A stretch of 64,000 bases of DNA from Phyllosticta citribraziliensis (GCF_038025025.1 NW_027117351.1:744001-808000); one strand, 5' to 3'; shown: positions 1 to 64,000, counted from the stretch's first letter. Notes: generated by a model from the sequence alone, not told the origin. A program made the numbers and translations.

Positions 1-312
1 CATGTCACTTCGGCCAAGCCAAGCCAAGCCACCCAAGCCAACTGCACTCTGACGGCTACTGCCGCTGACGACATCCATGCCCACGTCCTCCACCACCGCA
101 CCGCCTGCCTACGACTTCTGCTTCGGTCGAGTCCACGACAAGAAAAATCTCTCGCTCGGCCGGTCTCGCTGCCATACACGAGGAAAACGTCCCATTGTCA
201 CCCCTTCATCTGCCAACCACAAGTCCACACCGGACTCAGTTGCCTGCTTGCCTCCGTTCCGCCGCCCCTCGAGCCCCTCTCCCCCGGCTTCTCTACCCCA
301 CGCGGCTAGTTG

Positions 313-340
<28 letters not shown>
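313..340 (+). repeat. Poly-C homopolymer (28 C)
   Basis: Directly visible; the exact length may be an assembly estimate. Confidence 0.85.
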
Positions 341-343
<3 letters not shown>

Positions 344-668
344 CCTCCCCCTCACCTCTCAACCACTCACTCCATCATCTCCCTCACCACTTTTGCAATG
401 TCATGTTGCCCGATCTCTCTCCATCTTTGATCAACAAGCCCTATTTTATGATTGTATTACAAGCTTAAGTTTAAATTCCCCATGTCCATCCCATCTCGTC
501 AGATCCCAGAAACAAACTCTCCCAAATAAACGCCCACCATCCCACCTTCATCGCTTGACCCTGCCCATCGTCCCCCTGTCATGTCCCTGTACATCCATGC
601 AACATGTATGTAGCCCAAGGTACTGTGCGGATATCACTTTTTTTTACCCCTTCGCTTCCACCACTCCC

Positions 669-3600
669 CTAGTCGAGCTGCTGCGTCTCGACCATGCTGG
701 CGTATATGCCTCCGAGAGACACCAGCTCATCGTGCTTGCCCTGCTCCACAATCCTGCCTGCGCTGAACACGAAGATGCGATCGGCAAACTGCACGCTCGA
801 CAGCCGGTGTGCGACCATAATCGTCGTGCGCCCCGACGACGCCGCCGCAATCGCCTGTCGCACCTCCTTCTCGCTGTTGGCGTCGAGCTGCGAAGTCGCC
901 TCGTCCAGCAGCAAAATCTCCGGGTCACGAACCAACGCCCGAGCAATCGCCAGCCGCTGCCGCTGTCCTCCTGACAGCCGTGACCCGTTGGCTCCGCACT
1001 CGGTGTTGTAGCCCTCTGGCAGTCCCATGATGAAGTCGTGCATGGCGCACATCTTGCACACCCTCTCCACCTCTTCGCGCGTCACCTTGTGTCCAGGCCG
1101 CCCACCGAGCCCAACGTTGTACTCGATGCTGCCCGGGAACAGGTTGGGCTCCTGCTCCACCAGTCCAATCCGCGCCCGATGCGAGTGCACCGCAACGTTG
1201 CGAATGTCCTCGCCGTCCATTGACACGCTTCCAGCCACCGGGTCGAAGAAGCGCTCAATCAGCGACACCGTCGACGACTTGCCTGCACCTGACCGTCCCA
1301 CAAACGCCACAAACTCGCCGCCCTTGATCGACAGGTTGATGTCCCTGAGCGCCAGCGTGTCTGGCCGAGACGGGTACGCAAGGTCGACGTTCTTGAAATC
1401 GAGAGTGCCCGCCTTGGTCTTGCCGCCCGCCTTTTCGAGCAGAGGCAGAGACTCGGACGATGACAGCGAAAGCTTCTTGGCCTCGGGGGAGTCGAGGATG
1501 ATGGATGGCTTCTCGTCGTGGAGCTTGAAGACGTTGCGAGCCGCAGTCTTGGCCCGGCTGACTTCGGGCGCAAGACTGAACATTTGCCCGGCAGACTGTG
1601 CCGAGAAAAGGAGTCCCGGAAGCACAATGAAGAATTCCAGCTGCCCGTAGTAGCCCTCGCGGACGTTCTTGGCACCCCTGTCAGTGCCATTAGCATTTCG
1701 TCAACTAGATTGGAACTTTGCCATGGTACTTACCACCAGTATGCAAGAGCATATACAAAGTAAGTGATTGCAAGCGAAAAGGCCAACAGAATGTTGCCCG
1801 TCAACGTAAATTTCAAGCTCTGCTCGTAAGGACCCTGAATGGCAGATCGGTACTGCTTGAGAACATGACGCTCGCGTCCCAGGGCAGCCACAGTGCGGAT
1901 GGCGGAGCAAGCCTCCGACGCCAGCGCCGCAGCATCATTGTACGACGTTTCCTGGCGCTCTTGAGCCATGGAGAGGACGCGCAGGCGGAAGAAACCGGCA
2001 AGCAGCATAATCGGGACGGCGGCAAGAAGAACAACGGCAATTCTCCACGCAACCACGTGCGCGAGGATCATACCACCGCAGATCGAAGTGGTGACCGAGA
2101 AGACGGTTCCCAGAATGACACCGGACAAGCCGCTAATCGATCCAGCATCCATGCTCAGCTTGGACATGAGCGAGTGCGACGAATGTCCGGGCTTGGAGAA
2201 CCAAGAGACATCCTGTCGCAGAATGTTGCGCAGAGAAGTATCTTGAATGCGCATCAGCATCCACTGCGACACATAGCCGAAGCAGCTGCCGCTGGTGCAG
2301 TGTCCGAACAGGGCAATCAGGGACAAGACGAAGAACATGAGGCAGAGGAAGTTGACCTTGCTCTGGAAGTTGGGCGCTTCCGAGTCGTTGTTCAATGCCG
2401 ACACGACGTGACCGAAGGTCAGAGCCTCGCCGACAATGATACCACCACTCACAATCGAGGCGAAGAGTCCGAGAGCGATGAAGGGCGCCTCCGGCTTGCT
2501 GAGGGCAAGGGCTCTCATCAGCATGCCGCCGATGCCAAGCCTTTTACCCTTGTCCGCCTCGTCGTCCTTGGCCTCCTTGGCCTCCGAAGCTTCGCCTTCG
2601 CTTCCTTCGACCTGCTTCTCCTTGTCACCCACGACCACCGGCACAATGCTCGGAGCGGCCGTGAGCGACGACGTCTTGGAGGCACTCGCTGCTGTCTTGT
2701 CGAACTTTTGCGAGTCGACAAGACGTTTGTAGAAGCCACTCTGCTCGCAAAGGCTCTCGTGCGTGCCCTCCTCGACCAGGTTGCCGTGCTCCATGACCAT
2801 GATCTTGGCGGCATTCTTGATGGTGGCCAAACGATGCGCAATGATGATGGTCGTGCGGCCTTCGACGGCCGTGGCCCTCTCGAGAGCCTGAAGGACCAAG
2901 GCCTCGCTGGTGGCGTCCATGGCGCTGGTGTACTCGTCGAGAATCAACAAGGAAGGGTTGCCAACAAGGGCACGAGCAAGGCAGATACGCTGCTTCTGAC
3001 CACCAGAAAGGTTGGTGTGGCCAGAGCTTCCGACGCGAGTGTTGATTCCATCAGGCAGAATGTCGAAAAAGTCGCAGGCAGCCTCCTGAGCGGCTACCTC
3101 ACAGCGGCGAAGGACCTCTTCATCAGACAGACCGTGGTCTTCGCCCAGGCCGTAGCTGATGTTTTCGAGGATAGTACCCGTGAACAGGACAGGTTCTTGG
3201 CTGACAACGGAAACGCACGAACGGAGCGCTTTGACATTGAACGACTTGATGTCCCTGTCACCGATGGTGATCCTTCCCGAGGATGGGTCGTAGAATCTCA
3301 GGAGGAGGCTGGTCACGGTGGACTTGCCGGAGCCAGAAGTACCGACAATTCCGTTCACGGCACCGGGTTGAAAGTCGAGGCTGACGCTGTTGAGGACCCT
3401 GGCCGTCGGTCTCGCGGGATACACAAAGGTGACGTTGTCGAAGCGAATGCCTCCTGCAAAAGTAGTACCGTCAGGGGTGTCGCCTTCGTCGTTGTACACG
3501 TTGATATGCGCTTCGGGGTGGTCCAAGACTTGGAAGATGGATTCACCCGCACCGGCCGCCGTGGCAAAAGTCGAAAGGAAAGGACCAAACTGTCCCACGA

Positions 3601-4708
3601 CGAAGGCCGCATCGAGGATCAAAAAGACGACGGCATAGATGGTACCAGCTCCGCCCCCTTCGCCGCGTTGCTCCTGTAGACGAGTGCCCTCCCAGAAAGC
3701 AAGGGCGTTGGCAGAGTAGGCGGTGAAGTAGACTGAGCCCAGCATGACGGCTCCAGCAATCGACTTCCTGACACCAACGCTGACGGCCGACCGCAACAGT
3801 CTCAGGTAATCGTCGGCAAGCGTGTCGGCGATTCCGAATGCTTGGACGACCTGGACAGCCTTGATCGAGCTCTCGGCAATGGCAGCCGCCTTCTCAGAAA
3901 TGTCTGCTGCCCTCTTTTGCATTTTGGCCACAAACTTGGAGCCAACGGTTACAATGGTGAACATGGTCGGGACGACGGCCACCAAAAGAATGCCGGTCAG
4001 TTCGGCGTCAAGGTAGAAGCCGACGCAAAAGGCAGCGATGAAGTACGCAATTGACTGGAGGAACAGTCCAACCTTTTCCGAAGTACCCATCTGGACAGTC
4101 TGGGTCTTCTCGGTGAGGACGCCCGTCATGTCGGGGGATTCGGTGTCGAAGTAGGACATTTCCATACCCATGGCCCTCTCGACCAGGGCCTCACGCAGAC
4201 CGCGGGAGATTCTTTCGCCGACGATTCCCCAGCATACTGCCCAAGTCCATGTGACGACAAAGTAGGCCGCAGCAACACCAAGCAGTTCGCCGACATAGGT
4301 CGAAAGTTGACTGGGGGTCGGCGGGAAGGTGTTGATGAGATCTCCGAAGATGAGACCGATGACGGGGAGAGGGGCACCCGCGGCAAGAGCGGAGCAGACG
4401 CCGACAAAGAGGATAAAGCGGTCTTGGAAAGTCTTGAGCGGCCGGAAGAGGGCAAAGTAGGAAGTCTTGAACGGGTTGGAGCCGGTGATTCTGCGGAAAA
4501 CCTTTTGAGGGAAGCCGCCTATTTCAGCGTGCCACGCTCGAGGTTGAGCGGTGCTAATCGTTTGCATGTCGGCATCGCGAGCCCATGGTTCGGATCGGCT
4601 CTGGCGGTGTCGAGAGGCTGTTTCTCCGTGCACGACGTCGCCTTCGACGTTGGAGATGACGACGTTGTCGAGCACCTGAGGCTCGGTAGGGACGCTGGAG
4701 GCCTCCAT
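669..4708 (-). CDS. Full-length ABCB/MDR-type ABC transporter (TMD-NBD-TMD-NBD), 2 exons (4708-1734, 1677-669)
   Basis: ORFs 1730..4708 and 669..1625 are joined by a GTAAGT...GCTAAT...CAG intron (1733-1678) that restores ...YW|GAKNVREG. NBD1 has GTSGSGKST, LSGGQ, LLILDEYTSAMD and IAHRL. NBD2 has GRSGAGKSS, LSGGQ, ILLLDEATSQLD and VAHRL. Two multi-helix membrane domains are present. Confidence 0.95.
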
Positions 4709-4981
4709 CGGAATGTCGATTTGGAGGGAAAGCTGCCCAGCTCAGAGGTAGGCTTCAATGCCTTTTGAGAGGATCGGGGAAGACTGGTCCTTGACTTAGG
4801 CAATATGGACCATGACTTGTCGTATCCGCTGAAAAAAAACTTGGCTCTCCTGGAAGAGATGGACCTTGCACCGTGGTGTCAAGGAAGACGAGGCAGGCAA
4901 GACGAAACGGAAACAAGAGTCGGCGCTTCAGAGGCGTCCCACGTTACGAGAGAGTTGAAAAAGAGGCGGTTAGGAGAACAG

Positions 4982-4990
4982 ATCTGATAA
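4982..4990 (+). promoter_or_regulatory. SreA/Sre1-type extended GATA site ATCTGATAA
   Basis: Exact match to the ATCWGATAA consensus of the fungal iron-responsive GATA repressor, in the divergent ABC/NRPS intergenic region. Confidence 0.7.
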
Positions 4991-5347
4991 GAGGGAACAG
5001 AGGGAAAAAAGTGAAGCAGCATACGTCTGCGGCGGCGCCTCTGCCGGCGCGGTCTTCCTAAGGGCCAGCGAAGCATGGCAAATGATCCGTGTGCCACAGC
5101 TCCCCACTAAAACACGTAGAGGAGGAGTGTGCGCCGGCAAAGCGAGCGCAAAGATGCACACGGAGACGAATGGCAGGGATTCTGGCGCGGTAGCTAGGCC
5201 AAACAGAGAGTTTGTGGGGCATATCTGATCCGCCCTGGTGCGCACAGAGCAGCGGAGAAACCAGGGCAAAACCAGAATCGACTCCGACGGCCTTCCGAAT
5301 GGGACGCTGGGGCATGCAGTGTGAGAGGGCGGACGAGTTTCCATGAC

Positions 5348-5366
5348 TTATCAGATCATCAGATGA
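5348..5366 (-). promoter_or_regulatory. Second SreA-type site (TTATCAGAT = ATCTGATAA on minus), followed by a near-match ATCAGATGA
   Basis: TTATCAGAT at 5348-5356; ATCAGATGA at 5358-5366. Confidence 0.7.
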
Positions 5367-6101
5367 GATTAAGGGGCCCGTCCACCGTCCGAGTGTCACG
5401 GCCGAGGTCGGGCGGTGGGTGGTTGAGGCGTGGCTTTTGGTCGTGGTGACCAGCCAAGGGCGTCGGTGGCGGCCATGACGAGCATTGTGCCATGTCAGGT
5501 GAAAAGCAAGGTGCTGACGGGCGCGGCGCTGATGAGGATCCTGGGGAATCATGTATGCGTAGGTACCGTCGTGGTGGATGAGGGCGGCGGGAGAGGGTTG
5601 CAACGGGGACGGGCATTGTCGAGATTTCTCCTTCGGGGGGGACAAGGAGGGTGAAGGGCGGACGTGGCTTGGAGGTGGTGGAGTCGAGGTGTTGGAAGGT
5701 CGGCGAAATGACACATGGGGCCCTGGCCACCTCACCTCAGAGCGAGGGTGCACGGACACATCGGTGGGTGGTCGTGTCGCGTCATCGTCCACGGCACCTC
5801 CCCTCATCCACCCACTGCCCTGGCCACCACCACCACCACATGCACTGCAGACCAGACCACACTGCACCTCATCCAAACTCCAAGACAGCAGATGCGCTGA
5901 ACTCTTCTTTTTCCCACCGTCGTCCTCAGCTCGTCTGACTCCTGCCGCTGTGCTGAAATATCGCCGGCTGCCCTGTTTGTTGCCTGTCTTGTCTGCTTGC
6001 TGTGCGCTTCCATACATCTTCCATTTCCCCCATGCCGTGTGATCAATTTCGTCGAAATCCTCGACTCTTTCGTCACCGGCCCAGTGAGCCAGTCTTTCGC
6101 A

Positions 6102-9100
6102 ATGCAACTCACAAGCTTTCCAAATCTCCATTCATCAGACCCCCCGTGCGACCCACCGCATGCTGCCGGCGAAATCGTCCTCCACGGCCTCGCGCAGCTT
6201 CCGGATGAAGCCATTATTGCCGCTTGGGGACTGCTGCTGGGCGCCTATGCAGGCGTTGATGATGTGAGCTTTCTAGTGGACGACAGCCTTGTTCAGGTTA
6301 GCGCCACGGGCTGCATCTCGACGACGTCCGGACGACCACCATCAGCATTCTCGGATCACATTTCCGGACTCTTCTTCAAAGCGGCATGCTGCGCAACATC
6401 TTGCTCCGTGTCACCTCGACTGACGTGCATCCAGGAACCTCCTCCGCTACATGTCTCTTTGGCCCTGAGCCTCCATTGCGACCGCTCGCTTGGCCGCGTG
6501 CGGCTTGCTCACTCTTCTCGCATTCCTGCCCGTCACGCTCAGCAAATGGCCGCCCAGCTGACACGCTGCATTCTCGCGGCCTCTGGCTCTGACCAGACTT
6601 CTCAGCCGCCAGTCTCCCTCTCGGTAGTCAACCCCGATCCCAAGTTGCTGGACGGACCACGAATGCTCCAAGATCTGATCCGCTGGAATCGCTATCCCGA
6701 TCGTCTCGCAATCGACTTTCTGGGCCAACATGGCAGCCATCAAAAGCTCTCCTACTCCGCCTTGGATCGCCTCACCACCATCCTGGCCAGGGAAATACTT
6801 CCCAAATTGACGCCAACGAAGCAGCAGCACGTGGTACCGCTCTTGCTACCCCAGTCACCAGAGCTCTACGTTGCTCAGATTGCCATTCTCAAGGCTGGAG
6901 CCGCCTTCTGTCCCTTGAACCTGGACGCGCCTCCCGAGCGCGTCAAGTTCATCATCAACGATGTTTCCGCCCATTTGGTCATTACTACCTCTTCATTGCG
7001 AGACAAGATACCCCAAGATTTGCCCGTTTGTGTTTTGTCCTTAGACCATGAGAGCCTGGATTTAGCATTAGACGAGGCGCCTAAGGAGCATTCATTCACC
7101 ACCACAGCCGCGCTCAGGGAGGAGTCGTCCACTGCAACAGCACTGCCGATTCCGCTGCCGGAACAGCTCGCATATGTCATGTACACGTCCGGCTCCACGG
7201 GCACGCCAAAAGGCGTCGGTGTCTCCCACCTGGCGGCTACGCAGAGTCTTCTGGCTCATGACTTGCATATACCAGAGTTTTCGCGTTTTCTCCAATTTGC
7301 TTCTCCAACTTTCGATGTGTCTGTGTTTGAGATCTTCTTTCCTTTGTTCAAAGGTCGGACTGTTTGCACGTGTGAGCGCACCGACTTGTTGAACGACCTT
7401 CCGCTCATGATGAACAAACTGGAAGTTGATGCGGCGGAGCTCACGCCTACTGTGGCTGGCACCCTGCTTCAAACACGGCACGCTGTTCCACGATTAAAGC
7501 TGCTCCTGACAATTGGCGAAATGCTGAGCTCTCAAGTTGTCCAAGAATTTGGTGGTTGCGACAATAAGACAAGCATTCTGTGGGGCATGTACGGTCCAAC
7601 AGAAGCCGCCATCCATTGCACGCTTCAACCAAGCTTCCCCGCAAACTCCAAGGTCGGTAATATCGGAAGACCCCTGGATACCGTATCCGCATTCGTATTG
7701 GCACCCTCCGCAGATCCTTCTGCCAACTCTTCATTGGAAATTGTCCCTCTTGGTCAAATCGGCGAACTTGCTGTTGGTGGTCACCAGCTCGCGAATGGCT
7801 ACCTCAATCGGCCCGAACAGACCGCTGTTGCGTTTGTTCAACACCCAAGATACGGTCGGCTGTATCGAACCGGCGACAAGGCTCGGCTGCTCCCAGATGG
7901 CACTCTTGAGTGTCTAGGGCGTATGTCCTCGGGCCAAGTGAAGCTCCGGGGACAACGCGTTGAGCTCGGAGAGGTTGAGCAAGCCATATCGAATGTACCC
8001 GGATGCCGCAGTGCGACCGCGAGCGTAGTTGCTGGCGTCCTCGTCGTCTTCATCCTCGTTTCCGACAAGGATTTGACTCCAGAGGTCGTCTTTTCCGAAT
8101 GTAAACGCTGGTTGCCAGCTTTTATGATTCCTGGGGATGTCATCCTTTTGGGCGAGCTACCTCGCCTTCCTTCCGGTAAGGTGGACCGCCAAAAGTTGGA
8201 GACCAATTACCAGGAAAAGCAGAAACAGCCTGATGACCGACACACTCACGTCGATGAGACTGAGCGCAAAATCTGTCAACTGATTTCGAGAGTCCTCGCA
8301 CAGCCTGTTCTCCCCACAAGCAACCTTGCGAGTTTGGGTCTTGATTCTCTCAAGGCCATTAGAGTCGCATCTCTCCTCAGATCATCCGGCTTCAAGGTTG
8401 GGGCCGTCGATGTTCTTGCGGCTAACGATGCTGCTTCTCTAAGATCGATGATCCAGCACTCAAATGCTTCCACACCGCCTGCTGTACATAAAAGTTTGTT
8501 TGCTCAGGTCAAGCAGGCCACCCTGGAACTTCCTGAAATAATACCACACCTGCCCCAGATTCACGACGTACTTCCGTGTACACCTGTACAGGCTGCCATG
8601 CTAGCTGAAGCTGCCAACAATCCAGAAGCCTACTGTAACTGGATAGAGATCGAGGTTCGACAGTCACATAATGTCGCCGATATCCGAAAGTGGTTGCATC
8701 TGCTTGCTCAAAAGAACGAAATCTTGCGCACTGGCTTTGTCAGCTTAAGCAAATTGTCAATCTCGCACTCCCAAATTGTCTGGACTGGACTATCTGAGGA
8801 CCAAATCATGGAAGTGAGCGAATTCGAGCGGAGCTTCAGGCTTAGCTCTCCGTCCTCAGCACTTCGGCCCTTGCGTTTCCAGGTCAAAGTTTCCGACTCC
8901 GCTGTCAATATTGTCTGTCAAGTATTCCACGGTCTGTACGATGGATGGTCAATCGACCTGATGTTAAATGATTTGAACGACCTAGCCGCTGGTCGCTCAC
9001 CAAAGGATAGGCCGCAGTTCCGCGATGTTGTCGTACATCACTCAAGTCTGGCCGCGGCTGATATTGAACGCTCATTGGACTACTGGCGGGAACAACTCGA

Positions 9101-12100
9101 CCGCTACACTTATTCCGCGCTTCCAAATTTCAACGGCAAAGTCGTTCCTACCAGCGGCCTCCAAGTCAAGTCTCGCGAGCTCACCACCCCTCTCGATGGC
9201 TTGAGAAGATGTTCCGCAGCGCTCAATGTCAATCCGCAGGTCATATTCCAGGCTGCTCTTTCCTACCTGTTGAGTTTCTACTTGAACAACACGGATGTCA
9301 CCTTCGGCACAGTTACTTCAGGCCGAACTATTCCAATTTCTGGAATTGAGGAGATCTTGGGTCCCTGCATTTCAACGCTCCCTCTGCGACTCGACGTCTC
9401 CCACGCGCACAGGGTCAAGGATCTTCTTTTACTAGTCCATGACCGAAATCGGGCAATGCTGAAACATTGCGAGATTCCGGCAAGGGATATCAAGAAAATT
9501 TGCGGCCTCGCCCCGGGTAGTCCTCTTTACGATGTTCTCTTTGTCTGGCAAGAGACGTTGCAGGACTATACTGCTCCGGATCGCGTTGTCAAACAGGTGG
9601 ACAGTGCGGATCAGCTCGAATTCAAGCTGACTCTTGAGCTCGAGCCCCGCGCTTCCTGCATATGCGTCAAAGCTACTTACGACGCTTCAATTTTGCCAAC
9701 TCCCCAGGTCGATATCATTATGGGTCAGCTTGAAGAAATCGCTAGCTTCTTCATTAACAATGTTGAAGGCGAGCTGACAGAGTCTTCCGAGCACTTGAAT
9801 GACTCGTTGCTTTCGATGGCCAACGTCAACTTCGAGCACTTCGAATTCGGTCTCGGACCTTCTCACTGTGTCGAGACTCGAGCCGAAAAGACTCCACATG
9901 CTCCAGCTGTTGAATTTAGCCGGGTGATCTCTGAGTCGGGGATGAGGACTGACCGAATCACTTACCGAGAACTCAACATGCGGGCCAACCAATTGGCCCA
10001 TCTGTTTCTGTCCCTCGGCACAACTCCCGAAGACCTGGTGTGCATCAACATGGAGAAGTCGATCGATCTGTACGTCTCAATGCTGGCAACTCTCAAAGTC
10101 GGCGCAGGCTACGTCCCAATCTTGCCAGAAACCCCCCTCGAACGCGTGCGCTTCATCATAACCGAGGCCAAGGTGAAGACGATTGTGGCACACAGCAGTA
10201 ACTCTGCTCCCCTCGTATCTCTCGAGCGCAACTTGATCAATGTTGATCAGGTACAATTTGAGGAATTCAGCTCAAGCAATCTAAATGTGCCCTATGATGG
10301 ATCACGCGTTGGCTACGCCGTATTTACCTCTGGTAGCACTGGTGCCCCGAAGGGGGTTCTCGTCACGCAAGACAATTTGATGAGCAACCTGGAGGTGCTC
10401 GCCAGAATGTATCCGGTCGGCAAAGGATCTCGCCTTTTGCAGCAGTGCTCACAGGCCTTTGATGTCTCGGTGTTTGAGATCTTCTTTTCCTGGTACACGG
10501 GCATGTGTCTTTGCTCGGGGACGAAGGATGAACTATTTCAAGACCTGGAGCTTGCCATTCGCCAGATGCGAGTCACTCATTTGAGCATGACGCCAACTGT
10601 CGCTGCTCTTGTCAGACCGGAGAAGGTGCCAGAGGTCAAGTTCCTCGTCACCTCTGGCGAAGCCGTCACCGAGCACGTCCGACGTTTCTGGGCCGGCAGA
10701 GGCCTTTGGCAAGGCTATGGACCATCCGAGACAACAAACATATGCACGATCAATCCGAGAGTCACCGAAAATGACCTCATCAACAACATCGGATCCGCAT
10801 TTGCCAACACCTCTGCTTTCGTGATGGATAAATCCAAGGATGTTTTCGTTCCTAAAGGAGGAGTTGGAGAGCTCTGCTTCGGAGGTGACCAGGTTTTTCG
10901 CGGCTACCTGAACCAACCTGAGCTCACTGCGAGGAAACTAATTCACCACCCGAAGTTTGGACGCATCTACCGTAGTGGTGATCTTGGCCGACTCTGTCCC
11001 GACGGCTCAATCCTTTTTACTGGACGATCAGATGATCAGGTCAAATTGCGCGGTCAACGCATCGAGCTCGGCGAGATTAACAGCTGCATCCTCGACTCTC
11101 CTGGGGTCAAGGACTGTGTGACACTGCTGTTAGGAAATCATGGCAAGACCGCCCAACAGCTTGCTTCTTTCTGGGTACCATCCTACGTCAATTCCAAGGA
11201 ATTTGATTCTCTGCCGATCGACGAATCAATATCCAAGACTGTCGACGCAGTATTCGGATCCCTTGAGGGCACTCTACCCGCGTACATGCTGCCTAATGCT
11301 CTAATTCCAGTTTCGGCAATCCCAAGGACGACTCAAGGCAAGACTGACCGGCGCAAGCTCACGTCTTTGCATGAGAAATTGACTTCCGAACATCTTGACG
11401 CCGTATCACAACACAAAGCGGGACAAATGAATGCTTCTAGCGACTGGTCAGAACTTGAGCGTAAAGTCGCGGCGGTCTTGGCTGAGGTGGTCAAAATATC
11501 CGAACAAGAGATTGGTCGCCAGGTCTCGTTCTTCGCATACGGCGTGGACTCAATTTCTGCGATTTCGTTTTCCACGGGTCTCAAGGCCCGCGGCTTGCCC
11601 CGGGTTCCAGTTTCCACCATTCTCAAGAATCCTACCGTTGCGAGACTATCAAAGGTCATTGACGCAACAGCCGGATCAGTCAAGACCGAAGCTAAATCCG
11701 TCGATCTGGATCAGGTCTTCAGCAGCGAGACACGCGAGCAGATTCTGGCCAGCTTTGACCAAAGAGGCATTGCCGTTGAGAAATTACTTCCCTGTAGTCC
11801 TCTTCAGGAAGCCATGTTGTCCTCTGGGGGTCCAACTGAGACTGCAACTTACCTTAACAAGATGCTGTTCAAGATCACTGGAGATGCCGAACTGATGCGG
11901 CAGTGCTGGTTCGACGTTATCAGACGACAAGAAATTTTGCGCACTTGCTTCGTCCCTACCGAAGACTCCCAGTACGCCTTTGCTCAAGTCGTTCTCCAGC
12001 ACTATGAGGCACCCTGGGATACCTTTGAAGTTGAAGAGAGAGCGATCAGCATGGAAGTCAAGCAGTATGTCGAAAAGGTCCTGCCATTGATGGCCCCTTC

Positions 12101-15100
12101 TGGCAGTCCCCCTCTTCGCTTTGCCACCTTCATCACTGGCGAATCTGTTTACCTGCTCTTCTGCTGCCATCACGCCATGTACGACGGCTTTGCCATGGAG
12201 CGACTGGTGATGGAAATCGAGCAAATTTATTACCGTGGAGAAATTCTTCCTCCCGCACCACCATATGAGCCGTATCTGGAGCAAATGATCCTTGCCTGCT
12301 CCGGTGAGGCGGATGCATTTTGGGATGACCATCTCCAAGATCTGGAACCAACTTCCTTCCCAGATCTTACCGGGCTCTCTGCTTCTGTCCGCAAAGATAT
12401 CATGAGCCACGGGATCTTAACTTGGGATCTGCCCTTCTCTCTCAGCGCTTTGGACGCAGACTGCCGTCGCCTTTCCTCCTCTTTGCTCGCACTTGGCCAA
12501 GCCGCGTTTGCAAAAATTATCTGCTCTTACACAGGCGAAAATGACGTTTGTTTTGGCAACGTTGTCAGTGGGCGCACCCTGCCAATTGATGGGCTTGAGC
12601 GGCTGATCGCTCCTTGTTTCAACACGCTCCCGATCAGAGTTAACCTTGATATGTTCAAGACGAACAACGCCCTTGTCACATTTCTTCAGTCCTTCAATGC
12701 TGATATGCTTCCCTACCAACTGACACCACTCCGCAAAACTCAAGCGAACAATACTCAGGATGGCTCGCGTCTGTTTGACACGCTGTTTATCCTCCAGCAA
12801 TCGGCGTACTACTTGAACGGCGATATTTGGGAGCTCCAGGAGGATATTGGAGAGATGGATTTCTCTCTCGTCTGTGAGCTCGTTCCAAACCGGAAAAAGG
12901 ATAAACTCGCCTTGATCCTTCACTACCACGAGGCCTTCATTTCCAAGTCTGACATTTCCTGTGTGGCCGAAACTTTTGCATCTGCACTCAAATCATGCTT
13001 ACAGTACCCATCGGCACAATCCAGAGATATTGGTGTTCCCAGTCGTCTTCTGTCCTTGAGAAACCTCGATTTTGAGATTTTGGAGCCTCCCGCTGGACTT
13101 TATCTGCATTCTGGCTTCGAGAGAAATGCAGTCGTCCGTCCCAATGCTGTAGCGTTGGAGTTCCAGCATTCTGACGGCAACCACGGCATGTGGACTTTCA
13201 ACGAGCTGAACCAAATCTCCAATCAGATTGCCCACGCGCTGCTGATGCATGGAGTTTCCCTTGAGGACTCCGTCCCGATCTGCATCACAAAGTCTCCTTT
13301 ATACTACGCCAGTATGTTGGGAGTACTCAAGGCTGGCGCGGCCTTTACTCCGATCGATGACAGTCTTCCCACGTCTCGTAAAGAGTTCATGCTGAAAGAA
13401 CTCGGGGCGAAGATCTTGATTGCTAGCAATGTTGTCGATACCTCGTGGGTTACCGAGGCAAGAATCATTTTCTTCGAGACCTTGAAAGACCTTCCCACGG
13501 ACAACCCATCGGTTTCTGGGCTCAAACCTACCCACCTGGCCTACCGGCTCTACACATCAGGCTCTACCGGGACGCCAAAAGCCGTCAGCGTGGAGCACCG
13601 CAACCCTGTGCAAACCGTTGAGGCATCTCGTTCAATCATCCCTTGGAGTGAAAAGTCTCGGCTTCTGCAATTTGCGGCCATTACTTTTGACATGTGCTAC
13701 TATGATTGCTTCCTGGCCTGGACCTTTGGATTTGCTCTTTGCGCTGCTGAGCAGCCTGCAATGCTTAACAACATTGTCGATATTATTTCATCATTGGAAG
13801 TCTCCCTGGTCGATTTGACACCGAGTGTCGCAATGAGTATTTCCCCGGAATTTGTGCCCAGCCTCCAGTACATGTACTGCATTGGAGAAGCAATGCCGCA
13901 AGAGCTCGTTGATCGCTGGGAAGGCAAGCTCGTCAACTCTTACGGTCCCACTGAAGCCGCGTTTTGCGTGTCCATTTTCAGAGTCTCGAAAGAAGTCAAG
14001 TCGGCGGTGATCGGCACACCCTTCCCAACAACGAGCTTCCTTGTTCGATCCAGAGACGGCTCGTTCACAGTGCCTTTGTTAGGCGTCGGTGAGCTGTACC
14101 TTGGTGGTTCTCAAGTGGCACGCGAATACCATGCCAATTTGGAAAAGACAAGGGCCAGCTTCGTTGTTTACAATGGGCGGCGTCTTTATAAGACTGGTGA
14201 CCTCGTCCGCATTCTCGGCAACGGCACCTTCGAGTTTATTGGTCGTGTGGATGATCAAGTCAAGATCCGTGGTCTCCGCGTCGAACTCGGAGAGATCAGT
14301 CACGTAGTCAGGCAAGCTCATCCTTCCTTGAGGGCTGTCCACACGCAGGTCCTCCGCGCCTCAGAACAGTCCAAGGAGCAAATCATGGCATTTTTGGCTG
14401 TCGGCAGAGAGCTTGGGGACCTAGATGCGCATGAGCTTGTTGCAAAGGCGAAGGAGGTGGCCAAGATCAAACTCCCTGCGTACATGGTGCCAAACTTCTT
14501 TATCCCGGCGGAAAAGATCCCTCTCTCTGCGGCCGGAAAAGTTGACAAGAGGGCTCTTCAGGGTTTGTTCCAGAAGTGGGAAAGCACCAACCAAAACTCG
14601 GCCCAGGAAGACGACCGCGAATGGACGGCTGATGAACTCGAAGTCCGGGCTGCGTTTTCCAAGCTGTCAAATGCTCCCGTCACAAATATCAGCCTGCACA
14701 CTACAATCTACCAACTCGGACTTGACAGCATTAGCGCTGTGCAGATCGCTGCGGTCCTGAGAAAGAAGGGCTTCAAGGTCACGGCTGCCGATGTCCTGGA
14801 GCGTCCTACTTGTGAGGACCTTGCAAGCCTCCTTCGGCTCGTGCAAACGAACGGCGACATTTCCGAGCCAAGTTTCGACTTCAAGGCCTTTGACGAGACG
14901 CATCGCAGCTCCATCTGTCAAGAGCTTGGTATTCCCAGCGACCAGGTTGTCTCTGTCAAGCCCTGCACTCCCCTTCAAAGCGGCATGGTCTCAAAATTCT
15001 TGCAGTCCAAGGGCAAGATGTACTTCAATTACATGGAGTATCAGTTCCCAAACATGGACGCTGTCACTCTAGAGCAGGCCTGGCAAAAGCTCTTGAAGAA

Positions 15101-18100
15101 GCACGAAATTTTGAGATCTGGTTTCGTACACATCAACGACTCTCAGCACCCGTTCGCGATGCTCACTTGGGAATGTGCTGCTGCTGGAGTGCCAGTTTCC
15201 AAGACTGAAATCAATGAGAGCTCTTCTCAGAGAGTCGCGGAATGGCGCAAGCAATCTCGGCGCCAGGTCCTGAGTATTTTGCACCAGGGAGCATTCCGTG
15301 TGCTGCTGGTCAACCTTCCGGATGGAGTCTCGATGCATCTTGCTATGCTACACTCCCTCTACGACGCTCAGAGCCTCCGCATTCTCTTGGACGATCTCGA
15401 AAAAATCGCTGCCGGCACTGATCCAACCGCGTCTCCAGTAGAGCCGATTCTGAGCACAATGCTCAGATCCAGCGCTGATGACTCGGCTGAGCGCAAAGAA
15501 TTTTGGGAAGAGAAGTCCAAGGACATTTTCGTGAACCCTTTCCCTATCATGACCCCCTTGAGGGTTAGGGAGGGTGAAACAAAAGTACTCTCCAAGATTT
15601 CAGCGCGAAGACTGGGCCAATTGGAAGCCGGTTGCCGAGAAGCCGGTATTTCAATGCAAGCTGCTGGCCAGGGCGCTTGGGCCCGACTTCTTTGCGCATA
15701 CACTGGTGAAGAAGCAGCAACTTTCGGTGTCGTGTTTTCCGGACGCACACAAGACGACGCGGAAGCAGCTGCCTTTCCATGTATTACCACCGTCCCGCTC
15801 CCTGCGAGAAATCATGCGACCAATCGCGTCCTGCTCACCGACATGATGGAATTTAACTCCGCTGTCCGCAAATACCAATTTACTCCTTTGACAAAGATTC
15901 AGCGCTGGACCGGCCATCCGGACGAAGCCCTATTCGACACCATTTTTGCGTACCAGAAGCTCAGTGATGAAAATACTACCTCGAGGAAGTGGAAGACGGT
16001 TGACGAAGAGGCGACTGTCGATGTCGCAATCTCCATTGAGCTCGAACCGAACAGTTTGGACCAGCTCGAGCTCAGAATCAGCTTCGACACAGATCGATTA
16101 CCGCTCGAACAGGCAAAGACGCTCTTGGAGCAACTCGATAGAATTCTCATTTATATCATCCTACGACCTGATGCTGATATGGACGCGGCCTTTGAGGAAA
16201 CCCCACATCTCTTGTCTATCACTCCGCCAAAAGAACGCGAGATCCACACCGATGTCAAGCTTCTACACGAGTTTGTCGAGAGAAGCGCGCGCCAGATTCC
16301 CGACAAGATCGCCTTTGAGTTTGCCACCAACATTGAAAACGGAAAGGTCACTAGCAATTGTTGGACATACAGCGAGCTCGACGCTGAGGGCAACAAGATT
16401 GCCAATCTCCTCAAGAGCCGAGGAGCCCAGCCCGGTGGTCTCATCGGTGTCTGTTTTGACAAATGCCCTGAGGCATCGATTGGTATCCTCGGAGTCCTCA
16501 AGGCTGGATGTGCTTTCGTTGCTCTTGATCCCGGTGCCCCTGTTGCGCGAAAGACTTTCATCACCGAGGACTCAAACGCCCAAATGGTTGTCTCGATGAG
16601 CTACCAGTCAAAGGACTTCGAGGACCAGCTCAAGGTGCCCCTGATCAATTTGGACGAGGTGGATGTTTCTGAGTACTCTGCCGAGAAACCGCAACTCTCC
16701 AGAAACGTTACTCCTCAAGACCTCAGCTACTGCCTATATACCTCTGGCACCACTGGCACGCCCAAGGGTTGCGAGTTGACGCATGAGAACGCCGTGCAAG
16801 CAATGATGGCCTTTTCTCGCCTTTTTTATCCCCGCTGGGATGAGCAATCAAGGTGGCTTCAGTTCGCTTCCTTCCATTTCGACGTCTCAGTTCTCGAGCA
16901 GTACTGGTCTTGGGCCGAGGGAATCCGCCTGGTTTCTGCGCCAAGAGACTTGATCTTTGAAGACCTTGCTGGTGCTATCAACGCTTTGGAAATCACTCAC
17001 ATCGACTTGACGCCGAGTCTAGCCAGGATTCTTTCGCCAGAAGATGTGCCCTCTCTGACAAGAGGCGTATTTATCACCGGTGGCGAGGCTTTGAAGCAAG
17101 AAATTCTCGACGCATGGGGCAAGCACGAAGTCATCCACAATGGGTATGGCCCCACTGAAGCTACAATTGGCGTTACCATGTTCCCAAGGGTCCCCGAAAA
17201 TGGCAAGCCGTCCAACATCGGCCCTCAATTTGATAACGTCGGGTCCTTCGTGTTCAAGCCCAAGACCAACATCCCTGTGGTCCGTGGTGGTGTGGGTGAG
17301 CTTTGCGTCTCCGGAAAACTAGTGGGCAAGGGTTATCTCAACCGCCCTGAGCTCACGGACGAACGCTTCCCGAACTTACCAGAGTTCAACGAGCGCGTCT
17401 ACCGCACCGGTGACTTGGTCCGCATCCTCCACGACGGGACGTTTGATTTCCTGGGTCGTGCCGACGATCAAGTCAAGCTCCGTGGTCAGCGCCTGGAAAT
17501 TGGCGAAATCAACAGCGTCATCAACCAAAGCGAATCTCAAGTGCTGGATTCGGCCACGCTGGTTCTCAAGCACCCGAAGCAGCAGAAAGACCAGCTGATC
17601 AGCTTTGTCGTCACCAAATCAACATATCAGAAAAGACAGAAGCCGACGGTCGTCTTCAGTGCGAGAGAGGAAATGCAATGTGTGCAGGATGCTTGTCGTT
17701 CCAAGCTGCCGACTTACATGGTACCAACATACTTTATTCCACTCACGTCCATGCCACTTTCGCCCAACAACAAGGCCGATGGCAAGCAGCTCAAGGAGAT
17801 TTACTCGAGCCTCAGTGCGGAGCAACTCCAGAACATTTCAATCTCCGCAGAAGATGGCGGTGCTGCATCTTCTGCTGAGGAGAAGAAAATTGCTGAAGTG
17901 CTTTCTTCCATGGCATCCGTCGCCAGCGATAACATTTCGCGCAGCTCCAGTATTTTCGAGCTTGGCCTTGATTCTATTTCCGTCATTGGCTTCGCCAATG
18001 CACTGCGCAAAGCTGGTTTCAGGAACGCGCAAGCTTCAATCATCATGAAGAATTCTGTCATTAGCCGGCTGGCCAAAGTGTTGTCTTCAACTTCCGTCAA

Positions 18101-21100
18101 CACTTCTGAGCAGAGCTCGATTCTTGCCGCAAAGCAAACCATCTCCGCGTGCCAACATCAGTATAAGTCCTTCGCTGCAAAAGCTCTGGAAGTTGACCAG
18201 CCCGACATCGAAAGCATCGCTCCTTGCTCACCGCTCCAACAAGGCATCATCTCGCGAGTCTTGGAGAGCGAAAAGCCAGTCTACTTTGCCACTTTCAGAT
18301 TCGAACTGGCCGACAATACAGATTTGGCCAGGCTGAAGGCTGCGTGGCAAACGATTTTCGAGGCAGTCCAGATTCTTCGAGCGCGCTTCATCCCGACGGA
18401 TGATGGATACATTCAGGTCGTGCTTTGTGACACACGTCTGCCTTGGGTCCAGTCCGAGTTGCCCAGCCAGGAGCAGTTGGTGTCTTTCCTGGACCATAAT
18501 AAACTCAAGTGGTGGAGTCAGAATCGCGAAACAATGGGCAGGCCGTTCGAATTGGTCGCTGCCGTCGCCCCAGGGAAGACGGTGCTTTCGATCAACATCA
18601 TGCACACTTTGTACGACGGCATCAGTTTGCAACTGCTGCTCCAAAAAGTCCAAGCCGTGTATAATCAAGGAAATTCGGTCGAGGTTGGGCCACGATTTTT
18701 GGATGTGCTGCCCTATGGACCGCTGAGAAGTAACTCTGAGTCCCAAGACTTCTGGAAAGGTCATCTTCAAGGAGCTCAGAGTTCCTTGATGCCTAGCCTC
18801 ATTTCAAAGCCGCAAAACGAAGATGTCAGTGTCAAGCTGAACCTCCGGAGCCTCGATGCCTTCGAAACTGTAAGGCGCAGGCTGGGCGTGACCCATCAGG
18901 CACTCGCACAAGCATCATGGGCCGCCGTTCTCCAGAAATACTTCGCCGGCTCTGTGACCTTTGGCATGCTTGTTTCTGGCCGCTCGATCGATTTTGAAGG
19001 CGCGGAGCTCACGATTGGGCCTTTGTTCAACACTATTCCTTTCCATCTGCGCTTCGATCCGGCCGACAAGTGGGTCAAAATCGTTCGCAAGTGCCACGAT
19101 TTCAACGCATCCTGCCTGCCTTACCAGCATACTCCGCTCAGAGACATCATGAAGTGGACAAAGAGGACTGCAAACCAGCCCCTTTTCGACCCTTTATTCT
19201 CGTTCCAACGCGAAATAGAAGGCGGAGATCCGGATGATAAGTTATGGAAGCTGTTAGAGGATCAGCCAGAGGCAGACTATCCTTTGGCTTTGGAGGTGGA
19301 GCACAAGATCGACGGAGGCTTGGGCCTTACTATCGTGGCTCAGGGCCATTTGATGGATGAAGAAAACGCGAGGGGTCTCCTCAATGAATTCGAAAATTCA
19401 CTACGCGATCTTCTAGCGAACGAGGAGGCTCCCGTGTCGGCGACTGTTGGCGAGATCAAATCCACTGGGTCTCAGAATGGTAACACTGCCAGGGAAAACG
19501 GTCTCAATGGCTTTGCAAATGGCGTGGATGGGTTTGAGTGGACAACAGTGGCGCGCAAAATTCAAGAGCAAATCGCAACGCTTGCCGGCTTGGACGTCCA
19601 GGAGGTTGACGAGCATTCGACAATTTTCGAGCTTGGACTCGACAGCATTGACGCCATCAAGCTGTCTTCTAGGCTAAAGAAGATTGGTGTCAATCTTCCG
19701 GTCAGCCACATTATGCGCAGCCTAACGATCCCCAAGATGGCGCGCGAGGTCCCTGATGTGGCAACAGACAGTACCGATGTGACACCTGGAGTCATCTTGG
19801 TGACAGAAGAAGAGAAGTTACGCGACTACCTCCGTTCGTCTGGCCTTTTGGATCTCGAAAAGGTTGAGCGCATCCTGCCTGTCACTCCGCTGCAAGAAGC
19901 CATGGTCACTGAGATGGTCTCTTCGGACTTCCGCAACTACTTCAATCACGACATCTTGAAAGTCGCGCCTGGATTAGACCTTGAAAAGATGAAGCAGGCT
20001 TGGAATGCCGTATACTGCGATTCTGCAATTTTGCGCACGGTATTCGAGGAGATTGAAGATCCAGACTTCGATATCTCCTTTGCTCAAATTGTCTACAAGC
20101 CACAAAATTTGGCTTTCGAAGAGGTCAGCGTCGCTACCGAGGAGGAAGTCCATCAGTTCCTGGAGCGCATCAGGGAACGTACTGCAAAAAGCAACGGTAG
20201 GGAGGGTCTATTCCACCTGACACTCGTCAGCTCGCCATTAGCGAAGTACCTAGTCCTGTCTCTTGGCCATGCCCTGTACGACGGGTGGTCACTCGGCCTT
20301 CTACATCACGACGTGAAGAGCGCATATGGAGGGAAGCCCGTGGCTCGCCCATCCTACGACAAGATTCTGGAAGACGTTCTCGATGCGTCCGGGGAAAGAG
20401 CAGCTAACTTTTGGAAGGACTTTCTCGATGGCGCTCCAAGCAGCACCATCCTCGGGGACGAGCGTCTCCGAAAGCAGAATTCCGACTCGGAAGTTCATCG
20501 ACTGGAGCGCGGGTGCACAGTGTCTGTCGAAAAGCTCCGTGTTTTCTGCAAGAAGACCGGCATTACTTTGCAGGGTCTTGGTCAGACTGCATGGTCTCTT
20601 GTGCTTGCCGCTTACCTGGGCAGACTGGACCTCGTCTTTGGTGTCGTGCTGTCTGGCCGCGACAGTGAAGAATCTGAAGATGTCATGTTCCCGACTATGA
20701 ACACTGTCGCTGTTCGTTCGATCATCCACGGCACGAGGAGAGAAATGCTGCGGTACATGCAAGAAAACATTGGCAACATGAGACAGTTCCAGCATTTCCC
20801 TCTGCGAAAGGCGAAGGCCATGACCAACACGCATGACAAAAGCCTGTTCGACACGCTCTTCATGTTCCAGACTCGTCGAGACGAAGGCGGTGCCAGTGGC
20901 TCTGAAGCTTTGTACGAGTCTATCGGTGGTGCTTCAAATGTCGAATATCCAGTGGCTATCGAAGTGGAAGCGATCGGTGACACCTTGCTATGGCGCACCG
21001 CTTGCAAGTCGGACGTTTTCGATTTGGCCGGGACTGAAGAGCTGCTCAAGAGGGTTGATGCTGTCATTCGGAGCATCTTGAACGCCCCCGACGAGGCCGC

Positions 21101-22927
21101 GGTCGAATTCGGGGAAGAAGGAGCTTCCGTGTGTGGTCTGCCTCCTTTCAAGCACGCTTCCATCGAGACCGAGCCTGAACAGGACGAGCCGCACGCCAAT
21201 GGGGTACATGATCCTGTTGAATGGTCAAGCCTGGAGCAGGCTGTCCGCGAAGTCCTCTCGCGGGTGTCGAAGATGCCTGAAAACGAAATAACAAGGGACG
21301 CAACGATTTTCCACCTGGGTCTCGACTCCATCAGCGCGATCAAGGTCTCTGCACTCTTGCGGAAGAAGTCGATCAAGCTCAGTGTCAGCGAGATGCTGCG
21401 CGCCGGGACTGTTGCAAAAATGGCCCAAACAATTGAAATTACCCGGTCAAGGGATCCCCTTCTGGCGGCTCCTGCGGCCGAGATCCTTACAAGAGCACTC
21501 AAGGGGATAGATGTGGAGAGGCTACTCACTGAGGCCTCCATTTCGTCTGGAGACGTCGAGCAGGTGTTGCCTACTAGCCCTGGCCAAGCATACATGTTGT
21601 CTGTGTGGCAACAGACTGAGGGGCAGACTCTCTACCCAGGCTTCAAGTACAGGGTCTCTGGGGATGTCCAAGAGGATGTCCTTCGCGATGCTTGGCTTGC
21701 TACGATCGCTGCGAACCCGATACTTCGCACGGCTCTCCTCACCACAGGCGATCAAGAACTCCCCTTCGTTCAAGCTGTGTTGAAGTCTCCTGGGGATTCT
21801 TTCCATCAGTTTGACGATTCTGCTTCTGTGGGAGCGCGCAACAAGCAACCCTTCGTCGACATTTTTGCTCAAAGACAAAACAGTTGCTGGCTTCTCACCC
21901 TCAAAATTCACCACGCTTTGTACGACGGAGTCAGTCTTCCCTTGGTCATGCACCAGTTCGAATCACACTGCAAGAACGCCACTCCCACACCAAAATCGCC
22001 GACAGTATTCCCTGCTTTCCTCGCTCTCGGCGTCGCTCAAGACACCATCGCCAAACGCAAGTCATTCTGGACCTCTTACCTCGCAAAGTCGACGTCGCAG
22101 CGCCTCCTGCAGCCGCAAGCAGCAAAATCGGGCCGCACCAGCGTCTTCAAAGCCAACATTGCGCCGTATCTGCCGACAATCGAGAAGGTCGCCCCCAAGC
22201 ACGGCCTCAACATCCAGACACTCTTCCTCGCTGCCTACGCCCGCATCTACGCACGTCTAGCCAACTCTGCCCCCGCCTCCGACGTCATCATCGGCATCTG
22301 GCTCGCCAGTCGCTCGCTCGCCATCGACGACTTGGCCGATGCAGCTGTCCCTACCGTCAACCTCGTACCTCTGCGCATCTTGGCACCTTTGGAAACATCT
22401 CTCTTCGACACTGCTAAGCGCATCCAAGCCGACCTGGCTGATATAGGGACAGCCGAAAACTCGAGCGTCGCGTTGAGCGAGATCCATCGCTGGACTGGAG
22501 TGCAGGTCGATACATTTGTGAACTTCTTGAAGCTGCCTGAGGGCGAGGAGGGCAGCGATGTTGCCGGCACGGCAGATGTCGGCGCCGGCGAAGACAACAG
22601 CATCAGGGTGCGCGAAGTTGAGTTTCCGGATCATCCAGCAAAGGGCTGGAGTCGTATCGAGAAGTATGAGGATTCCGAGTGGCACGATTTGCCCGAACTG
22701 GCAAACAGTGCTGTCAAAGATTCTTACCTGGTGAGCCTTTCCCCGGATTCCTGGCAAACGATCGCGATGAGCTAATGGTCTTTTGTCAGCATTCAATCGA
22801 CGTGGAAGCTGTAGTCCGTGGGGGCAACCTGCACATGGGCGTCTACTGCGACGCGGGTATGCTCGATGTCGCGGCCGCTGAGCGCATTATTGACGAGATA
22901 GCGGAGGAGCTGAGGCAGGTTTCCTAG
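6102..22927 (+). CDS. NPS2: Ferrichrome/ferricrocin-type intracellular siderophore NRPS, (A-T-C)x4-T-C-T-C
   Basis: 5592-aa ORF with first ATG at 6102. Four A-domain P-loops: YTSGSTGTPKG ~7180, FTSGSTGAPKG ~10320, YTSGSTGTPKA ~13550, YTSGTTGTPKG ~16740. Six T domains (G[LV]DS[LI]) and six C domains (xHxxYD[GA]). Terminal intron 22731-22789 (GTGAGC...GCTAAT...CAG) leads to last exon HSIDVEAVVRGG...RQVS*. A probable in-frame intron lies at 6384-6434. Confidence 0.92.
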
Positions 22928-23169
22928 TTGTTGGGTTTTGTCTTCTTTCTTTTCGGATTTCGACCGTGACGCCGTTACGATTTCGCTTCTTGTATCTTTC
23001 TTACTGCTGCCTGTGTTTTGCTTGCTGCGCGTTTGGCATCTGTCTGGCTTTTGGTATTGACGAATCTCCCTCGGCATTGTTTTTGCGTTATCAGTTGCTC
23101 GCCTCGCTTTTGCGTTTCGGTCTGACTTCAATATAGACACGATGTGTGTCATCTCTGCTCTGGGGTCTT

Positions 23170-23485
23170 GGATTCTGCGTGTACGCCGCTTGTGTGCTAC
23201 CGGCCTTGAATGCTCCTCATGTGTGGTTTGTCGCGTGGACTCGTGAATGCTTCACGTATGCCATCATTGGACCGCTTCAACGCTCCTCATGTGCCTTGTT
23301 GTCCCTTGAACGCTTGAAGGCTCCACTCCACGTGCGCCATCGTTGAAGTTCTTCCAAGGACGTGGAATGCTCCTTGTATGTCTTGTTGTCGCTTGGAGGC
23401 TTGAATGCTCCACGTGCTCCGTCGTTGAAGCTTTTCAAAGCCCAATGGCAGCACAACCTGCTACGTTTGAATGCTTCTCATGGGC
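23170..23485 (-). repeat. Degenerate periodic array of GAATGCTCC cores (AGGAGCATTC on minus), ~33-38 bp spacing
   Basis: Cores at 23208, 23245, 23278, 23316, 23365, 23403 and 23469, e.g. gaatgctcctcatgtg, gaatgcttcacgtatg, caacgctcctcatgtg, gaatgctccttgtatg, gaatgctccacgtg, gaatgcttctcatgg. Confidence 0.75.
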
Positions 23486-23838
23486 CTTCTGCAAAACACA
23501 CGATTACTTCTGTGGCGAGTCACATCGTCAATGGAGATAGGCTGTATGGGTATGATCAAGCATTCAGCTGCTTGAGATATCTCTCCACCCTTGTGGAGGC
23601 AGTTCACGTGCTAATTTAAGTCCCTCCCCAGCATTCGTAAAGTGAAGTCCCCCTCCAAACTCAGTATGTCGCCGATGTGGGCGTTGGCTCGTAGCCCCAT
23701 AGAAGCAAATGAAGGAAAAAAGGAAAAAAGGAAAGAGGAAAAACCGAAAACCCATAGTCCCGCCACCATGCAATGTATGACCACAAGGAGGCTCCGTCCG
23801 CTCACGTGGTCAGTCGTGTTGTTGATGCTGTCTGCATC

Positions 23839-24632
23839 CTACTCGTCGCCATCGGCCTTGACCTTCCTCCTGGATCGATTGACCCTCTTGCCGAGAAAGA
23901 GATTGTCGATGTAAGTCTCTCCGGCCATGACATTGTTGAGCTGCTCCTCGCACTGCCTGGCCCACTTGGCCGAAAGGCCCTGGATTCGGTCCTTGATGCG
24001 GCGCTGGGGGTCGTCATCATCGTCGGGGTGAGGGTCGGCGCGGCCGTCCAAGAGCTCCTTCAGGCGCTTCTCGCAAGCCTTGGCCGAGTGGAACGTGTCG
24101 TTGGAGATGTCGTTGAGCGTGAAGGCCGTGTCCTCGAAGAGGCGGGCGTGGACCTTGGCGAGCTCGCGCTCGTGGCGCAGCTTGTTGATGTTGTGGGCCT
24201 TGATGAGGGCAGCGTCCTGGATGTGTCAGTATTGGAAGCACTCGCATCGTTGAGCTGGAGCTCACTTCATTCATCGTCCAATGCTTCATTTTGAAGTCAA
24301 GGGCGTCGTCATTAGCAGCCATTTTGGCGAGTCGGATGCGTCTGTAACGCGTGCCGATCGTTTTGGCACTGTAGCCGCTGCCTTCCTCTTCCTCCAGGAT
24401 CTTGGCGATCTGGGTGTCGCCGAAGTCGAGACCCTTGTATCTGACAATCTTCTCGTCGAGGCTGTCAAGCTCGCCCGTGATAGGGCGCCTGCTCATCATG
24501 AAGACATCTGGCTTGGGCACCGGCGGAGCGCGGTTGGCAGGTCCCTTGGGCAAGTTAGCTGACAGCTTGGGAGGCTCGGTGTGCGAGTGAGGGTACCTCA
24601 TGAGGCTCAGTTGAGTTGTTGTTCCTGTCCAT
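23839..24632 (-). CDS. Small uncharacterised protein (~230 aa) with HTH-like and Myb/SANT-like segments; 3 exons
   Basis: ATG 24632 (MDRNNNSTEPHE). Intron 24596-24545 (GTACCC...GCTAAC...AAG) and intron 24265-24217 (GTGAGC...CTGAC...CAG) join ORFs 24017..24601 and 23839..24051 in frame. Motifs: DEKIVRYKGLDFGDTQIAKIL...YSAKTIGTRYRRI, HWTMNEDAALIKA, and SAKACEKRLKEL. Confidence 0.75.
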
Positions 24633-24799
24633 GTTTGTCGATGCCAGTCCGATGAGCCCGTGCGTGTGGAGTCCGTGCGTTGTTGGGTTGAGGTCCGTGC
24701 GTTGGAGGTTGATGGAGGAGGGGGGTGGGGGGCGGTTTTGTGCTTGTGGGTGACTCATCCACTCTGGAGGGAAGGTGCCCCTCGCCCACATGTGAACAG

Positions 24800-24876
24800 G
24801 AAAGCGCCGAAAGGGGTACGGGGGAAACGCCGGGAGGGGTCACAGGAAGGCGCCGAAAGGGGTAACGGGGAAGGCC
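24800..24876 (+). repeat. Three ~23-bp imperfect direct repeats (GAARGCGCCGAAAGGGGTAMCGGG)
   Basis: gaaagcgccgaaaggggtacgggg / gaaacgccgggaggggtcacag / gaaggcgccgaaaggggtaacggg / gaaggcc, ~170-240 bp upstream of the 24632 ATG. Confidence 0.7.
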
Positions 24877-24998
24877 TACAGACTGTCAACCTCCTGCCAC
24901 CTCAGTACGGTACTTAGCAGCTCTGGGAGTCCTCCTACAGTCAGTCTCTGCCGAATCAACTTGGGTGTTATCGTTGCCTACGACTTTATTTAGAGACC

Positions 24999-25625
24999 CA
25001 AGGAGCATCCGTTAACTCACAGCTAGACGTGTCGTCCTAGGAGGCTCCATCGCCTGCTACTCTTCTCAATGGCTCAAGGAGCATTCGTCAGCGCACTACT
25101 GGATGTGTAGTCCTGGGAGGCTCCATCATCTACTATTTTACTCAGTAGCCCAGGAAGCATTCGTCAACTCACTACTAGGTGTAGTCCTGGGAGGCTCCAT
25201 CACCTGCTACTCTTTTCAGCGGCACAAGGAGCATTCGTCAACTCACTTCTGGATGTGTAGTCCTGGGAGGCTCCGTTACCTAGTGCTCTACTGAGACGCT
25301 CAAGGAGCATTCATGCTCTGATTTGAGTAGCGAAGCTCAAGGAGCAGCCGTACTCCGTTGCTGAGGGATAGCTTGAGGAGGATTCCGATTAGACTGCGCC
25401 GCGGCTTAAGGAGCGTTCGAACATCTACATCTAATCAGCTCAGGGAGCATCCTGACGACGTTACTACTGAGAAGCTCAGGGAGCATTCGGCCGTCAACGG
25501 CTGAGTTGCCGCCAAGGGAATTTCTACATGTCAGCAATGCAAGACACAGGAAGCGTTCATGTATTTGATGAGTGTACGACCGCAGAGCATCCAGCCGTCC
25601 GAGTAGGCACACAGGGAGGCTTCGA
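24999..25625 (+). repeat. Periodic array: four 74-76-bp units (each a dimer of ~38-bp monomers), then ~10 monomers of 31-37 bp with conserved CTCARGGAGCATTC core and variable spacers
   Basis: Cores start at 24999, 25075, 25151, 25225, 25301, 25338, 25374, 25407, 25441, 25477, 25513, 25547, 25581 and 25612. A mid-unit CTGGGAGGCTCC variant occurs in the 76-mers. Confidence 0.88.
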
Positions 25626-25726
25626 TGGCCTGCACAAGAGGCATAGAGGAATACTTCAAAACTTGGCCTGTTGCAGCATCTGCTCGAAGGTGGAGCCCGT
25701 AAAGTTTCATGACGGACTCTCCAGAC

Positions 25727-25865
25727 CTTTCGATGCTCGTTCGCTATCCTTTCGGTGCTCGTCCGCTGGCTGTCCGCTGGCTGTCCGCTGCTCTTTCGAT
25801 GCTCATTCGCTACTCCCATCCACTGCTCGTCCGCTGTTCGCTCGCTCGCTCCTCATCCGCTGTCC
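25727..25865 (+). repeat. Degenerate ~11-bp (GCTGTCCGCTG/GCTCGTTCGCT) low-complexity repeat
   Basis: Tandem ggctgtccgct units, plus two copies of ctttcgatgctc(g/a)ttcgcta at ~25727 and ~25793. Confidence 0.6.
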
Positions 25866-26371
25866 TTTCCATACGTGCACTTTGAGAATATTCACAAAAG
25901 GCTGACTGTTTCGCAGAGGATGTAAGGCATTCGTCAACCGGATCGCATAAGAAGCCTTCATCCCTGCAAGTGAACATGTGCGTGCGTTGAAAGTGTCCGG
26001 GATGCTTCTGTTCCGGATGATGGCAGAAGGAGGCTTGTCGTCTGGTCGCGAGAGTGCAGAAGGCCAAGGAGCGTTGGGAGCGGAGGCGATGACAGTGTGG
26101 CTGTGAGGGATGTGGTCGAAACAAAGTGGTCGTGGTACAGGCTAGCATGACGTCAGGTGCCTGCCGCCCAGTTCGATTGGCTGCACCACCCACGTCCCGG
26201 TCGTCTTTTGCCCGCACCTCCCCTCAGCCTTCTATAGGCGCTGACCTGTTGCTATACCTTGCGTCAACCTCGCTCGCCTCGCCCAAAAAACCTACTTATT
26301 TCACCAAATCCCACCGCTCCCCTTCTGCGCCCCGCTGCGCATCACCCACCTACCCGCTTCACATCGCCACC

Positions 26372-27828
26372 ATGCTCGAGTACTTTACCTACAAGAAGTT
26401 CAAAGAAAACCGCGACAAGAAGAAGGAAGCCGAATCGCCTGCGCACACGCCCAAGTCGCCCGGTCCTAGCGACCATGCGCACGACATTCCTGAGCCCCGA
26501 TCACCTATTCTCGATGACCGCGACGAGGCTTTCTTCGAGAGGGTAACGTCTGCTGGATACCAAGACCAAGAAGAGGAGACGCCACCTCCGCTGCCTGCAA
26601 GGCCTGGCACTGCCCAACATAGCTTGGAACATCCGAGAGCGAGATCCACAGAAGCAGAGAATGTTCCTCTCCCGCCGTCTCCTGCTGTCGATGACAGCAA
26701 GGCTTCCAAGGACAAAGCGCGCAGCTATTGGTCGTACGTCCAGGACTTGCCCAAGAGGGCCATGGTAAGTCTCATCCTACTCGGATTAATGCTTGCCTGG
26801 GTCTGACACCGTGCAGACAAAAAGACAGTCCAAGGCCGCAGGAGATACACTGGCGTCAGCCGCAGGCGCCGTCAAGAGAGGCGAAGGTGTTCCTCTCAAC
26901 CCAGACGGCACGCTCAACGAAACCGAGATCAACAAAGAGGAGCGCGATTTGACACAAGTCCTGGACCAGCTGAACCTTGCCGCCGTTAACAACCGCGTCT
27001 TCAGCTTCTCGGAAGAATCGCAGAACCTGCTCGAAAGATGGAAGCAGGTACTCCGCGACATCGTCTCTGGCGCTCCGCACGCGTACGAAGATCTCGAACA
27101 GTTCTTGACCGGCAGCGAGAAGCAGCTGGACAAGATGTACAACAGCCTGCCGCCGTTTGTGCAGAACTTGGTCAGGTCGTTGCCCGTCAAGATGGCCGCC
27201 ATGCTCGGACCCGAGGCTTTGGCTGCGGCCGAAGGCAAGCAGTTCGACTCGAAGAGGCTGGCTACTGAGGGCACCTCGAAAACGAAGCGACTTGGAAAGA
27301 AGGCGATGCGCATTCCTTCATTAAAAAGGCTCGTCACTGAGCAGGGTGCCATCGCCGCCATGCTCAAAAGCATTCTCAATTTCCTCAAGTTGAGGTTCCC
27401 GGCTGTCGTGTCCGGCACAAACGTCTTGATGAGCCTGGCAGTGTTCAGTGAGTTCGCCTCCTCGTTTTCCCAAGGGTTATCGCTGACATCGATCCACAGT
27501 CCTCCTCTTTGTGGTGTGGTACTGCCACAAGCGCGGCCGCGAAGTGCGTCTTGAGCAAGAGGCTGCCAGACAGGGGTCGCAGTCATCGCTCGAAAAGAGT
27601 GCCTCTGAATTCGAGGACGACGACATCATCTTGGAGCCCATCCGCCCCACCAGCATCGAAGAGCCAGATGGCCCTATCCGCCAGTCCACCGAGCCGCCAA
27701 TCCACATCCACACCGATCCCGCGGCGCCAGACAAGCCGAGTGCGGACGTGAGGGACTTGCCTTCGGTGCTCCATTTGCCTGAACCGGGCAGCAACCCCAA
27801 GGACGGCGGAAAGGAAAGAAGCTCTTGA
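26372..27828 (+). CDS. Conserved fungal hypothetical protein with one C-terminal TM helix; 3 exons
   Basis: ATG 26372 (MLEYFTYKKFKE). Introns 26765-26816 and 27448-27499 (GT..CTGAC..CAG) join the three ORF pieces in frame. Conserved-looking blocks DLTQVLDQLNLAAVNNRVFSFSEES and LAVFILLFVVWYCHKRGRE. Confidence 0.8.
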
Positions 27829-28290
27829 TGAGGGAGATGGATATTACAGAAATATGATACCCACGATTGCGATGATGGATTCTGCGTTTGGGCTTCGGCG
27901 TTGCGTGGAGATTAGGCAGCAAGATTGATCGGACCTGCGATTGCAAATACAGGAGCGGTCGTAGTTTGAGACGGAGTGTTTCCGCGGTACTTTTTTGTAA
28001 TGACCTAATACCACTCCGCTTCTTTCGCGAAACAACTGCGAAGTGTGCCGATCATCAACTAAGAAGTGAGAGCGCCGGTGTTGTTCATTGAAATGTCTAG
28101 GGAAGCTTCATACCCTCATATGCCTCTCCTTGTGATCTCCAAGATCGAGAAAATGTTCAACAAAACGCCCGCTCGCTGGTCATGGTTCATCGTAGACTCA
28201 TACGCCATAGATAATTCGGAAAGCAAAGCGTTCAAATGCCCGAAATCCATGCGGTTACACGGCTCGCACAAGGAGCAACTCATCAATCAA

Positions 28291-29769
28291 TCAAAGCTTG
28301 AAATCGGCGGCCTGGCGCTCCCAGCCCATGGCACTCGGCTCCATGGCTGCCACCTTTTCTACCAATTCGAACTTGCGGTCGCGGGCTCGCTCGGTGCACA
28401 GCTCGAATATCGTGCTCAGGTTGAACGTCAGGGCGTGGAATGCGACGCCCGAGTCTTGGGCCTCGTCGATGACGCGCTCCAGGGCGTCTCGGGCGTCTGT
28501 GATGCGCCCCACGTAAAGCAGGCACACGGCTCGGTTCTGTGCGACCATGTGGTCTGTGGGGGTTTGGGCGGCAAGTGCTTCCCACACGGTGAGTGCAGAC
28601 GGGTAGTCTCCGTCGGCCATGGCGATGAGCGCGTTCAGAGGGTCAACAGGCGGGGCGGCGTCCGCGGTCGATGGCGTTGGGGGAGATGGCAACAGGGAGT
28701 CTGCGACACTGCGCTTGGCTGCGTCTACATCGCCCACACGTAGCCACGTTAGCGCCTCCATTGTCCTCAGACGGGATTGTTCTGGTGTGCGCGGCGTGGG
28801 TTCAGCCTCGTCGGCGTCCTTGCTACCCTCTGTGAGACCCAGCGTGGTCAGGTGTCGCGCAGCGCCTTCACACTCGCCCATTTCGATCAGGGCATTGGCT
28901 ACTCTGATACCAAGCTCCAGCAGCCTGCTCTTCCACATCTGCTTCGACTCGGTGTTTTGGGCCCTGATGGCTTCGAGCCTAGCCTCGCGTGCCAACTCAT
29001 AGTAGCCCATGACTCCGCGCCGCCAGTCTCCGTAGCCCAGTCCCATCAGGCGGACAGCTAGTACTCGGAGCTCCCATGGCACCAGATGGGCACCGGTCAA
29101 TGGGTGTCGATAGAAGGCGCTGCTAAGGTCGCCAAGGGGCTTTGCTTCGGCGGCGGCGAGAGCATGTTGGTTCAGTAGTGATAGACACGCGAGGCGAACG
29201 TAGAGTAGTTCGAATATTTTGTCGTGGTCTGATGGCAGAGTCTCCTTCAGCAAGGCGTTTGCTGCGGCGGAAGCAGCCAGGCGGTAATGTCCCTTGGCGA
29301 GGAGGTCGGGAAGGGGAGTTGACGGATGCGGTTGATGTGGACTGGAGAGGAAGGGTTGCGGAATAGTTTGCGGCGGCAATGGATGGAAATTGCCAGGATG
29401 CAAAAGGTGGGAAAAGTCCTTTTCGAGATTGGCAGGAGGGGTCGTGAGGGAGGCGGCGGGAGAGGTTGCCCTGAGGGAGGGTTGCGGGGAGCGTGCAGCG
29501 GCAGCGGAGGGAGATGGGGCTGGTGCGTCTGAGAGCGGACTGGGCAAAAGTAAGCACAAGCGCAATAGATTGGACGTGATTGGCTTGGAATACTTGAAGT
29601 CGGCGTCGAGCGGACCTTTGGTGGATCGTCTGGTCACCACTGCAGGGGCTGGTCGTCAGCGCTTCTGGAGCTCGTGGGGGGGCAGCATGGGAAAAGTACC
29701 GCGTCGGCGCTCGTCGGCAGACGGTCCACGGGCATGTCCTCTGGGGGGAGCAGGCGACGACGAAGACAT
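28291..29769 (-). CDS. TPR-repeat protein, TRAPP complex subunit 12 (TRAPPC12)-like; 2 exons
   Basis: ATG 29769, intron 29699-29640. Motifs VPWELRVLAVRL and QNRAVCLLYVGRITDARDALE...FNLSTIFELC are typical of the TRAPPC12 family. Confidence 0.75.
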
Positions 29770-30112
29770 GACGATCGCGGGGAATAAATGGTGGATGACG
29801 TTGGGGGGGAAGCGGTGGTGATGGTGTTGAAGGGACGGAGATAGAGGGGACATGGGTGGAGTTTAGCGAGAGTCCGACATCGGCGACCAATGGATGGTCG
29901 GTCACTTTTTGCGTCTTGTTGCCGACGGCTAAGGCACGAGGGACAATACAACCATCCAACCCAAGTGACTCAGTCAACACCAAGCATTCCCCTCTTTCCA
30001 AAGTCTTTTTTTTGCCAGTCGCCCGCCAGTCCTCCCTCGTCCATTCCCCCCCCTTCCTGACCTCTCGCTCCTCGTCGCCTCTCCAGCCCTCGGGGCCCCA
30101 TCTCCACTCACA

Positions 30113-32310
30113 ATGCTCAAGGCACGTTCGTCGCGCGGCGCCTTCAAGTGCCTCAATGCCGCTGTCTCTCGCCCTCGCCCTTTCTCCACCTCTGCTGCGC
30201 GACCCGCCGTCTCGCCCTACCGCGCCTCCAGCCACGCCGCCCAGGCAAAGCCCGTCGTCAAAGACTCTGCAAAACGCACCCAGAGCACCGCCGCCGCCGT
30301 CCAGAATGAAAGGCCCGTGCCGAGTCCCGCCTTCAACGCCGACGAGCAGCCAAAGCTGGGCGCTTCGCGCACCCAGCCGCAAATGGACCACTCGTTCGTG
30401 GGCAAAAAGGGTGGAGAGATCTTCCACGACATGATGTTGAGACATGGAGTCAAGCATATTTGTACGTGCGCCGACTCCCCCGTGGGGTTTCTTTTGTGTG
30501 CGAGCACCACCTAATGACATGACTCAGTTGGATACCCAGGAGGCGCAATCCTTCCCGTCTTCGATGCCATTTACAACTCGAAACACTTCGACTTCATTCT
30601 CCCTAGACATGAGCAGGGTGCTGGCCACATGGCCGAGGGCTACGCCAGAGCCTCTGGCTTGCCTGGTGTCGTCCTCGTCACTTCTGGCCCCGGCGCCACC
30701 AACGTTATAACTCCCTTGCAAGACGCCTTGATGGACGGCACTCCCATGGTCGTCTTTTGCGGCCAGGTCCCTACCTCTGCCATTGGCTCCGATGCCTTCC
30801 AAGAGGCCGACACTGTCGGCATTTCAAGAGCATGCACAAAGTGGAATGTCATGGTCAAGAACATTGCCGAACTTCCCAGGCGTATCAACGAGGCATTCGA
30901 GATTGCCACGACTGGAAGACCGGGTCCTGTTCTTGTTGATCTCCCCAAGGACGTCACCGGTGGAACCCTGAACAGGCCAATTCCCGTGATCAGCACCCTG
31001 CCCACTCACCCGAGCGCCGCCAGCTTGGCTGCCCGTGAGCTGAGCAGGAAGCAGCTCGAGGGATCCATCCAGCGGACCGCGGATTTGATCAACATGGCCA
31101 AAAAGCCCGTCATCTACGCTGGTCAGGGTATTGTCAACAGCCCGCAAGGTCCTGAACTCCTCAAGCAGCTTGCGGACAAGGCCAGCATTCCTGTCACCAC
31201 CACTCTCCAGGGTCTTGGAGGTTTTGACGAGTTTGACGACAAGTCCCTTCACATGCTCGGCATGCACGGTTCTGCCTACGCCAACATGGCCATGCAGGAG
31301 GCAGACCTTATCCTTGCCCTTGGTGCACGTTTCGATGACCGCATCACTGGCCATGTGGCTCGCTTCGCTCCTGCTGCGCGTGCTGCTGCCGCTGAAGGTC
31401 GCGGTGGTATCGTGCACTTTGAAATCATGCCCAAGAACATCAACAAGGTCGTACAGGCGACTGAGGCCGTCGAAGGTGATGTCGCCATGAACCTTGCGAC
31501 CCTGATCCCTCAGCTCAACGAGGTCAAGGAGCGCCCCGAGTGGTTTGAGCAGATCAACGACTGGAAGCAGCGTTTCCCTTGGGCATTCGAGAGGGAAAGC
31601 ACCAATGGCATGATCAAGCCGCAAATCGTCATGGAGAAGGTCAGCGAGTTGACCAAGTCGATCCGCGACAAGACCATCATCGCGACGGGTGTCGGTCAAC
31701 ATCAAATGTGGGCGGCTCAGCACTTCCGCTGGACGCACCCGCGCACCATGATCACGTCGGGTGGAGCAGGCACCATGGGTTTTGGTTTGCCCGCCGCCAT
31801 TGGAGCCAAGGTCGCACGCCCGGAAGCTCTTGTCATTGACATTGACGGTGATGCTTCCTTCAGCATGACCCTCACTGAGCTCAGCACTGCTGCAGAGTTC
31901 AACATTGGTGTCAAGATCATCATCCTGAACAACGAGGAGCAGGGCATGGTCACGCAGTGGCAGTCCCTCTTCTTCCAAGACCGCTTCTCGCACACCCACC
32001 AAAAGAACGCCGACTTCGTCAAACTTGGCGATGCCATGGGTGTCAAGGCTGACCGTGTTGTGAAGCCTGAGGAGCTCGAGGCCAAGTTGAAGTGGCTCAT
32101 TGAGACGGATGGACCGGCTCTCCTCGAGGTCGTTACTGACCAGAAGGTGCCCGTCTTGCCCATGGTGCCTGCGGGAAGCGCCCTCCACGAATTCCTTGTG
32201 TACGATGCCGGTAAGTGATTTTGCCCCTGTTATTCCAGGCCAGATTTTGACAGTTTTCAGACAAGGAGAAGGCACGCAGAGAGCAAACCCGCCGCCGTTC
32301 CGGCAGGTAA
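30113..32310 (+). CDS. ILV2: Acetolactate (acetohydroxyacid) synthase catalytic subunit, mitochondrial; 3 exons
   Basis: Arg/Ser-rich presequence. Introns 30462-30527 and 32211-32260. Motifs FGYPGGAIL, RHEQGAGHMAEGYAR, GQVPTSAIGSDAFQE, and the ThDP motif GDASF...NN. Confidence 0.97.
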
Positions 32311-32988
32311 TGGCATCTTAATGAACTGGCGATCCAACATCGTGTTTGGTCAAACGGGAGGCTTGTTGAGGTGACATGAAAAAAATTCCTTGACTTTATT
32401 TGGAGGCTGAAAAGACATCTATTGAGGATTGTGCACGGCGATTCAGCCACACGGAGGTGCCGTTTTATTTCTCGCTTTGTATCTTTCTCTGGTCTCTTTT
32501 TGCGCGGGTTTCCCCCTCTCGCAGGCGTTTTCTTTCCGCTGTCCATGTTTTTGAGGGTTGCGACATGAGCGTCTGCACCGGATTCTGGTGGGGTTGAAGC
32601 TTTGCTTGGTTGACGAGTTACTGGAGGGCTCTCATCAAGGGCATGCTGGATGGGTTCTTCAACAAGGTGGGATATGAAAAGTTGTCAATACAGAGACGAG
32701 CAGTGCGCCCGTCCAATGTTGGATAAATGACTCAAAAGAAGGTACGAGATTGACGCAACAACCCTCTCAAGCAGTGCCCTGCCAAGTGACTCCAGTTGCT
32801 TGTCCAGGTCGTCATACCGCGCTCGATTGAACGCTTCCACGGGTGTTTCAATCCTCTGTGCCTCCCACCCTCGCTCTTGTAATGACCGCAGAAACTTTTG
32901 AGTATGATTGGAATGGTTGATCGTTCACGACACAGGTTTGACAGGTGTCAAAGATAAGCAAGATTTTCACCTGAGGCAGAAGAAAAAA

Positions 32989-35900
32989 TCACGGCACATT
33001 ATTATCCCACAAGCTCCGAACAGTCACGCCGTCAACCCAGCCACCACCCGTGGTGTCGTTCTTGACAGTGTAACCCACCACCTTGCTCTGCCCAGGAAGC
33101 AGTAAAAAGGCATTTTGGTCAAAGTACAGAACAGCGCCTTCGGGGTAATCGAGCCACACCCAGGCTGCCACGCCCTTGGTCGCCGTGACGGTAAACTTTT
33201 GCGTGTCGGCAGAGTGACTCAACTCCAGGCCCGGATCAACCAGTTTGGCTTTGGCCAACGAGGTGGGATGGAACCAGTTCTCGTGAGTGAACGTTTGCTG
33301 TTGGTCGCTGTTGGGCAGTTTTCCCTCAGCCGACGCGTTGGCGACGAGGATGACGTTTTCTGGGTCGAAGCCGTTGAGGATGTCCTTTGTGTTTGCTTTG
33401 AGCACCAGCGTAGTGTTGATGGCACCGACGCTGAACTCGGCCGAGGTGGGCGTGTCAATATCGAGCTTCTTTCCAGACCAGTCATACCATGCGAAGTTGG
33501 CCGTGCCGGAAACGTCTGACCAGAGGTCGGACGTCACGTAGACTTCCAGCTCGCCAGTGGTGCGGTTGAAGAAGGGAGAAATGATGACCGGCTGGTAGAT
33601 GTCTCTTGCGACGTACTGGAAACAGTCAGTCGGGAATTGGGCAACAACAAGCCTTGGTTGGCACACTTACGTGGAGAACTTTCCACCTCCCATCGTACTC
33701 GATCCCGGCCCACGTCGGCGTCTGCCAGATATCCTCGAGTTGCCAGTACAGACAGCCAAGTTGCCTCTCAGACATGCCGCTGCCCCGGCGGTAGAACATG
33801 ATCTGGCTCTGGTAGAAATCCGCTTGGAAAATCTGAGTCGTGTGGCACCAGGCAGAGAAGTTTGCGACCGAGTCTTGTTTGTCCGGGACCGGATACCATC
33901 GTTGAGCGGCAACAGTCATTTCGCCCATCCCCTTGGTGGTGTTTTCGAAGTTGGATGTGTTGAGGCCTCCCGGCGGATAGTGGCGATTGCGCAATTGTAT
34001 TACTGTTGAGTTGAAGTATAAGTCTTCTGGCGAGATGGCCTGGCGCCAACTCTGCAACGAGGGCATCGAGTGGTATCCGAATTCGTTAGAAAACCTTCCT
34101 ACAGGGTAGGAACTGAAGTTGAATGCCAGGGCAGAGTTGTAGTTGTAGTAATCCGTTTCGCCGTAGATGGAACCGGGCGTCTTGTTTTCATATCTTTCAA
34201 CGAGGGGCACTGGTAGACTGAAATCGAGTTCAAGATATCCGTTGCTTGTTGAGCTGGGAGCATATGAGATGCTCTTCGAGTTCCCAAAGACGATTGGGAC
34301 CAGCGTTTCGAGGAAGAGCTTCTCATACTCGGCCACCAGTCTGTCGTACTGGTCTGGCGCAGTTTTCTCGACAATGGATAGCTCCAGATTCTCCAACTCG
34401 TTACCTCCAGCCCAAAATGCTAGCGAAGGATGGTGGTTGACCCTGCGGACTTGGTACGTTGCTTCTTCGCTGACATTGTCCAGAAACTCCCGGTCCACAG
34501 GGTAAAGAGCGTCACCAAACTCGAATTCACTCCACAATAGAATCCCGAGTTCATCAGCAATGTCGTACATGAAGTCAGGCGAGTATGCACCCGATGACCA
34601 TACTCTGAGCATATTTTGATTTCCGGCTACGACCGCTTCGAACAGGTCACGGATTCGCGCCTCGGTCACGCGCACCCAGAACGCATCTGGTGGAATAAAG
34701 TTGGAGCCCTTTGCATAGAACTCGTGGCCGTTGATTTCAAAGTGCCAGTTGTTGCCCGGTGCAATACCCTGGGCGAGCTGCTGGGCTGTGATGACCCCTT
34801 CGTTGAGCACTATCGTCCGAAATCCGACACGCTTTGCGAGAGAGACGATCGTTTTATTCCCCGAGTCCACAATTTCGAGCTCAAGTCGGTAAAGCGTCTG
34901 GGGACCCAGTCCGTTCGGCCACCACAGCTGCACGCTCTCGGATGGAATGATGGCTGCTCCGGTGATGACGCCTTGTCCAGTTGTGATGTTGGTCAATGAT
35001 CCACTGGAGACGGTGGAGTTGTCGGCGTCCAGAAGGCGATAGTTGATCCCGCGATTCGACCCGGACTGGCCCAGATAGTCCACACTTGCATTTAAGACCC
35101 ACGGCTGCTCCTGGTCCGGCGGCAGATTATTCAATTGGCCCAGTCGGTAAATATCCACGAGTGAATTGCGAACGTAGATTTCTTCGACACCCAACTCGAC
35201 AACAGAAGCGGGAAGCCATGGGCCAGCAGGGGCAAAAGCCGGTCCCTGAACGCAGTCAACTTTTTGATCATACAGAAGCGGGGATATGTTACCCAATCCC
35301 AACCGAAGTCGCTCTGCTCTTTCCTGATGAACTGCCTATTTGGGAATTCGTAGACCATTTCCACTCCATACGGCCATGTTTCTTGACCCGGCTGTGCAGC
35401 GATTTCATTGGCGATTTCAGGCGCGCTTCCAAAGTTAAGGCTCAATACAGGATCTTCCGCGCAGGTTTCCAGTATGTTGGTCACGTCGAAATAGTATTGT
35501 CGGAATTGGTTGTTTGTGGAGGCCACGTGCTTCCCGCAAAGCTCGATGGTGGAAAATGTGTCAAGTCCATTAAAGACAAGATAGGTGGAGGCAGCGTCTT
35601 TGTTCCTGCGTCAGATGTCAATGGGCCAGAGTCTTCGTTGCGTGGGCTTGCTGTCGTGAAACAAGCAGCCGCAGTTTTTGTGCAAAGTTCAGCATGCGAC
35701 TGGTCTAACAATCCCACGAGAAGCACTCTAATGCTCTTCGTCCGTTTTTTGGTGCACTTCAGACTCTGAAAATGCCGAGCTTAACCTCCGCCCACATGCT
35801 GTCCGCCGCTATTTTGTCACTGGGTTGAAGGGAACAGTTTGAAAACTAGCAAACGAAACAGGAACCAAACAAGGACCAAACAGGAAACGGATCAGTCACT

Positions 35901-36172
35901 TACAGTGAGATGAGTGGTGCTGAAGTATATGTCCAGTTTGACCAGGCGACCCATCGCAAATTGAAGTCGTTCAAGCCAAAGTAAGGGTCTCCAATGACCT
36001 GAGCAGCAAACAGCTCAACATGTGCTTGCGAGGGTAATTTTGCAGGAACAGATATGTTCAACAGAGGATTTGACAGCGTCCAGTCCGAGCCAGATAATTC
36101 AATGACTCGACATGACGATGGAACTACGGCAACAGTCAGCGCGATGACGGCCTGAGGGGTCCAGCGGCGCAT
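32989..36172 (-). CDS. Secreted GH2 beta-mannosidase (MndA-like); 4 exons
   Basis: Signal-peptide-like N-terminus. Introns 35903-35606, 35292-35246 and 33670-33616. Motifs [52 protein letters not shown] and RFSNEFG. Confidence 0.93.
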
Positions 36173-36870
36173 GATCCGCGACGAGAGTGGTTCAAAACAG
36201 CAAGAGGAAATTCCAAGATCAACAAGACCCGTAAAGATGGTCAAGGCGACAGCCAAGCAAGCCTTGTACTTAAAAGCATTCATGGCAGAGGGCTTTTCCA
36301 CAAAAGCGACCGTTACATTCGCTCAAGGCGAGCGGGTAAAAGCAGTGGAAGCACGTAAAGATGGAGACGGAGGCAAGGGTTCCGTGAGGGGCACAAGGGA
36401 TGGCGAACGAGTGGAGTGAGGGGTAAGGTGAGTTTCCGTCGTGCCCGTTGTTGGCGCCGTTTTGGTGCATAGAGCGTGGCAACATAACCGCAATTGGCAT
36501 CCTGTCAGGTACCGTTGGACAGGCGGTGGAATGGTCCCAGTCCCCTCACTCAGAGGAGCTCGAGTGCTTGCTGTCATCCCCGGCACGAGCATGGATGCTG
36601 CCGAAGAGAAGTTGCCCGATTCGTGCGTCTGCGGCACTTGTCAACCGGTTTTCAGTTTGACGGCACGTCAAGCGAGTCCTAATTCTCACGACATTTGTCA
36701 GTGGTGTCGTATTTTGGCGGGGTAAAAGAGATGCTACACAGAGAATGGGACCCACCATCACTTGATTACCTACCCTGCAGGTTTGTTTCCCCGCCGTCTT
36801 TCCACGCTTCCAGAAGTTGTTCATCCACTGATGAGTCAAAAGAGTCGTTGAAAAGTGCAAAAAAGATCGT

Positions 36871-36966
36871 TGGACAAGTTGGGGATTGAACCCAAGACCT
36901 CCCGCATCCTTGCGTATTTGAAGGATTTCATGCAAAGCGGGCGCTCTGCCACTGAGCTACATGCCC
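36871..36966 (-). tRNA. tRNA-Ala(TGC) with 24-nt canonical intron
   Basis: GGGCATGTAGCTCAGTGGCAGAGCGCCCGCTT-TGC-A[intron]TGCGGGAGGTCTTGGGTTCAATCCCCAACTTGTCCA. It has the G3:U70 Ala identity pair, A and B boxes, a GCAA in the intron complementary to the anticodon, and a T6 Pol III terminator downstream. Confidence 0.96.
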
Positions 36967-37797
36967 TTAGCTAGTCGGAAAGTGGATATCGGAGATGGAT
37001 CCATGTTCCTTGTTGATTTTGGAGGGGATTAATGTGTTTATAATTTAATAGCAAACAAGCGTTGCTCTGAGCGACCCATTCACTTCACAGTTTATTATTC
37101 TTTCATCACAGCAAGAGAGCTTCTTCACTACTGATTATATGTAGTCCTTCTTCTCTTCATGTTTTTTCTCTACGTGCTATCACTCGATTATTTCTGAAGG
37201 ATGTTTCTGTGTCTTTCGCATGGATCCAATGGATTTCGCCATCCATAATACCATCGTCACAAACACGACACAAAAGCTGCGCAACAAGTTGGTTGCAGCT
37301 TACCGGGCTCCACCGTGCGACCAGGCGCTTTTGAGCGCAGAGAAAAACAGTCAGCGCAACGGTGTTTGCTTCAGCCAACTTTCTCCGATTCAACAAATTT
37401 CCGTCTTGATGCCTAGATGCGCCATTTTTACCCTCGAACTTTGGACATCAGCCATCGCAAACTCCCGAAAAAGACCACAACGTTGGTGCATCGAGGCCCA
37501 ATCTCTACCCCATTGTCTCTGGTGTGTTTGCTGCCTTCGGCTGGCAGTGAACCCTGTCACCAGGTTGACGGCGGATCTCTACGTTTAACCACTGCCAGTC
37601 TGCAGTTCTGACAAGTCAGAGAAAGAGCGACATATTCCAACACAAGGGCAACATGGAAGCTCAAGACATCTTCAATGTGTTCAATTTCCCCAGTACTTAA
37701 TGGACTACGGTCAAGGCTCGAAGTCGGAATGCATCATCGACATTCAGTTCCCCAAACTTGGCTCTTGGCACTCCACACCCAAACTTGCACCGAAATC

Positions 37798-38763
37798 ATG
37801 AATCCATTCCTACCGTTCTGTATAGTCACTTTGATTGCTGCAACGAGCACAGCCGCAGACCGGGCTCTGGAACCCATCCTTGGAAAGACCGTTGGATATT
37901 CAAAGGTGTTGAACCACTGCAACTACTCTGTCACTGTGTGGTTATCAGGAGACCTCCAGGAAGAACAGCAAATGAAATGGATACTCAAACCATTGAAAGG
38001 GGAGTTCGCGCATCCATACATGACAAAGAACGAATCCGCTGGCATGTCCATCAAGATACGGCGAAACAATAAAGACCATGGGCTCAAAGGCCAGCGTGCA
38101 CCACTGACGCAGCTTGAATACCGCGCTGCGTTTTCGGGGAACAACAAGACGTTCTATGACATAAGCAGTAAGTCTCGACATGCAATTTCTTCAGTGACGG
38201 AGCATCGTAACTGATGCCGATGAACAGACGTCGACTGCGGCGCCAATCCAGGAGTGACAAACAACACTCACACGGCAGGATGGACCAACAGCCAGGACCT
38301 GCATCCCGAAAACTGTCCCTTCTGGCGCGATGGATTTGTCCTCGACGTCGAAAGTCCCAATTGCCGGGGCATATCGTGCTTCCCAGGTAGCAAGATGTGC
38401 AGCAACGTCTACTATCTCCCCAACGACGACGAGCTGGACGCCGCAGGTGGCAGGCTTCTGCACGACTGCGAAGGTAACAGTTTCAACATGACGCTGCACC
38501 TGTGTCCGTGTCACGATCCTGCAGCCCGCGAGTGCTACCTTGCTGCTCAGAGCGGAACTGGCTTCAACTCCAGTCGGAGCGTTGTTTTGCCAAAGGATGG
38601 GTTTCCCACGACCCCTATAGATTCTGCCACAGTCTCTCGTCAATCCACGTTTCTTACACTTCCGGGGACGACTCCTTCAGTGAGTCCCCTGAGATCCGAA
38701 AGTGACGGCGACAACGAGAATTCAATACTCCATGGGCCAGTTGTCGGACCCGGACCCTTTTGA
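37798..38763 (+). CDS. Secreted Cys-rich Bys1/thaumatin-like protein with Ser/Thr/Pro-rich tail; 2 exons
   Basis: Signal peptide MNPFLPFCIVTLIAATSTA; intron 38168-38227. Pattern NHCNYSVTVW...MSIKI...QLEY...FYDISNVDC...CPF...ISCFPG..C..VY..PND...DC...L.LC. Confidence 0.7.
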
Positions 38764-39259
38764 ATTGCAATCACCGTCATCAATAGTGACGTCCCAAGGC
38801 AGATCGGCGAACCCCTTTTCAACAATCGGCACAATGATCGACAAGACACTGCTGGACGACAGGAACTCGGACGTTGATCGACCTGCCCACCCATGACGGA
38901 CCAAGCCAATCAGTTGGGGCCATTTTGTAACCGTCGACTGCCTAGTTTTGGTTCCGAGAAAAATCGGGTGGCGTTGCAAGTCATGTGATGGGCACTGCAG
39001 TATATCCGGGCACGAAAAGGTCGATGCCGTCGGGAGTGGCTTGGGATGACGTAGCATCAATATCATCTTTTTGCCGGTTGGCCATCATCGCCATCTGTTT
39101 TTTCGCGTGCACTGGACTTGGAGGTAGTCATGTTCAGAATCCAATCATGAGGGGACTCGATTAACTTTGTACATAAAGCATCTAATTCGTCATACCACAC
39201 CGCCGATGCAGACCTCATCCAACCGCTTCGTACTTTTCGTCGTCAATTTAAAAACTGGC

Positions 39260-39695
39260 TTACAGCTGACCGGCAGCGTTGAAGTCGACGAGGGCCTCCT
39301 GGACGCGCGTCGACATGGTCTTCTCACCCTCGCGGACCCAGACACGGGGGTCGTAGAACTTCTTGTTGGGCTTGTCAGCACCGTCGGGGTTGCCGACTTG
39401 GGTCATGATGTAGTCCTTCTTGTTGAGGACGTAGTCACGGATACCGAGGAGGTAGGCCCTGAGCAATCGTTAGAACATGGACCATTGGCTTGGACTTGAA
39501 TTAACTTACCACTGCAGGTCAGTGTCGAGGTTGACCTTGACGACACCGTAGCTGATGGCCTCCTTGAACTCCTCCTTGGAGGAACCAGAGCCACCGTGGA
39601 AGACGAAGAAGACGGGCTTGTCGTCGCTGGCCTTGATGGCGGCCTTGACGTGCTGCTGGTGCTTGGAGAGGAGCTCGGGGTGGAGCTTGACGTTG

Positions 39696-39727
<32 letters not shown>

Positions 39728-40444
39728 GCCGGCCGCGATGGAGAAGAAGGGGGAGACCTTGGAGAGCCTGTTGTGGATGTTGAGGATGTCCTCGGGCTGG
39801 GTGTAGAGGGAGTTGTTGTCAACGTCCTCGTTGTTGACACCGTCCTCCTCACCACCAGTGATGCCAATCTCCATCTCGAGCCATTGCTTCATGGGGGCAG
39901 CGCGCTCGAGGTACTTGGCGGTGGTCTCAATGTTGTAGTCGACGTCCTCCTCGGACAGGTCGATCATGTGCGAGGACCACAGGGGCTCGCCGTGCAGCTT
40001 GAACCAAGCCTCGTCGGCGTCAAGCATGCCGTCGAGCCATGGCAGGAGCTTCTTGGCGCAGTGGTCGGTGTGGAGGACGACGGGAACGCCGTAGGCGGGG
40101 GCAATGGCGCGGATGTAGTGGGCGGCAGCAATGGCACCAGCAATGGAGGCCTTCTGGTCCTTGTTGTCGACACCCTTGCCGGCGAAGTAGGCGGCACCAC
40201 CCTGCGAGGTTTGCAGGACGATGGGCGACTTCTTGTCCCTGGCGGCCTCAAGGGCAGCAACAACGGTCGAGGAGCTGGTGACGTTCTGCAGAACGAGTCA
40301 GTGGCGAGGAGGGCAGGTGGACGATGCAAGACTTACGATGGCGGGGATGGCAAACTTGTGCTGCTGGCAGTACTTGAAGAGCTTGTAGACGTCGTCGCCG
40401 TAGATGACGCCGGCCTTTTTGCTGAGAACGTCGGTGACACCCAT
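39260..40444 (-). CDS. FBA1: Class II fructose-1,6-bisphosphate aldolase; 3 exons
   Basis: Introns 40336-40286 and 39509-39459. Motifs LHTDHCAKKL, SSHMIDLSEE, EIGITGGEEDG, GNVHGVY, VFHGGSG and KKFYDPRVW. Strong codon bias. Confidence 0.97.
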
Positions 40445-40706
40445 GATGATGATGATTTGTAGTTGTTGAAGGTGGTGTGGTGAAGAGTGGTCGTCTAGGG
40501 AGGAGTCAGAGGGAGGGGGTATCACTGTGAGGGGAGCGAGGAATTGATGAGGAGAGGAGGGGAGGAGGGGGAGGGGCAGTTTTGAGCTTTTTTAAATCGG
40601 TTGGGGGCAGACGGGAGGGTCGCAAGGCGACGGGTTGCGTCAGAGGGTGGAGATGGGAGACAGGGAAGGGGGAACGTACCAGGTGGCTGATGGCGAGTCG
40701 ATGGAT

Positions 40707-40760
40707 TGAGAGAAAGAGAGAGAGAGGGAGAGAGGGAGAGAACAGAGAGAGAGGAAGGGA
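40707..40760 (+). repeat. GA-rich microsatellite upstream of FBA1
   Basis: gagagaaagagagagagagggagagagggagagaacagagagagaggaaggga. Confidence 0.7.
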
Positions 40761-41640
40761 ATACTGTGGGTGGGGAACTCTTGTGTCATGGCATGGCGGG
40801 GCGCGGCTCTGCGTCGGCCTCAATCGGACTCTCGCCCACCACACCACCTCAGCCCAGCCTGCCGCCGCGCTCACTTCATCTCTGCTGCCCTCTTCTGCTC
40901 TCTCATCTCACCGTTCCACCTGTTTCGCGATAGCGGGTCTCTTCTTTTCTTCGCGCTTCCTTTTCCACTTGCCGGTCGCCCGCGCCTCGGTCCGGCTCTC
41001 TCTCAGATGTCCGGACCCTTAGGTTGGGTTGTGCGTCCGACGAGACCCTGACACCCGTCTTCTGCCGTACAAGAAGCAGCCATGCCCTCAGGTCAGACGC
41101 ATTTAGGTCAGACGCATTCAGCCAGAAGCCGGGGCCCGGACGGGGACGACATCCAGGGCAGAGGGAGCACGGCACGGCGGCGGCGGGAGGATCCGACGGC
41201 TTGTTTCGGGGCGTGGCAGGGAGTGACGGACCTGAAGTCGTGAAGGCCGATGGCAATGAATTGTTGCTGAAATGACGGGCACAAGCGCTGGCCTCGGGGG
41301 AATGTCTCCGTCTGGTCGGCAGCGTCTGGTAAGGTATCGTACGGAGTAGCGGAGCTGTGCGGCAACGGCCGTGACAACAAAACCGTCTGGGTGGCTGCCA
41401 TTTGATCCGAACGGCCAGCTTCCCGTGCGCTGCGCTGCGCTGCGTCCCTCCCTCCTCCTCCTCCTCCTCCTCCATCAGCTAGCTAGCAAAGCAATGGATC
41501 ATGATCTTCCTTCGATGATTCTCCTCTGCCTCTCTCCCTCAATCCACCTCCCTTGATCCTACCCTCTCCTTCATCTCCTTGATGCCCGTCCGCCCTAACC
41601 CTCGGATCTGGTCCCTCGTCGAGCCGCAAGACGCGCCGCC

Positions 41641-43458
41641 ATGCCCGACAAACCTCTGACCATTGCGACCTACGCCGCCGGCGCGTCCCTGGCTGCCATA
41701 ACCCTCGTCTACGTCTTTGGCCCTACCTTCTTCCTCGACGACGACGCCGCCAATTCGGCGCGCAAAAAGGGCGTCGTCGGCCTCGCTAACCCAGCCAACG
41801 ACTGCTTCATAAACTCGGTCCTCCAGGCCTTGGCCGGCCTGCCGCACCTGCGAATCTATCTCATCAGAGAGACCCACCGCCGCAATCTCGACGGGCCCGA
41901 CGTTTACAAAGTTCCGCCTTCGGACCACGCCGACGAATCAGCCCCCGCCAAGAGGGACGCCGCCGCGCAAAATCTCGACGGGCTCCAGCAGGGCCTCGTT
42001 ACCCAGGCCCTGAAGGATGTGTTGGACAAATTGAATGAGAGACCCATATATCGCAAGACAATCTCGGCCCAGGGCTTTGTTGGCGCTCTCGAGGTCGCCT
42101 TTCGCTCGAGGATAAGCAGGCAGCAGCAGGACGCCCAAGAGTTTCTTCAGGTCGTCACCGAGCGCGTCTGGCAAGAATACCATGCGGGCCAAGCCGCGCG
42201 CAAAAAGGCCCGCAGGCGACTCTCACACACCACAGGCGGCGACAAACAAGAGCTGCTCCGCGACGACGTCGCCAATGGCGGTGAAGAATCGGATCACGAC
42301 GATCAGGACGACCACGAGGAAGGGTTCCCGTTCGAAGGCCAGCTCGAGTCCCAGATCGAATGCCTCACCTGCCACTTTAAGCCCAAGCCCACAGCCTCCA
42401 GCTTCGTGACCATGACGCTCAATGTCCCAGAAGCCTACTCGACGACGCTAAACAGCTGCTTCGACGGCATACTCAAGATTGAACACATTGATGACTTCCG
42501 ATGCGAATATTGTCGCCTTGAGCACGCGCTGCTGGTCAAGCAGGCCGAATTGGAGAAAGCACAGTCGGAAAAGGAGCGCTTGGGGCTCGAGTCGGACATT
42601 GCCAAGATCAAGCATGCAATGGAGACTGACCCCGAGACGCCGCCCAAGGACGTGACGCTCCCCGACAGCAAGCTGAGTCCCACGCGCAGGATTTCGCGGC
42701 ATATGCGCATCTCAAAGTTCCCCAAGATTCTGGCCATTCATCTTTCTAGATCCGTCTTCAACGCGGGCAACTATGGAAACTACTCGACCAAGAACATGGC
42801 AAAAGTAGCGTTTCCAGAAGTGCTTCCGTTGGGAGGACTCATAGAGCGCAAAAAGTATAATCTGCTTGGCGTCGTGACGCACAAGGGCGGCCACAACAGT
42901 GGCCACTACGAAAGCTTCCGGCGGCAGGTCGTCATGGCTCCGTACTCGACACCGCACTCGTTTGGAACCGAAGGAGTGTACAGTCTCGGCGGCAGTCCAA
43001 ACCCGAGTGCAATGCAGAGTCCTCGGCCGTCGGCGAGCAGAGACCGCTCCGAGTTGAGGACTCCAGACTCGACGCGTCTGCCTTCACCCACGCTGGCGTC
43101 GACGTCGGCCGCGTCGCTTTCTTCCAAGTCGTCCTTGTCGTCGATGCAGCATCGCATACCACCGACTTCTGCCCCGAGCTCATCGTTGCGAGAGGACGAC
43201 AGCATCAAAAGGGCACCGTCGACGCCATCGCACTCTGCGTCACCCTCAAGGTTGCGCGCGGTGGGTGAGAAAGCGGCGTCCAAGGCGGAGCTGGTGGTGG
43301 ATGCGGTGAAGCGAAAGCCTAAGAGGCGAGACAATCGGTGGTGGCGCATCAGCGATGACAAGATCAAGGAGAGTAAAACGAGCGATGTGTTGGGGATGCA
43401 GCGCGAAGTGTATCTGCTGTTCTATGAGCTGGACAGAAGCGGAGAGGAGGAGCGATGA
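41641..43458 (+). CDS. Ubiquitin-specific protease (USP/C19) with N-terminal membrane anchor, Ubp16/USP30-like
   Basis: Cys box GLANPANDCFINSVLQAL, QQDAQEFL, His box HKGGHNSGHY, WWRISDD and YLLFYE; hydrophobic N-terminal helix. Confidence 0.9.
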   Translation: MPDKPLTIATYAAGASLAAITLVYVFGPTFFLDDDAANSARKKGVVGLANPANDCFINSVLQALAGLPHLRIYLIRETHRRNLDGPDVYKVPPSDHADESAPAKRDAAAQNLDGLQQGLVTQALKDVLDKLNERPIYRKTISAQGFVGALEVAFRSRISRQQQDAQEFLQVVTERVWQEYHAGQAARKKARRRLSHTTGGDKQELLRDDVANGGEESDHDDQDDHEEGFPFEGQLESQIECLTCHFKPKPTASSFVTMTLNVPEAYSTTLNSCFDGILKIEHIDDFRCEYCRLEHALLVKQAELEKAQSEKERLGLESDIAKIKHAMETDPETPPKDVTLPDSKLSPTRRISRHMRISKFPKILAIHLSRSVFNAGNYGNYSTKNMAKVAFPEVLPLGGLIERKKYNLLGVVTHKGGHNSGHYESFRRQVVMAPYSTPHSFGTEGVYSLGGSPNPSAMQSPRPSASRDRSELRTPDSTRLPSPTLASTSAASLSSKSSLSSMQHRIPPTSAPSSSLREDDSIKRAPSTPSHSASPSRLRAVGEKAASKAELVVDAVKRKPKRRDNRWWRISDDKIKESKTSDVLGMQREVYLLFYELDRSGEEER

Positions 43459-43956
43459 GGAGATTGAAAGGCATTTTCGGCTTGGTGGCTCGGCGTTTGG
43501 GACGGAAAGGCATTGCTAGGCATGGGCATTGGCGGATACCATGCTTGTTGGACAAGAGTGTGCATTTGAGCATCCGCAAATCGGAGTGCTGTGAATACCA
43601 AAGTGTCGGTGACCGATGCGCGTCATCCAATGGGTGTTGGTGTAGCATCGCTGAGTACCTAGTGAAGAAAAGTTGGGGCACACTGCTGGCCTGCGACCAG
43701 ACCAGACCAGACCAAACGGCCTGAACCATGCCATGCCCACTGCTGCAAGCCGAGGCGCTGGAATGCTCCACGTGCGTACAATCTGATTCCCGTCGTCGTT
43801 GGTGGTTATCATGATGACGTGAACAGTTGGTTGGACCCCTGTTGCTGACCGTGACTCGCGTGGCGCCGGCCAGGGACTGGGACTTTGACTTTGGGCCCGG
43901 TGCTTTTCCAGCACCCATGGAGCCCACTCTTCATCGTCCACCGCGCTTCGACGAGC

Positions 43957-45879
43957 ATGGAGTCTGAAAATCTCTGGCCTTGGAGCACAGAGGCTGCGTC
44001 GAGCCCGTCTGGCTCCACTCCGCTATATCGAGTCGCCGAACGGCCCAACGTCCCCGTAAACGACCCACGCTTCCGCAAACTCGTCCAAGGCATCGAGTAC
44101 TCGAGATGGCTGCTCCTGTCGTACAACCTGGTTCTCCTTGGCCTCGTCCTGCTATTTGCTGTCGAGCATTGGGGACGGCTGCTGCTAGATGCCCATCGTC
44201 GTCGCCGGAGGAGGACAGACAAGTCTCGGCCCAGTGCCAACCATGAGGGGCCAACTAGCAGCAGCAGTAGCAGCACCCTCGAAGGGACGGCAACACCTTC
44301 AACGACCAAAAGAAAGCTCGGATATGAAGACGAAGAAAGACGCCTGCTACTCGCGCCCACGAGCATCAAAAAGCATGCAGCACCCGGAATTTTGGGAACC
44401 GTGTGCCACCACATCAAGGCTTGGGCCATGTACCAACCTCGCCCAATCCCATGGATTCACAAACAACTTCCCTCCAACGCCACGACCCTCGCTGTCTTGG
44501 TCCTCTACGGTGTAAATGCTTTCTATCTCTTCTTCAAAACCCCATTGTCCATTCCACTCCTTTTCGTCTTCGCGGACCGGTGTAGCATTTTGTTTGTCGC
44601 GAACCTGCCACTGCTATATCTGTTTGCCGCCAAAAACCAGCCCATCAGCTGGCTCACCGGCCGCTCTTATGAATCTTTGAACATATTCCACCGACGTCTG
44701 GGCGAGCTTGTGTGCCTTCTGGCGCTTCTCCATGGCCTGGGCATGTTTGGCGTCTGGTACACGCTCCTCAAACCCGTTGGATTCGGCCTGTCACGATTCC
44801 TGCTTTCCAAAGTCATCATGCCCGGCATTGGAGCGCTGATTGCCTATGAGCTCATCTACCTTACTTCTCTCGCCTCGTTCCGTCAAAGGTGCTATGAAAC
44901 TTTTCTGGTCCTACACGTCGGGCTCCAGGCGGCTGCACTGGTCCTTCTCTGGTTGCACCACCACCGAGCCCGCATCTACGTCGGAATAGCGCTCCTCATC
45001 TTCCTCGTCGACCGCATCGTCTTCCGGCTTTTCATCAAGTCCACCACCATGCGTGCCGACATTGGCATCCTTGAGGACGGTCAGACGGTCCTCGTCTCCA
45101 CAAACTGGGATCTCCCCAACTCGGCCGGTCCTCTGCAGCGGCTACTCCGTCGAAACGTGTCTCGCGGCTGGCAACCCACAGACCACGCCTTTATCACCGT
45201 TCCAAATATGAGCCACAAGAACCTCACTCAAGCCCACCCCTTTACCATTGCGTCTCCCGCTCCCCCACCCCCAGACTCGTTCCAACCCGGTGACCAGTCG
45301 CGCCACGCGTGGCTGAGTTTCCTCATCCGCGCTCAGGAGGGCTTCTCGCGGGACCTCATTCTGCACGCGCAGACGCACTCATCCATCCGCGTCCGTCTGG
45401 ACGGACCGTACGGCTCTCAGCGACCAGTCCACCTGCTCCAACGCTCCCGGCTCGCCGTCATCGTCGCCGGCGGCTCCGGCGTCGCTGTCGCCTTTCCCCT
45501 CCTGTGGGCATTACTGAACGGCCGCCCGTCGCCCCCGGACGAAGAATCTCAACACGCCGACGGTCCGCAGCACGTCTGCTTCCTGTGGATCGTCCACTCC
45601 CGCCCGCAGCTGTCGTGGCTGTCCAAGCAGCGCTTGGACGAGCTCCGCGAACGGGGCGCTCATATCCTCGTCCCGGAACCGACCGCGGAGGTTGGGAGAC
45701 CCGATGTTGCCGGCATCGTCAGGGACTGGGTGGCCACTTATGATGATGGGCCAGGCGGACGCATTGGCGTCGTCGTCAGCGGTCCCGACGGCATGAATAG
45801 AGCTGCGCGGAACACCTGTGCCTGGTTGGCCAAGGATGGAAGGCGAATTGATGTCGAAGTGGAGAAATTCGGGTGGTGA
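43957..45879 (+). CDS. Ferric/cupric reductase-like transmembrane flavocytochrome
   Basis: Heme-ligand His pairs (FHRRLG..LLHGL; LHVGL..WLHHH), FAD motif HPFT, NADPH motifs DGPYG and AGGSG, and C-terminal EKFGW. Confidence 0.9.
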   Translation: MESENLWPWSTEAASSPSGSTPLYRVAERPNVPVNDPRFRKLVQGIEYSRWLLLSYNLVLLGLVLLFAVEHWGRLLLDAHRRRRRRTDKSRPSANHEGPTSSSSSSTLEGTATPSTTKRKLGYEDEERRLLLAPTSIKKHAAPGILGTVCHHIKAWAMYQPRPIPWIHKQLPSNATTLAVLVLYGVNAFYLFFKTPLSIPLLFVFADRCSILFVANLPLLYLFAAKNQPISWLTGRSYESLNIFHRRLGELVCLLALLHGLGMFGVWYTLLKPVGFGLSRFLLSKVIMPGIGALIAYELIYLTSLASFRQRCYETFLVLHVGLQAAALVLLWLHHHRARIYVGIALLIFLVDRIVFRLFIKSTTMRADIGILEDGQTVLVSTNWDLPNSAGPLQRLLRRNVSRGWQPTDHAFITVPNMSHKNLTQAHPFTIASPAPPPPDSFQPGDQSRHAWLSFLIRAQEGFSRDLILHAQTHSSIRVRLDGPYGSQRPVHLLQRSRLAVIVAGGSGVAVAFPLLWALLNGRPSPPDEESQHADGPQHVCFLWIVHSRPQLSWLSKQRLDELRERGAHILVPEPTAEVGRPDVAGIVRDWVATYDDGPGGRIGVVVSGPDGMNRAARNTCAWLAKDGRRIDVEVEKFGW

Positions 45880-46292
45880 TTTTTTCTTCCCTTTTTGGTC
45901 TCTTGGTCCTCTCACTCGGAACCAGCTTTGTCGGCGCTTGTGGTCTTCTTTTTTCGGTTTGAGGAGTTTTGACTGCGTGAGAGGTGTTTGGCGGCAGCGA
46001 TTAGATCACGAAATCGAATTTACGAGTACATGGCCCGCATCGACAACACTGGATTCCGTCTGGAGGGTGAATCCTCTACATGCACCAATTCCCTTGTAAA
46101 GATGCCCAGGACTTCCTCTCCAACCGCCAGATTCTCGGCGACAACATGGGTGACAAGGCCTCGAGTTTTGGGAATAGAAAAAGGACACCAGGTTCAAGCA
46201 AAACGAAATTCTTCTTGGTATCCTGCAAGCGCCCATCCATGATGTTGATCTACTTTTGTCGCTCACCTCTGACCGACGACCCAATCAACTTC

Positions 46293-49200
46293 CTAAGTTT
46301 CCTCCTCGATCCCCTCGAATTCTTCTTCCTCCACCGCTTCAAGCTCCTCTGCGACTCCAGCGCCATCGTCGTCGTCGTCCATGTCAACTTCCGGTATATA
46401 CTGGGGCAACTTCCCCCCGTTCGCCTTGAGCGCTTCCACTTTGGCCCTTGTCATTTCGAATACGTACTGACCCAAATGTTCAGTAGATTCCATTTCAGTG
46501 ACGGGTGGCTCATCCGCCAGTTCTCTGTTGGTTGGGCACATTTCATTCGTGACCAAGGAAAGCTTGTCGGGGCGTTTCAGAAGGACGTCAAACGCAGGCT
46601 TGAGCTCATACGACGATTCGAAGACGTCACGGCGGCCGACGATGTAGAGACCCAAACGGGCACGCGACAGCGCGACTGTGAGTCGTCGAATATCACGCAG
46701 ATAACCGACGCGGCTTGTGCGAACAAGAGATAGGATGACATCTGTACATGTCAGTTAGTTGCGCAAATAGCGAGGAGTTAGGGCACTTACAGTCGTTCTG
46801 CTCGCCTTGATATTTGTCAACAGTGGTGACGATCCTTGGCATGCCGAAGAGTGGGTTGCGCGAGCATCGGTGGGTCAAAACGTCCTTGATCAGTGATCTT
46901 TGTCCCGCATATGTGGTCAAAATCGAGATTTTCGAAGCAGAGTATCCGAGCAATCGCATGTACATGAAGATGGCCACGGCGTACTCTGCCTCGCCCAGGT
47001 TTTGAATGAAATGAGGCGTGGGCTCCATTTCGCCCCTTCCTTTGTAATCAGGCACGTTGATGAACTGGTAGTCGTACCTGAAGCCAGGGTTGGCGAGCTT
47101 GAACTCGGAGCTCGATTCCACGGTGGGAAGGTTGTCGAGCTTTGGATAGCGCCACTTGTACAGCTCGGCCAAGCTTGGTCGAGCACGACCCTGTTGGTCC
47201 AGCACAATGGTGGGCACGCCTAATCTGACCAGGCGCAGAAACAACGACTGCTCGAGGTTGGCATACTGTCTGAATGCGAGGTTCTGAACGACCGGGGAGT
47301 TTTGGAGGTGGTCTCCACAAAGAACGATTCTTTGCAGGGGAAGCTCGCCCGCCTTGGGATTCTGCAGTGCCAGAGGGATGAAGTTCTCAATCTCGGTGAT
47401 CTGAGCCGCCTCCTCCATGATGACGTTGTCGTAGTGAAAACCGAGGTCAGCAATTTCTTGCCGCCTCATTGCAGCGTGGGTTGAGGTCATGGCGATGATC
47501 CGCGCCTCCTTGACCAAGAGATAATTGGCGCTGTCCCTTGGGTTTCTCAAGATTTCGAAAGGCCGAATGTCCTCGAGCTCGGCGAATATTTTATCGACGT
47601 GCCGATAACAGCCAGCTGCAATGTCAACCAACACCTCCCGCGAGGCACCTGGGGGAAACAGTGGCTGTGGGGCGTTGGAAAAGTATTGGTGAAATGGAAA
47701 TTCAGAAACCACTTCCTCATTGCTCGCTTCGCCGGATTCGACCCGATTCCAGTACTTTGTCCAAGCCGGCTGCACGTAGACCGACTTGAAGTATGATGCA
47801 GTCTCGCAAGAAGAACCGTGTGCTCCAGGTGCATTGAAATTCGCCGCAAGTCGGTCCACCTCGGCCAAGTACTTGAGACCAATTTCACGGAAACTCTCAA
47901 CTCTTCCGTGCTTGGAATAATTAGTTGCGGTCTCGAGGTCCTCTTCGCCATGTCCCAGGCGAAGCAAGTGTCGCTCGTCAATGTCGAGGGCGACGATCTT
48001 TTGAAACAACTGGTTCAAAGCCTGGTTGCTATGAGCAACAAGTAACGTCCTTTGACTGGGAAAGTTGTGATAGATATTGTTGATGATTTGGGTAGCGACA
48101 TCAGTCTTGCCAGTCCCAGGGGGGCCAACAACTACTGTCAAGCCAGGTTGTGTTCCAGACGTGATTGCTTCGAGCTGAGCCGTGGTGAAGCGGACGGTGT
48201 TCAGCTTGGGGGCATCCGTTGGATAAGGACCCATGTTCGGCGGCTTGTACGTTGAGACGCGGACAATTTCGGCCGCCTTTGAATCTGGTGCATTGGTGTC
48301 GGATTCTTTTTTGGCCCGCCTACGTTTTTTAGATGGCCGTTCGTGCGTTTCCTCTTGATGTTGTTCTGGCTCCGGAAATTCAAGCACATAAGGAGGACCG
48401 AAACTGCCCGTGGCATCTTCGGCTGGTTCGACAGCCTTGCCCGAAAGACTCTCGACCAGATGCTGCCAATCCAGAAATGTATCGCGAAAGTCAATCCTCT
48501 TGAGTCTGTTCGCCAATCGCTTGTAAGTGGCACCTGCAGGATCGCCATAACCAAGAAACACTTCCTGGAGCCAGGAGGGCGCAGGAATGTCCGAAAGAGT
48601 TAAGCGTCTGATCGACTCCAGAATTGGCTTGAAGTTGTTTTCCCTGCCCCTACGACGAACGATCACATTGATCGACTCGTAAACACCCCTCTCGGATTTC
48701 CCTTGCTTTTCCTTGTCTTCCTTGTACGCCAAATTGTCAATCTTCAATAGAAGTCGCCGCTGCCTTGGCTTGCGCATCTGGCCTTGGGACAATTTAGGTT
48801 CCCGCAGAGGCCGCCCTTGTTCGTCCAAGACTTGCAAGACTTCCGCACAGCGCAGGTGTTTTAGTCCGACCTTTTCTGCGGGGCTCTGCGTCTGGCTGCC
48901 GTTGCCAATGAATCGCCCGTCTTCCTGGGGATCTACTGCAAGGAGATAGACAACGTCGTCTGGACGCAGAGACTCCCACTCCCTGGCGACGTTGGCATTC
49001 AATCTCGACACATCGAGTATTACTTCAGCTTGCACCCTGGAGGGGGCGGTCTCTCCAACTCGCGCAGGTGCAACATCGGTGATGGCAGGTTTGTCGATAG
49101 GCAGAGCCATTCTGGAGGAACCCGAAAATTGTGTCAAGTCTCTCGACTTCCTTGGCTTTAGGCGCTTGATGACGTCTTCCATGTCCTTTCGAATCTCATA

Positions 49201-50709
49201 AAAGGACTCGCATCGGTGCAGAATGAAAGACCTCCAGAGGAAATCGCCCAGAGTCAGGTATTGTAGGTTCAGCTTCGGAATAGCCAACGGCCTAGATCCG
49301 TCATACTCCTCGTTTCGCAAGAAGGTCGCCTCGTAGAGAGTCCGTTCTGTAGGAAGGATTGTCATATCCCGCACGGTGTCCTGGAACGTTGGCTTTCTTT
49401 CGTGTGCCGACACGACAATTTCTGAAAAAAAGGTACGGTCCTGGACGACCAAGGATGATTTGGGGTATTCGGTGCGAAATCCTAGCAATCCGCAAAGCTC
49501 AGTGAGCTCTTCTTCTGAGAGTACTTGTAAATGTGATTCTAGGTCGGCCCGTCGGTCCAGAGACCCATAATTAGACAACGCAAGTATCGTGAGCTTTGTG
49601 CTGAAATGCTTGAGGCAGGTCCGTTGAAGCTTCGCCAATCTCGAGCAGTGGGCCCTGTGGTACTCGGCGGGAGTCTGCTGCTGTCCAATCTGATCGTCGA
49701 TGGGAAAGTAGGTGTAGTGCTTGAGGAGGGAGCAGAGGTCACGGAAAAGGCCGTTGTCCTCGTCGGTGTAGAGAGGAGAGAGCCGGATAGCAGCGATCAG
49801 GTTGAGGTCGAGCAGCAAGGTGTTGACGTAACGTCTTGTTGGCAACTGACTTTGCACATCCGTCAGAAATTCCACGAAACGTTCGCAATACCGCAGGTTC
49901 TCAGTCCGATTCTGAGCCGCGGTGTCGTAGATACGGTTCAAAAAGTCCAGCAGCAGCGTGAACAACCACGATCTTTCAAATCGCAGCTTGGTCTTGACCT
50001 CCTCGTCGCCATTGTCAAAGCGCTTCCCCGCCGCCCTCCAGGCTTTCCGGAGCATCAGGTTCTTTTCGAGCTTTTGCTCCCTCGCTTCTTCACTGTATAG
50101 ATTATGCCAGATTGCAATCGATACCAATGGCGCACACTCTTTCCGAACCAAGCCACTGTCCAGAGATTGGAATGCGCCAATGATGAACGAAATCAAGTGG
50201 GTGCGGATTTTCGGAGAGACGGCGGGGTCAACGGCCATGGACAGGATGCGGCGAAAGAAGGACGAGAAGTCGGCTGGCTTGTCGGCGAAGTGGTCCCAGG
50301 AAGCGAGGTTTTCTCGGCGCTTGACGTTGACAAGCAAGGCAAGTAAGAGGACATGGTGGTTGGAAGCATCCTCGGTGTAGCCCGGCCAGAGATAGCTACA
50401 AGGGCATCAGTTAGAAGCTGCACACGCCGGCAACAGGGGAAGAAGGGCTCACCTCTCCAAAAGCTGGAGATTCTCGAGAATCAGCAGGGCGCTGTATGGA
50501 AAGCCATCTTTTTCCAAGACATCCCAAAGCTCTCTCTTCAGAACGTCGGGCTTGACCTTTGGCGGTCTTGCAGCTCCAAGCCAGTGCTTGCGCGCAACCT
50601 GGGCATAGTGATTCTCGCCTTGCAAGTCGCTGACAGTTGGGCGCGCATGGCCGAGGGGCACAATGGTGCCGTTGCGCGAGGGACTCTGGGTATCAAAGTC
50701 GGAGGTCAT
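46293..50709 (-). CDS. cwf11: Spliceosomal SF1 helicase Aquarius (intron-binding protein); 3 exons
   Basis: Introns 50452-50396 and 46790-46742. Motifs LPTRRYVNTL, KLNLQYLTLGDFL, GPPGTGKTD, IMEEAAQ, QNLGEAEY, TVDKYQGEQND and VALSRARLGL. Confidence 0.94.
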
Positions 50710-50969
50710 GTCGACATTGTTGACGCGCGCGCGCGGAGAGCGGAGGACGGACGACGGGAGCGAGGACGGGAGCAAAACCAAAGGTCGGCGAAGACCCAAG
50801 CTAAGGCGAGCTTGGAGCGCGGAGCGGCGGAGCGGAACCGTCTGGGGAGCCCACGGAAGCTTGGCGCCCATGTGGGTCCATGCTCGTTGCAACGACACCC
50901 ACCCGTCTGCCCATCATTCACCACCCCATACCCCTCTCAATTGCCTCTCCACATCCCGCCATTGGCACC

Positions 50970-51764
50970 ATGGCCCCCTCCGAAGTCGAGTATCGCGAGC
51001 GCCCTGTCGTGCCAGCCAAGAAACTCGACACCGATTATCCTGTGCGTTGCACCCCACCGAAGCCCCCGAGTGCCCAATAGCCACTAACATGTTAATCAGC
51101 TCATTGACAGCGACCCGTAGGGTGCTCCAATGCTTCCGTCACAACTTCGCTGACGAGCCCAGCCACTTCAAGCGGGTGATACGCTATGCTCGCCCGTCCG
51201 ACTACGCCGTCGGCGCTGCCCACGTCGCCGCTGGTCCCGCGTTGATCTTGCTCATGGAGCGAGTCTCGCCCTCATACGTCGGCCGCCGGGGCTTTGCTCC
51301 CATCATGCGTGCAACTTGCGTCATTAGTTTGGCCGCTGGCTTCCTCAAGCTTTGCACGCGCTCCACTCGTGCGGAAATGCCGATCCCATTGGCCCGATTG
51401 TTCAAATTACTAACTGGCTGATTAGTGCGATTCCATGGTGTCACTGAGAACAGACGCGAGATTGACATGGATATGAGGGAGATGGTCGACAAGGTCAAGA
51501 AGGGCGAGCCGCTTTACGGAGTGCCCACCATGTCGGAGCATTTGCAGGGCGTGGCTGCGAGAAACTCGAGATATTCCGTCAGCTTCTTACCCTTCCTTCC
51601 GTGGGGCAACTTCTTCAATCACAACCACGTCAGTTCCACGTCCTTTTTCTACGCAATCTCTTCTGCTCACTGACGGCATTTGATAGCACGGTGTTGACAC
51701 CGCCAAGTACTACCAACAAGCGGAGCGGGAATTGGCTGCCGAAGAGGCCGCGAAGACCAATTGA
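50970..51764 (+). CDS. NADH:ubiquinone oxidoreductase 21-kDa (NUXM-like) accessory subunit; 5 exons
   Basis: Introns 51042-51099, 51117-51162, 51369-51425 and 51629-51686. Spliced product reads DYPLIDSDPHFKRVIRYARPSDY...ENRREIDMDMREMVDKVKKGEPLYG...PWGNFFNHNHHGVDTAKYYQQAE. Confidence 0.9.
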
Positions 51765-52465
51765 ATTTCCAGCTCAATTCACCCTGCCAGGAACTCCAAC
51801 ATCTAGATTAAGAGGGACTGTTTGTGATTGTTGGACTGTAAAGTAGTTCACACTGACCTCCTTTCGCCATCCAGTGAATCGTGGCCCTCCATCAAACTCC
51901 AAGAGTGGCTGGACTTGGTCACCCCTTCGTAAGCGGAGCCAAATGGAATATCTGAACAGGCGAAACATATACTCGTGCCCCAGCCTCTAGATGGTCCTCG
52001 ATTTAGATCAGTCTATTCCATGCATGGATGCGCTCTATACAAGAGGCCATCAGCAGTCTTGATATTTCGGACCCGAGAACTTTGTGTAGCTGCCCCGTTG
52101 ATGAGCTGCTCTTCAACGAAACTCATGAATGTACACGCAAACACGGTACAGAAGGAACTCAGTCCTCGAAACCTTGATGACCTTCCATACACCGTGGCAC
52201 TTGAATTTGCAGCTCTGTATTACATTTGCGATCCACACTATCAACGGATCCCGCAAGGTACTCTGTGCGGAGGCAAGTAAAGGAAGAGTATCAAAACGCC
52301 GGATGCCTATTCAGCATGCCCAGAGGAAATGTCGCCCCATTAATCCGCGCAAACGCCCTTTCCTTGATCCAAGACTGAACTCCCGTGCTAGACCCAAAAC
52401 GCCCTCTGTGACCTTGACTGTTGGAGCTCCATAAGATGAGCAGCGGTTGGAGAAGAAAGACACAA

Positions 52466-53296
52466 TCAGGGCTCGTTGGATTCAACACCCAGCACACGAG
52501 TGATGAGCACGTAGCCGAAGAGTAGCGCAGCTCCAACCCAGTACTTGTTGCGGCTCAACCAGCCTTGACCGACATGTCTTGCAACCTGTCCACCCTCGAC
52601 TACGGCTCCCAGGCTCCCGCTTCCGACAGGTCGTCTCCTCAGCGCAGCAGCTTCAGGTGCGCATGCTCCATGGCCGTCAGTCGGGTTTGCTTGTTGTTGA
52701 CCGGTCGCGACGTCAATCTTTTGTTCCTTGATCCACTTCCAGTTCTCCGCATCTTGATCTGGCCACTCTTTTCGGAATTTGGCGCCACCGTCGCCGGCTT
52801 TGATAGCACCGACACCGCTGCTTTTGGAGCGTGCGGTTGACGCGGCGTGCGATCCTCCGCCAGTAGAATTCCACCATCGAGAGCGGACCGCAAACAAACG
52901 ACGTTCGGCATCCGAGGCGCGAACACTTCCAGTGGTCAGTTCCTCGCTAGTCATGAAACTCATCAAGCCGATGAGTATGGTGCTGACTTCCCACGCGGGG
53001 TTGAAGCTCTTGGGGTGGAAATCGGAAATGCTTAGGCAGAGGCGAGTCGACGGCTGGAAGCGACCAGAGGGGGTGTGCATGCGGATGGCAGGTGGGGCAA
53101 AAGGGTAGTCTGGCGGGAACATGAGAGTGCCCCAGTATTGGCCGCCTTCATATGGAGTGCCGGGAGGCCCGGTGAGGATGTAGTGCCACTCGAGTATGTT
53201 GTTCTCGGACGGGTGGGCGATGATGTACGGAGGCGGATTTTGCGATATGGTCTTGTATTCGCGGGTGAGACGTTTGGTTGCCTGCGGCGTCGCCAT
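52466..53296 (-). CDS. UBC6: ER tail-anchored ubiquitin-conjugating enzyme E2
   Basis: ATKRLTREY, PPAIRMHTPSGRF, RLCLSISDFHP..NPAW.VSTIL.GL.SFM, and a C-terminal TM helix. Confidence 0.95.
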   Translation of the reverse strand: MATPQATKRLTREYKTISQNPPPYIIAHPSENNILEWHYILTGPPGTPYEGGQYWGTLMFPPDYPFAPPAIRMHTPSGRFQPSTRLCLSISDFHPKSFNPAWEVSTILIGLMSFMTSEELTTGSVRASDAERRLFAVRSRWWNSTGGGSHAASTARSKSSGVGAIKAGDGGAKFRKEWPDQDAENWKWIKEQKIDVATGQQQANPTDGHGACAPEAAALRRRPVGSGSLGAVVEGGQVARHVGQGWLSRNKYWVGAALLFGYVLITRVLGVESNEP

Positions 53297-53698
53297 TGTG
53301 ATGGCCGAAAGGAGAAAGCCAAGGTGTCAACGACCGAGATGCGTGAGAAGACCAGAGGTGCGCGACGAAGACCAGGGTGGGACGATCGAATAGAAGCGAG
53401 CGCAAGTGCTGGCAAGGGTTGCGGAGTTTTGGTTTTGTTATTGTTGTTGTTGTGGTGATAATGGTGGTCCGGTGGTGGCGGGGAGCGACGGTAGTAAGAG
53501 TGAATGGTTAGAGAATGTCCGCGAGCGGGCCGAGACAAAGCGGCGTTCCTACTACGTAACCTACCTATCCGCCAAGCAGCGGGTGGTGCCAAGCCCGGAT
53601 AGCGGAGCAGCTTGAACCACCGCCGCTTTACAAACACCAGTTCCATCATTACCGCATCACACACCCAGAGTGCAGCCCTACCCTGCCAGCTCCCCTCA

Positions 53699-55401
53699 AT
53701 GGCGTCGCCACTCGAGGATGATGTATGCCAATGCAATCCTCGCGCGTTTTTCTCCTCCTCCAGTCCCAATGGCTAATCCGTGCTGCTGCAGGTGTTCCAA
53801 AGGCTGAAGCAAAAAGTCGATCCGGCCGAGACTCAAAGACGGCATGACCAGGTCAACGAGCGCGTCCATGCCCAGGCCCAGAAATCGCATGCCAGGCAGG
53901 CTGAGCTAGTATGGATCCTGCATTCTTACGTCCCTGTTCATGGCGCTGACAGGCACAGGTCAGCAACAACCTCACTCTCCCGGTAACCATCTCGTCTGTT
54001 CGCGTACTGCAGGCCAAGCATACTCGACATGGCTTTTTGGAGCGCGTCTTCAGTCCGCTTCTGATTGCCAACAGCCGCCAAGATTACGATCTCGAGCGCG
54101 CTCTTGTGGACATTTCTGGCGCAGTCAATAAGCTGGAAAGATTTGGTGAGCTCACAGCCACCACCTTCTCCCCGTGTTGCCGCTGACTTGCGTCTGTACT
54201 AGACATCTTCAAATCTCCAATCTCTGTCTTCATCGACAGACCGGACCAGGCTGACCCCTCGACCGCTCCCACCGATATCGACATTTACGTTCACGCCCAC
54301 GAGCGGTCCCGCTACACCATCAAGACAGGCACTGAAGCCGGGTCTGCAGAGGGCTCCGCCTACGCGAATGTGCAACTGCGCAACTTGTTTGGTGGTGCAG
54401 AATCTCTCAGCGCCCACGCCTCTGCTGGTACACGGACTCGTTCTGCCTATTCGGCGACGTTTGACACGCCCATCCTCAGCAATCCCGACCTGCGCTGGGA
54501 GATTGGCGGCCTCGCGAGCTCTACCTTGAAAAGCTGGGCCAGTCACGAAGAGGCTCTCAAGGGTGGGTCAACAAAATTGAAGTGGCAGACACCCAGTGGC
54601 CATCGCCATGAATTAGCCTACTCGGGCTTGTGGCGACAGATCACCGGCCTGGCGGCTGAGGCCTCTCCCACCGTTCGTGCCGACGCCGGCAACTCCTTCA
54701 AGTCGAGCATTTTTCACACATACACCCTCGATCGTCGCGATTCCCCGCTACTTCCATCCCGTGGATACCTCTTCAAGACTGTCTCTGAGCTTGCTGGAGC
54801 TGGCTTTCTCCGCGGCGATGTCGCTTTTGGCAAAGTTGAAGTCGAATCTCAGGCCGCTCTCCCCATTGTCCCTCCGCTAGGCGTTTCCCTCACGACAAGT
54901 TTGCGCGCAGGAATGTTGTGTCCACTCGCTGGTCCCGGAGGTGAAATCAAGCCTTCCCGTATCAACGATCGTTTTCAGCTTGGTGGGCCTACCGACATCC
55001 GTGGATTTCGGCTGGCTGGACTGGGACCTCGTGATGGACCTGATGCTACTGGTGGCGACGTCTACGCTGCCGGCAGCGCAAGCTTGATGTTCCCGTTGCC
55101 CAGGACTGGCATCGATAGTCCACTGCGCCTGCAGGCCTTTGTAAATGCCGGTCGCCTGCTAGCTTTGAAGGATCCGCGAGAGAGGAGAGAATCTCGGAAG
55201 CAAAGCGATGTCACGGACTCTATGAAGGATACAATCCAAGACCTTGCTCATGGCCTCCCCAGTTGTGCAGCGGGCGTTGGTCTGGTTTACGCTCACCCAG
55301 TCGCACGTTTTGAGGTCAACTTCTCGCTTCCTCTCGTGTTTAGGAAGGGCGAGCAAGGAAGAAAGGGCCTGCATTTCGGTGTTGGTATTGAGTTTATGTA
55401 G
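53699..55401 (+). CDS. SAM50: Mitochondrial outer-membrane beta-barrel assembly protein (Omp85 family); 4 exons
   Basis: ATG 53699 (MASPLEDD) followed by three short GT-AG introns and a POTRA region. Motifs RNLFGGAE, DRFQLGGPTDIRGF, AGVGLVYAHPVARFEVNF, and C-terminal beta-signal GLHFGVGIEFM. Confidence 0.93.
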
Positions 55402-55419
55402 AATATCTTTCTAGGAATG

Positions 55420-58400
55420 AATTCTAGCCTACTTTCCTTCTACGTGTACCTAAAATATATTTTAGTAGGGGGTTATAGATAGAATATAATCACTTATTAT
55501 ATACTATAGTAAATTCTAAGATGAATTATAATTAATAGAGAAGTAGTAGTTAGTTTTATTATAGTGCCTAGTAGAGTAAATTAATATAGACTACTAATAA
55601 TTAATAGGTAGGGAGTAAGAATAGTTATTATATAGCCTATATATAATAGCTATCTACTTCTAGACTAGCTATAAATTACTAGTATATATATAAGTACTAA
55701 ATACTATAAAATATAAACTATATATAATATATAGTATATAATACTATTCCTTCTCCTCTCTTCTCCCTCTCTCTCCCCCTCCTCCTCCTAGTAAGTAATA
55801 TCCTTATTACTTAGTTATATATCTAACTAGTATAGTACTACTAGTTAGTACTATTTTTATAGCTCTAGAAGGTTATTTTTAGTATTATTATTCCTATTTC
55901 TAATAGGAATTTTAGCTCTAGTATAAGTAGGAGATTAGGCTAGTATAATAATAGGATAATAGATAGCTCTAGAATCTTAGAAAATTATAGTTCTATATAG
56001 TTTAGTAGTAATAGGAGGTCTTATATTATTAGTATTTTTTAGTAGTAGATTAGCTAGTTATATACCCCCTTTTTATAGCTACTTATAGAGAGGTACTACT
56101 TATATAAATAAAGTCTTTAATACTTAGTTAAACTATTATCTACTAAATACTTAGTTATTTATTTATTTATACTTATTATTTATACCTAATTCCTATATTA
56201 CTTAGATAATAAAATAATAGCTAGATAGTAGCTTATTTTAGTTAGTTTAGTAGTTATTTTAGTCCCGCCCTATAGAGCCTACTTATTTAATACTAGTTAC
56301 TATCTCTTATACCTCTTCTAGTACTAGTATTTTAGCCGGCTAAGTAAGTATATTAGTAAGTAGCTAATCCCGCCTATACTAGCTAATAGGTATAGGTTTA
56401 GGTATTATTTATAATTATATAAGATAATATTATAAATATTATTAAACTTACTATTATCTATATTATAGAAAATCTAGTCTAGTTTACCCTAAACTAGAGC
56501 CTCCTATTAGCTAATATCTAATAGCCTATAACCTTCTCTACCTCCTAATTAGTATTCTTATTATTATTATTATTATCTTATAGGGCTAGTCTAGTAAGTA
56601 GTTATTAGCTAGATAATAGATTATTACCTATAATAATAAGATATAAGATATAAAATTTATTATAGGTATATAAACTAATAGGTAGTTATAATATAGCCTA
56701 GTTACTATAGATATTAATAACTTAATATAGTCTATTATTATAAAATTTAAGTATAGTAGGATAGCTATAGAGTATATATAATAACTAGTTATACGCGCGC
56801 TTATTAGTACTATAGATAACCCCCTTATAGGCGCCTTCCTTAGTAGGCCCCTCCCCCCCCCCCCCCCTACTTATAGGTCTCTATTTAATAGTTAGCTTAG
56901 CCTAATTAATAAATCTTACTTATAATACTTATTCCTATTAGATAAGAATCTACTATCTCTATAGGGTAACCTATATTAAAATAGTAGTATAAGATTTAGT
57001 ACTATAGGGGATTAAATTAAGTAAGAATAATATATTTAGTATCCTAGATAATAGATAAAACCTTAGTTTCTAAGGGTTTATCCTAGCTAGGGGTTTTATA
57101 TATTCCTTACTTAGTCTTATAGCCCTTCTAGGGTCTAAGTAGGTACTATATAGCCCCTATATAGGTTCCCTCTAGATAAGGGTAAGTACTAGTATTATAT
57201 TACCCCCCTCCTTAAAAAGGGCTATTTATTATAACTTGTAAAGTTCTTATTTTATAGGTTAGGGCTAAAGGTAAACTGCTAGAGAATATATATATATCTT
57301 AATTAAATATAATAAGTTAAAAGAATAAAATATAAAAGATACTTACTTCTTATCTATTTCCTAGCCTTCCCTTTATATCTTTCTATCTTTCTAACCTTTA
57401 TATAAGGGTTAATAGTTATTATTAGGTTATTCCTAAAGGTAAGGTATTAATAGGTTATTATACTATATCTACCTAAGGCTATAGTAGCTAGTATTAGCCT
57501 AAGGTATAGCTAATATTTAGCCTAAGGCTATAGTAGCTAGTAGCTTATAACTATATAATACTAGGTTTATCTATACTAGCCTTAGTACTTATATAGGTAT
57601 ATAAATACCTATTATAATATACCCCCCCCTAAAGAGAAGCTAAAATTATAAGAATTAGTAGCTATAGGCACTTATATAGGTATAGACTTATAATATATAG
57701 TAGTAGTATTTAGTAATTTAGGTATTCTATATAGTTATAAAGTATAATTATTAGTCTAGCTTTATTACTATACTATCTTTTTCTATTACTATCTTCTATT
57801 ACTATATAACCTATAGAAGGTTACTATCTACCTTAGCTATATCTAGAGCTCCTTAATAAAGTATATTATTATCCTATCTAAATTAGCTATAATCTAGTAA
57901 ACTAATAGTTATATAAAGGCTTAAAGAAGCTATACTCTACTAAGAGTAATAAAGAAGGTCCTATACTAGTAGAGTATTAGCTAGAGTATTAGCTAGTTAC
58001 TTATTAGAATTCCTTACTATTATATAAGACTTATCATACTATTCTACTATTATATAGTATTACTTATAATCTATTATAGTTACTACTTACTTAGAGAGCT
58101 ATTCTTACTAGTAGTATCTATTAGGACTATTATATAGAGTAGTATTATAGTAAGTAAGCCTTTTATCTTAAGGATTATTACTAATTATTACCTAGGCTCT
58201 ATAGGACTACCTTATATCTAGATAGCTTTATATATTTAGGTTTTACTACTTTATTACCTAATCTTACTAACTAATATAGTTATAGAGGGATAAAATACTA
58301 GGGTTACTTATATAAGTATATAGTCTTATAATGGTATGCTTTAGGTAATCCTAATTAGGTAATTACTAAGGCTACTTAGTACTTAACTAATAGTTCTAGG

Positions 58401-61400
58401 TATCTAGATATAGTACTTAATAAGTAGTAATAAATAATAACCCCTAAAGATAGTTATATATACCTAGCCTAATCCTTTATTATATAGGGCTTATATATAC
58501 CTAGATAATAAAATACTAAGGTAGAGTATAGTAGGTAGAGCTATATAATCTAATATCTAGTCTATTAGCTTATATAATAGAGAGGTACTTCCCTATTAAA
58601 TAAGAGGTATAATAAAGGGGAGTAGACCCTTTTAATTTATACTACTATAACTAAATAACCTTAGGCTATTTTCTAAAGGCTACCTAATAGATAATAATAT
58701 AGACTAAATTATTATATACTTAGTTATAAGAAATATATAGAGGTAGAATAATAATCCTTAATAAAGAATTAATAAATAAAATTACTACTAAAGAGAAAGC
58801 TATTCTAGAGGGCTAGGAGGCCTCTTTATATACCTTTCTAGTTAGTACTAAGCTAATCTTCTAGCTAGCTATTAGTAAGACTTATTTATTAGTTATAAGT
58901 TACCTCTAACTCTTAACTATAACTCTTACTATTAAAGTTCTTCTAGACTAATTTATTTAGATCTAGACTATAGACTATAATACTACTATATCCTTATTCT
59001 AAGGAGTAGCCTTAAAGTCTAAAATATAAAGGAGATAATATAAGCCTTAACTAGGTTAAGTACCCTAGATTTACTAGAGGTATTAACTTTTCCTTCTCCT
59101 TTTTACTTTCTATTTTAGAAGGAACTAACCATACTATTTTTCCCTAACTAGGACTATTCTTTAGTCCTTATATAGCCCTTTATATCCTAATATTAATAAC
59201 TAACTTTTATCTATTAGTTCTCTTAGAATAAACCTTTATTTTAATTTATAAGAAGGGATATCCTCCTTTTTCTCTTCCTTAAACCTAAATTACCCTTTAC
59301 TTATAAGTTATACTTTTAGGTCTTATAATAGCTTTATATATAACTATTATAATAATAGCTTATTAGGAAATATAGTAAGATTCCTAAGAGCCTAATAGTA
59401 TACCTAGTAAGTTAGGTACTAGGGGTAATATAAGGGTTTACCTCTAGATAGGTACTATCGCGGTCTATAGATAGTTAGGGATGCCTTAGGTAAGTAAGGC
59501 AGGTACTAGCTAGTAGGCTTAGTAGTATAAGTAAGTAGATAGAATAAGTAGGGCCCTAGGGCTAAGATAGAAATAATAATAATATAATCCTTACTTAAGA
59601 AAAGATATCCTAACTAAACTTATAATATTTTCTAGTAGCTAAAAGTACTATAGTACTTCCTTTTACTATAGTATCCCCTCTATATCTAGGACCTTTATTA
59701 CTACTAATATATAAATACTATAAGTCTACTTCTACTAAAACCTAGGAAGATCCCCTTAAAATAGCTAATAATATACTTCTATATAGTACCTAGTAAGGAT
59801 CTCCCTTCTTATATAACCTAGTACTAGTATTATTATAGTAGGACCCTTACTTCTATTATATTTACCCCTCCCTTTAATACTTAATACTAGTATAAGGAAC
59901 TATCTATAATATAGTCCCTAAATAATAAGTTTACTATATTAATTTTAGAAGAGGATATACTATCTACCTAGTAATTTAAGGCCTTCCTCTATTATAGTAA
60001 ATATAAGTAATAGCTTAAATAGATTACCCTAGTAATAAGGACTTATATTAACCTTATTATAGAAATATTTAAGCCCCTAGGTAATATAGGAGTATCTACT
60101 TAATAAACTATAGCCTCTTAAAGGTACCTAGATTATCTAGTATACTAGGACTTTATAGGAGGTATAAACTAGGCTACTTTCTAGTAAGCCTTAGAATAAG
60201 TTAATACTACCTATACTAAACTATTCCTAGAGAATTACCTAGTAGTTATAGAATAGAAATATATAGAAGAGGCTCTAGCTAAGGGTATAAGAACTATAAT
60301 ACTAAGTATATTAACCTCTACTAATATAGTAGGTTTACTACTAAACCTAGTCCTAACTATACTATATAAGGAGGTAGGCTAATATAATATAAGTATAGGA
60401 TTAAGGGTATCCTAGTCCTTATATAATCTATTCTAGTACCTTTCTCTAACTATACTAGAATATCCTACTATACTAGAGGTATTAGCCTTAAGTATAGTCC
60501 TTAAAGTACCTCCTTAGCTATAAGCTAAGATAGTACCCTAGTTACCTTTAGGACCTACTATTATGGGCAGGATCAGCTACTTACTAATATGCTTGCTTAG
60601 CCGGCCAAAATGCTAGTACTAGAAGAGGTATAAGAGATAGTAACTAGTAGTAAATAAGTAGGCTCTATAGGATAGAAATAAAATAACTACTAAACTAACT
60701 AAAATAAGCTACTATCTAGCCGTCACTTTATTATCTAAGTAGTATAGGACTTAGGTATAAATAATAAGTATAAATAAATAAATAACTAAGTATTTAGTAG
60801 ATAATTATTTAACTAAGTATAAAAGACTTTATTTATATAAGTAGTACCTCTTAATAAGTAGCTATAAAAGGGGGTATATAACCAGCTAATCTACTACTAA
60901 AATACTAATAATATAAAAACCTCCTATTACTACTAAAGGTACTAAGTTTACTTATACTTTTATTAGCCATTATTATTACTACTAAACTATATAGAAGTAT
61001 ATCTTCCTAGTATTCTAGAGCTACCTATAGTCTTATTTTCTTACTAGCCTAATCTTCTACTTATATCTAAGCTAAAACTATAGCTAAGAATAAGAATAAT
61101 AACTACTAAAAGTAACCCTTAAAAGCTATAAAAACTATACTAGCTAGTAGTACTATATATAGGGGGGTACTCCTTATTTTACCATCCCCTAGTAAGTAAG
61201 AAGAAATAAGGATAAAAGATAAGAAAGAGAGTATAAGCTATAGTTTATAGGAGGCTAGATTAGAGTAGTTAATTAGTATACTATTTACCTAGGTTATATA
61301 TACTCCTATAAATAGGGCTAGTAGGTAAGATATTATCCTAGTCCTTATCCTTACTATACTTATTATAGTACTAGATACCTATAGCTTTAATAATATCCTT

Positions 61401-64000
61401 ATTAGTTAGTAGAGGCTTATTAGGAGTAGGCCTAGTAATATTATTATCCTTATAGTAGAAGTAGGACTTCTTACTAAAGATATACTTCTCCTCTTTAATA
61501 AAGACTAGGAATAGCTTATTATAGGTATTAATTATATCTAGCTCTATATTATAGAAATAGCTAGCTAGTACCTTAGAATTATTAGCTATACTTATAACCT
61601 TCTTAACTTCCTTTATAACTAATAGAGAGTCTTAGTAATAAGAATAGACTAAAGTATTACTAATTAGATTAATACTAATTACCTCTACTAATACTAGAAA
61701 CTTATAGGGGTAATAGCTATATATATATAGGAAACTAGAGGATATAACCTTAGAAGGGATCTAATTCTTATAGTATATAGCTAGCTCCTCCTAAGTACCT
61801 AATTTATTAATTTCTAAATAATTATAGTCCTAGTTAACTTTATAGTACTATAAGAAGAATATCTTATATATACCCTTTACTAGTCCCTTAGCTCTATATA
61901 GTATTATTAGGTAGGAAATCCTAGTACTATAGGCTACTACCTTACTATTAGACTAGCTAAGGCCTCTATCCTTAGTAAACTTAGTAAGGTAGTTAAGGAT
62001 TAGACCCTTCTTAATATTAGTAATACCTATTATATTTATAGGGTTATATATATTCTTAGTAATAGTACTATCTCTATAATCCTTAAAATAAGGTATAAAG
62101 CCCTCTACTAAAATTATATAGTCTATATTAGTCTTACTATTAAGAGAGATAATATCCTAAATTATATTAATACCCCTATTAGTATTAGTATATTTATTTA
62201 AGTTAATATTAAAGTAGTAGAACTTAGTATAGTTACCCTTCTTCTAGTCCTTTATATAGTATAGTATTATATAGAGCTAGTAGGTATAATCAGGCCTAAG
62301 TAAAATATAGAGGAGCTAGTATACTAGGTACTAGTAAATAAGCTACTATACTAGTAAGTAGAATATTATATAGTTCTAGCCTAGATTTTAATAAGTATTA
62401 ATCTTCTACTAGTACTAAAGGTAGTAGCTAAACTCCTTATTAATTCTAGAGTATATACTATCTAAGAAGCTAAAGAGAGTACTATTAGTAACTAAATTAC
62501 TAGTAGTCTTAAACTTACTAAGTAGGATAGTAGTAAGGTCTAGATACTAGCTATAATCTATACTAAATAGTATAGTAAGACTCTTATTAAGGGTAGGGAT
62601 TATATTCTAAACTATAGCTATAATATTCTTAAATTAGGTATTATAGTTATAGCTAAATATATATAGGCTAATAGTATTAGTAGGGTAAATAGAGTAAAAA
62701 GTTAGTATAAACTAATAGTACCTATCCTTATAGGATAAGATATTAGATAATCTCTTATAGTTATACTAAATATATTCTAAGTAGAGGTAAATAATATTAT
62801 CTATTCCCTACTTAGTTTAAAGACCTAAGTACTTACTAATCCTATAAATATAAGAATTATAGTAGTTACTTAAGTTATACTAGTCTCTAGCCTTACTAAG
62901 CTTATAAAGCTTCTTTTACTAGGACTCTTTAGCTATAGGGATAGCCTTAGTAGGGAATTTCTTATAAAACTTAATAGATAAGATCTAGCTATTAATTCTA
63001 GTATAGGTATAGTACTTAGCTATATAAATCTTCTTAGTACTATTAATTAGAGATATAATAATAATTTCTAAATTTAAGTCTACCTCTTTATTATTATAGA
63101 CCTCTTCTTTATTATCCTTATTTATTAGGAGGATAGTATTATTATTATTACTCCTATAGACTAAGCTTTTAATAGTTAGTATAATTTACTAGTATATATT
63201 AGGGGTAATATGTAACAATCCGACTAGATGTTTATAGTACTAATTTAGGTATAAGAGTTATCCTATTATTTAGGCTATCTATATGGCTAAAGTACCTATC
63301 CCCTATAACTACTAAGCTTACTAAGCTTACCCTTAGTATCTAATAGCTATACTAGATCCCTATAGGATCTACTACTATAGATAGTAGCTAAAGTAGTTTA
63401 TAGGTAACCTTACCTATATCTACTATCTATTCTTAATCTATACTCCTAAATCTATAGACCTAATCTATATAGTAATAAAAGGAAAGGAAAAAATAGGGGA
63501 AGGCTTTACTTATTATTATTATTTATTACTATCTACTCTAGAGTCTTATTCTATTTACCCCTATTATCTAAGTAGTAGATAGCCTTAGTATCCTACTTTA
63601 CCCTAACCTTAGCTATAGCCTTATTATCCTAGGATTACTTACTACTTAAGTACTTAGATTCTAACTAGTTAGTAATATTAATTACTCTATTACCCTTAGT
63701 TTATCTATAGACCTTATATACTATATTATAGATGGCCTTATATATAGTACTATCCTTATTCTAGATAATATTATTAGTATCAGACTTATCTTCCTTATTA
63801 AGTAGGTTAATTAGGGCTAATATCTTATCCTTAAGGTTAATAACCTCCTTATTATCTATTATACTAGGGTAACTAGTAATCCTATATTATTTAGGACTTA
63901 GCTTATTAGGGTCTAGCTTAGTTCTTATAGTCTACTTCTTCTTAGGCTTAATTATAATTATAGGGTTCTTAGGATCCTTAGTCTTAGGATCCTTATTATT
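55420..64000. repeat. AT-rich, heavily RIP-mutated transposon/repeat block
   Basis: Abrupt drop in GC. TpA is extremely abundant, CpA/TpG and CpG are almost absent, and the ORF track has no ORFs here. This is the classical repeat-induced point mutation signature. Confidence 0.93.
55833..61155. mobile_element. RIP-degenerated DNA-transposon-like element (~5.3 kb) with ~550-590-bp terminal inverted repeats and TA flanks
   Basis: 55833-~56378 is the reverse complement of ~60562-61155 (the right copy has a ~43-bp insertion near 60940-60980). The ends read TA|TAGTACTACTAG and CTAGTAGTACTA|TA, consistent with RIPped TA|CAGT Tc1/mariner-pogo-type ends. Confidence 0.75.

Follow-up and report, generated by a model that had tools for sequence, protein, structure and literature searches.

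Human hypervariable minisatellites, reportedly described by Jeffreys in 1985, are said to possess a common core for which a promotion of slippage, unequal exchange or conversion was proposed. In fungi, tandem repeats function as enhancers, e.g., at cyp51A of Aspergillus fumigatus (34- and 46-bp promoter repeats) and at CYP51 of Penicillium digitatum (126-bp repeats). Iterons, parS and sopC (43-bp units) serve prokaryotic replicon functions. Polar terminator or barrier arrays are bound by Myb-like proteins, i.e., Reb1 and Nsi1 in yeast and TTF-I at the Sal boxes behind the mouse rRNA genes. The gypsy insulator carries 12 Su(Hw) sites with variable spacers within about 350 bp. According to an excerpt from one report (PMC9710019, citing Sinzelle et al., 2008), the subterminal regions of PIF/Harbinger elements contain a 9-bp motif which is recognized by a Myb-like protein.

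The locus presented here is part of a 64,000-nucleotide stretch of Phyllosticta citribraziliensis DNA (GCF_038025025.1 NW_027117351.1:744001-808000), called the window below. As a first-pass annotation of this DNA had noticed, two oppositely oriented arrays of one short core are positioned around a small gene. There are 7 cores on the plus strand to the left (23208-23477) and 18 cores on the minus strand to the right (25002-25623). The literature search found no paper on DUF7626 (PF24625), the family of the enclosed protein, and on Phyllosticta repeats nothing on these arrays.

Two inverted arrays of one core

The repeats of the locus are:

23208-23485, plus strand: left array, 7 units with the core GAATGCTCC (motif and repeat-family searches)
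24999-25312, plus strand: young block of the right array, a 76-bp unit in 4.2 copies (TRF score 362, 78% matches)
25301-25650, plus strand: degenerate block of the right array, about 10 units measuring 31-37 bp
25924-25938, plus strand: unit start AAGG--CATTCGTCAAC, an outlier whose core has lost 2 bases
23784-23796, plus strand: solo unit start CAAGGAGGCTCCG, a palindromic core variant in the 3' UTR (PWM score 15.1; repeat family)
24671-24870, no strand: two additional short tandem repeats of the leader, one 22 bp x2, one 23 bp x3 (tandem-repeat search)
25726-25835, no strand: further tandem repeat in the leader, 22 bp x4.9 with 11-bp sub-repeats (tandem-repeat search)

Unit positions are core matches with at most 2 mismatches, picked by eye from the match lists. 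The left-array cores start at 23208, 23245, 23278, 23316, 23365, 23403, and 23469. They are spaced by 33-66 bp, with a higher-order organization that repeats every 76-87 bp or so. After many of the cores comes CACGTG or CATGTG. The cores of the right array are reverse complements with a spacing of 31-38 bp and start at 25002, 25040, 25078, 25116, 25154, 25190, 25228, 25266, and 25304, continuing at 25341, 25377, 25410, 25444, 25480, 25516, 25550, 25584, and 25615. The 76-bp unit of the young block consists of two 38-bp half-units, one with GGAGCATTC, the other with the palindrome GGAGGCTCC. Between the units of the degenerate block only a (A)GCT-CARGGAGCATTC stretch is kept. By unit size (10-100 bp, head-to-tail) the arrays are minisatellites, i.e., 4.2 copies of 76 bp according to TRF and 18 plus 7 core-anchored units. 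The array spacing of about 37 bp corresponds to a non-integer number of helical turns.

The first-pass annotation was correct in several respects. The arrays are non-coding, with units of 31-38 and 76 bp which are mostly not divisible by 3. The outlier reported at about 25926 is real and is the shortened unit start listed above. Further, the locus is not RIP-like, the ratio (CpA+TpG)/(ApC+GpT) being 1.29 here compared to 1.15 in the window as a whole. Another unit-like stretch at 23056-23071 was dismissed as indistinguishable from chance in a fuzzy search with the 17-mer unit start (13 matches with at most 4 errors compared to 5-15 in shuffles).

The exact 9-mer GAATGCTCC occurs 11 times in the 64 kb, both strands taken together, at an expectation of 0.56; 0 of 100 shuffles reached 11. 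Seven of these 11 are inside the arrays, at 23208, 23365, and 23403 on the plus strand and at 25078, 25228, 25304, and 25480 on the minus strand. When up to one mismatch is allowed, all 6 matches in 23208-23477 are on the plus strand and all 9 in 25002-25488 on the minus strand. An unbiased motif search, carried out separately for three parts (left array, 76-bp block, degenerate right part), had GGAGCATT or GAGCATTC alike as top 8-mer in each of them. The core consensus may be approximated as YRRGGAGCATTC. Its variant GGAGGCTCC is a perfect 9-bp palindrome, a symmetry common among the sites of dimeric binders.

The claimed likeness of the left and right motifs holds against shuffled DNA and ends with the core. 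In inverted orientation 12 9-mers are common to both arrays (500 dinucleotide shuffles: mean 0.89, maximum 10), in direct orientation a single one. The best local alignment is the 13-mer ACAAGGAGCATTC, and blastn matches are only 13-19 nt long, all of them around cores. With the cores masked the local alignment score is 9.0 compared to 9.1 +/- 1.1 for shuffles, i.e., at chance. What both arrays have in common is a conserved core of 9-12 bases and a 37/76-bp period only. A foldback-type element was rejected on the same core-masked score, as its arms would have to be alike along their length.

Conservation is restricted to the core within the arrays, too. Core positions of the degenerate block carry 0.6-1.8 bits of information each, compared to about 0-0.4 bits for spacer positions, a contrast which is inflated by anchoring the units at the core. 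Among the columns of the young 76-bp block, 2 of 18 vary in the core compared to 27 of 58 in the spacers (Fisher p = 0.011), and a sliding control has its minimum of variability at the core offset, tied with one adjacent offset.

To our knowledge, none of the sites of TEA/AbaA (CATTCY), heat-shock elements, the Crz1 CDRE, GATA/SreA, HapX, or Reb1 fits the conserved GGAG and the variable base after CATTC. Literature searches with the motif strings found them only within primers or unrelated sequences among the matches listed. A loose motif pattern retrieved at least 117 loci from metagenome contigs, and nothing related was found among these. The core-richest of them are, among the matches listed, exact tandem repeats with periods mostly divisible by 3 (L036: 41-base period), and the flanks of the 4 metagenome loci compared unit by unit are unrelated to the Phyllosticta locus.

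The enclosed gene and its neighbors

The gene features of the locus are:

23839-24632, minus strand: CDS of the 230-aa DUF7626 protein; the translation equals P0003 in 230 of 230 residues
24545-24596, minus strand: intron 1 of the CDS, 52 nt, GT..AG, position +/-1 (joint in X1 and X3)
24217-24265, minus strand: intron 2 of the CDS, 49 nt, GT..AG, position +/-1 (joint in X1 and X3)
24876-24938, minus strand: 5'-leader intron, 63 nt, GT..AG (X1 joint 24874->24938, shorter side 29 letters)
23509-26095, minus strand: range covered by RNA contigs of the DUF7626 gene, with exons at about 26095-24939, 24875-24597, 24544-24266, and 24216-23509
5901-22927, plus strand: siderophore-type NRPS gene (NPS2 of the first-pass annotation), 5624-aa ORF with Condensation and PP-binding domains
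26096-26284, no strand: gap separating the leader contig from the next gene's rightward mRNA contig, delimited by contig ends, with a GATTGGCTG (CCAAT) box

Runs X1 and X3 were treated as RNA solely on account of contigs which skip GT..AG introns. The proposed three-exon model of the DUF7626 gene agrees with the Phyllosticta citribraziliensis protein P0003 without a single difference. Its 5' leader is about 1.4 kb long, the leader contig reaches 26095, and the right array is located within this transcribed leader, 370-1000 bp upstream of the ATG. The leader intron is present in spliced and in retained form, the latter as contig 24846-24967. The X1 contigs 24938-26095, 24846-24967, and 23509-24875 have 30-base overlaps at the branch points with 0 differences. 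X3 contains the same mRNA contig from 23549 and extra pieces at 25038-25213 and 25184-25309.

The NRPS gene converges on the DUF7626 gene. Its stop codon was recomputed at 22925-22927, its 3' intron (22731-22789, GT..AG) is confirmed by a joint 22729->22789 in X1 and X3, and its RNA contigs end at 23157 (X1) and 23101 (X3). The DUF7626 mRNA contigs end at 23509 (X1) and 23549 (X3) with adapter letters following. The left array begins just past these ends, where the two convergent genes face each other with their 3' ends; the contig ends are a weak hint that the mRNA has its 3' end short of the left array. X1 and X3 have no contig over 23208-23461, to which we attach no meaning. On the other side, the next gene has its mRNA contig running rightward from 26285 (X1) or 26338 (X3), and the gap at 26096-26284 is presumed to be a bidirectional promoter.

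The annotation of the product as HTH/Myb-like appears to be right. P0003 combines DUF7626 with an HTH-like fold and a putative Myb-like part, and its C-terminal portion forms a long helix. Its sole Pfam match is DUF7626 (PF24625; 53.4 bits at a cut-off of 27, residues 44-98 as numbered in the exon translation), which is present in 51 of 51 aligned relatives. SAP is found in 23 of the 51, Myb_DNA-bind_6 in 5 and Myb_DNA-bind_4 in 3; P0003 itself has no Myb match. In the AlphaFold model (pLDDT 90.5) residues 35-98 resemble HTH domains of LuxR and sigma region 4 at Z 6-7.9, a middling range, and the SANT/SLIDE module of ISWI aligns at Z 6.3 among many HTH entries at Z 6-7.9. Foldseek with this model had no match at E <= 0.001. 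ESM-Atlas neighbors at 0.76-0.78 include Myb_DNA-bind_3, _5, and _6 clusters; scores below 0.9 are leads only. The family comprises 109 representatives at E <= 0.001, and those members which have a name are single hypothetical proteins from Dothideomycetes or from lichen fungi. A PDB profile search returned only low-complexity-like or SAP-domain entries, matching C-terminal parts of longer relatives, and a single-protein query of metagenome contigs gave 176 pattern stretches and 0 relatives. P0003 is likely a DNA-binding protein.

Variation between runs and a third array

Run X2, which is 99+% alike elsewhere, has a joint that returns from 23416 to 23355, its two sides being separated by 13 letters. 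This suggests one extra unit of about 75 bp in its left array. Contigs of run X7, which has another organism label, carry the DUF7626 gene between the same neighbors with the arrays retained. In this one run contigs go back 38 bases at 23424 and skip 323 and 473 bases; one of them skips 24860->25334, another covers 25113-25568. Array unit number varies among close relatives or individuals, as seen in contigs, each joint in one run. Between-run differences shown in 25113-25568 amount to 6, of which 2 are in cores (25158 and 25236); they give no sign of core constraint, but 6 are too few to judge.

A third array of about 218 bp is present in an unrelated 7.4-kb RNA contig and also in the DNA run X2. 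Over 147 bases it has 24 differences and 2 gaps compared to the locus (about 84% identity), spacers included. Because its 30-letter flank has 0 matches in the window, the third array must lie elsewhere. X7 contains a further one-unit piece with unlike flanks (loose ends at 25253 and 25313). The supposed tie between motif and DUF7626 gene is loosened by the occurrence of the third array in another transcript, i.e., the repeat is not exclusive to this gene. In the remaining 61 kb of the window blastn and a tandem-repeat search found no other array.

Possible functions and origins

Tentatively, and at somewhat less than even confidence, we favor the explanation that both arrays are homotypic, tandemly grown clusters of one short putative protein-recognition site. 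Such clusters would grow and shrink through tandem duplications, either of single 37-38-bp units or of 76-bp double ones; the spacers would drift freely, the core would be retained. With one cluster in the transcribed DUF7626 leader and the other filling the gap between convergent 3' ends, a sequence-specific DNA-binding protein might load repeatedly on each of them and modulate transcription. At the leader it could act as an activator, repressor or roadblock, in the convergent gap on termination or insulation. The enclosed HTH/Myb-like protein is a candidate binder of the core. In favor of recognition-site clusters are the top 8-mer recovered independently in three parts of the arrays, the left-right likeness confined to the core, the higher information content and lower variability of the core columns, the palindromic variant, and the retention of the arrays in X7 despite gained and lost units. 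The autoregulatory or iteron-like binding-site function suggested in the first-pass annotation is consistent with the core-only conservation. The counterpoints to recognition-site clusters are that the third array has copied the spacers too, which looks like repeat dispersal and less like an evolution of binding sites, that unit numbers vary between runs as in neutral minisatellites, that a core which promotes duplication or conversion could maintain itself without use to the cell, and that neither the non-integer number of helical turns per unit nor the few between-run differences point to such sites.

The main rival explanation, which we consider somewhat unlikely, is a dispersed, self-propagating minisatellite family without use, whose core promotes slippage, unequal exchange or conversion and whose inverted orientation around the gene is chance, 1 in 2. 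Beyond the spacer-inclusive likeness of the third array, found in another transcript of the same organism and in X2, it is supported by the one-unit piece of X7 and by the unit-number differences of X2 and X7. Further, because nearly all tandem repeats of the 64-kb window sit in the DUF7626 leader, including four unrelated to the arrays, this region might simply be prone to tandem duplication. However, a dispersed family is at odds with the remaining 61 kb devoid of other arrays, and variability is lowest in the core columns, even when young copies are compared. Everything but core and period is randomized between the arrays, which requires selection or a strong drive on 9-12 bases only, and we know of no mechanism of such a core-only drive in fungi. 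The layout by itself, compatible with any of the other readings, may have arisen from a single ancestral array through an inversion. With one breakpoint falling inside this array and the second past the gene, two parts of opposite orientation would remain around the inverted gene. The same core, the 37-38-bp unit and the double-unit organization of about 76 bp in both arrays would agree with such an event, which would yield exactly this geometry. Yet the spacer similarity between the arrays is gone, so any split must be old, and the X7 contigs have the same arrangement; we consider an inversion unlikely.

In a eukaryotic chromosomal module akin to iterons or transposon ends P0003 would bind GGAGCATTC / GGAGGCTCC on the inward-facing arrays, possibly pairing through its long C-terminal helix, set its own expression via a roadblock in the leader and shield the NRPS gene from read-through; the family may descend from a Harbinger-like transposon, namely from its DNA-binding ORF, with the subterminal sites retained. 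We regard this reading as quite unlikely. A relic or domesticated DNA transposon, with the arrays as subterminal binding-site regions and the Myb-like gene as its DNA-binding ORF, would account for the inward-pointing cores on both sides, the 9-bp core with an enclosed protein of HTH-like and Myb-like parts, at least one further copy of the repeat elsewhere and, as leads only, the Myb_DNA-bind clusters among the ESM-Atlas neighbors. The first-pass suggestion of mobile-element arrays is nevertheless weakened. The arms are unrelated outside the core, and a comparison of 23040-23230 with 25600-26150 detected no TIR above chance (scores 8-9; shuffle means 7.4-8.1, maxima 10-13). No transposase ORF or remnant is present, the 1.5 kb between the arrays being filled by the spliced DUF7626 gene. 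The family, with its 109 representatives and SAP in 23 of 51, looks like an ordinary fungal nuclear protein family, and no empty site was seen, the X7 contigs having the gene in the same neighborhood. We regard a transposon as quite improbable. We give equally little credit to an action at the RNA level, in which the right array renders the leader a control element of translation or stability, by many upstream AUGs or repeated sites of an RNA-binding protein, and read-through adds the left array for pairing or double-stranded RNA. Indeed, the right array is transcribed in two studies with an RNA contig graph continuous into the mRNA. The leader has 30 upstream ATGs compared to 18.8 +/- 4.0 in shuffles, 8 of them inside cores because GAATGCTCC contains ATG. 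The left-right duplex is at -200.4 compared to -172.9 +/- 8.2 kcal/mol, with at least 1 of 100 shuffles better, and the cofold gain is -29.1 compared to -16.4 +/- 5.2, with 0 of 30 shuffles as good. Against this, the pairing would consist of 9-13-bp helices split by unmatched spacers of about 25 nt, and the mRNA contigs stop short of the left array, a weak hint as stated above. The folding z-scores of the arrays (-0.67, 0.05, -1.40, -0.61) are no better than shuffles, and in 22700-26400 Rfam has 0 matches at E <= 1. A search of the locus for tRNAs returned 0. The earlier idea of an RNA with pairing 5' and 3' parts has thus lost ground: because the arrays are non-coding, have no Rfam or tRNA match and fold no better than shuffles, an explanation by RNA structure appears superfluous.

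Should the core prove to be a binding site, its binder could be sought with a natural array of 25 sites in two orientations, a palindromic variant included. It would permit testing how a strain-variable number of sites tunes a gene beside a siderophore synthetase, and it would provide the first functional handle on DUF7626, a fungal nuclear protein family. If the arrays belong to a dispersed neutral minisatellite, they could serve as a polymorphic marker for Phyllosticta, which has citrus pathogens among its species, and they would be a warning that a gene can come to be enclosed by inverted arrays which have no function.

Comparison with known systems

Like the human hypervariable minisatellites, the repeat has several loci, differing units, a common core of about 10 bases and a unit number variable between individuals. 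It differs from them as a fungal locus in which two arrays are inverted around one small gene, one of them in the 5' leader. With the fungal CYP51 promoter repeats it has in common that tandem duplication multiplies a transcription-factor site, here a putative one, upstream of a gene. The CYP51 repeats are 2-5 young, near-identical copies with known binders, whereas the Phyllosticta arrays have 18 and 7 units, mostly old, with randomized spacers and a second array behind the gene. PIF/Harbinger elements, as far as the excerpt describes them, likewise have a Myb-like gene between regions with a repeated 9-bp motif in inverted overall orientation. Compared to that description the Phyllosticta locus is without transposase, TIRs or sign of an empty site, and its gene has introns and belongs to a fungal SAP/DUF7626 family.

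The first-pass analogy to iterons, parS and sopC is based on regular-period arrays of a short site which adjoin the gene of a small HTH protein; in contrast to these, there is no hint of a replicon or partition function at the Phyllosticta locus. Reb1/Nsi1 and TTF-I act at repeated, oriented Myb-type sites behind a transcription unit, with one upstream, and the left array of Phyllosticta is located between convergent 3' ends. The motif is a different one, however, and the genes are Pol II genes. Finally, the gypsy insulator is a similarly dense homotypic cluster with conserved core and free spacers. It resides on an insect retrotransposon, whereas in Phyllosticta two inverted clusters are positioned at a fungal host gene.

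Two inverted arrays of one core

The arrays on both sides of the DUF7626 gene are real and strand-pure. The features concerned are:

5901-22927, plus strand: siderophore-type synthetase gene (NRPS), convergent with the DUF7626 gene
23208-23485, cores on the plus strand: left array
23839-24632, minus strand: coding sequence of the DUF7626 gene (protein P0003)
24999-25312, cores on the minus strand: right array, young block of 76-bp units
25301-25650, cores on the minus strand: right array, degenerate block of about 10 units

The exact 9-mer GAATGCTCC is present in 11 copies in the 64-kb window, seven of them in the two arrays, versus 0.56 expected; none of 100 shuffles reached 11. When one mismatch to the core is allowed, all six matches in 23208-23477 are on the plus strand and all nine in 25002-25488 on the minus strand. 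With up to two mismatches and inspection by eye, 18 units are found in the right array (cores 25002-25615, spacing 31-38 bp) and seven in the left array (cores 23208-23469, spacing 33-66 bp). TRF describes the start of the right array as a 76-bp unit in 4.2 copies. This unit consists of two 38-bp half-units, one carrying GGAGCATTC and the other GGAGGCTCC, a perfect palindrome. The left array, too, contains a higher-order repeat (families D4, D6 and D8), about 76-87 bp long. An unbiased motif search, carried out separately for the left array and for each of the two right blocks, returned the same commonest 8-mer each time, GGAGCATT or GAGCATTC. Core counts, strand purity and unit spacing thus confirm and sharpen the first-pass annotation, which had reported inverted arrays of one core flanking a small gene. 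Its view that this is neither a coding repeat nor RIPped also holds: the unit lengths mostly are not multiples of three, therefore the arrays do not represent a coding repeat, and the region was not RIP-like in the corresponding test.

Common to both arrays are only the core and the period. In inverted orientation the array regions have 12 9-mers in common, whereas 500 dinucleotide shuffles gave 0.89 on average and 10 at most, i.e., the proposed left-right similarity survives this comparison; in direct orientation there is only one. Local alignment of left against right gives the 13-mer ACAAGGAGCATTC as its best match. Once the cores are masked, the alignment score is 9.0 versus 9.1 ± 1.1 in shuffles, i.e., at chance level. 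Using blastn, no left-right match longer than 13-19 nt and no additional array copy within the window were found.

Information content in the degenerate right block is 0.6-1.8 bits per core position, a figure inflated by core-anchoring of the units, and almost nil in the spacers. The young 76-bp copies (n = 4) are free of this bias; here, 2 of 18 core columns are variable versus 27 of 58 others (p = 0.011). In a sliding-window control of the young block the core has the lowest variability, a minimum shared with one adjacent offset. Something keeps the core, either selection for a putative recognition site or a drive which favours units with an intact core.

Transcripts around the arrays

The sequencing runs X1 and X3 carry one organism label and stem from two studies. 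Their contigs skip two GT..AG introns of the DUF7626 gene and one of the NRPS gene and are therefore RNA-derived. The X1 contigs 24938-26095, 24846-24967 and 23509-24875 are identical to the window, with overlaps of 30 bases. A joint in X1 (24874 to 24938; 29 letters on its shorter side) splices out a 63-nt intron with GT..AG ends on the DUF7626-gene strand. Such a pattern fits a single RNA that extends from about 26095 to 23509 and sometimes retains this leader intron, which places the right array inside a 5' leader of roughly 1.4 kb. X3 contigs reach parts of the right array (25038-25309). The leader has 30 upstream ATGs, eight of them within cores. The mRNA contig of the neighbouring gene begins at 26285, which makes 26096-26284 a putative bidirectional promoter. 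Of note, the leader sequence 24671-25835 is built almost wholly of five kinds of tandem repeats (22, 23, 76/38, 22 and 11 bp); elsewhere in the 64 kb the only tandem repeats are those at 57472-58056, which are AT-rich and have 23- and 30-bp units.

DUF7626 mRNA contigs extend to 23509 in X1 and to 23549 in X3 and then run into adapter letters; NRPS contigs extend to 23157 and 23101. The left array sits between the ends of the RNA contigs of both convergent genes; since a contig is no proof of where an RNA ends, this is no more than a weak hint. RNA contigs further show a 59-nt intron (22731-22789) near the 3' end of the NRPS gene; this puts the stop at 22925-22927 instead of the long-ORF end 22775. 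Provided that there are no other introns, the NRPS would have 5655 aa.

The DUF7626 protein

Spliced according to the RNA contigs, CDS 23839-24632(-) is identical at 230/230 residues to P0003, a hypothetical 230-aa Phyllosticta citribraziliensis protein retrieved by a word-indexed search; the small spliced gene of the first-pass annotation is real. The same search also gave more diverged homologues, with 60% identity in P. citriasiana and 49% in P. capitalensis. Pfam assigns DUF7626. HMMER against 1.84 billion representatives listed 109 proteins at E ≤ 0.001, the named ones being hypothetical, SAP or DUF7626 proteins from Dothideomycetes and lichen fungi. Among 51 aligned relatives from the top of this list (excluding the 2708-aa P0017, several short rows and everything below P0061) DUF7626 is present in 51/51, SAP in 23/51, Myb_DNA-bind_6 in 5/51 and Myb_DNA-bind_4 in 3/51.

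The AlphaFold model of P0003 (mean pLDDT 90.5) has three helices in 40-95, two in 103-162 and one long helix, 175-229. Foldseek returned no match at E ≤ 0.001. With VIA-align, residues 35-98 matched HTH domains of LuxR-type proteins and sigma region 4 with Z 6-7.9, a range which the tool rates middling (rmsd 1.1-2.3 Å over 50-58 residues). Because of the domains in P0003 and its relatives and the fold matches, P0003 is likely a nuclear, nucleic-acid-binding protein. A literature search found no paper naming DUF7626.

The nearest relative outside the genus, P0007 from Diplodia corticola (415 aa), is recorded as 'exodeoxyribonuclease VII large subunit', which looks like a mis-annotation. P0017, recorded as 'mucin-12-like' and from an ant, aligns with residues 111-157 in 13 stretches; a repetitive helical segment is the probable cause. 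In X1 and X3 a second RNA contig, unlike the window on both sides, matches 89 bases of the DUF7626 domain (24294-24382) and therefore denotes an expressed paralogue elsewhere in the genome; X7 shows only its right-hand loose end.

Unit turnover and cores elsewhere

X2 is a metagenome run of 99+% identity to the window; X7 carries another organism label (80-99% identity). A joint in X2 jumps backward from 23416 to 23355 with 13 letters in between, which points to an additional unit (about 75 bp) in its left array. X7 contains at least two versions of the locus. In one contig the 38-bp unit 23387-23424 is duplicated and 23042-23364 skipped; one is without 24861-25333, i.e., the young block is removed and 25334-25608 retained; another spans 25113-25568. 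The DUF7626 gene has the same neighbours in X7 as in the window. A third array, about 218 bp long and with 24 differences and 2 gaps in 147 bases, is located in an unrelated 7374-nt X1 RNA contig and is present also in X3 and X2; one of its flanks was looked for in the window and not found.

Outside the arrays the window has four exact cores, versus 0.56 expected for the whole window. The NRPS coding region contains three exact cores and a near-exact one (6661, 7085, 15288, also 11428); those at 7085 and 15288 differ in codon phase. A single GGAATGCTCCACGTGCG is at 43757-43775, about 90 bp upstream of a ferric-reductase-domain ORF (43855-45879); its 15-mer GAATGCTCCACGTGC is identical to the left-array unit 23403-23417, including CACGTG after the core. 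By sequence comparison (blastn E = 0.14) this match may be due to chance. An ABC transporter gene (1730-4741) is divergent from the NRPS gene, a siderophore-cluster-like neighbourhood; in their common promoter no core-like sites stand out.

Possible functions of the arrays

We tentatively favour, at somewhat below even probability, that the arrays are tandemly grown clusters of a putative protein-recognition site acting on transcription. Such clusters would act on leader transcription and within the convergent gap. Autoregulation, in which the enclosed protein would bind its own flanking arrays, is rather improbable. A dispersed, self-propagating minisatellite ranks second and is on the unlikely side. 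An RNA-level role, considerably less probable than the minisatellite, finds 0 Rfam matches, 0 tRNAs and ordinary folding (z-scores -0.67, 0.05, -1.40 and -0.61). Of the structured or pairing RNA suggested initially, a left-right pairing modestly above shuffles stands, which inverted cores common to both arrays must produce anyway; against 5'-3' pairing, the left array is outside the DUF7626 mRNA contigs. An old inversion may underlie the mirror layout and is compatible with any of the readings considered, a transposon relic included.

A transposon relic is equally improbable as an RNA-level role. The earlier mobile-element proposal is weakened by array arms which are dissimilar outside the core, and neither terminal inverted repeats nor a transposase were found at the locus. 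The Myb-like protein of Harbinger recognises a subterminal motif of 9 bp (PMC9710019). Although the defining features looked for at the locus, a transposase and terminal inverted repeats, were not found, Harbinger is an analogy worth keeping.
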